Assembly: GCA_030141605.1 (NCBI GenBank)
Contig: JAQGDQ010000001.1
Span: 1,364,001 to 1,428,000 of the forward strand
Direction of reading: 5' to 3'
DNA length: 64,000 nt
Source: Tubiluchus corallicola
Taxonomy: Eukaryota > Animalia > Priapulida
The notes beneath the pieces are model-generated. The model was not told where the DNA came from. It saw only the letters and a program-made list of their open reading frames with translations, and ran no database searches. Below are positions 1-64,000 of this stretch, piece after piece (position 1 is the first letter of the stretch; every line of letters begins with the position of its first letter). A program made the translations under genes and the position numbers.

Positions 1-610
1 AATCAATTGCGAGATCCCAGGGAAGAGACGAGTAATCTTGTGTTAGGCGTAAAATAGACTTCTTTAGCGTGTCATTATATTTTTCGACGAGTCCATTCGT
101 TGAAGGTGAGTATGGACTAGTGAAAATGCCCTTGACACCGAGCTGATCCTCCAGCTCTTTCGTCAAGTTTGAAGTGAACTGGGTGCCACAGTCCGTTAAT
201 ATTTGGCGAGGGATGCCGTATCTACAACAAAATTTCAGCAGTGCATTTAACACGGTGACAGTCTGTATATCTACTAGCGGATATGCGTCCGGATAACGTG
301 TTGCATGGTCCACTATTACTAAAGCCCAACGATTACCAGAAGGTGTACGATCAAGCGGCCCAATTAAGTCCATCCCTATGGTACGAAATGCTGTGTCTAC
401 AATAGGTAACGGTTTCAAAGGGGCTCTGTCGGCTCGGCGTGAACGCGCTGTTTTCTGGCACGTCAGACAGGAACGACAATATTCCCTTACGGAACGTTTA
501 AGACGAGGCCATATATATTCTTGAAGAATTCTGTGAGTTGTCTTGTTTATGCCCAAGTGTCCGGCTAATTTACTTCCATGCGCAAGTTGTAAAACTTCCT
601 TGCGGCGAAA
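1..610 (-). pseudogene. Retroviral-type integrase (H2C2 plus DDE core), in frame with gag-PR after a TAA; truncated by the window edge
   Basis: Hand translation past the TAA at 613-611 gives FRRKEVLQLAHGSKLAGHLGINKT...WPRLKRSVREYCRSCLTCQ...IGMDLIGPL...VDHATRYP...ILTDCGTQFTS...TSPYSPSTNGLVEKYN. The frame stays open to position 1. Confidence 0.9.
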
Positions 611-2791
611 TTAGGGTAGTACAAGCAGCTCCTTAGGTGCTTGGTGCTGTTTTCCTTTAGATAAATAGAATAACGCACCTCCGCGCAAAAAGTAACCTTT
701 GCCTAATTTATATGCCTCTTCTTCTGTGCACGCGTTATCAATAATATTACGTATAGTGACATCCTCTTTTTGCTCTTCGCTGATCTGTTCAATTGTGACG
801 TCAAGAAGCTGTTTCTGATCTTCAGCAGGCGAGTCCTTAACCGCTAGGCCATCGTTGGATGCTAACGAATCAAATACTTGCTGTTGTAACAGCGTGTCCT
901 GCTTGACTTGAGCTTCTAGCTTGTCAGCCTGCGAGCGAGTTATTGCATAAATTGACTTCACATCTGTCGCTGATTGAGGCTTTTGTTTTGGTTGTGATTT
1001 ACTTGCAGCATTCTTCTTTGGTTTAACGCTGTATTTACCCGCTTCTTTATTAAATTTTGAAGCCTTTTCAGCATTCTCAGGGAATGGCTTTAATGCTGAC
1101 TCGTAATTATTTCCAAGTAAAAAGTCAACAGGTAAATTATTGCTTACGCTTACAGTCAGGATACCAAAGAAGCCAGGCCCAATAATTTCAACCTCCGCTA
1201 ATTTACTTTGCCTCATATCACCGCACGCGCATACGAACTTGTGTCGGAGTTCATTTAAATACTGATTAGCGCGAACGAATTTAGCATGTAACATGCTTAC
1301 ACCAGCTCCAGTGTCTCTTTGACCTTTTACCACGTAACCGTTAATTTTTGCTGTAAAACCAACGGGTTGTTTTCGGCCAGGTACATGATGCCAATCATCA
1401 TCATTATTTGGCATCTTTATTTCCGGTGTGTTAAACAATTGTTTGCCAGGTCTACCGAATAAAGCAGCATTAGCAGGTCGCATGACGTGTTCACTTCCCA
1501 AACGCGATCGACATTCGCTGCGCCTATGACCAGGCTTTCCACATGCGTAACAATGCATTTTGGTTGCAAGATTCTGGCTCATATTTGTATTGCTCGCGCC
1601 TCCACCTTGCGACGTGGCAACATTTGGTTTACCAGTCTTTTTAAATGAATAAACATTTTTCCCAGGAAGGGAAGTGATTTGTCTCGCTGCGACAAATTGA
1701 TCTGCCCGTTGGGCCATCTTCTCAATTGTCCTGATGCTATCCGTCCTTAACCAAGTGGCCAAATCGTGTGGCATCAAACTAAGCGCTTGTTCAATTACTA
1801 CTGCTTCATTAACAGTCTCAAAAGTCTCAGCTTGTATGGCTTCAAGATAGTCGCGCCAACTATTATCCAAGCGTCTGAAAAGCTGACGATAACTTTCATT
1901 CTTAAGCTTTATTGTACCGCGGAATCTCTCCAGGTAAACGTCAGTGCTTAGAATATACGCGCCAAGCAAAGCTTTGCGAACGTATGTGTAGTTCCGCATC
2001 TCAGACTCGGGAATCTGCTGAAAAGCGTCTGCTGCTCTACCGGACAAAGATGGGCCAATACACGCCGCGAAGTCTGCTCTATCAATACTGTTTGCAGCAG
2101 CACAAGCTTGAAACCAATCGAGAAACTTTTGTATATCGTCCTTGGTTTCATCAAAGGGACGTATTTTCATGAGCTTTAATTTGTCAACAGTAGAGTCCGC
2201 TTGACGACTATTGAAGGGACTGACCTGTGACATCATTGGCGACTGACTGACCGGACTGGCAGCGGTCAATTCAAGTTTACGTAACTCCATCTCGGCCATA
2301 ATGCGCTCATGCTCTAATTGTAACTTTTTTGCTTCAGTTTCTGCTTCTAACTGTCGAATTTGCAGAAATGTTTGAGCAGCAGCTTCGTTAACTGTAGAAA
2401 GAGACTCTAAAGTGACTCTAAAGTCTGTCATTCTCTCTGTAGTTCTTCTACGACGAGGAGTCGGCGTTGGCGACTGCTCTGTAACTATCACATGTTTTGG
2501 TTTCACACTGACATCAGGGGTTTTTGCTGCTTCTGTCGGGTCAGAGGCTTCCGCGCATAGTAAAGGCTGGTTCATACCGGCGTCGAAAGTGTCAAGTTCT
2601 GCACCCTCATCACATTTTCCATCTTCAGGGCAACCCGCGGCCTTGAGAATTGTAGTAATTAAAACAGCCCGTCTCGAAGTAGGGTCGACTAAGAGATGTA
2701 GTTCTGCTACAATATTCTGCAACTGCTCTTCATTAAGAGTCATTAACTCTGAAAGCTTGTATCTAACATCAGACATTTTTATACTTTGCAA
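611..2791 (-). CDS. Retrotransposon Gag-protease polyprotein: N-terminal helical domain, coiled coil, SCAN-like capsid C-terminal domain, CCHC zinc knuckle, aspartic protease
   Basis: 726-aa ORF. Contains YLERFR..ESYRQL..RL...W...EQ.L..MP..L..W (SCAN-like capsid), CYACGKPGHRRSEC (zinc knuckle), RDTGAGVS and DFLLGN (retropepsin), and AITRSQ (linker typical before integrase). It ends ELLVLP*, at the start of the integrase zinc-binding region. Confidence 0.9.
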   Translation of the reverse strand: MQSIKMSDVRYKLSELMTLNEEQLQNIVAELHLLVDPTSRRAVLITTILKAAGCPEDGKCDEGAELDTFDAGMNQPLLCAEASDPTEAAKTPDVSVKPKHVIVTEQSPTPTPRRRRTTERMTDFRVTLESLSTVNEAAAQTFLQIRQLEAETEAKKLQLEHERIMAEMELRKLELTAASPVSQSPMMSQVSPFNSRQADSTVDKLKLMKIRPFDETKDDIQKFLDWFQACAAANSIDRADFAACIGPSLSGRAADAFQQIPESEMRNYTYVRKALLGAYILSTDVYLERFRGTIKLKNESYRQLFRRLDNSWRDYLEAIQAETFETVNEAVVIEQALSLMPHDLATWLRTDSIRTIEKMAQRADQFVAARQITSLPGKNVYSFKKTGKPNVATSQGGGASNTNMSQNLATKMHCYACGKPGHRRSECRSRLGSEHVMRPANAALFGRPGKQLFNTPEIKMPNNDDDWHHVPGRKQPVGFTAKINGYVVKGQRDTGAGVSMLHAKFVRANQYLNELRHKFVCACGDMRQSKLAEVEIIGPGFFGILTVSVSNNLPVDFLLGNNYESALKPFPENAEKASKFNKEAGKYSVKPKKNAASKSQPKQKPQSATDVKSIYAITRSQADKLEAQVKQDTLLQQQVFDSLASNDGLAVKDSPAEDQKQLLDVTIEQISEEQKEDVTIRNIIDNACTEEEAYKLGKGYFLRGGALFYLSKGKQHQAPKELLVLP

Positions 2792-3392
2792 GATGACTAC
2801 AGACTGCCAAGTAGGTACACAAAGTAAGGAGTAAATCTCTGTTTAATCACTCTCACTCACTCTCACTTTACGCATCAGCGTTAGCTACTATCAACCGACT
2901 TTATAGCAGGGCTAAAATAATTTATGCGAAATGTTAAAAGCAAGTTTGAAAAAATAATCTTATTAAACCGTTTTCGCTGCTGTTGTAACTGCTGCGAAAC
3001 CACGTTCAAGTTTTGGCGACCTTGAACCAGCTATCTGCCCGCCGCGGACAAAACATTTTTCTCACAACTTGATTTTATAAACAAGCAGCAAAGCTAACGT
3101 ATGAGCAAGGTAAAATTGACCTAGAAATGGCTATATCTAGCGTAGAGAAACAGATTAGATTATACAGCCTGTACTGAATAAATTCTTGGGAAAATTCCAG
3201 TGAATTAAAGTGATATCTTTCACAGTTACCAAAAGCTTACTAGTCGCTTAATCAGTTTAAGCAAATTACTAATATTTATGCAACAGGTTGAAAATTATAA
3301 CATTTTCGCAACCAACGTAGCAGTTCCACTGCATTTAAGTGCTAATAGGAAGGCAATATCAATTATATACTATTAATATTAAACTCGGTAAA

Positions 3393-3405
3393 ACTTCTGA
3401 CACCA
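3393..3405 (-). promoter_or_regulatory. Primer-binding site complementary to the tRNA-Leu 3' end
   Basis: Minus strand reads ...TGTTACA T TGGTGTCAGAAGT. Eukaryotic tRNA-Leu(CAA/CAG) ends ...ACTTCTGACACCA. The site lies 1 nt from the LTR-terminal CA. Confidence 0.85.
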
Positions 3406-3406
3406 A

Positions 3407-4117
3407 TGTAACATTTGAACCTAATATGCCCATATTAGGCATTAAGTAATTATCGTTACCTGAGTAAAACAATTAAATCCACATCGTTACTGCAACGAAT
3501 CAGTCTAATTTGGCTGACAAATAACATAGTAACATATGAACATTGTAACACTTCTTGCGCTCACGTGACATCCTGCATACAAGGCGAGGTCTCCTCCAGT
3601 ACTTGGGTAGGACCGGTCCTTCCTCACGCACGTTGTGGTAATGCAGCAGAACGCGGTCTACGCAGCTTTCGCTCCAACTCGCCGGACACGTAGTAGAGTC
3701 TCTGGAGATCGGATAATGAGAAGATCATCTCCTCCGAGTTCCCACACAGAACGGAAGCGATTTAGATCATCGAACGTGAAGTCAAAGGTGACAATATCTT
3801 TATCCAACGAGAAGGTGATTAGGCTATGTAACGAATGCCTAATTTAACAAATGTCTCTCAGCAGTTGCGTAACTGACGAGGTTTCACCAACAGAACAGGA
3901 ACAGCGTTCACCAATGAATAGGAAGAACATAGTAATGAACAAACCATCCATTTCTTGTTCAATCATCGTAAAAGAAACCATGATATAGTTATATCTGAGC
4001 ATTTTTCAACACGGCCATTCTACTCTCTCTCCGCCACGTAGGCCAATACCGTTAAGATTAATACTTAAAGTGAAAAATAATTAGTTGCAGTAATCTGCTG
4101 GATGGGGGACCATCACA
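3407..4117 (-). repeat. Putative 5' LTR (~711 bp)
   Basis: The 3' end TGTTACA abuts the PBS. The 5' end is inferred at TGTGATGG (4117). The second LTR is outside the window, so the outer boundary is unconfirmed. Confidence 0.6.
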
Positions 4118-4299
4118 GTGTAAATTCATAATAGGTATGGCCTATCAAATCTTCGATGTAACCTCAGATAACTTGATTTTTTTCATATTCTCGTTATAAA
4201 GTCTAACACGTATCGCATTTCAGCAGTTACTATTAATGACTGTGCTGTATCATCATGTGTGTTGTGATCATCATTGTCGTTACTAGCATCATAAACAAT

Positions 4300-4420
4300 T
4301 ATGCTACAATTACGACAAAAACGACAATAACAACAAATCCAACGGACGAGCAAGAAACAAATAACAACAATGACAACAACGGTAACAGTAGCAAGAGTAG
4401 CAACAGAAACAACAACAATA
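4300..4420. repeat. Degenerate (AAC)n low-complexity tract
   Basis: Runs of acaacaa/aacaataac; explains the spurious T/N-rich ORF 4255-4458. Confidence 0.7.
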
Positions 4421-4888
4421 GCACAGGCGCATTAAAGCTACAAATCAGTTTTTATTAACTGGCTTGTATTTACTGACAAAAGCCATTTTTGTGCATAATC
4501 GAGATTGAAATAAAATATTAGTCAAATCAATAAGGCACAAAAATTCATCACAGCATCTGTTTTACTAACTTTTGCATTTTTAATGATTGTAACGAGCTGA
4601 TACAAATGTACCCCGATTACATAATTCATGAATCAAACCATAAAGCAAAAACTGTACAGCATAGAATAATCAATTAATTGAAAACAATGGCTATATGCTG
4701 AGTCGCTGAAACGGAACGTGGAACTTCACCGCGGTCACTTGGCTTGGTGCAAGTATTTTCTAAATTTATTCAATACTTCCTCTTCTAAATGACCAGTTCA
4801 AGATCCTCATAAAATATTAGTCGAATGGTTTTCAGGCCTGTGTGTTTTGAGAGCTCTTCTACTAGCTATGACAATAGCTCACTATTTC

Positions 4889-5370
4889 TCAGGGCCGGAT
4901 TTTGAATTTAGTAGGTACCTGAGCTACAGATACAGTGAGCCCGCAGTGACAATTAACACAAGCATGAACGATCAGTTTATTCAACTCTATAACATAATGC
5001 CAACATGAGGCCCTCATAGATGGGTGCAAGTCTGACACAACAAAAGGAGAAGAGATAATCTATTCTGATATTTACGAAAATTGAAATTAGTTTTTGAAAT
5101 ATTAAATATAATTCGTGTAAATTACAATAAATAAATTACTGGTATTATACTCTATATCATAAAATACACTGCTACCAGTACAAATTAACTTTTTTACCAA
5201 TACGCTCTTTGAAGCCATTGGTGAAGCTAATTAAATATAATTTCACTCTTTATCTAAATTCTGTAGTAACGTTTCGCACTATATTAATTTCACTTAATCT
5301 TTGCAAGCCTCTTAGCTGGCGGACGCCCATGGGTTGCAGCCCATAAAGCCCATGTTTTAACCCAGGCTTT
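4889..5370. mobile_element. Possible decayed hAT-type MITE
   Basis: Starts CAGGGCCGGATT; ends with gcccatggg..gcagccc..ttttaacccaggctt, a degenerate complement of the start. Confidence 0.3.
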
Positions 5371-6224
5371 AATTACTGCTATCTCTTGTGCTTAACGACA
5401 GAAAAGCAAGGCCATACTTCATTATTAAACGGATGAGTGACCACCAGAAAAACTAATTTAGAGTCGTTTTATCTGCCTTACTCAGTATTTTTACTTTGTC
5501 GTGGAAAGATGCATACACATCCAAACACGACCAATACACACACCTCAAGCAGTTCAACATCTTTAGGGAATTATTTTCTAATTCCATTACCAAATCCATT
5601 ATTCTTGGTATTGAGTTCCATTACCATTTAACTCACATTTTCTAAAGGGAGAGAAAAAACGGTGAGAGTTATACCAACTGCGCCTTTAAGCAAAAATTCT
5701 GGCTGTCAAAATAAACGACAAAGAAAACAGGAGCCAAATGAACTCTCAAAACGGGATTTAAACAATCAGTAGTTACTATTGTATTATATATTTTCCACCT
5801 TTTGCAAATCAAGCTTTTTATTCTACTACAACTGTTGATTATTGCAGCCGGATTTCTGATGTTTAGTTCCGCAAATTGCTGTATAAATCGCATTGCAATA
5901 TATGCAGTAGGGAGATAAATCCACAGAAATGTCGCGTGGACAGTCTTAATTAGCGTGCTGTGCATGCCACACAGCATGTTTAAATCATGCTCATCACCAA
6001 ACCTATTTAATTCAACACACTCTACTAACTCGTGCAGACATCGGCAAAAATACAGTGACTAGTCACAAGAGCGATTAATTTTGCTATCAGTAAACTGTTA
6101 AAAATATAATAGTTTCTTCTTCAAAATCTCATTTCACCTATTGTAGGCATTGAGGTATCAACACTTATCACAGCATTCCACGCACTTCTTTCTGCAGCTA
6201 ACAGCACAAGTTCTTTTACTCCTA

Positions 6225-6620
6225 AAGATAGATTTTGTTGAAGTTGTTGAACATCTTTATTTATCTTAGCTATCCAAGTTGTTTTAGGTTTTACCAGGTG
6301 GTTTTTTGCACGATTTTAAGGCTTCCTTTAAGGCGATTCTTACTAGTGCTTCCTTTGGTAATCTTAGAAAATATCCTAGCCATCTTAATCTTCGGATTTT
6401 GACTTTTGAACTCCAATAAATTTCTTTTGTTCTGGTGTATAAATCGTCATTTTTGATTATGTATGGCCATCTTATCTTTAACACCCTCCTAAATAAGAAG
6501 ACTTCTATGATATGTGGCAATCTGCTTTTCTTCAGTAATCGTTAAACCCCAAGTTTCGCTGTTGTACATAAACATAAATATGCTGGCAACGTAAGCATTA
6601 AATAATCGAAGTCTTCTTGC
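6225..6620 (-). mobile_element. Decayed RTE-like LINE ORF2 C-terminal fragment
   Basis: Minus-strand RRLRLFNAYVASIF..YNSETWGL, then with a frameshift FLFRRVLKIRWP..IKNDDLY...KIRRLRWLGYFLRLP...RIALKEAL, the typical post-RT region of RTE LINEs. Confidence 0.75.
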
Positions 6621-7667
6621 ACTATATAATATAATATTATATATATATAGCAGGCCATGGCGTAGAGTTCCCGCCCCTCAGAAGTCCTATACGCCTAGAT
6701 TTAATAAGTCATTCAGGACTTTACAAAAAAAACTCACTGTCCGTACTGTCTGTACTGTCAGTACACTGTCCGCACTGTCCTACACGTTAAGCAATAAGAA
6801 TTGTCATGACTAATGACTACTTCATTTAAAATTCTGTTTTAACATTTTTCTGTGCTGCTCCTGAAGGTATTTACTCAACGAGCCGGCCTGTTGAATTTAG
6901 AATGCCCAAAACAATAAAATTCTTAGGTAAGGCTTCAAAAGTCTTCAAAGTGCAGGAAATGCATTTCAAGCTGAGACTTCGTTCGGACCGATGGGCGGCA
7001 CAGCACTCTACAAGCAAACCTAATGACTAGATCCGCATGTGTACAAATTTGCTAGTGCGCAGTGAATACAGCTTTAATATACGTAATTTACAATCTTAAA
7101 TTACTACAGAAATACACCATGTAATAATTGTATGTGTTCCTGTTGTTTACATGTTGGCTAAATAAAATTTTGAAATCTTAAAAAAATTGAAATCGTTGAC
7201 ATAATGAGTCGTACGTGTGAACAATGGTGGAAAACACAGTTTCGATTAAAACCTAAAAATCACATAAAGGTTGCAGTTTTGAAACTCTTATAGCTTCTAT
7301 TTCTTTTGGTATGGCCTGGCCGCCTGAGGATACTGTATGATATCACACTAGCATTATTACATTAGCATATAGCAATGACTCCCTTTTTGACTCGATGTCA
7401 AAAATATCACTTTGGCGTCGGCCTGATTCCCCTCGGTGGAGTATATACTGATAGCTTTACTGGGTAATGTATCGACTGGGTCATGTATGTACATATATAT
7501 CTTTACCATCTGGGCAAAATGTTTTCAGACTTTTGTACTTGATAATTCAGCACACATACCGGGAGAGGGTCCTCACCTAATTCATTCAGCAGATTGAGAG
7601 CGATTGTAAACAGAAAGTTCATGCGTACTGAAAATTATTTTGCGTGATCGAGCATTAAAATTACTGT

Positions 7668-8819
7668 TTATATGTCAGTAGAATCGCCACTTGAGTGGTT
7701 AAACTGTTTTGAAATATTTTTCCAGCTTGCGTCCAGGCTGACACTGTACGCACTCACCCCGTTCTCAACCGTCACTTCCGGAAATGGTCGTCTTTTCTCA
7801 AACATATCACAGCAAAGGCAGTATGGACGCAAAATGTTCTTAAATGCTTTTCTCAGTTCCTTGTTTTTCCAAGCATAAATGGCCGGGTTGATGAATGAGC
7901 TCAGATACAATAAATGATAAATAACATACCTGACTACCCCCGTATCATCATATTGATTCGTGTTTATGAGAATGATGTATATGTAAAAAGGAAGCCAACA
8001 GGCTACAAATGCGGATATGACGATGATGAACACTTTCGCAAGTTTGAGCTGGCGTAAAAACTCGCTGTTTACTACCACTTCTGGTGTTATTCGTTTTGAG
8101 TGTTGCCAAGCTATAATCATCAGCCGACTGTAAACTACTGACATGACTAAAACGTTGACAAAGAAATGCATGCTGATAAAGTAAATCGCACCTTTTCCGA
8201 CAATGAGTTCATAACCACAGTTATTGTGAGGATGCTCGTCGTAACGATCATTTATAAATACTGCAAAGCTGATAGCGAACGGATACATCCAGCTCAGAAC
8301 TATCATAATTTTTATGCGAAAGGTAGTGACAATCTGCTTATAATGGAGCGGTTTAGTAATTGCTACATACCTATCACAAGTGATAAGAAGCAGCGTCACG
8401 TAGGAGACCATAATCACAATGTTAACATAGAACTTGAAAAGAAGACAAAACGCACGGTTCAAGGTCGTTAAAACTTGCGGCGGGAACAATACTATCATGT
8501 AGGCGCCCATGCCCCAATCGGATGCTGCCAAATTTGCTATGAGCCAATGTGACAGCTGCTCGCGAAGTTTCTCAGTTTTGACTACTGCAGCGATGACCAA
8601 ACTATTCGAGAAAACAATAAGAAGTCCTAAAATCACATTTACAACTGTCCATACTATTGCTACAGTTCTGTCTACTCCCTCACCACTTGAGGCGAAGATG
8701 TCTTCAGTGCTGTTTGTTTGATTCTTTTCAGCACTGACATTGGAGGAAAACCCCTTCTCTTTGCCAAACATCATGCAATCTTTTGAACAGTTCCTGGCAA
8801 CTGTGAACCCGGAAAGCAT
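7668..8819 (-). CDS. Intronless class-A (rhodopsin-like) GPCR, orphan / adenosine-receptor-like group
   Basis: Seven hydrophobic helices with SN (TM1), LAASD (TM2), C3.25, CDRY (TM3), W (TM4), CWLPF (TM6), NPAIY (TM7), helix 8 ELRKAF and a CLCC palmitoylation-like cluster. The ORF track starts at TTG 8873; the first ATG is 8819, with alternative ATGs near 8774. Confidence 0.93.
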   Translation of the reverse strand: MLSGFTVARNCSKDCMMFGKEKGFSSNVSAEKNQTNSTEDIFASSGEGVDRTVAIVWTVVNVILGLLIVFSNSLVIAAVVKTEKLREQLSHWLIANLAASDWGMGAYMIVLFPPQVLTTLNRAFCLLFKFYVNIVIMVSYVTLLLITCDRYVAITKPLHYKQIVTTFRIKIMIVLSWMYPFAISFAVFINDRYDEHPHNNCGYELIVGKGAIYFISMHFFVNVLVMSVVYSRLMIIAWQHSKRITPEVVVNSEFLRQLKLAKVFIIVISAFVACWLPFYIYIILINTNQYDDTGVVRYVIYHLLYLSSFINPAIYAWKNKELRKAFKNILRPYCLCCDMFEKRRPFPEVTVENGVSAYSVSLDASWKNISKQFNHSSGDSTDI

Positions 8820-10374
8820 TTGATTAGATTGAAGTTCATCGTTTGGCCAGTTACTAGTTTCATGAAGCAGCAATTAACTGTCGCACAAGACGCTTACCAT
8901 AACTTGTAGAATACTGGATCACTAGTACACTTTCGGTTTCGTCAAGAAACATAACGTCATCATACATTTAGTCTGCGTGTTAAACAAACGGAAAGCAAGA
9001 AGTTTCCAACGCCATAAGACGACTGATATCAAGTGTGTCGTCGCATGTCTCAATCCACTTATCGTAAATTGAAAAAGAGACACTGAGCACGGCTGATGAT
9101 GAGACTGCGCTGACGTTCGTCCGTTCAAGTGTCACAAACTGATTAGTGCGCAAGAATAATCCCCCCCAGAGAATTAATAACAAGGAAGCAATGACAGGGC
9201 TGCCAATATCCATCGTCACAATACTTGTCAGATAAAGATTTATTACGCATGTACCCACATATGACAGATTGGTACTTGCTCATTAGGAAGCGCAGTTGTT
9301 TAGTTATGAAAACAGTGTATGCACCCTGAATAGGCGTGCACTTTAATTCACATCATTTCACGTAATCAGTACATGCTTTGGTATTCGATTGTAAAAATTG
9401 GTGCTGCAGGCTGTGAAATAGATTAAAATTTGAACAACTGTATAGGATTTGAAAACATAAATTTAATTTAAATTTGTACAAAAAAGAACATAAACTTTAT
9501 AACATTTCGCTATAAACATAAGTCGTGGAATAGCTTAAGTACTACTTCGTGCGCAAACTGTTTTTATATCGCTTGCAGCACAAGGAACTATTATATAGTT
9601 AATTATTTATAATCTTAATGATGGAATGATCCTCTAATCATTATTCTTTCATCATTAATATTTAGGAAAATGATAATAATCCTGCAACAGACATTGTAAT
9701 TATAAACGGAGTTAATCATATTAATCTATGTTGGTTGGCATTTGGCAAATTGTTAGAAGTGAAATAAAATTTGCCATGACCACAAAAATGCGACGATTTC
9801 ATAACCATAGATTTGGATGTTATTCAAGGATTTCAAGTAAAATCCAATTAGGTTCAGGCCCGGTGTTTCCTATTTCTTTCCTTTCGGCCAAGTTTGGTAA
9901 AGAATTTGATAGCCGTGGATAAAGTCGTTACGTATATGGATAAAGCATAATTGCTTCTACCCTGGGAAGTAGGCAACAATATTATAGACTTACTGACTCA
10001 CTCTGTGTGTGTGAGTCCGCTGCCAGCTCGACCGTGGACTAATCCATGGAAGTTGATATACTGGTATTTGCTTACTTATACTCTTATACAGATGCGGTGT
10101 ATAAACTATAGACCGTGCTGAGTTCTCTTAACTGATTCAGTTGCCGGATTGAACCATAAATGCACCATCAGACAAGTACAGCTACAGCGTCACAAACATC
10201 AACAACATGTCTTCACAAATGGGCTAAACTAGGTTGCGATAACCTACAAATAAGTGTCGTTTTTAAAAGGAGACAATTCGTTGCCAATTCACAATTTCGA
10301 AAAGACCTTTCATACAAATTACGTAACAAATTTTACATCGTTATGTAACAATCACCATGTAATTGTGCTTTGCG

Positions 10375-10790
10375 GCTGGGTCTGGTTACAATCAGGATAT
10401 GTTCAAATTATTGGGCTGCATCCGTTTCTTTCTGTTCTACATGTCTAGCTCCAGGTCGGTTTGGTCCTGATCTGTCTGTCAACGATCTGAATTAACCAGG
10501 TTTGATCTGATAAGCAAAAAACTGGAAAATAGTTCAAAACGATACCTTTCAATCCAACGAGACCAGACCAGTAGATCAGACTTCAGACAGACCAGAACCG
10601 AGGTAGACAAACCACAGACCACACCACTGATAGATTAGACCTCAGACATTGCAGACTCCTAACAGATCAGTCACAGACCAGATAAGATCGAGCGTGAGTC
10701 AAAACCATATATAGAACAGAAAGCAACTAACCCAATCTAATAATTAGACCACATCGAGACAATGAGATGACCGAACTAGAAGACCACCCT
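10375..10790. repeat. Degenerate (AGACC/GGTCT)-type pentamer region in inverted arrangement
   Basis: ggtct/tctg-rich to about 10510, then gaccagacc/cagatcag-rich from 10560 to 10790. Confidence 0.45.
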
Positions 10791-13787
10791 TTACATCATG
10801 TTGTTACGAAGGCAGATTTTGACCAACCCCCTAATGTTAGTAATGGGTGTGGTTGAGAAGCCCAGTAATGCAAATGTACCTGTATAAAACAGAATGCATG
10901 CAATAATTTGACGATTCCAACTTGGCCTTCCTGTCTCTAAAGGTGTGTGCTGTAGGCTTGCTAATTTTTATACAAAAGCCAAAGTTTATTTTACATTCGT
11001 ATCCCGGATCTTTTTACTTTTCTCGTCTGCTGTAGTATTTCATACCTTGTATCCCGCTCTATACATCCTGAGACGGATCCGCGCTGGAACCCGGATTCGT
11101 TACAATATTATAATGATTGTTATATAATGATGCAAACATTGTTACGTAATGATTGCTGAATAAAGAATGACGTGAAATTTGTAATATGACAAATTTTTAG
11201 TTGTTATAAAAATGCTGTATAACTACGTAATGACCCTCAACAATATGCCTATATATTATTGCCTCGAAAAAAGGATATTCCTGGATATGGCACGGTTTCG
11301 AGGATTCCTAGTTCATGGTCATGTTATTCAGAAAATTCTTGCAAATATCCGTGAAGCTAACACACGCTGTAAGTTACATTGCGGGGAGTTGAAATTTGGC
11401 ACAGAAATATTTTATATGATGATGTTACAAATTAAATTTCGATACCAAACTTGAAAGAAAATATTTTGGTACTGCTTGTTGCATATCATGATATCACATA
11501 CTTTTGCAATAATGGTGTTGAGTCATTCACGTCCATCTTTACTCCTATTCAACCATTCAGTCCTTTGTTCTTTAACACGCATAATCACATTCATTGATTT
11601 ATTCATTCTGTTTATCCACTCTTCTTTTATTTGGTTATTCACATATTAAGGTTGATGTGTATCTTTCGAACAGGTGCTTATAAAACAAAGCGTTTCGTTC
11701 CAAAAAATAGTTATCAAGTAATAATGTAATTAATTTTTGCAAATAAACTTGGGGATTTTTAATGCACAGCAGTTTATTCAGTTCAAAGGATAATAGAAGA
11801 GCTTTCCATACGAAACAATATCATGAATTGAATGAATGAATGAAATTGCCTTTTGTTTTAGAATTTCTACTGCATAATTGTTAAAAACGTACAAAATAAA
11901 AGATACAAAAGATGTATATGAATTTGGTAATCTTAATTATATTCAGACAAATGATTGTCATGAGTGACAAACAATAAGATATTTAAACATTACTAATCAT
12001 CAAGTATGCAGATGTAACAGATACACGAAGTAACTAAAAACACATTATGGGCACATTGGTAACATTTTTAATTAGTAGGATCACAATATTTTTAACAACT
12101 TAGTCAATGTTTAATCAGTAATATTGTTAGTGTTAAATGCAGTTGAATTTCTGGAGCCACGCAAAATTGTAAATGTTCAGCAACATACATGAAGAACACA
12201 CGATGTGATAGGTGCCGTCTTGGAATCTGATCTTCCACGTGAGTCTGGAACCAAACTATTGTTCGTGCGCCCAAAGATTTTGCACTTGTTTACTAAGCCA
12301 ATTTGAAATCGAGCTCGCTGATAAATTTATTGCCTACATAATGAATTAATATTTTGTTATTTAAGCCGTGGATATTTTATTTATCCATGTAATATACAGA
12401 TTACTAAGAGAACTCTCGATTAAATTCGCAATTCAGCATTAAAGGTAAATCTTTTCCCACTTACTGCCACTTCAAATAGAAAACTGACACTTTAATTATC
12501 CGCTGGAATCATAATGTATTGCAGTTACCTGAACACGTTTGATGGCTCAGCTGTTAAAATTAATGGCTAATTGAGGGTTACTGACCCTGCGTGGTATCAT
12601 TCGCGTGGATAGTAGTGAAATAGGTTATACCTACGTAATTAGCCAGAAGGTATGTAAAATATTGCAGTAAAATGGTTGGGTTTACGTGAGGCTTCAAGCA
12701 ACCTAGCATGCAGGTTTTATTCCTAATCGATGCGTTTATTCACTACAAGTGTAAACAGCGCCGGATTAATTTGTGTTATTTTGTCTTCCCTCTGCAGATT
12801 AAAAGCAAAGCTACAGAAATATGAGCACAAGAAAGAAATTGTTATTGAAGAAACTAAACTACATTTTCTTTTAACTGCGTCTGTGCGTTTAGTTAAAAAG
12901 AGCAAAAATATGAGCTAACACAATGTGCTATATTAATTAACGCCGTACTCGATTGGTAGATAAACGAAGGTTACTTGTGTTAAAATAAAAAGTAATGTAC
13001 GCACATGTTTATTTTACAGCTATTAATTCACACTACACATAAAGTTTACTAAATTATAGGAAAAACATGTTAAGTTTAACGCACACGGACAGAAAAAACA
13101 AGAAATACGAAACAAAAGACAGTTAATTTGACGTCTGTGTGCGCTAGGCTATAATCAACATCATTATACAGTATTAAGGTAATCGTAATCACTTAGTGGA
13201 AACGTTACACACTATATGAATTGTTTTCGATTTTTTTTTGCATTTCTCCTACTCCTGGGATTGCTAGTATAGTAGAGAAACCCCAAACCTAACAAAAACT
13301 GGGTCAAGACTCGAGTAACTGAGTAAGTCACTTGTAAAAGATTACACGGCACGAAATTTGGCTCAGAAGTTTTGCAGGCTGTGGCTATTTGCAGCATTGA
13401 CGCAAAATGTTAGCATTAATCCTTGCCTTTGCTTCTTCTGCATCAACATGATTGCGAGATACAACTAGAGGATGTATAACGCAATCCTGAAAACACGTCA
13501 TGATTACGGTATGTCCTCTAACTCACATGTTGGACACTTTGAGGATCTTAACATTCGACAAAAGATCATCCCTTTCAGCTAAATTTGGTTCACAAATTCT
13601 TATTGGCAATAAAGATACGCAAAAGGCACTTATTTCCGAACAAGGTCAAACGAATTTCATGGCCAAATTCATTGCATTTTTATCTTTATTTCAGGGATCA
13701 AGGAGATCTTTTAATGCCCAAAAGGTGTCACATCATTTGTACCTACATTTTTATTTTGCCGGACAAATCCTGCTTTTATAACACAAC

Positions 13788-14792
13788 AGTTGCAGTCCTG
13801 GAATCGAATCCTGGTTTCACCCTCCCTGAAGGTCAAAAAGGATATAAAATATCGTTGTCATAGTTGAGTTATTAATAGATTATAGGTCACTCTAGTTCCT
13901 TTCCGTGAGTTGACTCAAATTATCCCACTATATTCACCATCATAGATTCTTCCTCTCATGAGTGAGGTGTAAAATATCTTTGTCAACTGGTGACACATCA
14001 CTCTAATTCGTCACACTGAACTGACGGATTCTCCCACTATATACCCTACCATTGCCGTACAGCTGTTGCGGCTTCTATTTGTTTACCCCTATTCTAGATA
14101 TGTGCTCCAGAATATACCGGGATGAGTTTGATCTTGACTTTCAAAAGTTACCCCTTATAAACAATATCAATGCTACCAAGTGATTTAGGTATAACTGACT
14201 TGAACTCAAATTGTGAACGGACGGCGGACGCTGCATAACTGAGATAATGTGTGTACACTTGGAAAGTCTGGGAACTAAAAACGTGATGTGGTTACGTGGA
14301 ATTCAAGATCTCTAATTAGCTGTGGATGTGTCACCTTCTAAAATCATTATTTCGTAGGAAATGTAGAAATTTTTCAAACAAATAATTTTTCTGTATATTT
14401 AAGGAAAACATTGCTGCATAAACATGGACAAAATTTTGATTTTGTCGAATTTTGGGTCAACTAGGACGCAAGGCGTCATACAGAAGTCAGCAAGAACAAA
14501 TAAACTTATCAAAGGAAAGCGCAAGACAAGATCGAACAGTGCGTATTGGTGACGCTTTCAGTCTCGAAGGCCACAACTATGACAAAAGCTGTATTCAAAT
14601 TATGCTAATTAACTGAAGAAAAAAATAACATAAAAAACTGAACAATGACCGCCATGTAGTATTTACTTGTAATATTTGCCACTGCTCGACAGTTGCAGAC
14701 TAGTTGCAGTCCTGGAATCGAATCCTGGTTTCTCCCTCCCTGAATGTCAAAAAGGATATAAAATATCGTTGTCATAGTTGAGTTATCAATAG
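13788..14792. repeat. Pair of ~91-bp direct repeats (13788-13878 and 14702-14792)
   Basis: agttgcagtcctggaatcgaatcctggtttc.ccctccctgaa.gtcaaaaaggatataaaatatcgttgtcatagttgagttat.aatag occurs twice with about 3 substitutions. Confidence 0.9.
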
Positions 14793-15640
14793 GTTGTTGC
14801 TTCCAAGAATTTTTGTCTGACTCCTCATACTTCCGCAAATGAATTCGCATTAAAAAAAGTAAACGATGGGCACACAAAGATATGCTCAAGAATCAAGGTT
14901 TTCAAATAACACCCAAATGACATTGAAATTTTAGAAAAAACTATATAAACTAGTTTATTACAAGTCTGAAACACGTAATCTAAGCTATGTATACACAAAT
15001 GTAACATTAGAAAATGTAAAAGCTTTTGTAACTAACAACACAATCATCACCATATGCCCGTTACGTCTACTGTAGACACTGAGCAGACAAAACTCTAAAA
15101 AAACGTGCCCTCAAGACAGGTGAACACAGCACTAATTCAGCAAAAAAGAGGATATTGCTATGCACCACTTCTGAACAGCAAAATAAGCCACAAAGGTAAG
15201 ATAAAAAAATATCTTTGGCCAATCTTTGCAACAATTCAACAAGCATTATTAAAAAGGCACTAAACTGTGCCAATTATTTTTTGCAATCATAAAAGTATCA
15301 TATCAAAATAATGTACTATAAAAGCTGCCATATAAAGACAAAAGTTAGTATAGAAACAAGGCAACGAAATTTGTTGTCACATTACAGGGTAGTACATAAG
15401 TTATTAAAATTCCTTTTCTGGATTAGTACTATTTACATAACATTAATAAGGCACATATATATATACATATACATATAAGCTTAGTTGGTCTGCAAAATGC
15501 AATTCAATCTGTATATTATTTGTAAAATAGCCAGTAAAAATTTTTACAAGGCAAGACGTGATCAGATGTGATGGAGGACATTCAAGAGACGATAGGCATT
15601 GCTTCTAACCTGTTTTTTTAATATAACATCTTATTTGATG

Positions 15641-18600
15641 ACAAAAATAAAAAAGGTATATATAATAATAAAATAGAGCAAAGCCATAAGGCATTTTAGC
15701 AGTCCTGATAATCAGTGAAGGCATCAAGTAGACTTGCAAAGAATTCTTACAGAGGCTGAAACAGCCAAAAAGCATTAACGAGATAAAATGAAAGCCAAAA
15801 GCAAAATTTTTAAAAAAATTCTAACTGAATTTTAACATTAAGATAGTATTACAGGCATTTACAAATTTACAGCATATAAAACCAGTTCTTATAGAACAGA
15901 ACATGGCATTCTTGCACAAACCAGCTTCAAGTGTGATATGCAAAGAAATGTTTCGTCACAAAATAAGGCTATACTGAACCAATAAAAATTATCATGTAAA
16001 CGCCCCAAGACACATTAATAAGCTTTAGCTGTTCAAGTATAGCTGAGCAATATTAAAGTTGTATATCTTGTATGGTAGTAATTCTATTCTAATTGCCAGA
16101 TGTCAATTTTTGCACGGCCATTATTTTACTGTATTTGAACTAATGCCATAAAATCTTGATTGAGTAAGAAGCAGTGGCTTCAAAGTATTAAATTACATTC
16201 ATCAGCTTATTAGCCTAAACAACCTAGGCCTAATTGTAAAAGAATACAATTTTTCTTTGTTTTATGGTGCTGCAGTAAAGCACTTCCCAAAGATTTATAT
16301 CCTGACTAAAATCTATCTGGAGCTTAACACATGTCACAACTTTTAATTGGCATGACAACAAAACACCATGTCTCTTTAAAAGTTAGTCTTGCCAAAGGAA
16401 GAGCAGTAAAAATGTTTTTAGGGAAAGAAATTGAAGTTCACATCTCCTATTTTCAACCAGATGCTCCATTTGACCTCTTAATGCCTCAGCTGCGAATTGT
16501 TACATTTTAGAAATCCTACAGATGAGTCCTAAAACCTGTAAACATCTATAACCTTCAACATGGGAAAATTATCAAAGGCACTCACAAAAAACAGAGTTAC
16601 TTTATTTTTTATAAATATAGAAAAACTCCAACAAAAGATCATATATTAATAACTCTTACATTGCAATAATGAATGCATACGAACTATGCTTCATGTAATC
16701 CAATATTAACTAAAGATTTATGAAAGTTCAATGAAAATTAAAGATAAGAAGCAAGATATGACAATAACAACAATACTGCACTACAGTACACCTAAAAAAT
16801 ACATATTAACAAAAAAACTAAATGTGCACAACATCAGCAAACATAAATCAGCCAACCGTTAACTTGGTCAAGCAACTACAGTTATACTGTTACTTGCTGG
16901 TATGCTGAAACACCGTATCTTTCTTTGTGTCTTAACTCATATCTAGCACATGATGAATGTTCACTTGTCTTCCCGCAACATGACCAATGCTTGCGCCCTG
17001 GATGTCCTGGATGTTTGTGACCACACCCCTTAAACCCACCTGAAATGCAATGACAAACTTACATTTCATGCCTAAATGCAGAAAAATTAAGCACGCTAAA
17101 AATGTCAAAGGACTTTTAAGTAATACATAATTGTTAACACTAATATAAAATAGTTAGTATCACAATTTTGTGATTTGAAGGAGGGATATAAGGCAAAATA
17201 CATTTCTCAAGATTTAACATGCAAAGTTTCATTAGATAGGACAAGTTTTACTAATATGGAGAGTCGTGTCAATAGAAAAATGTTAAAAATCTAAATTGCC
17301 TGTGCCAAAATGCTAAAATCCAAAATATTTGCACTACCAGCTCACCTACTTTTTTCACAAAACGTAGGTCTTCTAAGACAACCCCCCACAAAATTTTCAT
17401 TTTAAAATCACTTTAGAAGCTCGCTGAGTTTACACGATACTATTGATAAAATAAATTCCATGAGCTATAAGCTTATATAAAGAAGATACAGACGTTCAGG
17501 GCAAATTTTTTTAGCTGCACACATATTTAATATTTTTGAGCTTAAACGCGCTGTTTCTTTGTGTCTTCAACTTGAATATTACTAGTTAATATTTTAACCG
17601 ATATGTTCTTAAAACAAGATGTAGAACAGCTAAGTTTACTGCTTGACCTTTAAAGTATAAATTACCTGACATCTTTCCTTTGCAAGCACAAGTAGCATCT
17701 TTACGACCACCACTTGAACAGAAACTACAGCAGTGAAAAATGCCAGAATGTTTCAACCATTTTGGTTTCACATTTACATCAAATGGACTTCCCTGGAAAT
17801 AAAACACATCATCCCACTTGTAATATGTAGCTCAACATTAGTAATGTATAATAACGCAGATAGAGGAAAGAAATGCTCAAGCTACCTCATCTAAATTAAT
17901 TAATTAATTAATTAATAGTGTGACTAATCAAGGAGTAAAGAAATGTTATTAGCAATGCACGTTATTAATAACATTCACTATTAATACTGGTGGCCTAATT
18001 GAAGCTCGCTTCTTGTTCACCAACACAATGTGTAATTTGCAACGATAATTGTATTAATTTTATCATTCGATGGATTATTTCATTTTTATTAAAAAGTGAA
18101 CATATGTTTATTTTGTTGAATAAATTCATTTGGATTGAAAGAAAGTGACAAATTGATGATTAAAATAATACCGACTTTTATAAAAGCAGCTGAGAAATAC
18201 AAAACCACTGAAACTAGATGTAGTATGCCTAAATCTATGTTTATAAGTTATCTACTGTAAAGGTATAGGTGTTTAAAATGCATAAAAAGCATTATAACTT
18301 TTTTACATTATCTTAAGCTTTGTATGGATTTTAATATCTAGCCAATGCTGCAGAATTAATATCTTACTGATAGTTGTGACTAAAAACTTCATAAAAACTG
18401 ATTTGATCATCAAAGTCTGGACCCCTGCAGATTCATTTATTAAGGTTAGGTTAGGTTAATCTAAAGGGGTCCACAGTAGAACATAAAGTAATGATTTGAC
18501 TGCCACACTGCCATACCAGCAAACTTAAAATTCTACTGCTACATCCCTCCCTAGATAAACCATTTAAGAGAATGCAACACTAAATTAAATTCAAATTAAA

Positions 18601-19930
18601 TTAAATTAAATTAAATTCAAATGTCTCTATCTACAGTACAATTCAGTAGTTTGTTTAATTGAAGACATTTAACACATAGATTGTATTTTCCAAATTTTAT
18701 TTATTCTGACATATTTGTAAAAACTGAAAAAAATTACAGAATTTATAATACCTGTATGTGGCACCCACTCACTGTAATCTGCAAGCTGAAGTGACCTGAA
18801 TTCTCAGGCAATATTTCTAGCAGGTATGTCCCATCTTGCCTATCTGTTACATGAACATCAACTGCATGACTAAAAGAAAATAAACAGCAGTATTTCTGTT
18901 GTAAAAATGTGATGTTTACTAAATTCAAGTAGTGTAGCACACAAATTACACGAGCAAACGCTATCTAAAAAAGTTACACATTTGAAATACAACTGAGGGT
19001 AAAATAAAAATCTGTAAAGTGATGATACCAAGCCACACTAATTCATCTAAACGTCCAAGGTAATTAAAGCTCTTCATAAAACTCAATAAGTTTATGATTT
19101 TACACAGCTACTACTATTGTCCCTTGCTCTAACTGTTGCCAACTGATTAACTTTTTGTTAACGGTCTTGAAAATATCAGCATCCTTCAAAACTATGATGC
19201 CACAGGCAAATATGCTAACAATGTAATTTGTATTGAAAAAATAATTCGTCATTCACAAAAATACAACATCATTATAATTATAATACTTAACATAATATAA
19301 TATGGCTATCGTAATTCACGAACTTAACCATATTTACCCACGAGCAACGTTGCGGGGCATTAGTTGACCCCTGACAATTTCTCCACCCCAAGGATACACA
19401 TGTCCCTGAATGTCCATGCTTTGTAAGGCAATTTCTAGCTTATTTCCTTCCCTTGCATTATTCAAATTACCTATGAAGAATAGAAGATCACGTTTATAAT
19501 GTCATTATGTCAGTATCTTATTTAATTTCAACATATCGTCCATGCACGCTTTCGCTAATTTTGCTTTTACACATATCATCGATAAATGGCAGCACCTGCT
19601 TGACGGCATCAAATACCATACATATTATTTAGTTAGACAATTTCAGTCCCTAATCAAGTTATAACAACCAAACTGGTGCAAAACATGAAATATGAGAGCT
19701 GCATTCTGTGTTTAAGTAAGAATTAAAGCTTAAGGAGTCACAAAAATAAAAAAGGTATATATAATAATAAAACAAAGCAAAGCAATAAGGCATTTTTAGC
19801 AGTCATGATAATCTGTGAAGGCATCAAGTAGACTTGCAAAGAATTCCTACAGAGGCTGAAACAGCCAAAAAGCGTCAACGAGATGAAATGAAAGCCAAAG
19901 CAAATTTTTTAAAAAAAAATCTCACTGAAT
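15641..19930. repeat. Pair of ~190-bp dispersed direct repeats (15641-15830 and 19740-19930)
   Basis: Both contain aaaaataaaaaaggtatatataataataaaa...gtgaaggcatcaagtagacttgcaaagaattc.tacagaggctgaaacagccaaaaagc...ctgaat. Confidence 0.9.
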
Positions 19931-22900
19931 TAAAAATTCTCTTTGGAATTTAAAAAAATTCTAGACTGATTTTTCACTGGTTTGCTATTTGAATATCACA
20001 CAGTACCAGGGATTTAGGGAACCTAATATCAAAGAATGTAACTCTTCTTGAGACATAAAGACAAAACGACTCAGAATTGCTCGACTGAATAGAAAGCACG
20101 TGCTTCTCTCCACTCCAGTAGATTAAAAACCAAGCAAAAGCTTTACAATGTAAATATGGATATAGTTTCCCTTCTTTATCGTTTTTCTAGTTTAACCTGT
20201 AACTTTTAATATTGTATCTCTCTGTATAGCTGATGGAGGGAGCAAAAGCCATGAGGGAGTGAAAACTTCTGAGAAAAATAAAATTTTTTGAGACTTTCTG
20301 GCCACCCTGACTTCTTTTATGATTATGACAATGGTAAGTCTCAGAAGAGCACTACCTTATTTTCAAGAGAAATTTAAGTTGAACACAATTCCTTCAGCTT
20401 TCTTTAGATGGCAACAAACACTAACACGTCATTAATACATTCTACTACATTTAACGTGAAAAGCAAACAGATAAGAGGAATTTACTTGAAACATTTCAGC
20501 ACAGGTAACACACAATATGCTGTTTTCAAAAACAATATTAATAATAGTAACTGGCTCCTACTGGCAGGCGTGGTATGCTAAGAAATGCAATAATTCAACA
20601 ATGATTTTACACTTCAAGTAAAGTTAACAGGTCATGTTAGTGGGGAAATTTTACTGCAGGAAGCCTTATTTTATGTAACAGTAAGCTAAGCCTCTGAAAA
20701 TATTTATGTGTTTATCGCCTAGTGAGAGACAGAATCCCCCTTAGTTTTTCTAGGCAACTGTAAACAGGCGATTGATATCAAAACCTATGTCCTTAGGGAA
20801 AAAGATACATTCTACGACCACCGCCTAAGCGTTCGCCAGAAGAAAATGCTAAAATTCGATTCAAGCATTTAAACTTCGCACATATAATTCGTATCTATAC
20901 TAGTTTCAAATAAACTCACTAACAATTATTGTTTCTCGCTTTTAATTGCACGTAAAATCTATGCACATTACTGTAATTATATATATTACAAAACTACGCA
21001 TGACAGTGAGTCACCTTACTTAAGGCATTTACGTTTCATAATTAATCAAATTTTCCAACAAGCACTCATAACATACATCATACGAATTTTTAATCACCTC
21101 TCGATCCACAGCCTCACCAATTTTCTTTTAGAACACATACAAACATTTGAAAGCGTGTCAAATACCAAGTGTGGCCACTGAATAAGCTCGTTTTTCAGCC
21201 AATTTCAACAACGACTCATTTTGGCGGTTTATTTTGTTTCCAACATATGCTCTGTCTCAATACAAACAGTTGTGGTATGCAGATGACTGAAATTCTTAAA
21301 CTCAATATTCTAACCTACTAGGTTACTATACAATTGTGTTCGGGTATACTCTCGAACTGACACCTTAACTTGAATGAGTAATCTTGGACGAGAACTACCA
21401 AACCTCAGCTTTAACTTCAGTATTGTAACAGTATCAAAAGTGTGTAGCAAATAGCCCAAATACACACTAGCGCAATTATCTAGAATCTTGATGATAAAGA
21501 TGATAAAGGCGTGTTCACACTGTAATCAAACATGCATTTCGTTACTTTCTTATCCTGTAGCTGCAAGCCTCAGACGTAAAATGCTCTTACACCTGAGACG
21601 TAAATGTCTCGGTATAATTGTAAACATTCTATTAGTCTTCTCGTCATTTAGCTACAATCTACTCCAACTTTTACTTTTTTTAAAAATTACCTCTGACAAG
21701 TACTGCAAGAAGTAAAAACCTAAGCCTTTAATTGCAGCACAAATAACAGATATTACATAAACAGCAGTTCGCAGCGGCTGATAAAGTGTTCAAAGATGCG
21801 CTGAGTTTTTGTTTGAGAAACCATTTCTTAATATTTTCGTATTTACACTCTTTTGAGTTCTGTGATAATAAAAGATAAGAAAACCATTTTCTTACATAAA
21901 GCAAAAAAGGGTCATCTTGATATTTTGTATTATCCACACACTGCCTTATTGTACACAGAGCTTGTTTTAGCAGCAATGCTGTATAAAACTTGAAAATTTA
22001 AATTCCTGCGATGACAGTTAACAACTGCAGCCATTTTGATGGTAGGTCGTCTGAAACAAGTTTACATAACACTGCGTAAAGTTTGAAAATATAATCAGAG
22101 CATCTGTGGCGCACACTTTGCTAACTAAGCAAAAGTATGAATTACTTCATCTTGTAAATAAGCTTAAAAATACGTCTTTTTGGTCGGTTAGTGTTGCACC
22201 CTGGGAAGAGGAATCAGTGACATTTTACCAGTTGGCATGAAGAAAATTGCTAAGAAGTTTCTTTTCTAGCTACCCAAGTTTCTTTCAAACAGGTAAGCAT
22301 AATGCTAATCTAAGTACTATAACTTGGCTAATGTTTCACCAGGCAGGTTTGAAATTAATCGCAATGCCCATGCACAACTTTTTGGTCAAACTTACCCTTT
22401 TTTCCAGTTGCTCAGCTGCCAAATAAAGATATCTCTTTTTTCAATGGCTATATCTTTCTCACTTTCTGTTTCTTCTCTTCGCTAAAATCCTTTAGCAATG
22501 CTAACCATGCAAAAAGATGCAAACCATGCTAATCTAAGTACTATAACATGACTATGTCTTATCCAGGCAAGTTTGAAATTGATCGCAACGCCCATGCACA
22601 TGGCCAACTTAAACTCTTTTTTCCAGTTGCTCAGCTCTCTCTCTCTCTCTCTCTCCCTCCCTCCCCCCTCTCTCTCTCTCTCTCTGCCTGCCTGCCTCCC
22701 TCCCCCCTCTCTCTCTCCCTCTTCGCTAAAATCCTTTAGCAATGCTAACCACACTTCAGCACATACTTGGAAATTGCCTTTTCTTCACCTTAAGTTCGAC
22801 ATTAATGAAGCCACATATATGCCACACATATATATAAGCCTATTGAGTTCTTATTGAAAAGACAGAATAGAAAGTTGCTGTTAGGGCCCAAATCTCAACA

Positions 22901-25900
22901 AATGCTAGAGCCCTCGTTAGAGTGCCTGCTGAAGGCCCAGTTGCACTGATGAGATCAGCAAACGCCGAGACCACCACAAATGTATTTTATGCTCCGACAC
23001 GCATTGTAATTTTCATTTAAAATTATATCAAATCTTTGCGAAAAGCACAGCCACCGTCTAATTTTAACATACTTAACATAAAAATGTGTTAGCCCTCAGC
23101 CAAATATCAACTATTTACATGCTATTCCAGAACCGAAAAGACATAGCGACAGACAGATAGACATAGACAGACACACTGACTGAACCAATAATTCTATAGT
23201 TATCTACATACCAGGGCAACTATAAAAAAAAACTCGGTGGATCCGTTAGTATAGACAAGTACAGTAAGGAAGAACTTGTGTACAATTTCTCAAAAATGCC
23301 GCAATGGATGTACAAAGTCAAAAAGTTCGTTACTTTAAGAAAACTACTTAACTATGTCAGTAATGCAAAAACAGCTGCAAAAAACACCAGGCAAAACATA
23401 AAATTACAACTGTTTAAATACGTGCTGTAGAAACTGCAACCGGAGTCAATAAGTCATAAAGAGAAACTAACGCTTTCTTGCAAAACTGTTCAGTATAATT
23501 TCCTACTTAGTACTTATGAGAAAATGATGCAAAAGCAATGTTTTACGCTTAACGCTCCAGTGCCTAAACCTTCTGCCGAATTTTTCTTAAAGTTTGTTGT
23601 GTATATGTACCTGTCTATGTATAACAAAATCTGGGTTCAGATGATTTCATCGACCATTTTCGTCGATATTTGCTTAAATTGGTTTTTCAATAGTTGATGT
23701 TAAAAGGGAAGGACAGGGAATTTTTAAAGAATATTCCAAAAAACCTTCCATACATAGTTATATTACTTAGCTTTACACTTACCTGTTTGAAAAACTCATG
23801 TAATTGGAAAAGAAAGCTTTTAATAATTTAAAATGTTTGAGCCAACTGGTACAACGCCACTGTATCACCATCTCAGTGTGCATCACTGGCTCACCAAAAA
23901 ACACATTATTGACTTTACTGACAATAAAAAGCAATTGTAACCTTTGACTAATTAGTGAAAAGTGTGCTACCTATGTTTCGATTATTTTTTCAAACTTTGC
24001 CTAATGTTACCTAGAATTCTATCAACAATTTGTCGCTAAAAAGCCTCCGCCTAATGGTCAATAGCGAGAGTTTAAATTTACAAGCTTTATACCGTCTTAC
24101 TGCTAATGCAAGCCCCATATGCAATAACACATGTATATGACACAAAAATTTCAAGACAGATTATTTAAGCTTTATTTATCGTCCTTTAACTGCTGAGGTG
24201 CTCATGACACTGACAACATCCAAAACGACAAAAGTGGTCTTAGAAATGGCCATAAGTTAAACAGAGAAATTTTAGCCTTACTACATAAGTCAGTTAGAGC
24301 AACCAACTAACAAACAATCAGTCTAATAATAAACCATCAAGCAATATTCTAGTCAATCACTGGTATCACTCTAGCATAGTAACTGTTACTATTGCAGTAA
24401 GTGAAATATTTCAGTGTAAATCAGTTTTACTGTCGCTGATATAGGACTCTAGGGTTCTAGAACGAAATTCCAGTGAAATTTTGCACTGAAATGGTGCAAA
24501 ACTACAACAAGAAAAAGTAAAAGATAAATTGTTGATAAACAAGACTGAAGTGTTTTAAAATGATGACTCCTTGTGGCTTAGTTTAAAATAGCTGCACGAT
24601 CTCACCTTACAACAAGATCTGACACTTCACAGTATGAAATTCATGGTTACTGTAGTAAGCATGGTTATCAGTATACTTTCAAGATAAAATCTACTTCTTC
24701 TTTAGGATGCATGGAAATCATAATATTTTTTATTCTACTCTTAGAACAGCATCATTTAATAATCGTTAATTAATGTCTTAAAATTTAGAAAAAAAAAGTT
24801 TAATTAATTACACTAAAATTTTCAGTAAACTAAAATTTCTAAATATGCCTTCGATAAACTTTAGAGATTAAAACTTTAGAAACACGTGAAAGCAGTGCTA
24901 AATTTTTATCATAATTTTACTAGGTCATTACACTGGTCTGACTAAAACCAAAAAGTTCAGTAATCTTTTAGGATCGTAATTTTCTTGCCCAATGCTCACA
25001 GTAAGAGTCTGCAAACCCGACTGTAAGGCTATACTAACAAGACCAGCTGAGTAACATATTTAAGATTTCTCACAATACCACTGTTTGTGTAAAGGAATTA
25101 GCTCTCTTCAACGTTTAAAGCCTACAGACGGCTCATATGTGGTAGGAAATCACTGAACAGCTTCAATATGAAAAAAATTGTCATTTAGAATTTCAAACCT
25201 GGAATGCAAATACTATACAAATGATTAAATTACAAATGATCCCAAGGGAATACAAATCATTGGAATAAATGAAATTATGAATATTGAATTGAAATTTAGT
25301 TAATAAAGAGCACAAAAAGGAATGAAGAGTTCTAATAAATTAAACATTGCTCTTGCTCACAGTTCATACTTCAGCCTGCTATTACTCTTAATACTCTTAA
25401 GTCTAACACCATCCTTACAAATGCTGTATTGATCAAAACCATTTAAACCTGTAGCACTGCAAGCAAGCTCTTTTATGCTAATTTGAAAATTATTATTGCC
25501 TGTCATCACGTCTTTCACATTATTCTTGGCCTGATGAGTGTAAAATGTTAGATAAATCACCAGGAAATAAATCTCTGTGAAAAATAATATTTGCCTAGCC
25601 TAGAATGTTCCAAATCACAGATGCATGCACATAGCTAATTTGTAACTAGAATTCTTGCCTATTTCAAGGCTAGGTGTTCCCATTCCAAAATAATCTAGAA
25701 CGCATTAGAGCAACACAAGAGCGGGCAGTTAATTTTATAATTGGGAAATCTTGTTTATTCTATGGTTAGCCATAAGGCTAAAGCTGAAACCAATTTCCAA
25801 ACAGATCTGCAAATTCGAAGCACAACTACAGCAGAATAGCACATGTTATGCCTGTATGAAAATATACACAGCAAAGAGAAAGTACTCAAGATAAATATAG

Positions 25901-26532
25901 AGTGAAGCAGAATTTTAAGCAAAATTCTGTTTGAGCAACAGAAAACAAAGCATTTTGAAGACCTAGTGAAATGCTAAACTTTTCTAACCTCACAGTTCCA
26001 AGCATAACCAGTTTGCTGAACACAGCAGTGACGTTTTTGTGCATTCAATTCATCACCACAGAAACTCTGATCTTTTACACTTTACAGTCTTAACTTACTA
26101 TATTTTACCATACGTATGATCATTAATCAATGCATATATATATAAAATAAAAGCATTTACATAGGGCCTAAACAAAACAAATTCAGGCACATGAATTGTA
26201 CACAGTCTGCCCAAAAATGTAAATTAAAAAGTTATTTTATTTTATTCCTTGGAAATTTATGCTCAAATGCCACTTAGCCTCCATTTTGTTTTTGAGAAAA
26301 TATAATAGATTATAACCCTAATCAGTGTTATATTCTGTTTTTGTAAAGTCATGTTGTTGTACAAAAAACATTTTGACAAAAGACAAATAAAGAGCATTGA
26401 AACAGAAAAAAATTGTTGTTATTAGCAAAGGAAAGCTAGGACAGAGCAAGTATAGTTATGTTACTGAAGGATTGTTTTTTTTTGTTGAACAATTAGTCAA
26501 CACGACATAACATCACAACATATCATTTATAT

Positions 26533-26618
<86 letters not shown>

Positions 26619-29600
26619 TATATATATATAGTCTGCACTTTATACATTTAAATGACATGTTTGGTTACTGAACTACAAAACAATAGTTAAATTAAGTAAG
26701 CAAAAAATAAGTCTAATGAAGAAAGCATATTACATATACATAACATATAATAAAACAAATTTGAGAATTTGTACACCCATCTTACTTACAATATTTAATA
26801 CGTATAATTGATATATTTGTGTACCATCTGACCATTATTGGACTGGTACCCATATAACAGATACTAAAGACATTTAAAATATAGTGATAGTGAAATCTAC
26901 TCAAAATATATTATAAAAAATAAATAACAATGATAAAAACAGTACTTACTATCAGCTCGAAGAAGGCACTTCTCGGGGCAGATAAGTTGACTTGTGATCG
27001 CACCGCTAACATAAAATCCATCAACTTTGCTTACTTTTTCTGTAGGCAAAAACCTAAATAACACGCTGAAGTTAAAAACAGGATACAGAAAATGTACATT
27101 GGCAGCCTAATACAGATCTTGTACATAATGTATTGTTACTATATGGCAATATTAGCATTCTTTAGTGACACCTTCCAATCTACAATAGCAAGTGGAAAAA
27201 AAACTTACAAAAAAATTTCATTACGGCAAGTAGCAGAAAGTCTTATAACATAAACAGCTGCTTGGTTTGGCAGGCAACGGGCATTTCAAAAATGTTGTGT
27301 ATGTTGAATACAAATTTGAAAACACTTGTGTAAAATGAAAGTAACAAAATAATGCACAAATAGCAATAGAAAATTCCTGAACTCGTTTTCCAGGCAAGTC
27401 ACCTTGTTAGTTTGGTAAACTACTCCTCTAAAACTAGCCAAATTCCTGATAATTATAATTGGCTGAGTTTGCAGAGAGAAAAAATAGGATTAGATTTAGG
27501 TCAAACACTCCAGACACTTATAGCACATCACATTGCGGGAATCTCACAATCTTTCAGAAATGAAATAAACAAGTACTAATGTTTGTAATTGAAAGTTACC
27601 TGATGAAACTGCTTTCTTTTGGCTGTTGTTTAATCTTTATTCTGTTCAAACTCCGAAGTCTCCGCACTAGTGTCCGTTTTAATGCAAGCAGTTCAGCCGT
27701 AGAACTCTCGTTCAAAATTTCCTCGGTGACATTACTCGAGTGCTGAAAATCTGACAACAACTGTTCCAGCTGAACTTTCTGTAATCGCAAAGTATTCTGT
27801 TTTCGTTCCTTAGCTGTTGCTGCCTCTGACAAAAGTTTTTGCCTGTGTACCTCAAGAGCTTTCACGTTGTTATTAATAAAGTCATTTATGGAAGCTGAAA
27901 CTTCCTCAAATTTCTGTTCTAAGTCATTTTCAGATAAGACAATTGTATTCAAGGCTTTTTCGAGAGACTGGATTTGAGGCTTTGTTTGTGCCAAAAGATT
28001 AATGATCACGCTTGTTTGCTTATCGGACACATCGGGAATCAAGCTGCACTTATGATCTCGGTGTTCAGTCATGCAGCAGCTGTGACACAGTGGCTTATCA
28101 CAAGTTTCACAGAAAACAACTACTTGCTCACCTGCATGTTTAGAGCAGTTCAAAGCATTTACAGTGGCAGTGAGTAAATTAGTTGTTTTAAACCTGTCAT
28201 CATGAATGCTCAATACAACATGACCAACTGTTCGTCGCTGTCGCGCATGTGCTTCACGACAAAACGTGCAGAGATTCAATAAACACTCTGTGCACCGATA
28301 TCTAGCCCAGTGTTCACTACTACACAAATCACAAATAATTTTTGATCCACCAGGAGGCGTTTTTTTCAATTTCATTTTTCGATTGTGAGCAACATAGTTT
28401 ACGGGTAATGCCCGAATGCCTTGTTTTGGAATTTCTGTTTGTGAATCACATACGGGGCATAATAACGCTTTGCGGGTGCTTACCGGTGACTGCAGAGAAT
28501 TAGCAGTGTTATTAGCATTGTTAGAATTACCAAACACCAATGGTTCCATATTTTCCAAACAATCAAGGCAAAAAGAATGTAAACAAAACAAAAACCGGGG
28601 ATCAGATATGCTTGTTTTACAAATTTCGCAAACATCTTGCTGAGTAACAGCTGGTGACTGCTGTGGAATGTCATGATTTTCGGAACACTTGGCTTTTGAT
28701 CGACAATCGCAAGTTTTCCTCAATAGAGCAAGCTGAAGAATTGTTTCAGGAACAACCATGCCTTTTAGTTTCTCTTCACTTTTTGGCACAACATCATAGG
28801 TCTTTGTCTTTATTGTCTGTATGTCATTTTTTGTGTCATGTTTCATTTTTCCATTTGGTATAAGATCTTTGTTTCCATAATCTTCAAACAATTTCAGTGG
28901 CTTGACATTACTAACCTGTATTGACTCGCTTCCCAATGAAGAGTTATCTGCATCTTCATTTGTTAAAGTTGTTACATGAGTAGAGTCCGCAAACATTAAC
29001 TTATGTTTTTCCTCACAGATTTCTGTGCCATTACCATCATATTTTAATGTACCACTACAAGTTGCACATGTGTGAGGCAGTTGTGAAGTTACTGGAGCTC
29101 CCTGGCATATGTCATTCTGGCTCTTTGCCCCAAAAACTTTGATTTTGTCATCTGAATTAACATCAGCCTGAGAATTTTTTGCTTGCACACTTTTTATCAA
29201 AAATGGACTTGTAAAAATCTGTTTTACGGGTTGTTCCTTTTGCATTGACGGAGTGCTGCTGCTTATGCTTTCGGAACTTTTTGAAACAGGAATGTGTTTA
29301 TCGTTTTGTGAAGTAGAGGTTGCAGATTCTCCAATGACACCTTTGTTGGTATTAACACAACTATTACTCTGTTTGACTAATGCCCGGGTATTTGCCTCAT
29401 TTGCACAATTTTCATTGTCAGTAACACTTTCCTTTAAAGCAACTGTATTAGTTTTTTTTAGCCTATACTCTACTGAAATATCTTTTCCTTTCAAACTTGA
29501 ATCAACTGGTGTAGATTTTTCCTCTTTCTGAGCCTCCTCCTTTGATGTTACTTTTCGTACTTCAAGTCTTGCATTAAGTGGAACAACACAATCTAGATCA

Positions 29601-29686
29601 CACATTTCTTGCTCATTTTTTGCAATGGTAGTGTTCTGCAGCACACAAGACATTGTTTTTGTTTCTTCTAATGCCTGATTCTCCAT
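16882..29686 (-). CDS. TRIM45: TRIM45-like E3 ubiquitin ligase (RING, B-box1, B-box2, coiled coil, filamin, Cys/His-rich tail), 908 aa, 6 coding exons
   Basis: Exons 29686-27600, 27053-26950, 19470-19338, 18869-18752, 17792-17666 and 17039-16882; all GT-AG and phase-consistent (2727 nt). RING CEIC..CLHSFCLDC..CPVC, B-boxes CDLC..CTEC..CTFC..H and CSKH..CETC..CHSC..EHRDH, filamin DRQDGTY..HIQGSPF, and tail HSGIFHCCSFCSSGG..CACKGKMSGGFKGCGHKHPGHPGRKHWSCCGK matching the TRIM45 C-terminus. Confidence 0.93.
18581..18620. repeat. (TTAAA)n short tandem repeat
   Basis: taaattaaattcaaattaaattaaattaaattaaattcaa. Confidence 0.8.
22302..22751. repeat. Tandem duplication of a ~206-226 bp unit (22302-22507 and 22526-22751); second copy carries a (TC)n/(CCT)n microsatellite
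   Basis: Both units start atgctaatctaagtactataac, share ccaggca.gtttgaaatt.atcgcaa.gcccatgcaca and ttccagttgctcagct, and end tcttcgctaaaatcctttagcaatgctaacca. Confidence 0.9.
26538..26615. repeat. (GT)n microsatellite
   Basis: About 39 perfect units in TRIM45 intron 2. Confidence 0.98.
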
Positions 29687-30490
29687 TTTGCAGCTTAATT
29701 TTTAAAAACCACTCTAAGATATTTAGCTTACTACATCTGAATGTCTGACTTACAGTGTGACAATGCAACTGACAATGACTGCATCATGCCCAGTTAAAAG
29801 TCCTATTTCTGAAATTTTTAAAACAATTACTACAGTCATACCTCAGTTTTCGAATGTCTCAGTACTCGTACAAATCGGTTTTCGACCTGAAATTTTTTTT
29901 TTCATTTTTGCATTATTATATTTCGTTTTAAGTTTTAGTAATACTTTACAGTTCATTTGGTGCTTGAGAATGGATTATTTGCTTTTACATTATTTCTAAT
30001 GGGAATAAATGATTCACTACTCAACCAAATCGGTTTTCAAACACTTTTTAGGAACAAATTATGGTCGAATGACTGTAGTAGCTGAATCTACTATGACTGT
30101 CCTGATCACAACACTCCAGCTGAAATCAAACAAACACTATTATTTTTGCTGGATAGCAATAATATGCAGTCATCTTTAGCAGAATTACAATTCAGCACTA
30201 ATAATAACTAGCAAAACCCATGCAAAAACATTTTTGCTAAAAATCAAACTCGCAATATCCAACAAAGCATCAGTTATGACCAATAACTGATAATCAAGAA
30301 CATTTCGCACAACATCATTATGCAGAAACAATGGATAACGCAATTGGGTATAAGCAATTTTTTTATTTTCTCAGTGTGAAGTTGTAAAGAGTTGGACAAG
30401 ATTCAAAAAGTACACAAAATACCTGCATTATGTACATTAATTTATTAAGTTTTAGTTTTTGAAAAAGTAAATTGTGATTTAAATACTGTT

Positions 30491-32850
30491 TCTGCAGTAC
30501 CCCTCTACCAAATGGCAGGCACTCACATAATTTAAATAAAAGGTACAATATACTGATTCACGTTTTGTAAATTGACCACTTCACAATACTTGACCCTGGT
30601 TGAAATCTGAGCATACTGAATTTTCTCTCTGTAGCTGAGCTATCTCTTTATAGCTGAGCTTCCTCTCTATACCTATGCCTTGCTCAAGAAGGCAAGAAAT
30701 GTTGTGACATTTCCATCATTGTTGATTTACTCAATGACATAATCTTACCTTTCAATCTCAAAGTCATATGGAACCTAGAGTTGAATTCGAATACGATTTA
30801 AAACTATTGACAGATGGTGGTTGAATGGTTGCCGTTGGTAATTTGTTGCAAGGATCGAAGAAATAGTTTGGAGGTGTGTCCATGCAGAGGTCTAGGAGGG
30901 TGCAAAAAAATCATCTTCTTGGAGGATGTTGTTGATGGGGTCAACGGTCTCTGTCCATTGTTTCAGAGTTGATAACGTGAAAGGTCAGCGTTTCCAGTCA
31001 GTCTAATACATCAGTTTTGTGTTTTTTCCAAAGACGCTTTAAGAGTGGAACACTGCAGTGACCAGACTACTGAAGCATACTCGGAAATTGGTCATTCCAC
31101 AGCTTTTTAAAGTGGGATGATTACTGAAGTTTTACTGGATGTAATGCAATATTTGACCATGCCTATGCATTGATTTGCTTGTGAAATGATATTACTAATG
31201 TGGACATTCCACTTTAAATCATTCGTTATTGAGACGTCAAGATCTTTAATAGATGATTTATTCTAATCAGTCTGTCTTTAAGAAAATATTGAGTTTGACT
31301 CTTAGGACAGATATGCAAAAGATGGCTCTTGCTTTTTTTAAGCTCCAATAACCAATGTTCACACCATTTTTCAATATTGTTAAGATCAAATTGTAGCATT
31401 TACCTACAGCTGTCTATCACAGTTGGCTGGTTTCAGGAGATGCTTGCTATATCGGAAAAATTATTTTTTACTCTTCGTGAGTCTACTAGTACTGGCAAGA
31501 TGCTCTTCATAATGTCTTTTCGTTGACAAGATCTAAGATTGAACAAGCTGTGGTGCTCGTGTGTATTCGAACACTAAACAAGTGGGAGTTCTGCCACAGT
31601 CTCCACATATACTGTTTTTTGCTCTGGCTTGTAAATATTATAATTATTAATTGCATCTATTAATATATTAATATGTATTATTAATTAATATATATTAAAC
31701 AGTCCATAGATAAGAAGTATTTCACGGCCAACCTGTATCAGCCTCAGTTCTTTTAGCCGCCTAGATTAACGTGAGTGTGAATAGCCACACAAACCGCAAG
31801 CTCACCACGATCCACCATAATAAGGAAGTAGCCACCGCAATAACTTAACAAAAACGATCATACAAATAAGTCGTGTAGCTTGCCACGGCTAAGCTCCGCG
31901 ATGCCAATATGGGACACTAACTCTTCAGCAAGATACATATCTATGGTTTTCGAATAATAATCTAAAATTCTCATACAGTAGAAATATAAATAATTATATT
32001 ACATGTATTAGAATGACAATATCTTACTGTATTTAATTATAATTACATAACACAATAAGTCCTTCCTTAACGACTCACTTAGCGACGCGTGTTTCACTGC
32101 ACTCAAATTTTATGAAGGAGCCCTGTTAAGAGAAATTACCTTAGTAACAGTTTGTCTTACTTAGCAGTCAGAGGCTGGTAGTGATCATTCATTACTGACC
32201 TTTTGCTAAAATTCTAATGCACTTGCCCCAATGGGAAACTGGGTTACCGCTATAATGGGTTAATTATAGCTGCGTTCATGTACTTCATTTGCATGTATGC
32301 TATAGGAAAAATAACAATGCTAGAAGTATTTTGCAGACATGCATTATTAATTTTTGCATAGCAGGACAACTGAGAGAATTGCATTGCCATGCATTATTAA
32401 TTTTTGTCCTGCAGAGCAACTTAGTGAGCCATCATATGCAGGCCAAACATGATTCATCTGTGTTTGTGGGGAACGCAAATGAATGTTTTTACATTGTTTT
32501 CTATAGAATCCATTGTTTCATATAAGACGCTTCCCTTAATGTCACCCATTTTGCTAGAACACGTTAGGGTCGTTAACAGAGAACCTACTGTAAATTTGCT
32601 ATTAATAAACATTTTTTCCATGTGTAATAGTGGCAGTGAAAAATGGTATGAATAAACCAATGAGAAGTAATTGGGCAAAATTTGTTTAGGGATCCTTGCT
32701 TCTGTAGTACCGGAGTACCAATGGCAGGTATTCACATAATTTAACTGCAAAGTACAATGCACTGAATCATTTTGAATTTGTCCACTTCACAATATTTGAC
32801 ACTGGTTGAAATCTGAATTTATTGAATTTCCTCTCTATAGCTATAGCTGA
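30491..32850. repeat. Pair of ~150-bp diverged direct repeats (30491-30640 and 32701-32850)
   Basis: Shared tctg.agtacc...aatggcagg...tcacataatttaa...gtacaat..actga...ccacttcacaata.ttgac.ctggttgaaatctga...tgaattt.ctctct.tagct. Confidence 0.8.
30690..31405 (-). mobile_element. Decayed CR1-like LINE fragment (RT C-terminal region)
   Basis: Minus-strand peptides LQFDLNNIEKWCEHW, KDLDVSITNDLKWNVHI, RPISEYASVVWS and HGHT, with stops and frameshifts. Confidence 0.8.
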
Positions 32851-33912
32851 AGGATGATAAGTGATAGGGATGAGTATCGAGCAAGTTTTTCTAATCGAAC
32901 GCTATTCGAAACTAAAATTATGGATATGAATAATTCACCACTTGAGCTACAGATGCATTGTTTTACCATTAGAAATTTTGAAATGAAACAGCATGCAACA
33001 GAATTTAGCTGCAATTTCTTTGCACAATTTTAAGATATATTAGTGTATTTACTGCAAAATAAAATCAAGCAGCATGCGTGTTCTTTGTGAGCCTGCCTAC
33101 TGTTAATGATTCAAAAATTTACTCGAAAATCATTAAGTCATTATAATTATGCCCATTGGGAAAGTTGTACACTTACTAACCTTTTTTTATATATTTACCT
33201 TCCAAATCCTCCATTCTTTATGTATATATTTATATTGTATGTCTTGCAGTAATTTTTTTAAATAGCGATTTTTAAGTCTTTTGCTGTTCTATACAGTACG
33301 TGTCATGCACTGAAAACATGTACATGTACTTGTACATGTCATGTTTGGAAAATTGATTATGACAGAAGAACTTCTTGCCTTATCTTTGACCTTTTTAGCT
33401 TCAGTAACGATTTTGACAGTCTGTCATCTGGTCGGTAGCGCATTAGTACAGCGGCCGTAATCATGTTTTGGCAGTTGAAGATTTCCGTTTAATTGGTGAA
33501 TTTTCGTAAGTGCAGATAACGGCATAATTGTTATTATTATGATGTGGTTTTTATTTAAATTTTTAACTTCGTCATTGTGCCTTCATTTATTTGCATAAAA
33601 ATTCTATATATGATATTACCTTTAAATGTGGTCGATTTATGTCGACTGGGAATTCTCCTGTTTCTCTCACACTACTAATGTAACCGAGTCATTTTAATAA
33701 TATAGCTCTACTATTAATAAGTATTATAGTACTAAAGCTGAGTATAGTGTAGAGGTAGTATAGGCCATATATCTTCGTTACCCAATTTTGAAACGCCAAA
33801 TGTTGATCAGTGATAAATAAAAAGTTCCTTTCTATTATCATCTATGGACAAAATTCTCTCAGGTAAAATTTTTACACATTATGCTAGATGCATTGGGTGA
33901 CAGAATACCCTA

Positions 33913-34518
33913 TACCCTCGTACAAATTGACAGGGCCACTGACAGGTTTAACACATTTTTCCTTCCCATCCTTCATGGTATTTTCCAGTCATGAACTGGG
34001 ACTTGCACGTTATCAAATCACCTAAACAGCATTTCTGAAATGAATTTGTATATTGTTACTGTTATTGTATGATGCTACAGTCTATTGGGGTTCTGACAAA
34101 AAGAAGGATGCCAGAGATGCGAAAGATATTCTGTGTTGTTCTGTAGGGAAATTCTGCAAAAATTTCTTGAAAAATGAGAACATTAAAGTTTACTGCCCTG
34201 GCAACTTTTCAGATTTAAAGGTAATTGAAAACTTATGGTTGACTGTCAAGTTGTGCCTGAGAGAGACCGACTGTACCACCAGGCAGAAGCTGATAGATGC
34301 CATCATCCAAATGTGGTACCATAATGCTCACATTTCTGTAAATTGACAAAATTTTGTGGATTCCATGCCAAAACGAGCAGAGAAACTGATAAAGAATCAC
34401 TTCGCCATGTTATATATCTAAAATTATGAGAGTGATTAAAATGAAAGTGTCTTAATTTATAAAAGAAAATGTACATTTTTGTTCATATGCATTGGTTCAA
34501 TTAATTGTCACAAGGGTG
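33913..34518 (+). mobile_element. Internally deleted Tc1-like DNA transposon relic
   Basis: YCPGNFSDLKVIENLW (a degenerate WPxNSPDLNPIENLW), followed by LIDAIIQMWY and NFVDSMPKR. Imperfect TIRs taccctcgtacaaattga and tcaattaattgtcacaagggtg, each flanked by TA. Confidence 0.75.
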
Positions 34519-35011
34519 TATACATTTATCATTAGTCTAACATGAAGGTGTACAGATATATTGGTGAGGATTCAGATACACTTATTTGCCTCATTAACAT
34601 GTGGTGTAACAGCTAAGAGAGAGACAGGTGTTGTAGGATAGCTGACCAATCTTTCTGTGATGTCCCATAAATCAAACTGCCTTTCACAACTAAGAAAGTC
34701 CATCAAATTAATGTTTTTATTATTAGTGGTTCATCACTAACATGATATGTGATGAATTTTCCACACAATTTTATCTCTATCAGTTGTGCAATTATCACAC
34801 CTTAAAAGAAAGTGCTCAGTCATTTCTGATTTTCCACATTGACATCAAGATGACTGAACAACTTTTATCTTTCGTAAATAATTATTCAATCTTGAGTAAT
34901 CATTTTGAAGCTGAAAAGGTCAGCAAGTTCATTACCAACAATATTACAATGACTAGGTATCCATACGATGTTCAAATGTGTCTGCTTATCAGAGCTTTAA
35001 CATAATATTTA

Positions 35012-35115
35012 ATAGGGATGGGAGCAGATCAGATCCAGATTTTCGGATCCGCCGGCTTTCACAGATCTGGATCCAGCTCTGAATTCGGTAAAATAAGTCC
35101 GAATCCACTAACCCT
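35012..35115. mobile_element. Small hAT-type MITE relic
   Basis: TAGGGATG...AACCCTA termini with internal GGATCC/AGATCC repeats. Confidence 0.45.
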
Positions 35116-35599
35116 ACAGTAGGCTGTGGTATCATTTAAGTTATAGATTGAAGAGATGTTTAAGTGACGAACTACTTGCTTGTGCCTGGTTAGGTTAGCA
35201 AATTCTCTCACAAAAACTCAGTTAAGCCTGACTAGACTGTAATTATTTTTAGCTGTGTTATTCTCACTTGGGTTGCAACAACCACAATTCAGATACATGT
35301 AAAAATCTGTATACATACAATCCTGTGTTTTTAAGAAAATTGAATTGTTTGTAATAAGTCTCGCATTCAGCATGTTCAACAGGTCTGATACTTTTTTACT
35401 ACTTGTGCAGAGTAAATATTTTGGTTCTTGGGGTTACTGGAAATGGATATTGTTAGTGTATTATAGTAACAAAGATTAATTTAGGTACTATTTTATTAAA
35501 GGAAAACCGGATGATTGTGTAAACACGTGTTCAGAATAAAGAATGCTCTAAAATATTGAAAACTACAATAGCTTATTTTAAATCAGAGCTTAGATTAAA

Positions 35600-35860
35600 T
35601 AATTATTACCTCGGATACTCAAATTTCGTTAGACTTTCAAAGCTGCGCACGGCTCAGTGAATCTGCTAAGATTGACAGCGGCACCTTTTTGTCACGTGCG
35701 GGTGACCGACAAATAGAAGGCGGTATCGTGATAACCATGATCATGAACTGCTGTGTTAGATTCGTGACATCATGCATTTAAGCAGTACTGTAATGTCTAT
35801 GCAAATGTGCTTGACACGCAAGGAAAGATGCCTGCTGTAAACACAAACTGTAGTTAGTTT
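35600..35860. promoter_or_regulatory. Putative bidirectional promoter for TRIM45 (minus) and the MEGF9-like gene (plus)
   Basis: Locally GC/CpG-richer patch with a GTCACGTG E-box (35691-35698). Minus-strand donor-like GAG|GTAATA near 35609; plus-strand donor-like GTTAGT at 35853 and an acceptor at 36061. The two genes diverge from this region. Confidence 0.45.
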
Positions 35861-36119
35861 CTGACATAAGCAATAGCTGTGTTCGGTTGTCGTTAATTAA
35901 CTTTCTAAGTTAATTATTCAAATATAGGGAACAATTGTTAACGTGTATAAGCAAGAAAATGTGGACAGTAAATTAAAATGAGATTGAATCTAAACAATTG
36001 TCCGGTCTTCCTTTAAAAGGAAATCACTACTTACTATTTAACAAGTATTATTTCTTTTCAGATAATGAAGCCTCCCTTTTTTACCCTGTACAAGATACTC
36101 TGAATGTAATAAGAAAATA

Positions 36120-39100
36120 ATGGGAACTGTAAATAAAACTGCATTTTTGATAGTAACTGCTATCAATTTGTTTACAAGTGGTGAGTTATAAAGATTTTTA
36201 GTGTTATAAATTTTGTTTGGAATACTTTACTTTCAACTTCAAGTTTATTGCCTCAGTTGCTAAAATTTTGTATTATTTTTCATATTACACGTGTTTACTT
36301 TATATTGCCACTTCATTCACACTCATGACTCATGAAAGCTTGTGGCTAATTTTTCATGTTTCTCTGGGTGTGTATTTATAACTACCTAAAGTACTTGCTA
36401 TAATGAAGAATGGATCTTATTTGAGTAGGTCTAGTTCATCTAGTCTAGTAGACTTCTAACTGCATTCACATTGTTGGGAGATGATAGGTACAGTTGTTTG
36501 TCAAGCAGAAATCTTTGTAGTATATTTCAATGTCTCATTCTCGCTTTCATACAACTCTCAAGTTTTGATTTCTTGGGATTTTAGCAGTTGTTATTTTTTT
36601 GTCTTCAAAATTCTTCGATTTTTTTGCAATACTTTTTCTTAAGTATGCACTTGCCTTAATAGTTGTGTGCCAAAATCTTTTTTGCAGTTAATTGCCACCA
36701 AGAAAGTGAGACGGTAATCTGGTATCGTACTGAAAGTTATTTTGTTGCACTGTTGCGTGGTAGATGATTTTCTCAAAAGGAGGAAATAAAAACTTTGGCT
36801 GTGAACTTCTTTCACAAGTCATGTACATGTAATTAAGTAAAATGAAAAACTGATTATAATCGTTCTAACAAAATGTGAATCATAATAATTTGTGCTTGTA
36901 AATCCATTTTAGGGTTTAAAACTGTATGTGACTTACTAATCTGCTAATGACCTTAACACGGAACTTTGATAGATGCGTTAAATTTGTTGCATGGCTCCAT
37001 GTTTTATTTATTTATAATGATAACTTGCCATTACTTTGACTCAATGTTGTCTAACTGTGAGTGTTACAGCTTTTGGACAATTATCTGTTGATATAAACCA
37101 TATTAATTTCTTTGGCTTAAAGATACATCCAAATATGAAATTCAGCACTACTTTTTAGAAAATCCATAAACAACTATTAAATTCTGCTAAGTCATAGGCT
37201 GAGGTTACAGAAGTTTTTCATCACAGAAGTTGTCATTCAGTTTAATATTACAGTAGATTGAATTACCAGATTAATTACTCATTAATAATGCATACAAAAT
37301 TTACTTTTTGTGTTCATATAAATTACATATAAATTATATATCATATACATGTAGGCCACTAAATTAGAAAGCATCTCCACCGAGATTCAAACCCAAAATA
37401 TTTTGCTTTGCTGGGCGTTCGTCATAAAGTTTTTTGACATCTCTGCAGGACGTCACTATCAGGACATAATATACGGTTTTTGTATGAAGCACCATGGGTT
37501 CAAATCTAAGTTTGTATTTTATCTAATATATTAGAGAGATGTGTGATGAGTTAACAGATCTGCAACACTAACACATAACACACGTACACCATTTTCGACA
37601 TGCATCCTAAACACCACATTAACTAACATATGTGTTAACAAGTCTGTCTGTTTTTTTACGTCTTATGTCAGGTTTTTAACATTCTTGATAGCTGGGTTTC
37701 TTGATAGCAATTGTGGATTTTGTGAATCTTTTGAAGTGAAAAATTTGCAGGGAATCTTGCTAAGTTTGGACAACTTGTAGACAATTTAGATGATTATATG
37801 TCTGCTATATTTTAAATGCTTAAACAAGCATGATGTCACCATGTGTTTGTTGCAGTTTTGTTTTGCACACAAAAAGCAACGTGTGCATGTTGTGTGTCCA
37901 CATGTGTGTGCATGCGTGCGTGCGTGTGTGTGTAAAACTAATGACGATGCTGTAAAATTGAACTTTTCCATTACCATGCAATTCTAGATTATGGCAGTAA
38001 CATGAAAAGTAAATTCACTTGCAGTAATTCCATACATTTAGATAAATGCAATATCTGGGTGTTTGAATTGGCAAATTAAGCCTAATAGCTTACATGATTA
38101 TGTCCACATCACTTTAACGTCGAGTCAATATGCTAGCCAAATATAGCTGATTTGGTTTCATATCATTCTGTGATTACTCTAAACTGTAGTTCAGCATCGT
38201 TGGACTTTCTGTAGATGGAAGATGGGTTACATACAAAGAATCTAGCAATTGTTGATTTTTGTGACTTGTCTACAGTGAATGAGGTTGGAATTAATATGCG
38301 TATAGAGGTGTGATGAGTTAACAGATCTGTAACACTAACACATAACACACAACATTTCTGACCGGCAACCTAAATATCATGTTAAGCCTGTGTCAGGGTA
38401 ACAGATAAGTTAACAAGTCTGTCTATTACAGTTTTTTACACCTTATGTCAGGTTTTTAACGTTCTTGGTAGCTGGGTTTCTTGATAGCAATTAAATGCAA
38501 CAAAACATTTTGGAATACAACCCTTAAGGCAAGTGCATTCTTTAGATAAAGTATAACAAAAATCGAAGAACTTAGCCGAAAAAAATAACAATTCCAAAAA
38601 CCCAAAACTTGAGAGTGAGTTTTATGAAAATGAAAATGAGACATCTTAATGTTCAAAGTTTATGATGACGCATGATATATTTTCTTATTATTATACTATA
38701 AAGGTTTTTGCTTGACAATGAATTGTACCTGCCAGCCTGATTAATGTACCCGCATTTAGAATTCGACTGGACTAGATAGACCAGGCCTACTCTAATGAGG
38801 TCCATTCTTCATTCTAGCATATGCATATAGATAGCTACAAGCATAATATAGTCCACCTGTTAACTTTGTTTACCACTAAATCATTTCTTTGGCATTTTTT
38901 TCTGAAGTAAGTAATATATACAGTGGGCGCCGCTTAATAGACTCGCGGTTAATAGACTCAATTGCTTAATTGACTTAAAAATGCTTATAACAGGCTGCTT
39001 CTATTCAAATACACATAAAAACTATCGGTAATTGACTCAAATAACTCCGCATAATTGACTCAATATTTTTCCTTCGCCTACTTAAAGTAAGATATTTGTA

Positions 39101-42100
39101 TGTGCCAAAAGAGCCTTTCCTACTTTTATGTCATCTTTACTTCCCTTTTGTGCACTATGTTTGCAGAAAGAATCATGTTAAGTACTGTTTTATTTGTAAG
39201 CAGGTACGTTTATCGTGCACTAATATGCTAGCATAACGGTTTTGCTTTGAATCTGTTATCCGCTCGCCCACTGTTACCCTAAGAATTTCTAGAAGCTAAA
39301 CATTTAATCACTTACCTAGTGGTTTCCTTTTGATGCTCTCATTGCAAATCATGCTTTCAGGCTTAATGAGTTAACAGTCAAAGATCAAGATACAGTAATC
39401 AGTCGGTATTTCTTGTGACTTGCAAGAATAAACATCTTATAGCAAATCAGGGCAATGTAAGTGAGCAGACGATTCGGAACTGTTTTAGTCACACACAACA
39501 ACAGATTCTCAACATTGTTATAATTATGATAACTTCGAGGGCTAACTTCTTTGCGTGAAAGTGAAGCAGCCGATTTTGAAGAAATTTTTGTAATTTTTGC
39601 AAATAAACAGCAAATTTCTAATGTATTGCTAATTCACATATATAAATTAATATTTTAAAATATTTATTCTAATTTTTAACTGCACAAAGGAATTTAGGCA
39701 TTACTTCATTTCTAAAATTCATTAAAAACCTTTGCAATGCATAGTAAGCTGATGACTCATACTTCTATACCTGTAATACTGCACCCATCGGTTAATAGGT
39801 TCAGTCGGTTAATTGGATCAAAATACGTCGGTCTCAAAGTGAGTCTATTAAGCGCCGCCTGCTGTAGTAGTTATTTAGTGTCTGCCGATTAGTATAATCC
39901 ACCTAAACACTTCTAACTATTTTAAAGAAATTTTAGAAATTTCAGTCATTAGGTGATAAGGATCCTGTTACACAAACTTGCGGTTGGAAATGGATTACTT
40001 TATTTATTTTGAGCTACTTTAACGTTATTTTTGATCGCTATCTGATTCTGCATCTAACATTAGGCTGAAGTGGGCTTTATTGCAGATCTACAAATTGCAT
40101 TTTGAATGCCTTTTTAATGTATTTGACTCGAATTAGTTAGTAATCAATTTGTAAACCCATTCAAGTATTCAGAGCTAGTTTCAGTGCAAGCCTATAAACC
40201 ATTTTAGTGCAAATGTAGATCACTTTGGATGTAACAGAATACCATTTCGGTAGCAGTTGGAGTTTTCACATTTGCTAGAAATTTGCATTTCAAAAATTTT
40301 ATTTTTTTGCAAAAACTTTAGTAAATTTGGTAATGTGAATTATACTAAGAGCTATAAGACACAAACGAGCCACTGAAACAGCTTGAAAGTGCCCTTAGCC
40401 TTAATTCACCCTCTGGCTATGGTTAGATGGTTAGAGTAAAAGTTGCTTGCAAGAGATGACGCTTTCGTCATCTTCATTTGTTTCTGCTTCTAGTCAATAA
40501 TTATTGTCTTTATATCACATTATTACAGAAAGGTGTTGTCGGTAGCCTAGTAATATTTATAGTAATATAGCTATAATTAAAAGGTTAACATATCTTTATA
40601 AATTACTTAAATTAACCATTTTATGCAAAATTTTTATGTTTTACTGTGTTTTTCAGAATGTGTGATGTTGAAAAAAGTATCAAAACAATTGCCACCTATT
40701 AATATTCGAGCTGTCTACAATACAGAGACTAGTATCGTCATCCATTGGGAACCACCTGAAACAACTTTACCTGTGTGGGCATATCTAGTAGCTTCCCAAC
40801 CAGCTGAAAGCACAAAATCAGGTATGTAGTAAAGGCAAATGACATAAAGAACCTAACACTTCTAAAACCTCAAGATGCTTTTTTTTCTAAAAGTGAAATA
40901 TTTGTTAGTTTGCTTGGTCGGTTTTGCTTAACTGCTTTGTAAATTTAAGATTCCGTTCACAAAACGATAAAAACAATAAATCTGGGACTGGCTTCACAAA
41001 GTCATCACTAAGTTAGCGATGTCGTTATTAATAGTTAAGTGGATGTAATAACGATGTTGTTAACTTAGTGACGGCTTTGTGAAACCAGCCCCAGTTCCAG
41101 TTCGTGTGGTTCTTACTATTACCTAAAATTTTTAAAATGCCAAGCTGTTTAAAATTTTGCTTAAAAGTCTGTAAACTAAAAGTTGATTAAGATTGCAAGA
41201 GATTATACCAGCTGCTTTAAAATTCTGAACAACTATATACAAAAAGTATAATGAGCTTACATAGTGTGGAACACATACATTTGTAGGGTGCACATAAAGG
41301 AATCAATAGCTTGCTGTCTTTTAGTTTTATTTCTTCTGTGACTTAATGTTTGCAATAAAATGGTTATAGAGCACACCAGGTCACTGGTTGTTCCACAAAA
41401 CATGTAGAATTGTTGCATAATTAGGTGTTTATGGTAGAACAGTACAATAAAATAATGCATTTTATAATCCTCAATCAGAACATAGGCATACAAAGATTGC
41501 TATGTATCTAGCCTTAATTTTAAATTTTTTTTATTATGCTACTAATTTATATTGCTTGAAAAATATTACAAAGTTTCAGCAATAAATAACACACAATAAA
41601 AGTTGCAATTTAATGTCTTTTGCAATTAATAGTCACTTTAGTCTTGATCGTTTCATGTATGAACGTTCTCTTTTTCGAATGAATCATGACATTCTTGTTG
41701 GCTAGCTGAAGAAAAGCATCTCACTGTCAGAAGCATAATATTTTCATCATAAAAATTAGAAAGCTAGATTTGTGATATTTCTGAGTGAATGTTAAGTAAG
41801 CTGCGAAACTTTGAATTAATTTAAAGTTATGACATATACCTATGAGAAGCCACAGCACACTTTCGAAAAGTAAGAAGTTGGCCAACTATGTCATAATTTT
41901 CAACTAAATGGTGGTTCACACCATACCTGGTAATTTTAATATAGCAACAGTATAAATTAGCATTATGCTTTATGGAGAGTTTTTTGCATATTTCTTCGTA
42001 GTATTTTTTAAGTGTAGGCACACCGCAGTTCATAGAACCACCTGGTTACTCCTTCTCGTGCTTCTTCAAGCGATAGACATAGGCTTGTTTGCTGTACATA

Positions 42101-45100
42101 TCCGTTCATTCATGCATTCATGAATCTGTTGCATTTATCTCTTTTAGTTGGCAGTAGTAAACAGTCACAAAAAATGTAAAAACATTTAGGACTAATACTA
42201 ATAATTAGATGAACCACCTGGTTCCCGTAGGAGACGAAAAAAGCAAAATATGTTCAAGTCCCCCTTTTGAACTGCAGGCACATGATTTCTGAACGAATGG
42301 AAGTGTAAAATATACAGGAATTTATTTTTCACTGTGATATACTAATAATACGGTATACAAGCCTGAAATAATTTGTTGAGGTGGGTGAAGTGTAACATGT
42401 ACACTAGACTGTAATTTTATTTTGTTACTATTGTGGTATACACATGCATATACCAATGGTGCGAAACTAATGAGTTATGTGTTACCGAGCCACCCAGTAT
42501 TGGGCAGAGTGTTACAGAATTTTTTATAAATGATTTAGCAGCAGCTGTCTATTGAAAAGTTAGTACCATTATAATAAGTTAGTTCTTGTTTTATTATAGG
42601 ACATTCATACACTGTGCCTGTCAATATTCACAAGTGTACAATAGATGGTTTAGAACCAGGCATGCTATACAGTATCAGTATATCTGCACAGTATGATGAT
42701 GTTCTCTTCGCATATTCAGATACTATGACAGTTGCAACTCGTAATGGTTCGGAGGAAATAGGTTGGTGACTTTAAAATTTTTCTGGTGCATTGCTATTAC
42801 CATTGATTGATGTGTTGTAGATTCCTTTATCATCGAAAATTGTTAATCAACTTTGTCGAAGTGCCTTGTAAATTTAGTTTGTATCTGTGTGTAGTATAAA
42901 AAGCTGTGATTCGCTGTAAATGTCGAATGTATCAGGAACTTTCGACGATATGTTGCATTTTAACTGACTTATTTTTTCAGATTGCAACTGCAATCAAATT
43001 GGTACAAACAATGGCTCGCTGTGTTATGATGTAACGCAGCAGTGTTTCTGTAAAGATGGATTCTTAGGCTTGCAATGTAATATGTGTGCAGAAAACCATT
43101 ACCGAGATCATACACAAGAATGTAAACCTTGTCCTTGCTTGTTAGAGCACTCTACTGGTCCATGCAAAACAGGTATGTGATAGTTGTAAGAAGTTGTAGA
43201 ATCCTGGATCAGAGCTATGTAAGCACTTTAAAGGTGTTGCTAATTGACTAGATGACTAATTTTTAAAATAATACAGTTAAACACAAAGATTAAATCAGCT
43301 AGAATAGCAGAACTTCTGAGTGAACTGTAGAAGCTTTGTTACCTTGCCTTCGTGCTGTCCACCAGCTTACGTCAAATATGCCCTAATATCAAACAGCTGT
43401 ATTTTTATCATAAGGATCATATTCTTTTGCTGTTTTGCTTCTCCAAAGATAGAAGTTAGTAACCCTCCTCCTTCTACATACACATGCGTGCGCACACACA
43501 CACATGCACACACACCTCACCACGTAATACCCAACACACTAATACACCACGATATGGTGTAACAGAGAATAATGTTTTAGGCGATTTAGCACATACTTGT
43601 AAACAACAAAAGAAATTGAGTCAACTGATTACTAAAAAGTATCTTTAAATAATTATTAATTTTTTACAATGCAATATTAATATGTTATATTTTTTGTTAT
43701 ATAGTAAACTGCAATTCTACATTTTTGATTTTGAATATTACAAACTACAGTACATTACTTGTCATTTGTATCTAATTTGAATTTATAGCATTAGCTAAAT
43801 GGTAAATAATAGCACGGAAAATCATTATTTATGTTGCTTCGCATATTAAGTTTTAAATTTGTTAATTTATTAACAATTGTTGTCTTTGAATTTGTATTAT
43901 TATTAGATTTTAATGAATAAACACAGCTTAGCAATTTAATAGTTGCTTTTTTTAAACCAGCTAAGAAATAGTTTCAAAAGTTACCAGTCTTTTTTAAAAT
44001 TTTAACATTTTTTCTAACAATTACTGCACATAGTACTAATTAATTAACAAAAACATACAGCTTATAACTGACCCATTATACTTAAAATCATATATAAACA
44101 TTCAAAAGCATTATTTATACTGCAGGATTCACAAAATTCTAACATAAAATATCGCATAAACAGCTTTGTAATATGAATTCAAACACAAAATTATAAAAAC
44201 TGTCCGAAATTCCATTTTTTGAATCTCGTTCTTCTCTACTTTGCCCACAATCACAGAAATCTTTGCCCGGCAAATCAATTCTATATGCACACCTTGTAAA
44301 TCGTCCATGCACGCCAGGGCTCTGGCTAATATAGCAACATGGACTTGGCTGATTTTTTCTTTAATTCACATGAAAAGCGGATTTGCTGTGGTTTATGTTT
44401 AAATCCCACACTTCATTTCAGATTATCAAAACAATGTAGTGTGTGTGGAGTGCAAAAAGGGATACAATGGTTTTTTATGCAATGAGTGCATTAATGGAAC
44501 TCATTATATGGAAGGTATTGAGTGTGTGCCCTGCCAGTGTAATGGACAAGGTACCTGTGATCCAGAATTTGGTAAGTTCATTGGAAAAAATAATCACTGT
44601 CTTGTACTGTATGTAACATTAATCTTATGAAAATTTATTATTTTTATGTTATCATTTCAGAGCACTTTACATAAAATAGTACGGTAAAACTTTATTTAAG
44701 GATCCTCATTGTTACGACATTATTATTATTATCGTATATATTAATTCTACTGGCATGGGCTTAATATATTTATATATATATATATATATGTATAAGATTC
44801 GAGGCTACAGCTCCGATGGCGGCACCATTTGGGGCAATCTATACATCAAACGAAAGGTCTCGATCTAGTGTCGTGCCATTGGGGGTTTATTTTTCAAATC
44901 GGGCCCACCGCGAGGAACTGGGGGCGAAAAACCTCCAAAAATGGCCATGTTTCGGCTATTTTTTGCAAAAGTTATACGTCTGAGATCTCGAGAACAGGAA
45001 TGGGCCATGGGTGGTGCTGGCTATGGATAGATAGCCCATTCAGCGGTGGGTGTAGTAGGCGTATTTAGAATTTGTGAGAGGGCTACGGCGTCCCGTAACG

Positions 45101-48100
45101 GGCGTTTTCCCGGACCCAACTAGTGATTTTTTCGAAATTTTGACCAAACAGCCTGCAGAAAAAACGTTCTGTTATTATTATTATTATTATTATTACTATT
45201 ATTATTATTATTAGTAGTAGTAGTAGTAGTAGTGGTAGTGGTAGTGGTAGTGGTAGTGGTAGTGGTAGTGGTAGTGGTAGTGGTAGTGGTAGTGGTAGTG
45301 GTAGTGGTAGTGGTAGTGGTAGTAGTAGTGGTAGTAGTCAGCAGCAGCAGCAGCAGTAGTAGTATTGAAGAAATCAGAAAAAAGAGGAAGACATTGCTGT
45401 ACAAGAAATAACACAAGCTGAAAAGAATAAAAGAAACAATTTGAAATTTGCTTTTTTAAGATATCCAAAATCACTGCACAGTTCACACTAAATCAGTATA
45501 AAGTTTAAAATCATTGATCACTGTATATTGCAATATTTCATTATGTCCTGTGGCAGGCATGGTTTCACTAAAGTTAGGCAATTTGGCATAACGAGCTGGA
45601 AGCCTGGAACACATTAGCTGTTGGTCTTTAAGCAAGGACTTACAAGTGCAATTTTTGTCTGATGTGCAGTGATAAACTACAACATTACTGAAAATGTAGA
45701 AATGACAGCAATAGTTTCATTGGACCAATTCTATGAATGGGGCCTAACTTGCAAATTTGGAGGGCTAGAACCATGAAACTTGCAGGGTAGACCCTTGAGC
45801 TGGGGGCCTTGACAATAATATGATAGTTGCTGACCTCGGTCAAAATGTCAAGGATGCAGGGCATTAGTCTGCTCAAGCCATAAAATTGAATAACCCAAAA
45901 TTTATAGGACGTAAGAGTTACGAAACTAGGCAGGGTGGTACGGACTGAGACAATGTTATGGTTAAAACAGCTGGTATTGTTTAAGTGTCCGAGGTAGGAG
46001 CTAAAATGTATAAATTAGGGCAAACTGCTCAGTCACATGAGTAAACCGTAGTGAACCAGACATAGTCAAGTAATAAACTTGGTTGGAATGCGTACAAGCT
46101 ATCTTAATGATAGTCTCATTAAATTTATTTAGTTAAATTTTGATAATACTATAGCTATTACAGACCCTTTTTTCATGCTAAATAGCTTTTACATAACAAT
46201 AGTTATACTCCTGTAATAAAAATATCACTAATGTACCTGGTAACAAAGTTACTACTTCTTAGTAACTGATTATAGAACGTGCTGAATATAATACGTATTT
46301 ATATGCCATGCAATGTTTACTAAATTTTGTACGTGTACGTAAGTCCCTCTGATTCCAGCCATTCTTTTGTAAGCTTGTCAACTGCTGCACTCATTTCGGG
46401 AGTAAAAGTATTTTCCCAGTCGCCAACTTTTCCTGAAATAATACTTGTTCAATCACCCAGTATACGATGCATTTTACATTTATTAAAGACTATTTAGTTG
46501 GCTCAAGGATAAGCTTTACCACACAGTGCTAATAACCAGATGCTTTTAAAGCTTGTACCTTTTCTCATAAACTCTCCCTGACTTTTCCATAATCCTTGTT
46601 CTCTCATCCATGACATATTTGTTCCTGGATTTTTCTGCATGTTCTTGAATGTACAGTGCTCTGCTATTTTCATCACCTGTTCCTCTGTTAACTGCTTGTC
46701 TAGAAACTTTGCTACTTTCTGTATTTCCTTAGGTAGATTCTGCAAATTTTTGCAAAAGTTTTATTAACAATTTGAATGGGCAAATCTGTGTTGATAATAT
46801 GGACTGACAGTGCAGATACGTTGAAACTCTTTTCAAAGCATTCACTATTCCTTACTAAGGAGTTATCGATAATTTTTCACAATCATGTAGCTTAAAGGAA
46901 AACAGGAGGGTTTTAGATCACATTTCATTTTGTTTTTAAATATACATTTTATTATTCATAGATACTAACTGCCTAATTCATTGATACTATTATGTGTGTT
47001 TTTTATAAATATTATTTATTTAATTAATATATATATTAGTTAAACCTCTGTGCTGACCTATCTGAAACTTTAGAGGACAGCACATTTGCATTACATATTT
47101 TGAAATGTGGAAAACATGTTTGTTGAGGGCTTTTTGGGTCATTTTATCATAATAGCATAGCAGTCAGTAAGATGTTTTTTTTTGTCATCTTTTGCTGCCC
47201 GCTTTAACTGTAATATAGTGTTTATTTACTAGTTAATTAATTTTTTGTGTCTTCTGCTGTCCTTCCTAGTAAAATATTTACCATTGTGTTGTATATACTG
47301 TGGTGAAATAGTGTACTAAACAAAGACAACTCAAATTTAAAGTGATTGTTTTATAACTCACTGCTTTCAAATCTTCAAACTTCAAAATTAGAATGTTGGG
47401 TTCATTTCGTAGTCGCCAGTATTCTTGTACATGATCCCAGATTCCTCCATGACCAGCTGAGCAAAAGATAAGACTTGTACTTCATTGTACTTAGTTTACT
47501 TAGTACTAATCCATGTACTTAGTTTACTTAGTACTAATCCATTTAAGCTAGTTGGTAAGTGACAAAATTTTTCTTTAACTGTATATTTGCTTCTTGGTTT
47601 TGCCCAGATTTACACTTTTGAAAATGACACCAACGTAATCAATCCAACTTCTTACAATAATTCAGTTAAAGTGGGTGAGAATAAATGTGTGTACCTAATT
47701 TCAGTTGTTGATTTATAACCTTTTGCAAAGGTATATGCTCTTTGAACATTGTGAATAAGTTGCCAAAGTGGTACGTGGACACTAAAGTGTCTTTCGGGTT
47801 CCTTGTCGTATAAATAACCTACAAGAAAATTCAAATAAGTGTTAAGCTGTTTATCACATGTTTGACTAATGCCATAGCAGTGTGACCCCAGTGCTAATTT
47901 TCATGTTTCTGCGTGTCAGTTACATTCTGCTTTGCATCCATATCAGTTCCCATTATTTTTTATCTCAAAATTCTCTTTATATAATGAATTAAGATTTAAG
48001 AACATGTTGAAAAACAGCAAATTAATCATATTTTGTAGACAGCTAAAAACCATGCTAACAACTTGTTGGGGAGTAACTGGCCTTCTGAATTTCAGCGAAT

Positions 48101-51100
48101 TCTGCTCTAGTGTAAAAGATGGGTCACTTGTTTGGTTTGACACATGCCTCTTCATGCATTAGAGCTAAGGTCTCAAAACCATGCTGTTGTCTGGTTGGGT
48201 TGAGCATTTTGCTTATTGGAACATGGAGAAGTATGTGCTAGGAGTAGAGCTGGAAGAAGTGTTGGTCCGAGCAATTGTGCTGCAAGCTCTAAACCATGCT
48301 AGTTCGTGTTGAGTAACTGTTAGATTATTGAAATTTCAAAAGATCTGACCAGCGGTTATTAACTTTACAAAAATTGCTATTCAACATTACCTTCCTGAGC
48401 ATGTGCATGCACAGGTAAATTGTTATATTGGAATTAGATTAAATTTTTCTTTATAGTGAACAATAGGCTTGTCTATCTGAGGTTCTTAAGTCAATATTTA
48501 TATTGGAGACACCTCTCCTTGTATGCCCTATTAGCTTACCTTGGGTTTTACTTTCATAAATTTTTTTGGTAAAAGGCCAAGAGGTAGATGTGATTTAATC
48601 AGCCGTGGACGTGGCATCCGTTTAATGACCCTAATGTTGTCGTGGAATGGAAACTCAAGGAATGGAAAGCGGTCGTCTTGTATCACATTAGTGGCTGTCA
48701 CAGTATCTGCATTGTTGCACACTAACCACACAATTTCTTGGGTCCAAGTTGTCCCTGATTAAAAAAGAAATACTAAACAGTAAAATATTAATGGTGAACT
48801 TAATTAAAAATAGACTGCCATCATCTCTCAAATTTTAATATTGCAAGAATAGAAGTGACTTCTGAGGTAAGCCTTTATTTCGTCATTTCAAACACTGCTC
48901 TCAGATGACGGTATTGTGGTGATAAAATAATATTGCATCTGCATGCCAAGACCTAGGAAAGACTACATTAACAATTTTTTCCTTATGAATAGCTGTAATC
49001 TTATCAGTAAAAGTTTATGGTTGTACTCCTTCAATATCTATTTTTCATTTCATAAACAACCCACTATATAATAAATTTTATAACATTTTTTTCTAATAAA
49101 ATCACAATAAAATTTGTTATGTAATCTTGTTACAAAGAATTTAAAAACTTTATCTGTTTTTCATACTACAGCAACGTACTCAATATTTTACCAAGGAAAT
49201 AATGGAAACTACATCATTTCTTGCGTAAGATAAGGAATCTCTTTTTTGAAACAAGCTTGACTTTGAATTTATTATTACATTAATAAAAAACAAAATTTGC
49301 TGCAAGTACCTGCTTTGATGTAAGTTATCACCCAAATGTCATCTTCATATACTTCCAGATTTTCTATGTCTTTCTGTTTATCAAAGTAAAACCAGGGTTG
49401 CCAATAATCTGAAATGCAGAATTTTGTAAATTATAATCAACACGAATTATCAAAATTCATATTTTGTTTTGACTTTTATATGTGCGTGTGTATAATTGCA
49501 GCAAACTAAATTAGAGAGCACAGTTTATATTACAGTCTCTGATTAGAGTTAGAGTTTCTTTTGATGTTTACTTTTCCATTATTTATGAATATTGTCAAAA
49601 AAACCTGTAGGAAAATCTTTTTTACTAAAAATAATTACTGTAAGAGGGCACTTAGTCACATTAGGAAAATTTCCCCAGTTTAGGTATTTTTGATTACCAG
49701 CTTTCAAATGTTGGAGAATTCCTGTGCAGTGACACAATCATAGTTCACTAAATGTTCCACAAAGCAGTAAGCACAGCTCTTTAAAGAAGAACTAGCTTAC
49801 GATGGTTCATCTATCTGGTCAATAAAAGGAACCATGCGTCTTGCATTTTTACATCAGCAAAACACTCACACATTGGTGCTGCCTCCTTGAGTTTTTTATG
49901 TTCTTAGTCCCCCGAATTAACAGATGAGACAAAAGTTAGTCTTACGTGTTCCCGGAACCTGATATAAAGTAAAATCTTTTAAGGATGTTTCGACTTTTGT
50001 CAAGTGGTCGAATCTATGTACGTGGCGTCTCCACTTCACTAATCCATAAATTCCAAGTCCCACTGCTGCTGCAGCCGCAACTCCAATGGCTATTGTTTTA
50101 TTGTCCACATAATCGGGCATTGTTAGCTTTAGAAGAGAAAACCTTTGCAAGCAATAAATAAGTTTCTGGAAAAGATAAGGAAAGAAAATTTTTTGCTGTT
50201 GTCATCAATTCATTGTTGTTGCTGATGTTGTTAGTAATTCAAGTAAATTATTGGTAAAGTATAAATCCTTATTGCTTCATTGCACTGTTTTACATTTGCA
50301 TTAATTTTGTTGTTCACTTGTGTCGTTTGACCACGTTATTTGTATAATGTCCATGTGAAATATTTGTGAGATCATACTAACTTCCACGACTACTTCTCAG
50401 TATGGATGAGTTTATTTTCATATCAGTTAGTAATTATTTCTTTTTTATTTGCTGTCTTATTGTATAATGGCGATGTTCTGGAATTAAAGTTAGTGAGCTA
50501 AAGTCAGTGAACTGCCTTAGTAACAAATTATGTGTCATTTATAGGTAGCTACAACACACCTGCTCAGCAATGTGTCATTCGCATAAATTCAAAACTTATT
50601 TCATTATAAAAGTGCGATACAATACTATCATGCCATAGGAATTTTGCCTTTCTGAGAGCTCTTCACTGGTTTTTAATGTTTCAGTCATGGGTTGGATTGC
50701 ATTGGCTTCCCTTCCTTTATTTGTAGAGCAAAAGACCAAGTAATCGATTTAATTCACTACACATATAGCTGTAATATGCTGTATAACGAGTGTACAATGT
50801 GCGCTATCTCAGCTTTTATAGCAGATTTACGCAGTAGTCTGCATATATCTGGCTGCCTATAAATATCAATTTAATTAATGCACCACACATCAACGTTATT
50901 CCCATTATACATCCTATGAGTTGTTTAAGCATACAGTGTAATGTTTTTCTCATTTACTCACCACTGATGGATTACGAGTTGCCTTGGCTCTAAAGGTGTT
51001 CACTAGGTTATTTTCTTCCTAACTCAGTTGTAAAAATGGAAAATTCCTGGAGGTACAGCAGCGCAGCCTTACAGCTAAAATATGGCCCAATCACATGCTG

Positions 51101-54100
51101 CAGGTACACAATCTATTTTTTGGTTCCGCTTTTAAGAACTCTGAAATGAGTTGGATAAACACCGCCCTATGGTTATAATAATCCTGCGTTGACAATTTGA
51201 GAGCAAGATTGAGCGCTACATACTGCGGCTGAACTTTGGTCACGCCGTTTGCTACTTGTTGCCTTAGTATTTATGTTAATCACTAACAGGTCTTGCTGTA
51301 TTTCTATATAAGCTTGCTATATTACTGTAAGCGAATGCTGTGTATTCAGCAGCTAAAATTATCGGGTGCTTCCGCGCATTTGATAGTTTTTCGTTGGCAC
51401 GGTGTGTTAGAATTGTTTTTTGTAGTTCGTGTTTTTGTTACTTAATTTAATGTTTAATTATTTAACTCTAATAAATAAAACCCAAGTAAAAATAATTTCC
51501 ACTGTATTACTTCTATTAAAATGTTCTTAAAATGAAATGTGGTATAGATCACGTTGATAGGCTATATGATCAAATTTGTAATTACATATCATTGGACACC
51601 GTGTATTAGAATAAATTGAATTGATTTCTAATGATAATGTAGTTCAAGTTCATGAGAAACAAAGTTCGTAACCAAAAAATGCGGAGGCATAAGCTAAATG
51701 GTCCAATATTAGCATGAGTGGACAATCTTTATTGTTGATTAATTGTCACGATTTCTAACAATCAATAATTGTTAAAGAAAAGCACAAACAAATCTTACAA
51801 ACGGCACTTTCTGCGCTTTTTATTTCTTTTGGGATTGATCTGTAAAGTATTGAAAATATTACTCATTCTGTGGTAAATTATACTCCACCACTTTTTTCTT
51901 TGCTTCGATCCCCACTTGCCAAGAGCGTGTTACATGCAGTTTGTCATTGCGTTATACTATCACTGAAGTCTAATAACTCTAGTGGCCTTGTTGGTAAAGT
52001 ATGACTGGGTAAGAGTTTGTGAGTGTATCATTGTTATGACTGCCCATCAAAACAAACATGACTAGGGAGCGTAGTTCATGTGGATAAGTAAATTTCCATT
52101 TAACACAACTTAATGAGAAATCACACCCACTTTCACGCAAAAAAGTTGGCATCGATCGAGAAGCATTTGTAGCTTCCTTCCTTCGAATCTGTGTCAAGCT
52201 TCCCCATGCTTTTGATTCAGTTATGTAGCTTAATTACTCAACACTATGAAAATTCCTCTTTCAGTCATTTTAATCTTTTTCTGAGCAATCCGTGTTATTA
52301 GTCAAACCGATTTTGGCGAGTTTGTCTTTGTGCTCTTTATCGATGGCCAAATGACTGCATGGATTTTAATGAAATTTTGCATGAGTGATAATAGAGATTT
52401 GTTTTCCAGTCCAAAACCAAATCGTAGTAATATCAGTACTGCAGTTTACGTATCTTAGATTTAAAAGCAACACAATTATCTTTACACTGCCTGTCTTTTT
52501 TCTCTTCACTGCCTTTTTTCCATAGTAGTCCAAGCATTCCAAAAAATAGTGAAAAGTGCAGCAAAGTAGTGTAAAGCTAATTGTTCTGCCTTCACAGCTA
52601 GCGTAAAGTAAATTACAGCATTGGTGTTACTACAATTTGTTTTTTACTGGAAAACAAATCTCTTTTAAAGTGTTTTGCAAATAAAAGAAAAAACATTCTT
52701 TCATATGCCTAAGGTTTGGGAGTTTGGTTTGGGTTTTCTGTTCGTTTACAGTGTTACATTTTTATCGTCACTTTACAATCTGACCATACACTATAACATC
52801 TTTGTTAAGTTAATTTTACTCGTAAAATGTTTTGCCAGTATATGATAATTTGATAGGATTTGTGCAAGAATGAAGAGCAATTCTGTAAAGAGATCTCTTA
52901 AGTTATAGCCACACTCTGTTCTTCACCTACTCAGTCTACTAAAAGTAGCAGAAGAATAATACATGTCTAAATAACAGATCGTGATCAGGTTATTGCTTTT
53001 TTCAAGCAACAGGAAGTTATATATGTAACTGATGAAGCTGCATTAAGCAACGGGGAAAATATTTTATGACCATAGTTTGTTGCAACGGTCTTTGATATTA
53101 ATAAGCCTGTTACATTGAAGTAGAATCTGTAGCATGAGAAGTATATTAGTGGAAAGCCATACGTCTTTCGCATTCATCTATAAATCTACATGTATATTAT
53201 ATGTAATTATGGCAAGAATAGCAACCATGAAAGACAGAATTTGTCAAACTTAGTAACACTCAGTCTTTATTTGCACTATTTATACATAATTTTCTATTTA
53301 CTGGTTCAAGCATTGGCAACACTTGTTATTTCTGATTGCACTTTTGTGACATCGTTCTAAATGCTGTTTATACTAGCAAGAATAATTAATTTTTAATTGA
53401 ATATTCATTATTTTTGAGAATTTGTTTTTACAAAGAACTCCACAAAATATATTCTAATTTTAGCAAAGAAACTTAAATTAAGTGATTGGTGATATTATTA
53501 GAAAAGCGTTGGTCATCAGCTTTTTTTGTGCATATAGTCATTGGAAATCCATTTGGTAAGCTGCAGCAGATACATTACCAAACAAATGAAGGCTTGTTAT
53601 TCTTTGTATCTGAAAGTTAATCCTTCAGGTTCTAGCCACTCTGCTGTTAATTTGTCAATCTCATCACTAAGCTCCTGGGATAATTGGTCTTTCCAGTCTC
53701 CGACTTTTCCTGCAAAAAATTACAAATAACACTTCTGTATACAGATAGTCAGTGAAAAAAAATGGTAAGAGGTCGTTCAGAAAAAAACTGTTCCCTTAAA
53801 AGTAATTTGTAGCCCTACATCCTGTTAGAGGCATTTCTAAAGGAGTATATACACTTTTTGGAAACAGATACCAGACAACAAGGCGATGTCAGCTCTTTTA
53901 GAAATGCCTGTACCAGGATGAAATGTTGTGAGCTAATTTGAGGGACAGTTTTTCTCCGGCTGATCTGTACATTTTCGGTCTCATATTTTATATCCTTAAA
54001 ATTTTTTCGTCAACGATTTTGTTCTTTATTAGATGAAACTTTTGTTTCGTGAAGTATTATACCTTTTCTCATCATGCCTCCACCCTTTCTCCAGAATCCT

Positions 54101-54264
54101 TCATCTCTCAACCATGACATGTTTGTTGCTGTGTTGTTCTTCATGTTCCTAAAGCTGCAGTGCTCTGCAATTTTCATTACTTGCTCTTCTGTCAGCTTTT
54201 TGTTAAGAAAATTGGCTACCTTTCTTATCTCTCGTGGAAGATCCTGATTAAAAGCCAAGCACAC

Positions 54265-54332
<68 letters not shown>

Positions 54333-57300
54333 TAGTACTAGTATTAGTATTAGTATTAGTATTAGTATTAGTATTAGTATTGCATTAGAAATGAAGTAAA
54401 TGTTAAGTATGCTGTTTACCAGTTACCAGTTTGGTTTAGCTAGAATGAGGTTCATCAATAGAAATGGTATTGCCGTATTTTATATGATATACAATGTTTT
54501 TTTATTTTTTATCATCTCCTATCATTGGTAAAATGTCAGCAGTCTACATGATGATATCATTCATGAGCATATTTGTATGCATATTTAATTGGCTTTCAAT
54601 TGACATGAAATCTTCTTACAAGGAAAGTTTTTCATCCTTGAGTTGCTATTCTATTTTACCAGCTTGATGACTAGTAATTATTTACCTCTTTCATATCTTC
54701 AAATACAAGAAAGAGTACATTAGGTTCATTCCGTATCCTCCAAAATTCTTGATTATGGTCCCAGAAACTTCCATGTCCCACTGAAATACAATGTAAATTT
54801 CATTTCAGTTTCATGTTCATAAGACAGTATTAGGATTATTATTTTGCAGTCTGTGCACTAAATTGAGTTACCATCCTCTCAGTCTCTGTACATACAAAAA
54901 ATGAACAGGAACTTTATGCCATTTAGCATTGTTATACTTTTTGTGTACAAAATACTGTCAGAATTAAGAACACTTTCTCATTCACCGTACCTTGCCCAAT
55001 CTGTTGCCTGACAAGATCCTCAAGAGGTATTATATCCTTTATAAATGTAAAGAGATTTGCAAAGTGTATCATGGAAATCATTACGTCTTTCGGATTGCGC
55101 GTTGTGTACACCACCTGTAATATTTGAAAATTGTAAAATAAGTTGCAGTTTTAGGGAAAGGCATGAATTTGTCAGCGACTCCGTAATTAAGTAAGTCACC
55201 GAATGGTCTGAAAAAAACTGCTACATTACTACAAATAAATAAAAGTACTTATCTAAAAAATTGTAAGCTGCTGGGATCCTAGTTGTACATAATAAAGCCA
55301 AATAGTATTGCGTATTTTTAAGTAAGCTTAAACTTATTTTCCTTTAAGTATCATTCTAAAAACTTTGAAAATTGCAGCAATTATATATTGTGTTCTTATG
55401 TTTATTAATGTACCAAAAAATTGAACACACCAATACGTTTTTATGGAAGGACAATTAGCTTAGTGGTTACAGTGAATACTTAGTGATCAAAAGTAAGCAA
55501 TGCCAAGCCTGGTCAGTAAATGGATGGGCTAAGATGCCTGTGTCACTTCAGTATGTCATTTTATAAGAATTTTCTTGATAATGAGCACCTCTTCAGTCAT
55601 ACAACCATCCACAGGCCCTGCTGTTGATTACTGAATTATAGCTGGTATTGTATTGGAATGCATAAAAAAATTCTCACCTTCCAATGTTATTGGACTATTA
55701 ACTGAATAAAGTCTTTTATGATGTCACATATAATTATATTGTTAAAAAGGTTAATAAACTATCTCAGGCAGTAAATCAATTACTACACAAATACTGTCTG
55801 ACACAGTGATACTACCAATTTTTTAGTCGCATCTAGATTCTGAGTTTAATGACAATGTCTAAAGATTTCCAAGGTAAGTGTTGTTTCGACTTTGACCTTT
55901 GGCTTGACTTCATGAAACTGTTTTGGCAGTAATCCAAGTGGGAGATGTGATTTTATGAAACGAGGTCTCTTCATTTTCTTTATCTGTGGTATAACGTCAA
56001 GGATTGGAAACTCCAAGAAGGGAAATCGGGTCTCTTGCATTACTTCTTTTGCTGCTTTTGTATCAGCATTATTGCATACTAGCCAAACTATCTCCTGTGT
56101 CCATGTTGTTCCTGCAAGAAATGTGTTCAGTAATATCAGTGACAGATTAATCTGTATGTCATTATGAATTTCATCATAATCAATTATGACAGGATCCACC
56201 ACAGAATTATTTTTTCACGAAAAAGCTGTTAAAACCAAACAAAAATTTTGATTTTGTAATGCCTCTTTATAATCACTGAATGTGATACATGCGGACAGTT
56301 ATGCTTCTCAAGTACATTAGTTTTGCTTTGCTATTTGCATTACGTTTGTGACTAACCAGCATGCCTTTACCTGCCTTAGGGTATGTAACAACCCATATGT
56401 CATCTTCATATACTTCCAGTGCATTTATTTTATCCATCCGGTCAAAATATGGTTCCATACTCCAGTAATCTAAACAAGAACAACAATGCGAGTAAGTACT
56501 TGGCTCCGTATCTATCCGGTGCAAAAACTATTAAGCTACTGCCAGTGTTGCTACTTTATGATCGAGTTGTATAGAAAAAGATCTATATTGTCGTGAGCTC
56601 GTAGATTTATTAATATTTTAGTGCTTAAGCAAATTTTCTGTCAAGATTACACATGAGCTTTAAGTCATTAGATTTATTGTTTTATTTTTTTTACATTTAT
56701 TTGTGTCTGACATTCCACTGAGTCCACTGTCACTCAGTAGTCAGAATAAATGTTACCTGTGCCTGGAACCTTGTACAACTTCAAGTTGCCATTCATTGCC
56801 GTCTGCATAACTTCCAGATGATCAAATCTATGCATACGTCGTCTGATTTTGGTAAGGGCATAAATGCTAAGACCAACTGCTGCTGTAGCTGCAACTCCAA
56901 TAACTATAGCTTTGCCTTCCATAGTACAAATCAGTGTAGTAATGCAGGTTACCTTAAATACATCAATTATGTTATATTTAACATTAAAATGGCGAAATGT
57001 GCTGTAGGAAGTTTATATTGAATTATACCTAGCGTAAGTATTGCAGAATGTCACACAACAATATTTACATACTAAAAATAAGACTAACTTAAAGCATTAG
57101 AACAATATCTGACTAATATATTAATGTAACTACGTATTAATTCTCCTGGTATATTTGTGTCTGTCTGGATATATGTGTATATGCTTACCATACGCAATTT
57201 TCTTGTCTATTGCTATACCATTTGCAATGAATTATAATAGCAAATGAACTGCTTTGGTTACCTGAATCCATAAGTGATTCATTTTTCAATCCGAGCCATC

Positions 57301-59642
57301 CGCAAAGAATGGGGGGGGGCAAAAACACACCAAAAATAGACCTTCTACTCATTTTTTCGCCAAACTTATAAAACTGAGATCTGAAGAATGGAACGTTAGA
57401 TTGTGCATTTCAGTAATAGGTGCGACATTTGCCATTTTACATAGTTCTGCTTTGAGCAAAATGCTGTCATTGTTGCTCTTGTTCATCTATGGTGTGTGAT
57501 ATTTTATTGTTGTTTTTTACTTTTGTCATTGTCATCACCATCATTGTGATGTGGCATGGTGTGGGACTGATATAACTTGGTGTGATGTGGTAAGGAGTGG
57601 ATGTTATGGTGTGATGTGGGAGGTGTGAGCGGTGTCGTGTGGTGTGGCATGGCGTGGGTGTCGTGAGGTTTGTGCATAAGTGCTTGTGATATGTGAGGCG
57701 AGTGTGGTGTGTGTGTGTGATGTGGGTTGTTGTTCCGGGTTTGTGCTAGTGTTTTGTTGGTATTAATTAGAGGTGACAAAAACCGCTATCTATTATGTAA
57801 AAACAGATAAGCACCTCAAATAAAAGATTAAAATTACAGTCAAATTGCATGGTCAATTCGTTTACCTCAGAGGCATTACATGTGAAGGTCATTGAAATAA
57901 TGGCAGGCTAATGTGAACTACATACAGAGAAGTGATGTGGAGCTGATTTGAATGTCAGACTAGTGTGGATGACGTGTAGAGAATCAACGATAATTAACAC
58001 TGTCATTGCAAAGGTTCAAAGAGTTGTTAGGCCTAGAAGCTAGACAGTAGCTACCCATTGTAATTACAAGAGGTCCTTACATTTGTACCTGTCCTGTCCA
58101 CACATTCTACTTTCTGCATAGATCATACATTTTTACATTTATTTATCAATACAAAAAAATTACATTGTTATTACAAAGATTCAATTGCGTAGACTTAGCC
58201 ACGCATATAGAACTTATGTATGGCAGTAAAGAGCCATTTTGACTAAATAATGCAATTTAGTTTTCTCATGGTCCGAAAAATACTGATGGTGCTCCCCTGC
58301 TCCTTTAGCGTAAAATTTGATAGACTGCCGATTTTCGGTACAGCTTTTGAACCATTTAACGTGCCAGCTCATCGTTTTGTCATGCGCAGTACACAATAGG
58401 TACGTGCGGTCAATGTGTCACATAACGGTTGTAGCACGTGATAACTATGATATTAAAATCATTGTAGCCAATATAATATTAAATACATGTATAAGCTTAC
58501 CGTACGTGAATGAAATACTACTAAATAGTCACACTTCTGCTCCAATTAGTATTTGATTGTGTTATATTCGTCTTTTGCACATGCACTAATGTACCTAACT
58601 GAAATAATTATTTCTTTATTGAACAAACCAGAATGGATCAAACTTCACCCAGAACAGCTCAGCGTATAATATTTACACTCATCAAGGCCAAGTTACGCAG
58701 TGCAGCACTGTATTGAACTATTGGCAGATGCGTTCAGTGTTAAATTTGAAAGCAGAAATAATCGAACCAGTATGAATTGCAGTTTGCACATTATCAGAAT
58801 GTGAATTTCAATCCAGGTTGATCAGTTTTCATTAGATACTTATTTACCAGGAGAGGCATCATGCCTGTCTATACTCTGACTGTGTTGAACTAGTTTCTGC
58901 ATTGTTAAAGTCCTAATATATCTTGGATATTTTCCGACTGTTATTAGTTTTCCGTGTTTAACACGGCTTACGCTTTGTATTTTGTTTGTTTTGTAATACT
59001 GCAGCTGATTTTTGTAATGTACAGTATTTGTTTGCGTTTTGGAAGCAGCAGTTAAACTGTCTTTTATACATTCTCAATAAACATTATACACTTTTAAGTG
59101 ATACCATTATAAATAATGGTGGTGCCTATCCAATTAAGTTCCACTTGTAATAGAAAAAAGAAAGCTATGAAACAGTTCTTGTTGTCGTCAGAAGATATTA
59201 TCTATATTAGTATGTATTACTTGAACTCTTACTAAAATACTTTAGTATCTTAGACTGTATTATTAAGAACACAGTTGTTGTGCTTTTTCATCAGTAATGA
59301 TGGTCATATTAATTAATTGCTGTCACTTTATAATGTGGGTTGCATAATCGGGATTTCAAATGCTATTAGACTAAAAAGTACTTGATTTGTTTTAGGAATC
59401 TGCCACTGTGCCAATCACACAAAAGGAGCAAACTGTGAAATGTGTGCTAATGGTTATGTTGGTGACCCCATACAGGGTATAGCCTGCATGGTTCAAGGTA
59501 GTGAAGGTATGTATATACACAATCAAGCGGTTTGAGCATGTGGCTTATAGAGCATGCAAAAATTGCAACCGCCGATAACTATTTGTCACATCTCCACGCA
59601 CTGCTTCTAATTGGTGATACTAGTAGCATTTTAGCTACTAAC

Positions 59643-59678
<36 letters not shown>

Positions 59679-61795
59679 ATAGGAAAGATATAGATACTAA
59701 AACAATGTGCGGATGGTATTAGTATAAAATTGCACCCAACCAAATGTAAATACTTATATGTTGGCTCTGTTTGATAAAAGTAATATAATTTTAGATGATG
59801 GAATTGTAATTAGTTATACTGATCAGTATGTCTGTCTAGGGGAGCCAATATATGCAGTGAGCCAATAAAATATCAAATTGAGTAGGAAATAGTGGCAAAT
59901 ATACAGTGTGTCACATATGGTGTCACACATAGTGTGTCACATATATAAATATACTGATTTCATTTATCAAAATAATGATGCTCTGTATTATGTGAAAAAA
60001 CTATTGCTAGAGGGTCCTCTAAAGTCTACTTTACTATATGCATGTGAAACGTGGCTATGTGATGATATAAAACCAAACTCATAGTATGTATGTTTCATGT
60101 TTTAAAGAACTGCCGGGAGTAAGACAGCATCCCTGCATTGATTTAGTTTACATAGAGGCAGGTATCCCATCTATGTCTGCAACAATTAACTGTCCTCAAT
60201 CAAAATTTGATAAAAAATTACTTATGAGCCGAACAATATCCCGTTGAAAAAGGTTAAAATTAGTAGAACGTGAGAGAACACCAATGTATACTATTATATG
60301 TAACAGGCTACAAATAACAGATTTATAAAAGTTGAAATGAATAATATAAAAGATAAAATAAAAGCATAAAATCAAACGTGTAGGCAATACTATATCAGGC
60401 AGATTAATCTACAATTGTCTGTCGATGCTATGTATACTGAAAAACTTTGCTCGTTAGAACATTGTAGAATAGCAGCATCGCGTATGAGATTGTCATCCCA
60501 TCGTGTAATAGTGGAAACTGGTAGATGGAGTAGAATTCCATCTAATCAAAGGCTTTGTATATGTAGCAGAGATATACTAGTTGAGGAATATGTACTGTTA
60601 GATTGTGAGTTTACTGGACACTTTTGAAACCAATCCTTTAATAATATTATTGCTTTAATGAACTCAACAAATCAGTTTTGGTCGCTTTCATACAAAGTTT
60701 TGAATTTATTTAAATGATAATTAGTTTTATTGTGCAGTCTAACTCAATAGCATACAAGATAGATATTTTTTGTATGATTGTTAATTTTATAGTGTATTTT
60801 CCCTGTGTTAGTGTCACTAAATAAACTAAACTATTATCTGACCTACACTGTTGCCAAAAAAGTTTTTATGTGAATTTCTTAGTGGCATCTATTGACGGGA
60901 AATAAAAAGGTATTTGTGGATGGAGTGTAACCGAGTAGGTACTGGGATTATTTGAGAATTGGGTGTAGCCAAATAGCTACTGGGTGTACTTAATGGCCGA
61001 CGCTACTGTTTTTGTTCAGTAAATGGATGTGTGACTACCGGGTTCATACTTATTTCTGGATGTTTTCGTCTGCCACATAGTCCCATGGAAACTTGGTTTT
61101 TTACCGTTTCACAAGATAATGAAGATGGCTGAAGCCAGGCTAGTGTTTCATCTTAGATAATTGGCCTTGATAATATGATAGGTTCCAGTCACATCACAGC
61201 CCCATTTACATTGAATAGGTTCTGTGACCCAGTGCTCGATCCAGGTTTGCAGAGTGCTAAACTTAATTCTTAGTGAAACTGTGTGGCAGTTTTGCTGTGT
61301 ATGTTACAGAACAGATTGAAAAGCTGCTGATTAGAGAATGATGAAGACAGAAAGTGCTTACTTATAAATTTTTAAAACTTGAAAACGCACGAACTAAAGA
61401 CATGTTTAAACTAGAAAAATTGATAGATGGGAAACTCATATTTGTGTCCTGACAGTGCAAAAGAATGTGTAATTAACAATAATTTCTCTTCAAGTGATTT
61501 GTTGATATTTCTGTGTTTTACTTCACTGATGAATGAAGTAAAATGAATGATGATTTTTATTTCAGGGCAAGCTGGCCGTGAAGGTTTTCGTCATCATATC
61601 ATTGTAGCTTTTCTGCTAGTAGTCATTATTCTTCTTAGCCTTATCGTTTGTGGATACATCTACCACAAATACAGAGAGCAGAAAATAAACCATCCTTATT
61701 TCACTGTTGAGCTACGAGACGATAACGTCAATTTTGACGGTTTGGAACTGGACAAACAGTATAAGGCAAACTTACTGTTACACGAAAATCGGTAG
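36120..61795 (+). CDS. MEGF9: MEGF9-like type I membrane protein (signal peptide, FN3, ~3 laminin-EGF repeats, TM, conserved tail), 356 aa, 7 coding exons
   Basis: Exons 36120-36180, 40657-40821, 42600-42761, 42981-43172, 44422-44571, 59396-59506 and 61566-61795; all GT-AG, all introns phase 1, 1071 nt open. FN3 PPINIR..SIVIHWEPP..GLEPGMLYSISISA, laminin-EGF CNCNQIG..CFCKDGFLGLQCNMC and CHCANHTKGANCEMCANGYVGDP, TM IIVAFLLVVIILLSLIVCGYIY, tail KINHPYFTVELRDDNVNF resembling MEGF9 KLNAPFWTIELKEDNISF. Confidence 0.85.
36381..38836. repeat. Long diverged inverted repeat (arms ~36381-36705 and ~38477-38836) plus an internal direct repeat (37541-37712 and 38308-38492)
   Basis: Left aatgaagaatgga, ttgtcaagca, ctctcaagttttg and tgcacttgccttaa match right tccattcttcatt, tgcttgacaa, caaaacttgagag and ttaaggcaagtgca in reverse complement. 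Confidence 0.85.
38921..39864 (+). mobile_element. Non-autonomous pogo/Tigger-like DNA transposon
   Basis: TIRs CAGTGGGCGCCGCTTAATAGACTC and GAGTCTATTAAGCGCCGCCTGCTG, TA on both sides, and internal remnant NVSEQTIRNCFSH (pogo W..V...TI.NCF motif) near 39455-39495. Confidence 0.85.
40982..41094. mobile_element. 113-bp palindromic MITE (PIF/Harbinger-like)
   Basis: 48-bp arms CTGGGACTGGCTTCACAAAG... and ...CTTTGTGAAACCAGCCCCAG, a 17-nt loop, and CTG/CAG (CWG) ends. Confidence 0.75.
44790..45123 (+). mobile_element. Helitron-like non-autonomous element
   Basis: GC-rich insert after a (TA)n run, with a subterminal hairpin (cccgtaacggg) and a CTAG|T 3' end at 45120-45124. A diverged partial copy lies at 57281-57393. 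Confidence 0.5.
45171..45364. repeat. Compound microsatellite (TTA)n-(TAG)n-(TAGTGG)n-(CAG)n
   Basis: Directly visible; explains the poly-T/N and YH-repeat ORFs. Confidence 0.97.
46320..50120 (-). CDS. Sulfotransferase A (SULT1-like) with N-terminal hydrophobic anchor, 333 aa, 7 coding exons; nested antisense in the MEGF9-like intron
   Basis: Exons 50120-49946, 49408-49310, 48754-48540, 47818-47695, 47456-47362, 46739-46559 and 46432-46320 (1002 nt, GT-AG). Motifs DDIWVITYIKAGTTW, RFPFLE, PRLIKSHLP, YTTRNPKDTLVS, WDHVQEYW, FEDLK and FMRKGKVGDW. Confidence 0.95.
47487..47542. repeat. 28-bp perfect tandem duplication
   Basis: tgtacttagtttacttagtactaatcca occurs twice, next to the exon 5 acceptor of sulfotransferase A. 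Confidence 0.85.
53597..56922 (-). CDS. Sulfotransferase B (SULT1-like) with N-terminal hydrophobic anchor, 330 aa, 7 coding exons; tandem paralogue of A
   Basis: Exons 56922-56757, 56469-56371, 56111-55897, 55114-54991, 54780-54686, 54243-54063 and 53709-53597 (993 nt, GT-AG). Motifs TYPKAGTTW, PRFIKSHLP, YTTRNPKDVMIS, FWDHNQEFW and MMRKGKVGDWK. Exons 2-7 have the same lengths as in gene A (99/215/124/95/181/113). Confidence 0.95.
54266..54381. repeat. (TTA)n-(TTAGTA)n compound microsatellite
   Basis: Directly visible in intron 5 of sulfotransferase B. Confidence 0.97.
55449..55690 (+). mobile_element. Possible decayed SINE with a tRNA-like A box and a 5S-rRNA-like segment
   Basis: TAGCTTAGTGGTTA (A-box-like), followed by aagtaagcaatgccaagcctggtcagtaaatggatggg, resembling 5S AAGCTAAGCAGGGTCGGGCCTGGTTAGTACTTGGATGGG. 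Confidence 0.5.
57545..57770. repeat. Degenerate (GTGTG/GTGTGGT) low-complexity tract
   Basis: G/T-rich decayed pentamers; explains the His-rich ORF 57504-57779. Confidence 0.75.
59647..59676. repeat. (GA)n microsatellite
   Basis: About 15 units. Confidence 0.95.
59700..60833 (+). mobile_element. Decayed RTEX-like LINE 3' fragment
   Basis: YVCLGEPI, LLYACETWL, GVRQHPCIDLVYIEAGIPS and RMRLSSHRVIVETGRWSRIPSNQRLCIC...EEYVLLDC, with stops and frameshifts; ends in an aataaactaaact tail near 60820. Confidence 0.75.
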
Positions 61796-61952
61796 CCGCT
61801 CTTCTTGTTATTTTTGGCAATGCACTAAACTGATTTTTAACTTAAACATTTTTCACTGTCAAAGCTACTGCACTATTCTACAGCAAAGTAAATGAAGCAT
61901 TTGTTGTTTCTGTGATCTCAGCATTTTCATTAAATGCGAAGATCCCGAAATA

Positions 61953-62772
61953 TCAGGTGGCACAAGAAATGTGCCAAAAATTTGATCACGATATTATAAA
62001 AAGAAAATAATGGAATTGGCTGAAAATTTGAAAATTACCGCACGATGTTACAGATGCTTATGTAAAAGCACCAAAAAGGTTAGGTCATTCCCTTTGATTT
62101 TGCCAAGGATACAGAAGTTTAGTTCTAAATTAAGGCATAAAAAGTAAATACCAGAAACAATTTTGTACATGTATGTCACTATTGTTACAATTTACAGCAA
62201 GCCCTCTGTCCACTGCTTTCACTGCAGGCTAGGCGAAAGCATTTCTTTCATCAACAGACACAACTTTTCACTTCTTTAATGGGGACTTGGTCCCTACACT
62301 CAACAATTTTTGCCTTGTTACTTTAGTTCCATTGCATCAAAAACATTCGCTCTGTGCTGCCGTCGTACACTTTCTTTTTCAGGAATTTCCGTGTACCATA
62401 ATCTAGAGGATTAAGTCTCATTTTTCCTGATAACAAATCTCTATTCAGTGCTTTATTTTCTGTGGTGAAAACCAGGATGTAAATTGGTTGATTACTTTGT
62501 TGTTTTACTGCCCTGTATTGAATGCTTTATACGTCAGTGCGGATGTTTCTTAATTATTGATGATTAGCTAACATTGTTCTGGCGTTTGAATTTTTAATGT
62601 GCAAAAGTTTTTTGGTTGTAACTGAAAAACTACTAAACCTATAAACTTATAACTTTCGGAGACAAATGCTAATACAATTTAATATCGTCCTGTGAAATTT
62701 CAGCTTTGTATTGCACTTGCTTGTAATGTTATTGCAGTCTAAGCTCGTGCACATTTCTTCTGCGCCACCCGA
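61953..62772 (-). mobile_element. Internally deleted mariner-type (maT/rosa-like) transposon downstream of the MEGF9-like stop
   Basis: TIRs TCAGGTGGCACAAGAAATGTGC and GCACATTTCTTCTGCGCCACCCGA, TA on both sides. A DLNPLDYG remnant is seen on the minus strand near 62396-62420. Confidence 0.75.
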
Positions 62773-64000
62773 TATAAAAGTCAGCAAGAAATACTAGAAA
62801 AGTCTTATTTGTCTTATAAGACAAATTATTGAAACTATCGGCGATTATTTTTACTAAGGTAATCAGTGATATCGGCAGGCTCTGCCAGTTAAGGAAACAA
62901 GGTAATTTTTTATTTCTGCAATAAAGTTGATTTGTATATTAAGTAAGTGATCTCCTTTGTCTCTAAACTTCAAGCTGTGCTGGTCGCAGTCTTTTTTATC
63001 GTAGAAGTGTTACTGGTAATTTTGTGCTTATTACTTACTCTTGCAATTATTTTTTAAACAATAGTGTACAATATTTCTTCACTGAATTTAGTGAATTCTG
63101 TGGTATATTTGCTGAAAAATCATGTAAGTTCTACCTTGTGTAGAGTATCATTTTCTATTTTTATTGTGTATAATCTGTATAATAATTGAATTTTTCATAA
63201 ACCTTATGCTTCTAGTAACAACTATAGTAACCTGTGGTTGAAAAATGTTATTATAATAGCTTGTAACATTTTTGTCTGTAGCAGGTATTTGCAAAAATAT
63301 TTTAGTCTGCTAAGTGATAAATATTATTTAGAGATGTTTTGTTGCCGTGGTAAAGGTCTTGTGTTGCCAACTTTATGTTGCCCATATCATCATGGACCAT
63401 ATGAAGTGATTAATTTCCATGTTTTTGAGTAACTTGCATCTGGCATTTTTTATGGTTGTAATTGTTCTGAACATTATGGTTGTATGTTATATTAGTGTTA
63501 GACTTCATTGCACAAACATTCAATGCAGAGAGTAATTTCATGATTTTATCAGTGATGTAGCTTAATTGTAGTGTAGATACTGATGTTTGTTTTTAAAGCA
63601 AAATTTTTGAATCAAAAATATGGCAAAATTTAATATTGTATTTTTGTCTGTGATGAAATGCTTACACATGAGTTACTACACATGAGTTACACATGATTAC
63701 TTTAAAAAAGTTAGTCATCTCGTTAAAAAGCATTGTGTCCAATGATATGCTTTGTGTGTTGTAGACAGTAGTTACACTATATTATTTTTCATATTTGTAC
63801 GTTTTATGTAAACATTTCTGTGTATAAAATCTATATCAAACTTAATTTTACTAAACTAAAAACAAAATTAGGTTTATGTAACATAGGTAGTTACTTTTTA
63901 CCTAGTGTAAATGCTCGACATATAATTATTGTTTTATTTGTACAAGCAAATCAAAATGGTTGTGAGAACTGGTCTGATCCTTTTAGTTATGTACATCTAA

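Follow-up and report, generated by a model that had tools for sequence, protein, structure and literature searches.

Tandem priapulid sulfotransferases with a cytosolic SULT fold and a candidate N-terminal membrane anchor

We analyzed a window of 64,000 nucleotides from the priapulid Tubiluchus corallicola (contig JAQGDQ010000001.1, positions 1,364,001 to 1,428,000). It contains two paralogous sulfotransferase genes in tandem, both on the minus strand: gene B (56922-53597, 330 amino acids) and gene A (50120-46320, 333 amino acids). The gene models, built by coordinates, have seven coding exons each (Table 1). All 12 introns are GT-AG, with phases identical between the genes, and the two proteins are 63% identical (210 of 334 aligned columns). 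The N-termini quoted in the initial annotation of this DNA were both located on the minus strand of the window.

Table 1. Features of genes A and B, in window positions. X2 is a probable RNA run, chosen by species label.
Feature	Position	Strand	Basis
Gene B coding exon 1: ATG, anchor, basic cluster, linker	56757..56922	-	Gene model; joined to exon 2 in X2
Gene B hydrophobic segment, residues 5-23, predicted transmembrane helix	56854..56910	-	Sequence; AlphaFold2 helix 4-30 in P0005
Gene B exon 2, start of 5′-PSB loop	56371..56469	-	Gene model; joints in X2
Gene B exon 3, KSHLP catalytic His	55897..56111	-	Gene model, Pfam; joints in X2
Gene B exon 4, RNPKD..S	54991..55114	-	Gene model; joint to exon 3 in X2
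Gene B exon 5	54686..54780	-	Gene model
Gene B exon 6	54063..54243	-	Gene model, Pfam
Gene B exon 7 to stop	53597..53709	-	Gene model
Strong splice acceptor, 45 bases upstream of A's ATG	50165..50185	-	16/17 pyrimidines, frame open to ATG
Gene A coding exon 1: ATG, anchor, basic cluster, linker	49946..50120	-	Gene model; exon 1-2 junction inferred from homology
Gene A hydrophobic segment, residues 10-28, predicted transmembrane helix	50037..50093	-	Sequence
Gene A exon 2, TYIK variant of PSB loop	49310..49408	-	Gene model
Gene A exon 3, KSHLP	48540..48754	-	Gene model, Pfam
Gene A exon 4	47695..47818	-	Gene model
Gene A exon 5	47362..47456	-	Gene model
Gene A exon 6	46559..46739	-	Gene model, Pfam; joint to exon 7 in X2
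Gene A exon 7 to stop	46320..46432	-	Gene model; X2

Both proteins belong to the cytosolic-type family PF00685 (Sulfotransfer_1), with exons scoring 50-54 bits against a cut-off of 22. P0005, a database protein 92% identical to B, matched PF00685 with an E value of 1.2e-76. Using its AlphaFold2 model, Foldseek returned SULT1E1 (4jvl; E 5.6e-28, 35% identity), and all top structural matches were cytosolic SULTs. The catalytic histidine (KSHLP), RNPKD..S, and RKGxxGDW are present in A and B, as first reported, together with the 3′-phosphate arginine and serine. The 5′-PSB loop, originally given as TYPKxGTxW, is exact in B; A reads TYIKAGTTW, which keeps the lysine, glycine, and threonine but has an unusual isoleucine at a position that is proline in 215 of 228 matched loops. 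GHG replaces YGS in both proteins, and only two cysteines were counted. KXXXTVXXXE, the SULT dimerization motif (PMC11275347), is absent, with no TV in A, B, or the other anchored relatives inspected. Since this motif is missing, the enzymes would likely be monomers. The initial label "SULT1-type" holds for fold and motifs but not for orthology. In the tree, A and B did not group with the rows of vertebrate or echinoderm proteins.

A hydrophobic segment of 19 residues, rich in Ala and Gly, opens both proteins, and in each it is the best 19-residue Kyte-Doolittle window of the whole protein (A, 2.19; B, 2.15). Each anchor contains only two leucines and 8-10 alanines or glycines, and its 19 consecutive uncharged residues are closed by a basic cluster, with four (A) or five (B) Lys/Arg in the next 10 residues. 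Net charge is -1 (A) and 0 (B) before the segment and +3 and +5 after it. In the AlphaFold2 model of P0005, a single helix (4-30) precedes an intact SULT fold. The best hydrophobicity score was bimodal across the 258 proteins in which 19 or more residues precede the domain. Comparison of A with B gave a pN of 0.22 for the anchor, equal to that of the catalytic domain (0.22) and below that of the linker (0.34), with pS at 0.5-1.05. The bimodal scores and the pN at catalytic-domain level thus argue that the anchor did not arise by chance, and the hydrophobic segment with its basic cluster is, as initially described, conserved between the diverged paralogues. When residues 1-75 of P0005 were used as query, P0005 was the sole match (1 of 40 candidates). 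In the ESM Atlas, residues 1-45 gave zero usable matches, and the whole protein matched only generic sulfotransferase clusters.

One contig of run X2 splices exon 1 of gene B to exon 2, as proposed in the initial annotation; this junction was seen in X2 alone. Joints in the run link B exons 1 through 4 and A exons 6 and 7, with A exons 1-5 outside its cover. The putative exon 1-2 junction of A was placed by homology. In both genes, the anchor shares an exon with the ATG. This is the putative first coding exon, given the acceptors at 50165 (A) and, weaker and with a frame open into the ATG, at 57001 (B). Judged from the sequence, the acceptor at 50165 implies an upstream exon of A, which may be UTR or coding. 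A scan for presequence-like upstream exons left A with three short candidates out of 15, whereas B had no qualifying acceptor.

The architecture of A and B recurs in nine database proteins, among them RefSeq models of Priapulus caudatus. In IQ-TREE analyses of hand-picked sets (64 and 32 rows, without SULT4A1, bootstrap not settled), A, B, and these anchored SULT-fold relatives formed one clade with support of 100/99, a grouping that the initial annotation had raised as a question. In eight of the nine (RefSeq and transcript-sized contigs), a methionine lies 5-13 residues ahead of the helix; in the ninth, P. caudatus isoform P0024, it lies 32 residues before the helix, with a 19-residue extension. 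No cleavable presequence is seen in the A and B models or in those eight relatives, and an upstream exon may yet add one.

A further group, which is new beyond the initial annotation, comprises 33 relatives whose predicted anchor is spaced from the domain as it is in A and B. Named members are gastropods, bivalves, a chiton, a cephalopod, and a scorpion; XP_048767572 and XP_042212601 are examples of the long form. The helix lies 60-72 residues ahead of the catalytic core in 50 of 53 anchored proteins (A, 64; B, 66). Of the 33 long-type proteins, 29 carry an extension that is rich in Arg, poor in acidic residues, and similar to a mitochondrial presequence, versus 7 of 154 non-anchored proteins, and the run before the helix has a mean net charge of +2.3, compared to about 0 in A and B. 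These mollusc and arthropod proteins are predicted to reside in the inner membrane and to hold their catalytic domain in the intermembrane space, and their extensions point to mitochondria for anchored SULTs generally. Truncated calls occur in this group (P0162 compared to P0284 and P0235 compared to P0289).

We compared the priapulid-type and long-type groups. For anchor homology, hhalign gave a probability of 1-1.5%, with reversed controls at 1.3-3.9%, and in a second test 1 of 8 lay above shuffles, at 4/200. In catalytic-domain trees, FastTree joined the two groups at 0.894 (33 of 274 proteins, multi-domain or partial, were excluded), while IQ-TREE neither joined nor rejected them (AU p = 0.54). 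The long-type group strengthens a mitochondrial reading, but since the anchors show no sequence homology, it supports mitochondria for A and B only by analogy.

The model that we favor, with a probability of roughly one half, is that the N-terminal helix of A and B is an uncleaved mitochondrial outer-membrane signal anchor, leaving the predicted PAPS-dependent domain in the cytosol. For such anchors, PMC4010795 gives a threshold of 0.4 and at least three basic residues after the segment. A and B fit this plant-derived rule, with four to five basic residues and Wimley-White means of 0.09/0.02 (A) and 0.08/0.10 (B) on two scales. On the interface scale the rule discriminates little, as it places all 20 short-type segments and 31 of the 33 long-type ones below 0.4. 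Together, the splicing of B exons 1 and 2, conservation in the clade, and the published hydrophobicity and charge rule make a tethered, cytosol-facing SULT, as first proposed, the best reading, with the mitochondrion as the candidate organelle. The helix would span the membrane, the basic cluster would set an N-in, C-cytosol orientation, and low hydrophobicity would spare the helix from ER targeting. The predicted catalytic domain could draw cytosolic PAPS and sulfate lipophilic acceptors encountered at the membrane, with sterols, phenols, or amines as candidates. The unusual isoleucine in the PSB loop of A counts against the model.

As in Tom20 and Tom70 (PMC4010795), a single moderately hydrophobic N-terminal segment is followed by at least three basic residues, with no presequence in the models. 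Unlike them, A and B carry an enzyme domain as cargo. A sequence relationship was not detected in Pfam or the ESM Atlas, where the N-terminus had no match to Tom20 or Tom70, so the initial term "Tom70-like" stands as an analogy.

A helix followed by basic residues is also typical of ER P450-type anchors and lipid-droplet proteins, and Ala/Gly-rich segments with basic flanks can also target lipid droplets. The helix might then be a cytosol-facing ER or ER-to-lipid-droplet anchor, with sulfation occurring beside phase I enzymes or lipid stores. The flanking charges would suit any N-out, C-cytosol anchor. We consider this somewhat unlikely, as the segment is Leu-poor and low in hydrophobicity, and according to PMC4010795, more than 85% of Arabidopsis ER signal anchors lie above 0.4.

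The long-type group also introduces an inner-membrane alternative, in which an upstream presequence exon would lengthen A and B, the helix would act as a stop-transfer signal, and the catalytic domain would face the intermembrane space. The acceptors with open frames ahead of both ATGs, the 33 relatives that have an extension plus an equally spaced helix, the extension of P0024, and the existence of truncated calls are all consistent with it. However, eight of nine clade relatives begin 5-13 residues before the helix, A and B do not have the basic run that precedes it in the long group, the upstream-exon scan yielded little, and, as a weaker point, X2 has no further-upstream joint (the cover joined to B ends at 56959). 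We regard this alternative as improbable.

Golgi membrane sulfotransferases have a type II topology with a lumenal domain. Those of the CHST and TPST types share with A and B one N-terminal transmembrane segment (predicted in A and B), but belong to another family and have basic residues before the segment, which A and B do not. A cleaved signal peptide or type II anchor, which would make the enzyme lumenal or secreted, is very unlikely. The N-terminal hydrophobic core would fit, as would the small residues close to its end, a possible cleavage site, but the charge lies on the opposite side, the segment is conserved as typical signal peptides are not, both the fold and every top structural match are of the cytosolic SULT type, and there are only two cysteines. 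Least probable is an oligomerization or docking helix of a soluble enzyme that substitutes for the lost dimer motif, a role that the Ala/Gly content and moderate hydrophobicity would allow, but 19 uncharged residues in a row before a basic cluster and the bimodal split from soluble relatives argue against it.

Compared to cytosolic SULTs such as human SULT1E1, A and B are alike in fold, PSB loop, catalytic histidine, 3′-phosphate arginine and serine, and RKG, and differ in the hydrophobic N-terminus with its basic flank (by sequence), the missing dimer motif, and GHG for YGS. PMC12506393 divides sulfotransferases into SULTs, which are soluble, and membrane enzymes of the Golgi, a split that SULT-fold enzymes with a built-in (predicted) anchor break. 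Our literature search found no description of anchored SULT-fold enzymes. The recurrence of putative mitochondrial-type targeting signals in several phyla suggests organelle-level sulfation.

Such sulfation has been hinted at in mammals, where the targeting mechanism is missing. Vertebrate SULT4A1, which shares the SULT fold with A and B, is reported to sit on the mitochondrial outer membrane, facing the cytosol (PMC8803991), and SULT1C2 produces cholesterol sulfate on isolated mitochondria (PMC11411706); both precedents favor the outer-membrane model for A and B. SULT4A1 (PDB 1zd1) ranked 10th with the presequence-group profile, 23rd with the priapulid-type profile, and 31st with an echinoderm-centred control, and was never the top match. 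No database protein matched short SULT4A1 motifs convincingly, so SULT4A1 did not enter the tree. A tentative scenario, rather unlikely to hold as a whole, is that protostomes keep an ancient, previously undescribed mitochondrial SULT lineage related to this vertebrate orphan, directed to the inner membrane by a presequence and stop-transfer helix in molluscs, chelicerates, and crustaceans and to the outer membrane by a signal anchor in priapulids, which would have dropped the presequence, while insects and vertebrates lost the anchor. If true, mitochondrial sulfation would be a conserved pathway, and the anchored enzymes would be tractable, hard-wired models for the SULT4A1 substrate search. 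Candidate anchored enzymes are available in accessible animals, including Biomphalaria, Mytilus, and Homarus.

Both N-termini quoted in the initial annotation were found on the minus strand of the window, where they begin the tandem sulfotransferase (SULT)-fold genes A and B. In models whose splice sites were set by coordinates, 12 of 12 introns are GT-AG with the same phases in both genes, and the proteins are identical in 210 of 334 aligned columns. Searching the window with stored homologues (tblastn) revealed no third SULT copy. The Pfam Sulfotransfer_1 matches correspond to exons 3 and 6, while exon 1 had no Pfam match above cut-off.

Features of the window and their positions
Feature	Position	Strand	Description
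Gene B	56922-53597	minus	7 coding exons, 330 aa
Gene A	50120-46320	minus	7 coding exons, 333 aa
Gene B exon 1-2 joint	56469 to 56757		spliced in run X2, short side 70 letters
Gene A exon 2, with the PSB loop	49310-49408	minus	Ile replaces the usual Pro
Gene A intron 4	47486-47542		28-base perfect tandem duplication near the exon 5 acceptor (about 30 bases away)
X2 alignments upstream of gene B	60384-60593; 62951-63108		85-90% identity, unjoined to B; repeats, or exons from a different transcript
SCAN, zinc knuckle and aspartyl-protease matches	611-2842	minus	743-aa open frame, predicted gag-protease of an LTR retrotransposon
Rhodopsin-family GPCR frame	7668-8873	minus	401 aa, intronless
RING and two B-boxes	27596-29701	minus	single 701-aa frame, long low-complexity N-terminal part before the domains; predicted TRIM-like gene
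Inverted-repeat pair	21915-22324 / 23756-24156		300-400 bases, copies about 67% identical and some 2 kb apart; may be degraded transposon ends
Inverted-repeat pair	36396-36705 / 38477-38819		as for the preceding pair

The N-terminal segment is the most hydrophobic 19-residue window of each protein (A, residues 10-28; B, residues 5-23). Net charge before it is -1 in A and 0 in B, and the ten residues after it contain four (A) or five (B) Lys/Arg. Between A and B, pN was 0.22 for the 26 codons of anchor and basic cluster, 0.34 for the linker and 0.22 for the catalytic domain, with pS of 0.53, 1.05 and 0.80, respectively. Since anchor pN equals that of the catalytic domain and is below that of the linker, given pS, the codon comparison indicates that selection maintains the anchor. 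As initially proposed, both paralogues carry the segment and basic cluster, and the feature is real and conserved.

Both proteins retain the PSB lysine, catalytic His, 3′-phosphate Arg and Ser, and RKG, and both lack the dimer motif KxxxTVxxxE. Sequencing run X1 had zero differing letters over gene A exon 2, where Ile replaces the PSB-loop Pro, although X1 may be the window's own source. An AlphaFold2 model of the related database protein P0005 (31-row alignment; pLDDT 91, pTM 0.88) contained one helix (residues 4-30) followed by a complete SULT fold, and the top Foldseek and HMMER matches were SULT1E1 and other soluble SULTs. These predicted features do not reveal the substrate.

None of the runs recorded as RNA contained the stretch. 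We examined transcript support using run X2, a putative RNA run from a single study, chosen by its species label. X2 contigs skip four introns exactly (B exons 1-2, 2-3 and 3-4; A exons 6-7). As the listed pieces differ from the window by about 4-13%, X2 derives from a divergent population or close relative. The anchor codons lie in a separate overlapping contig (depth 18.8 versus 87.3) extending 37 bases upstream of the ATG, and no listed X2 contig covers both anchor and catalytic exons. In P0005 (329 aa, 92% identity with B), from a Logan contig of 1418 bases, anchor and domain share one frame. The proposed exon 1-2 junction is supported for B in putative RNA, while that of A comes from homology alone.

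Among named proteins, RefSeq models of Priapulus caudatus come closest (XP_014681219-25; 50-52% identical), which suggests that the window probably derives from a priapulid or a close relative of one. The layout of A and B, with its short N-terminal end, hydrophobic segment and flanking basic residues, recurs in nine database proteins (P0005-P0009, P0022, P0024, P0026 and P0030), some of which are isoforms of one locus; the segment begins 5-13 residues from the Met in eight and 32 residues from it in isoform P0024. A tree of catalytic domains alone (64 rows) paired A with B as sisters (100/93), inside a nine-row clade supported at 100/99. The two clade members lacking the anchor are a partial model and a protein with an aberrant start.

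Judged from sequence, A and B most likely work as membrane-tethered sulfotransferases whose catalytic domain would face the cytosol. We give anchoring in the mitochondrial outer membrane a probability of about 0.5. According to a review (PMC4010795), mitochondrial signal anchors are marked by moderate hydrophobicity (Wimley-White score <0.4) with at least three basic residues after the helix, while >85% of ER anchors in Arabidopsis lie above 0.4. The scores of A and B are 0.02-0.10 on each of two scales. However, nearly all segments in the comparison set fall below 0.4 on the interface scale, making this test weak. ER or lipid droplets are a possible, if clearly less probable, destination. It is unlikely that an unseen upstream exon adds a presequence, despite acceptors with open frames upstream of both ATGs. 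A lumenal catalytic domain is improbable, as the charge asymmetry around the segment opposes both a cleaved signal peptide and type II topology. Least probable are soluble A and B.

Similar helices occur more widely. A helix is predicted at the N-terminus of 51 among 272 homologues with a domain match, a sample skewed towards the query; the scores are bimodal. Counting A and B, the helix lies 60-72 residues before the catalytic core in 50 of 53. In 33 proteins, at least 35 residues precede it. Mitochondrial presequences are net positive with few acidic residues. Such a composition, taken as a net charge of +3 or higher with no more than two acidic residues among the first 30, occurs in 29 of the 33, versus 7 of 154 proteins lacking an anchor, and 19 of the 33 contain a loose processing-peptidase-like motif. 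Presequence plus helix would fit an inner-membrane stop-transfer pattern. Named long-leader members are from gastropods, bivalves, a chiton, a cephalopod and a scorpion; in one annelid and one nemertean protein the helix follows a short leader. By eye, Homarus americanus isoform X1 (XP_042212601; P0289) combines a leader resembling a presequence with a hydrophobic helix and a basic flank, while isoform X2 (XP_042212603; P0235) keeps the leader and lacks the helix, a difference that could move the enzyme between mitochondrial compartments. Taken together, the invertebrate SULTs with apparent mitochondrial targeting are of more interest than A and B alone.

Does the priapulid-type anchor share an origin with the mollusc and arthropod presequence group? 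FastTree (241 catalytic domains) placed them together in a clade of 91 (0.894). IQ-TREE (64 chosen rows) supported priapulid-type (100/99), presequence-containing (84/82, including many non-anchored rows) and insect (96/89) groups and left relations among them unresolved. In an AU test (32 rows), a tree uniting the priapulid-type and presequence-containing groups was not rejected (p 0.54), which does not demonstrate a clade. Profile-profile comparison found no match between the anchor regions, and of 8 priapulid-type anchors just one exceeded its composition-matched shuffles (4/200), both of which count against common origin. As the shared helix spacing is probably near the minimum imposed by the fold, it is modest evidence for it.

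In searches of mostly open full text, where a mention in a family table could escape, no listed paper described an anchor or presequence at the N-terminus of a SULT-fold enzyme. The anchored SULT is a new form within a known enzyme family. Published accounts describe SULT4A1 at the outer membrane, on its cytosolic face and without anchor features (PMC8803991, PMC11275347), sulfation of mitochondrial cholesterol by SULT1C2 (PMC11411706), plant SULTs without transmembrane domains (PMC12506393) and a single-copy conserved tick SULT that groups with Drosophila St1-4 and human SULT4A1 (PMC11752866); PMC5099782 offered no pertinent content. SULT4A1 scored 303 bits with the presequence-group profile (best, 329), 263 with a control profile (best, 352) and 204 with the priapulid-type profile (best, 243). 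The presequence-group scores offer a lead towards the SULT4A1 clade and are not an orthology test. The tunicate Styela clava protein (P0185/P0288; XP_039253514) falls outside the two anchored groups of the tree and has a more hydrophobic segment starting at residue 2, which probably arose separately and is possibly an independent ER-type anchor.
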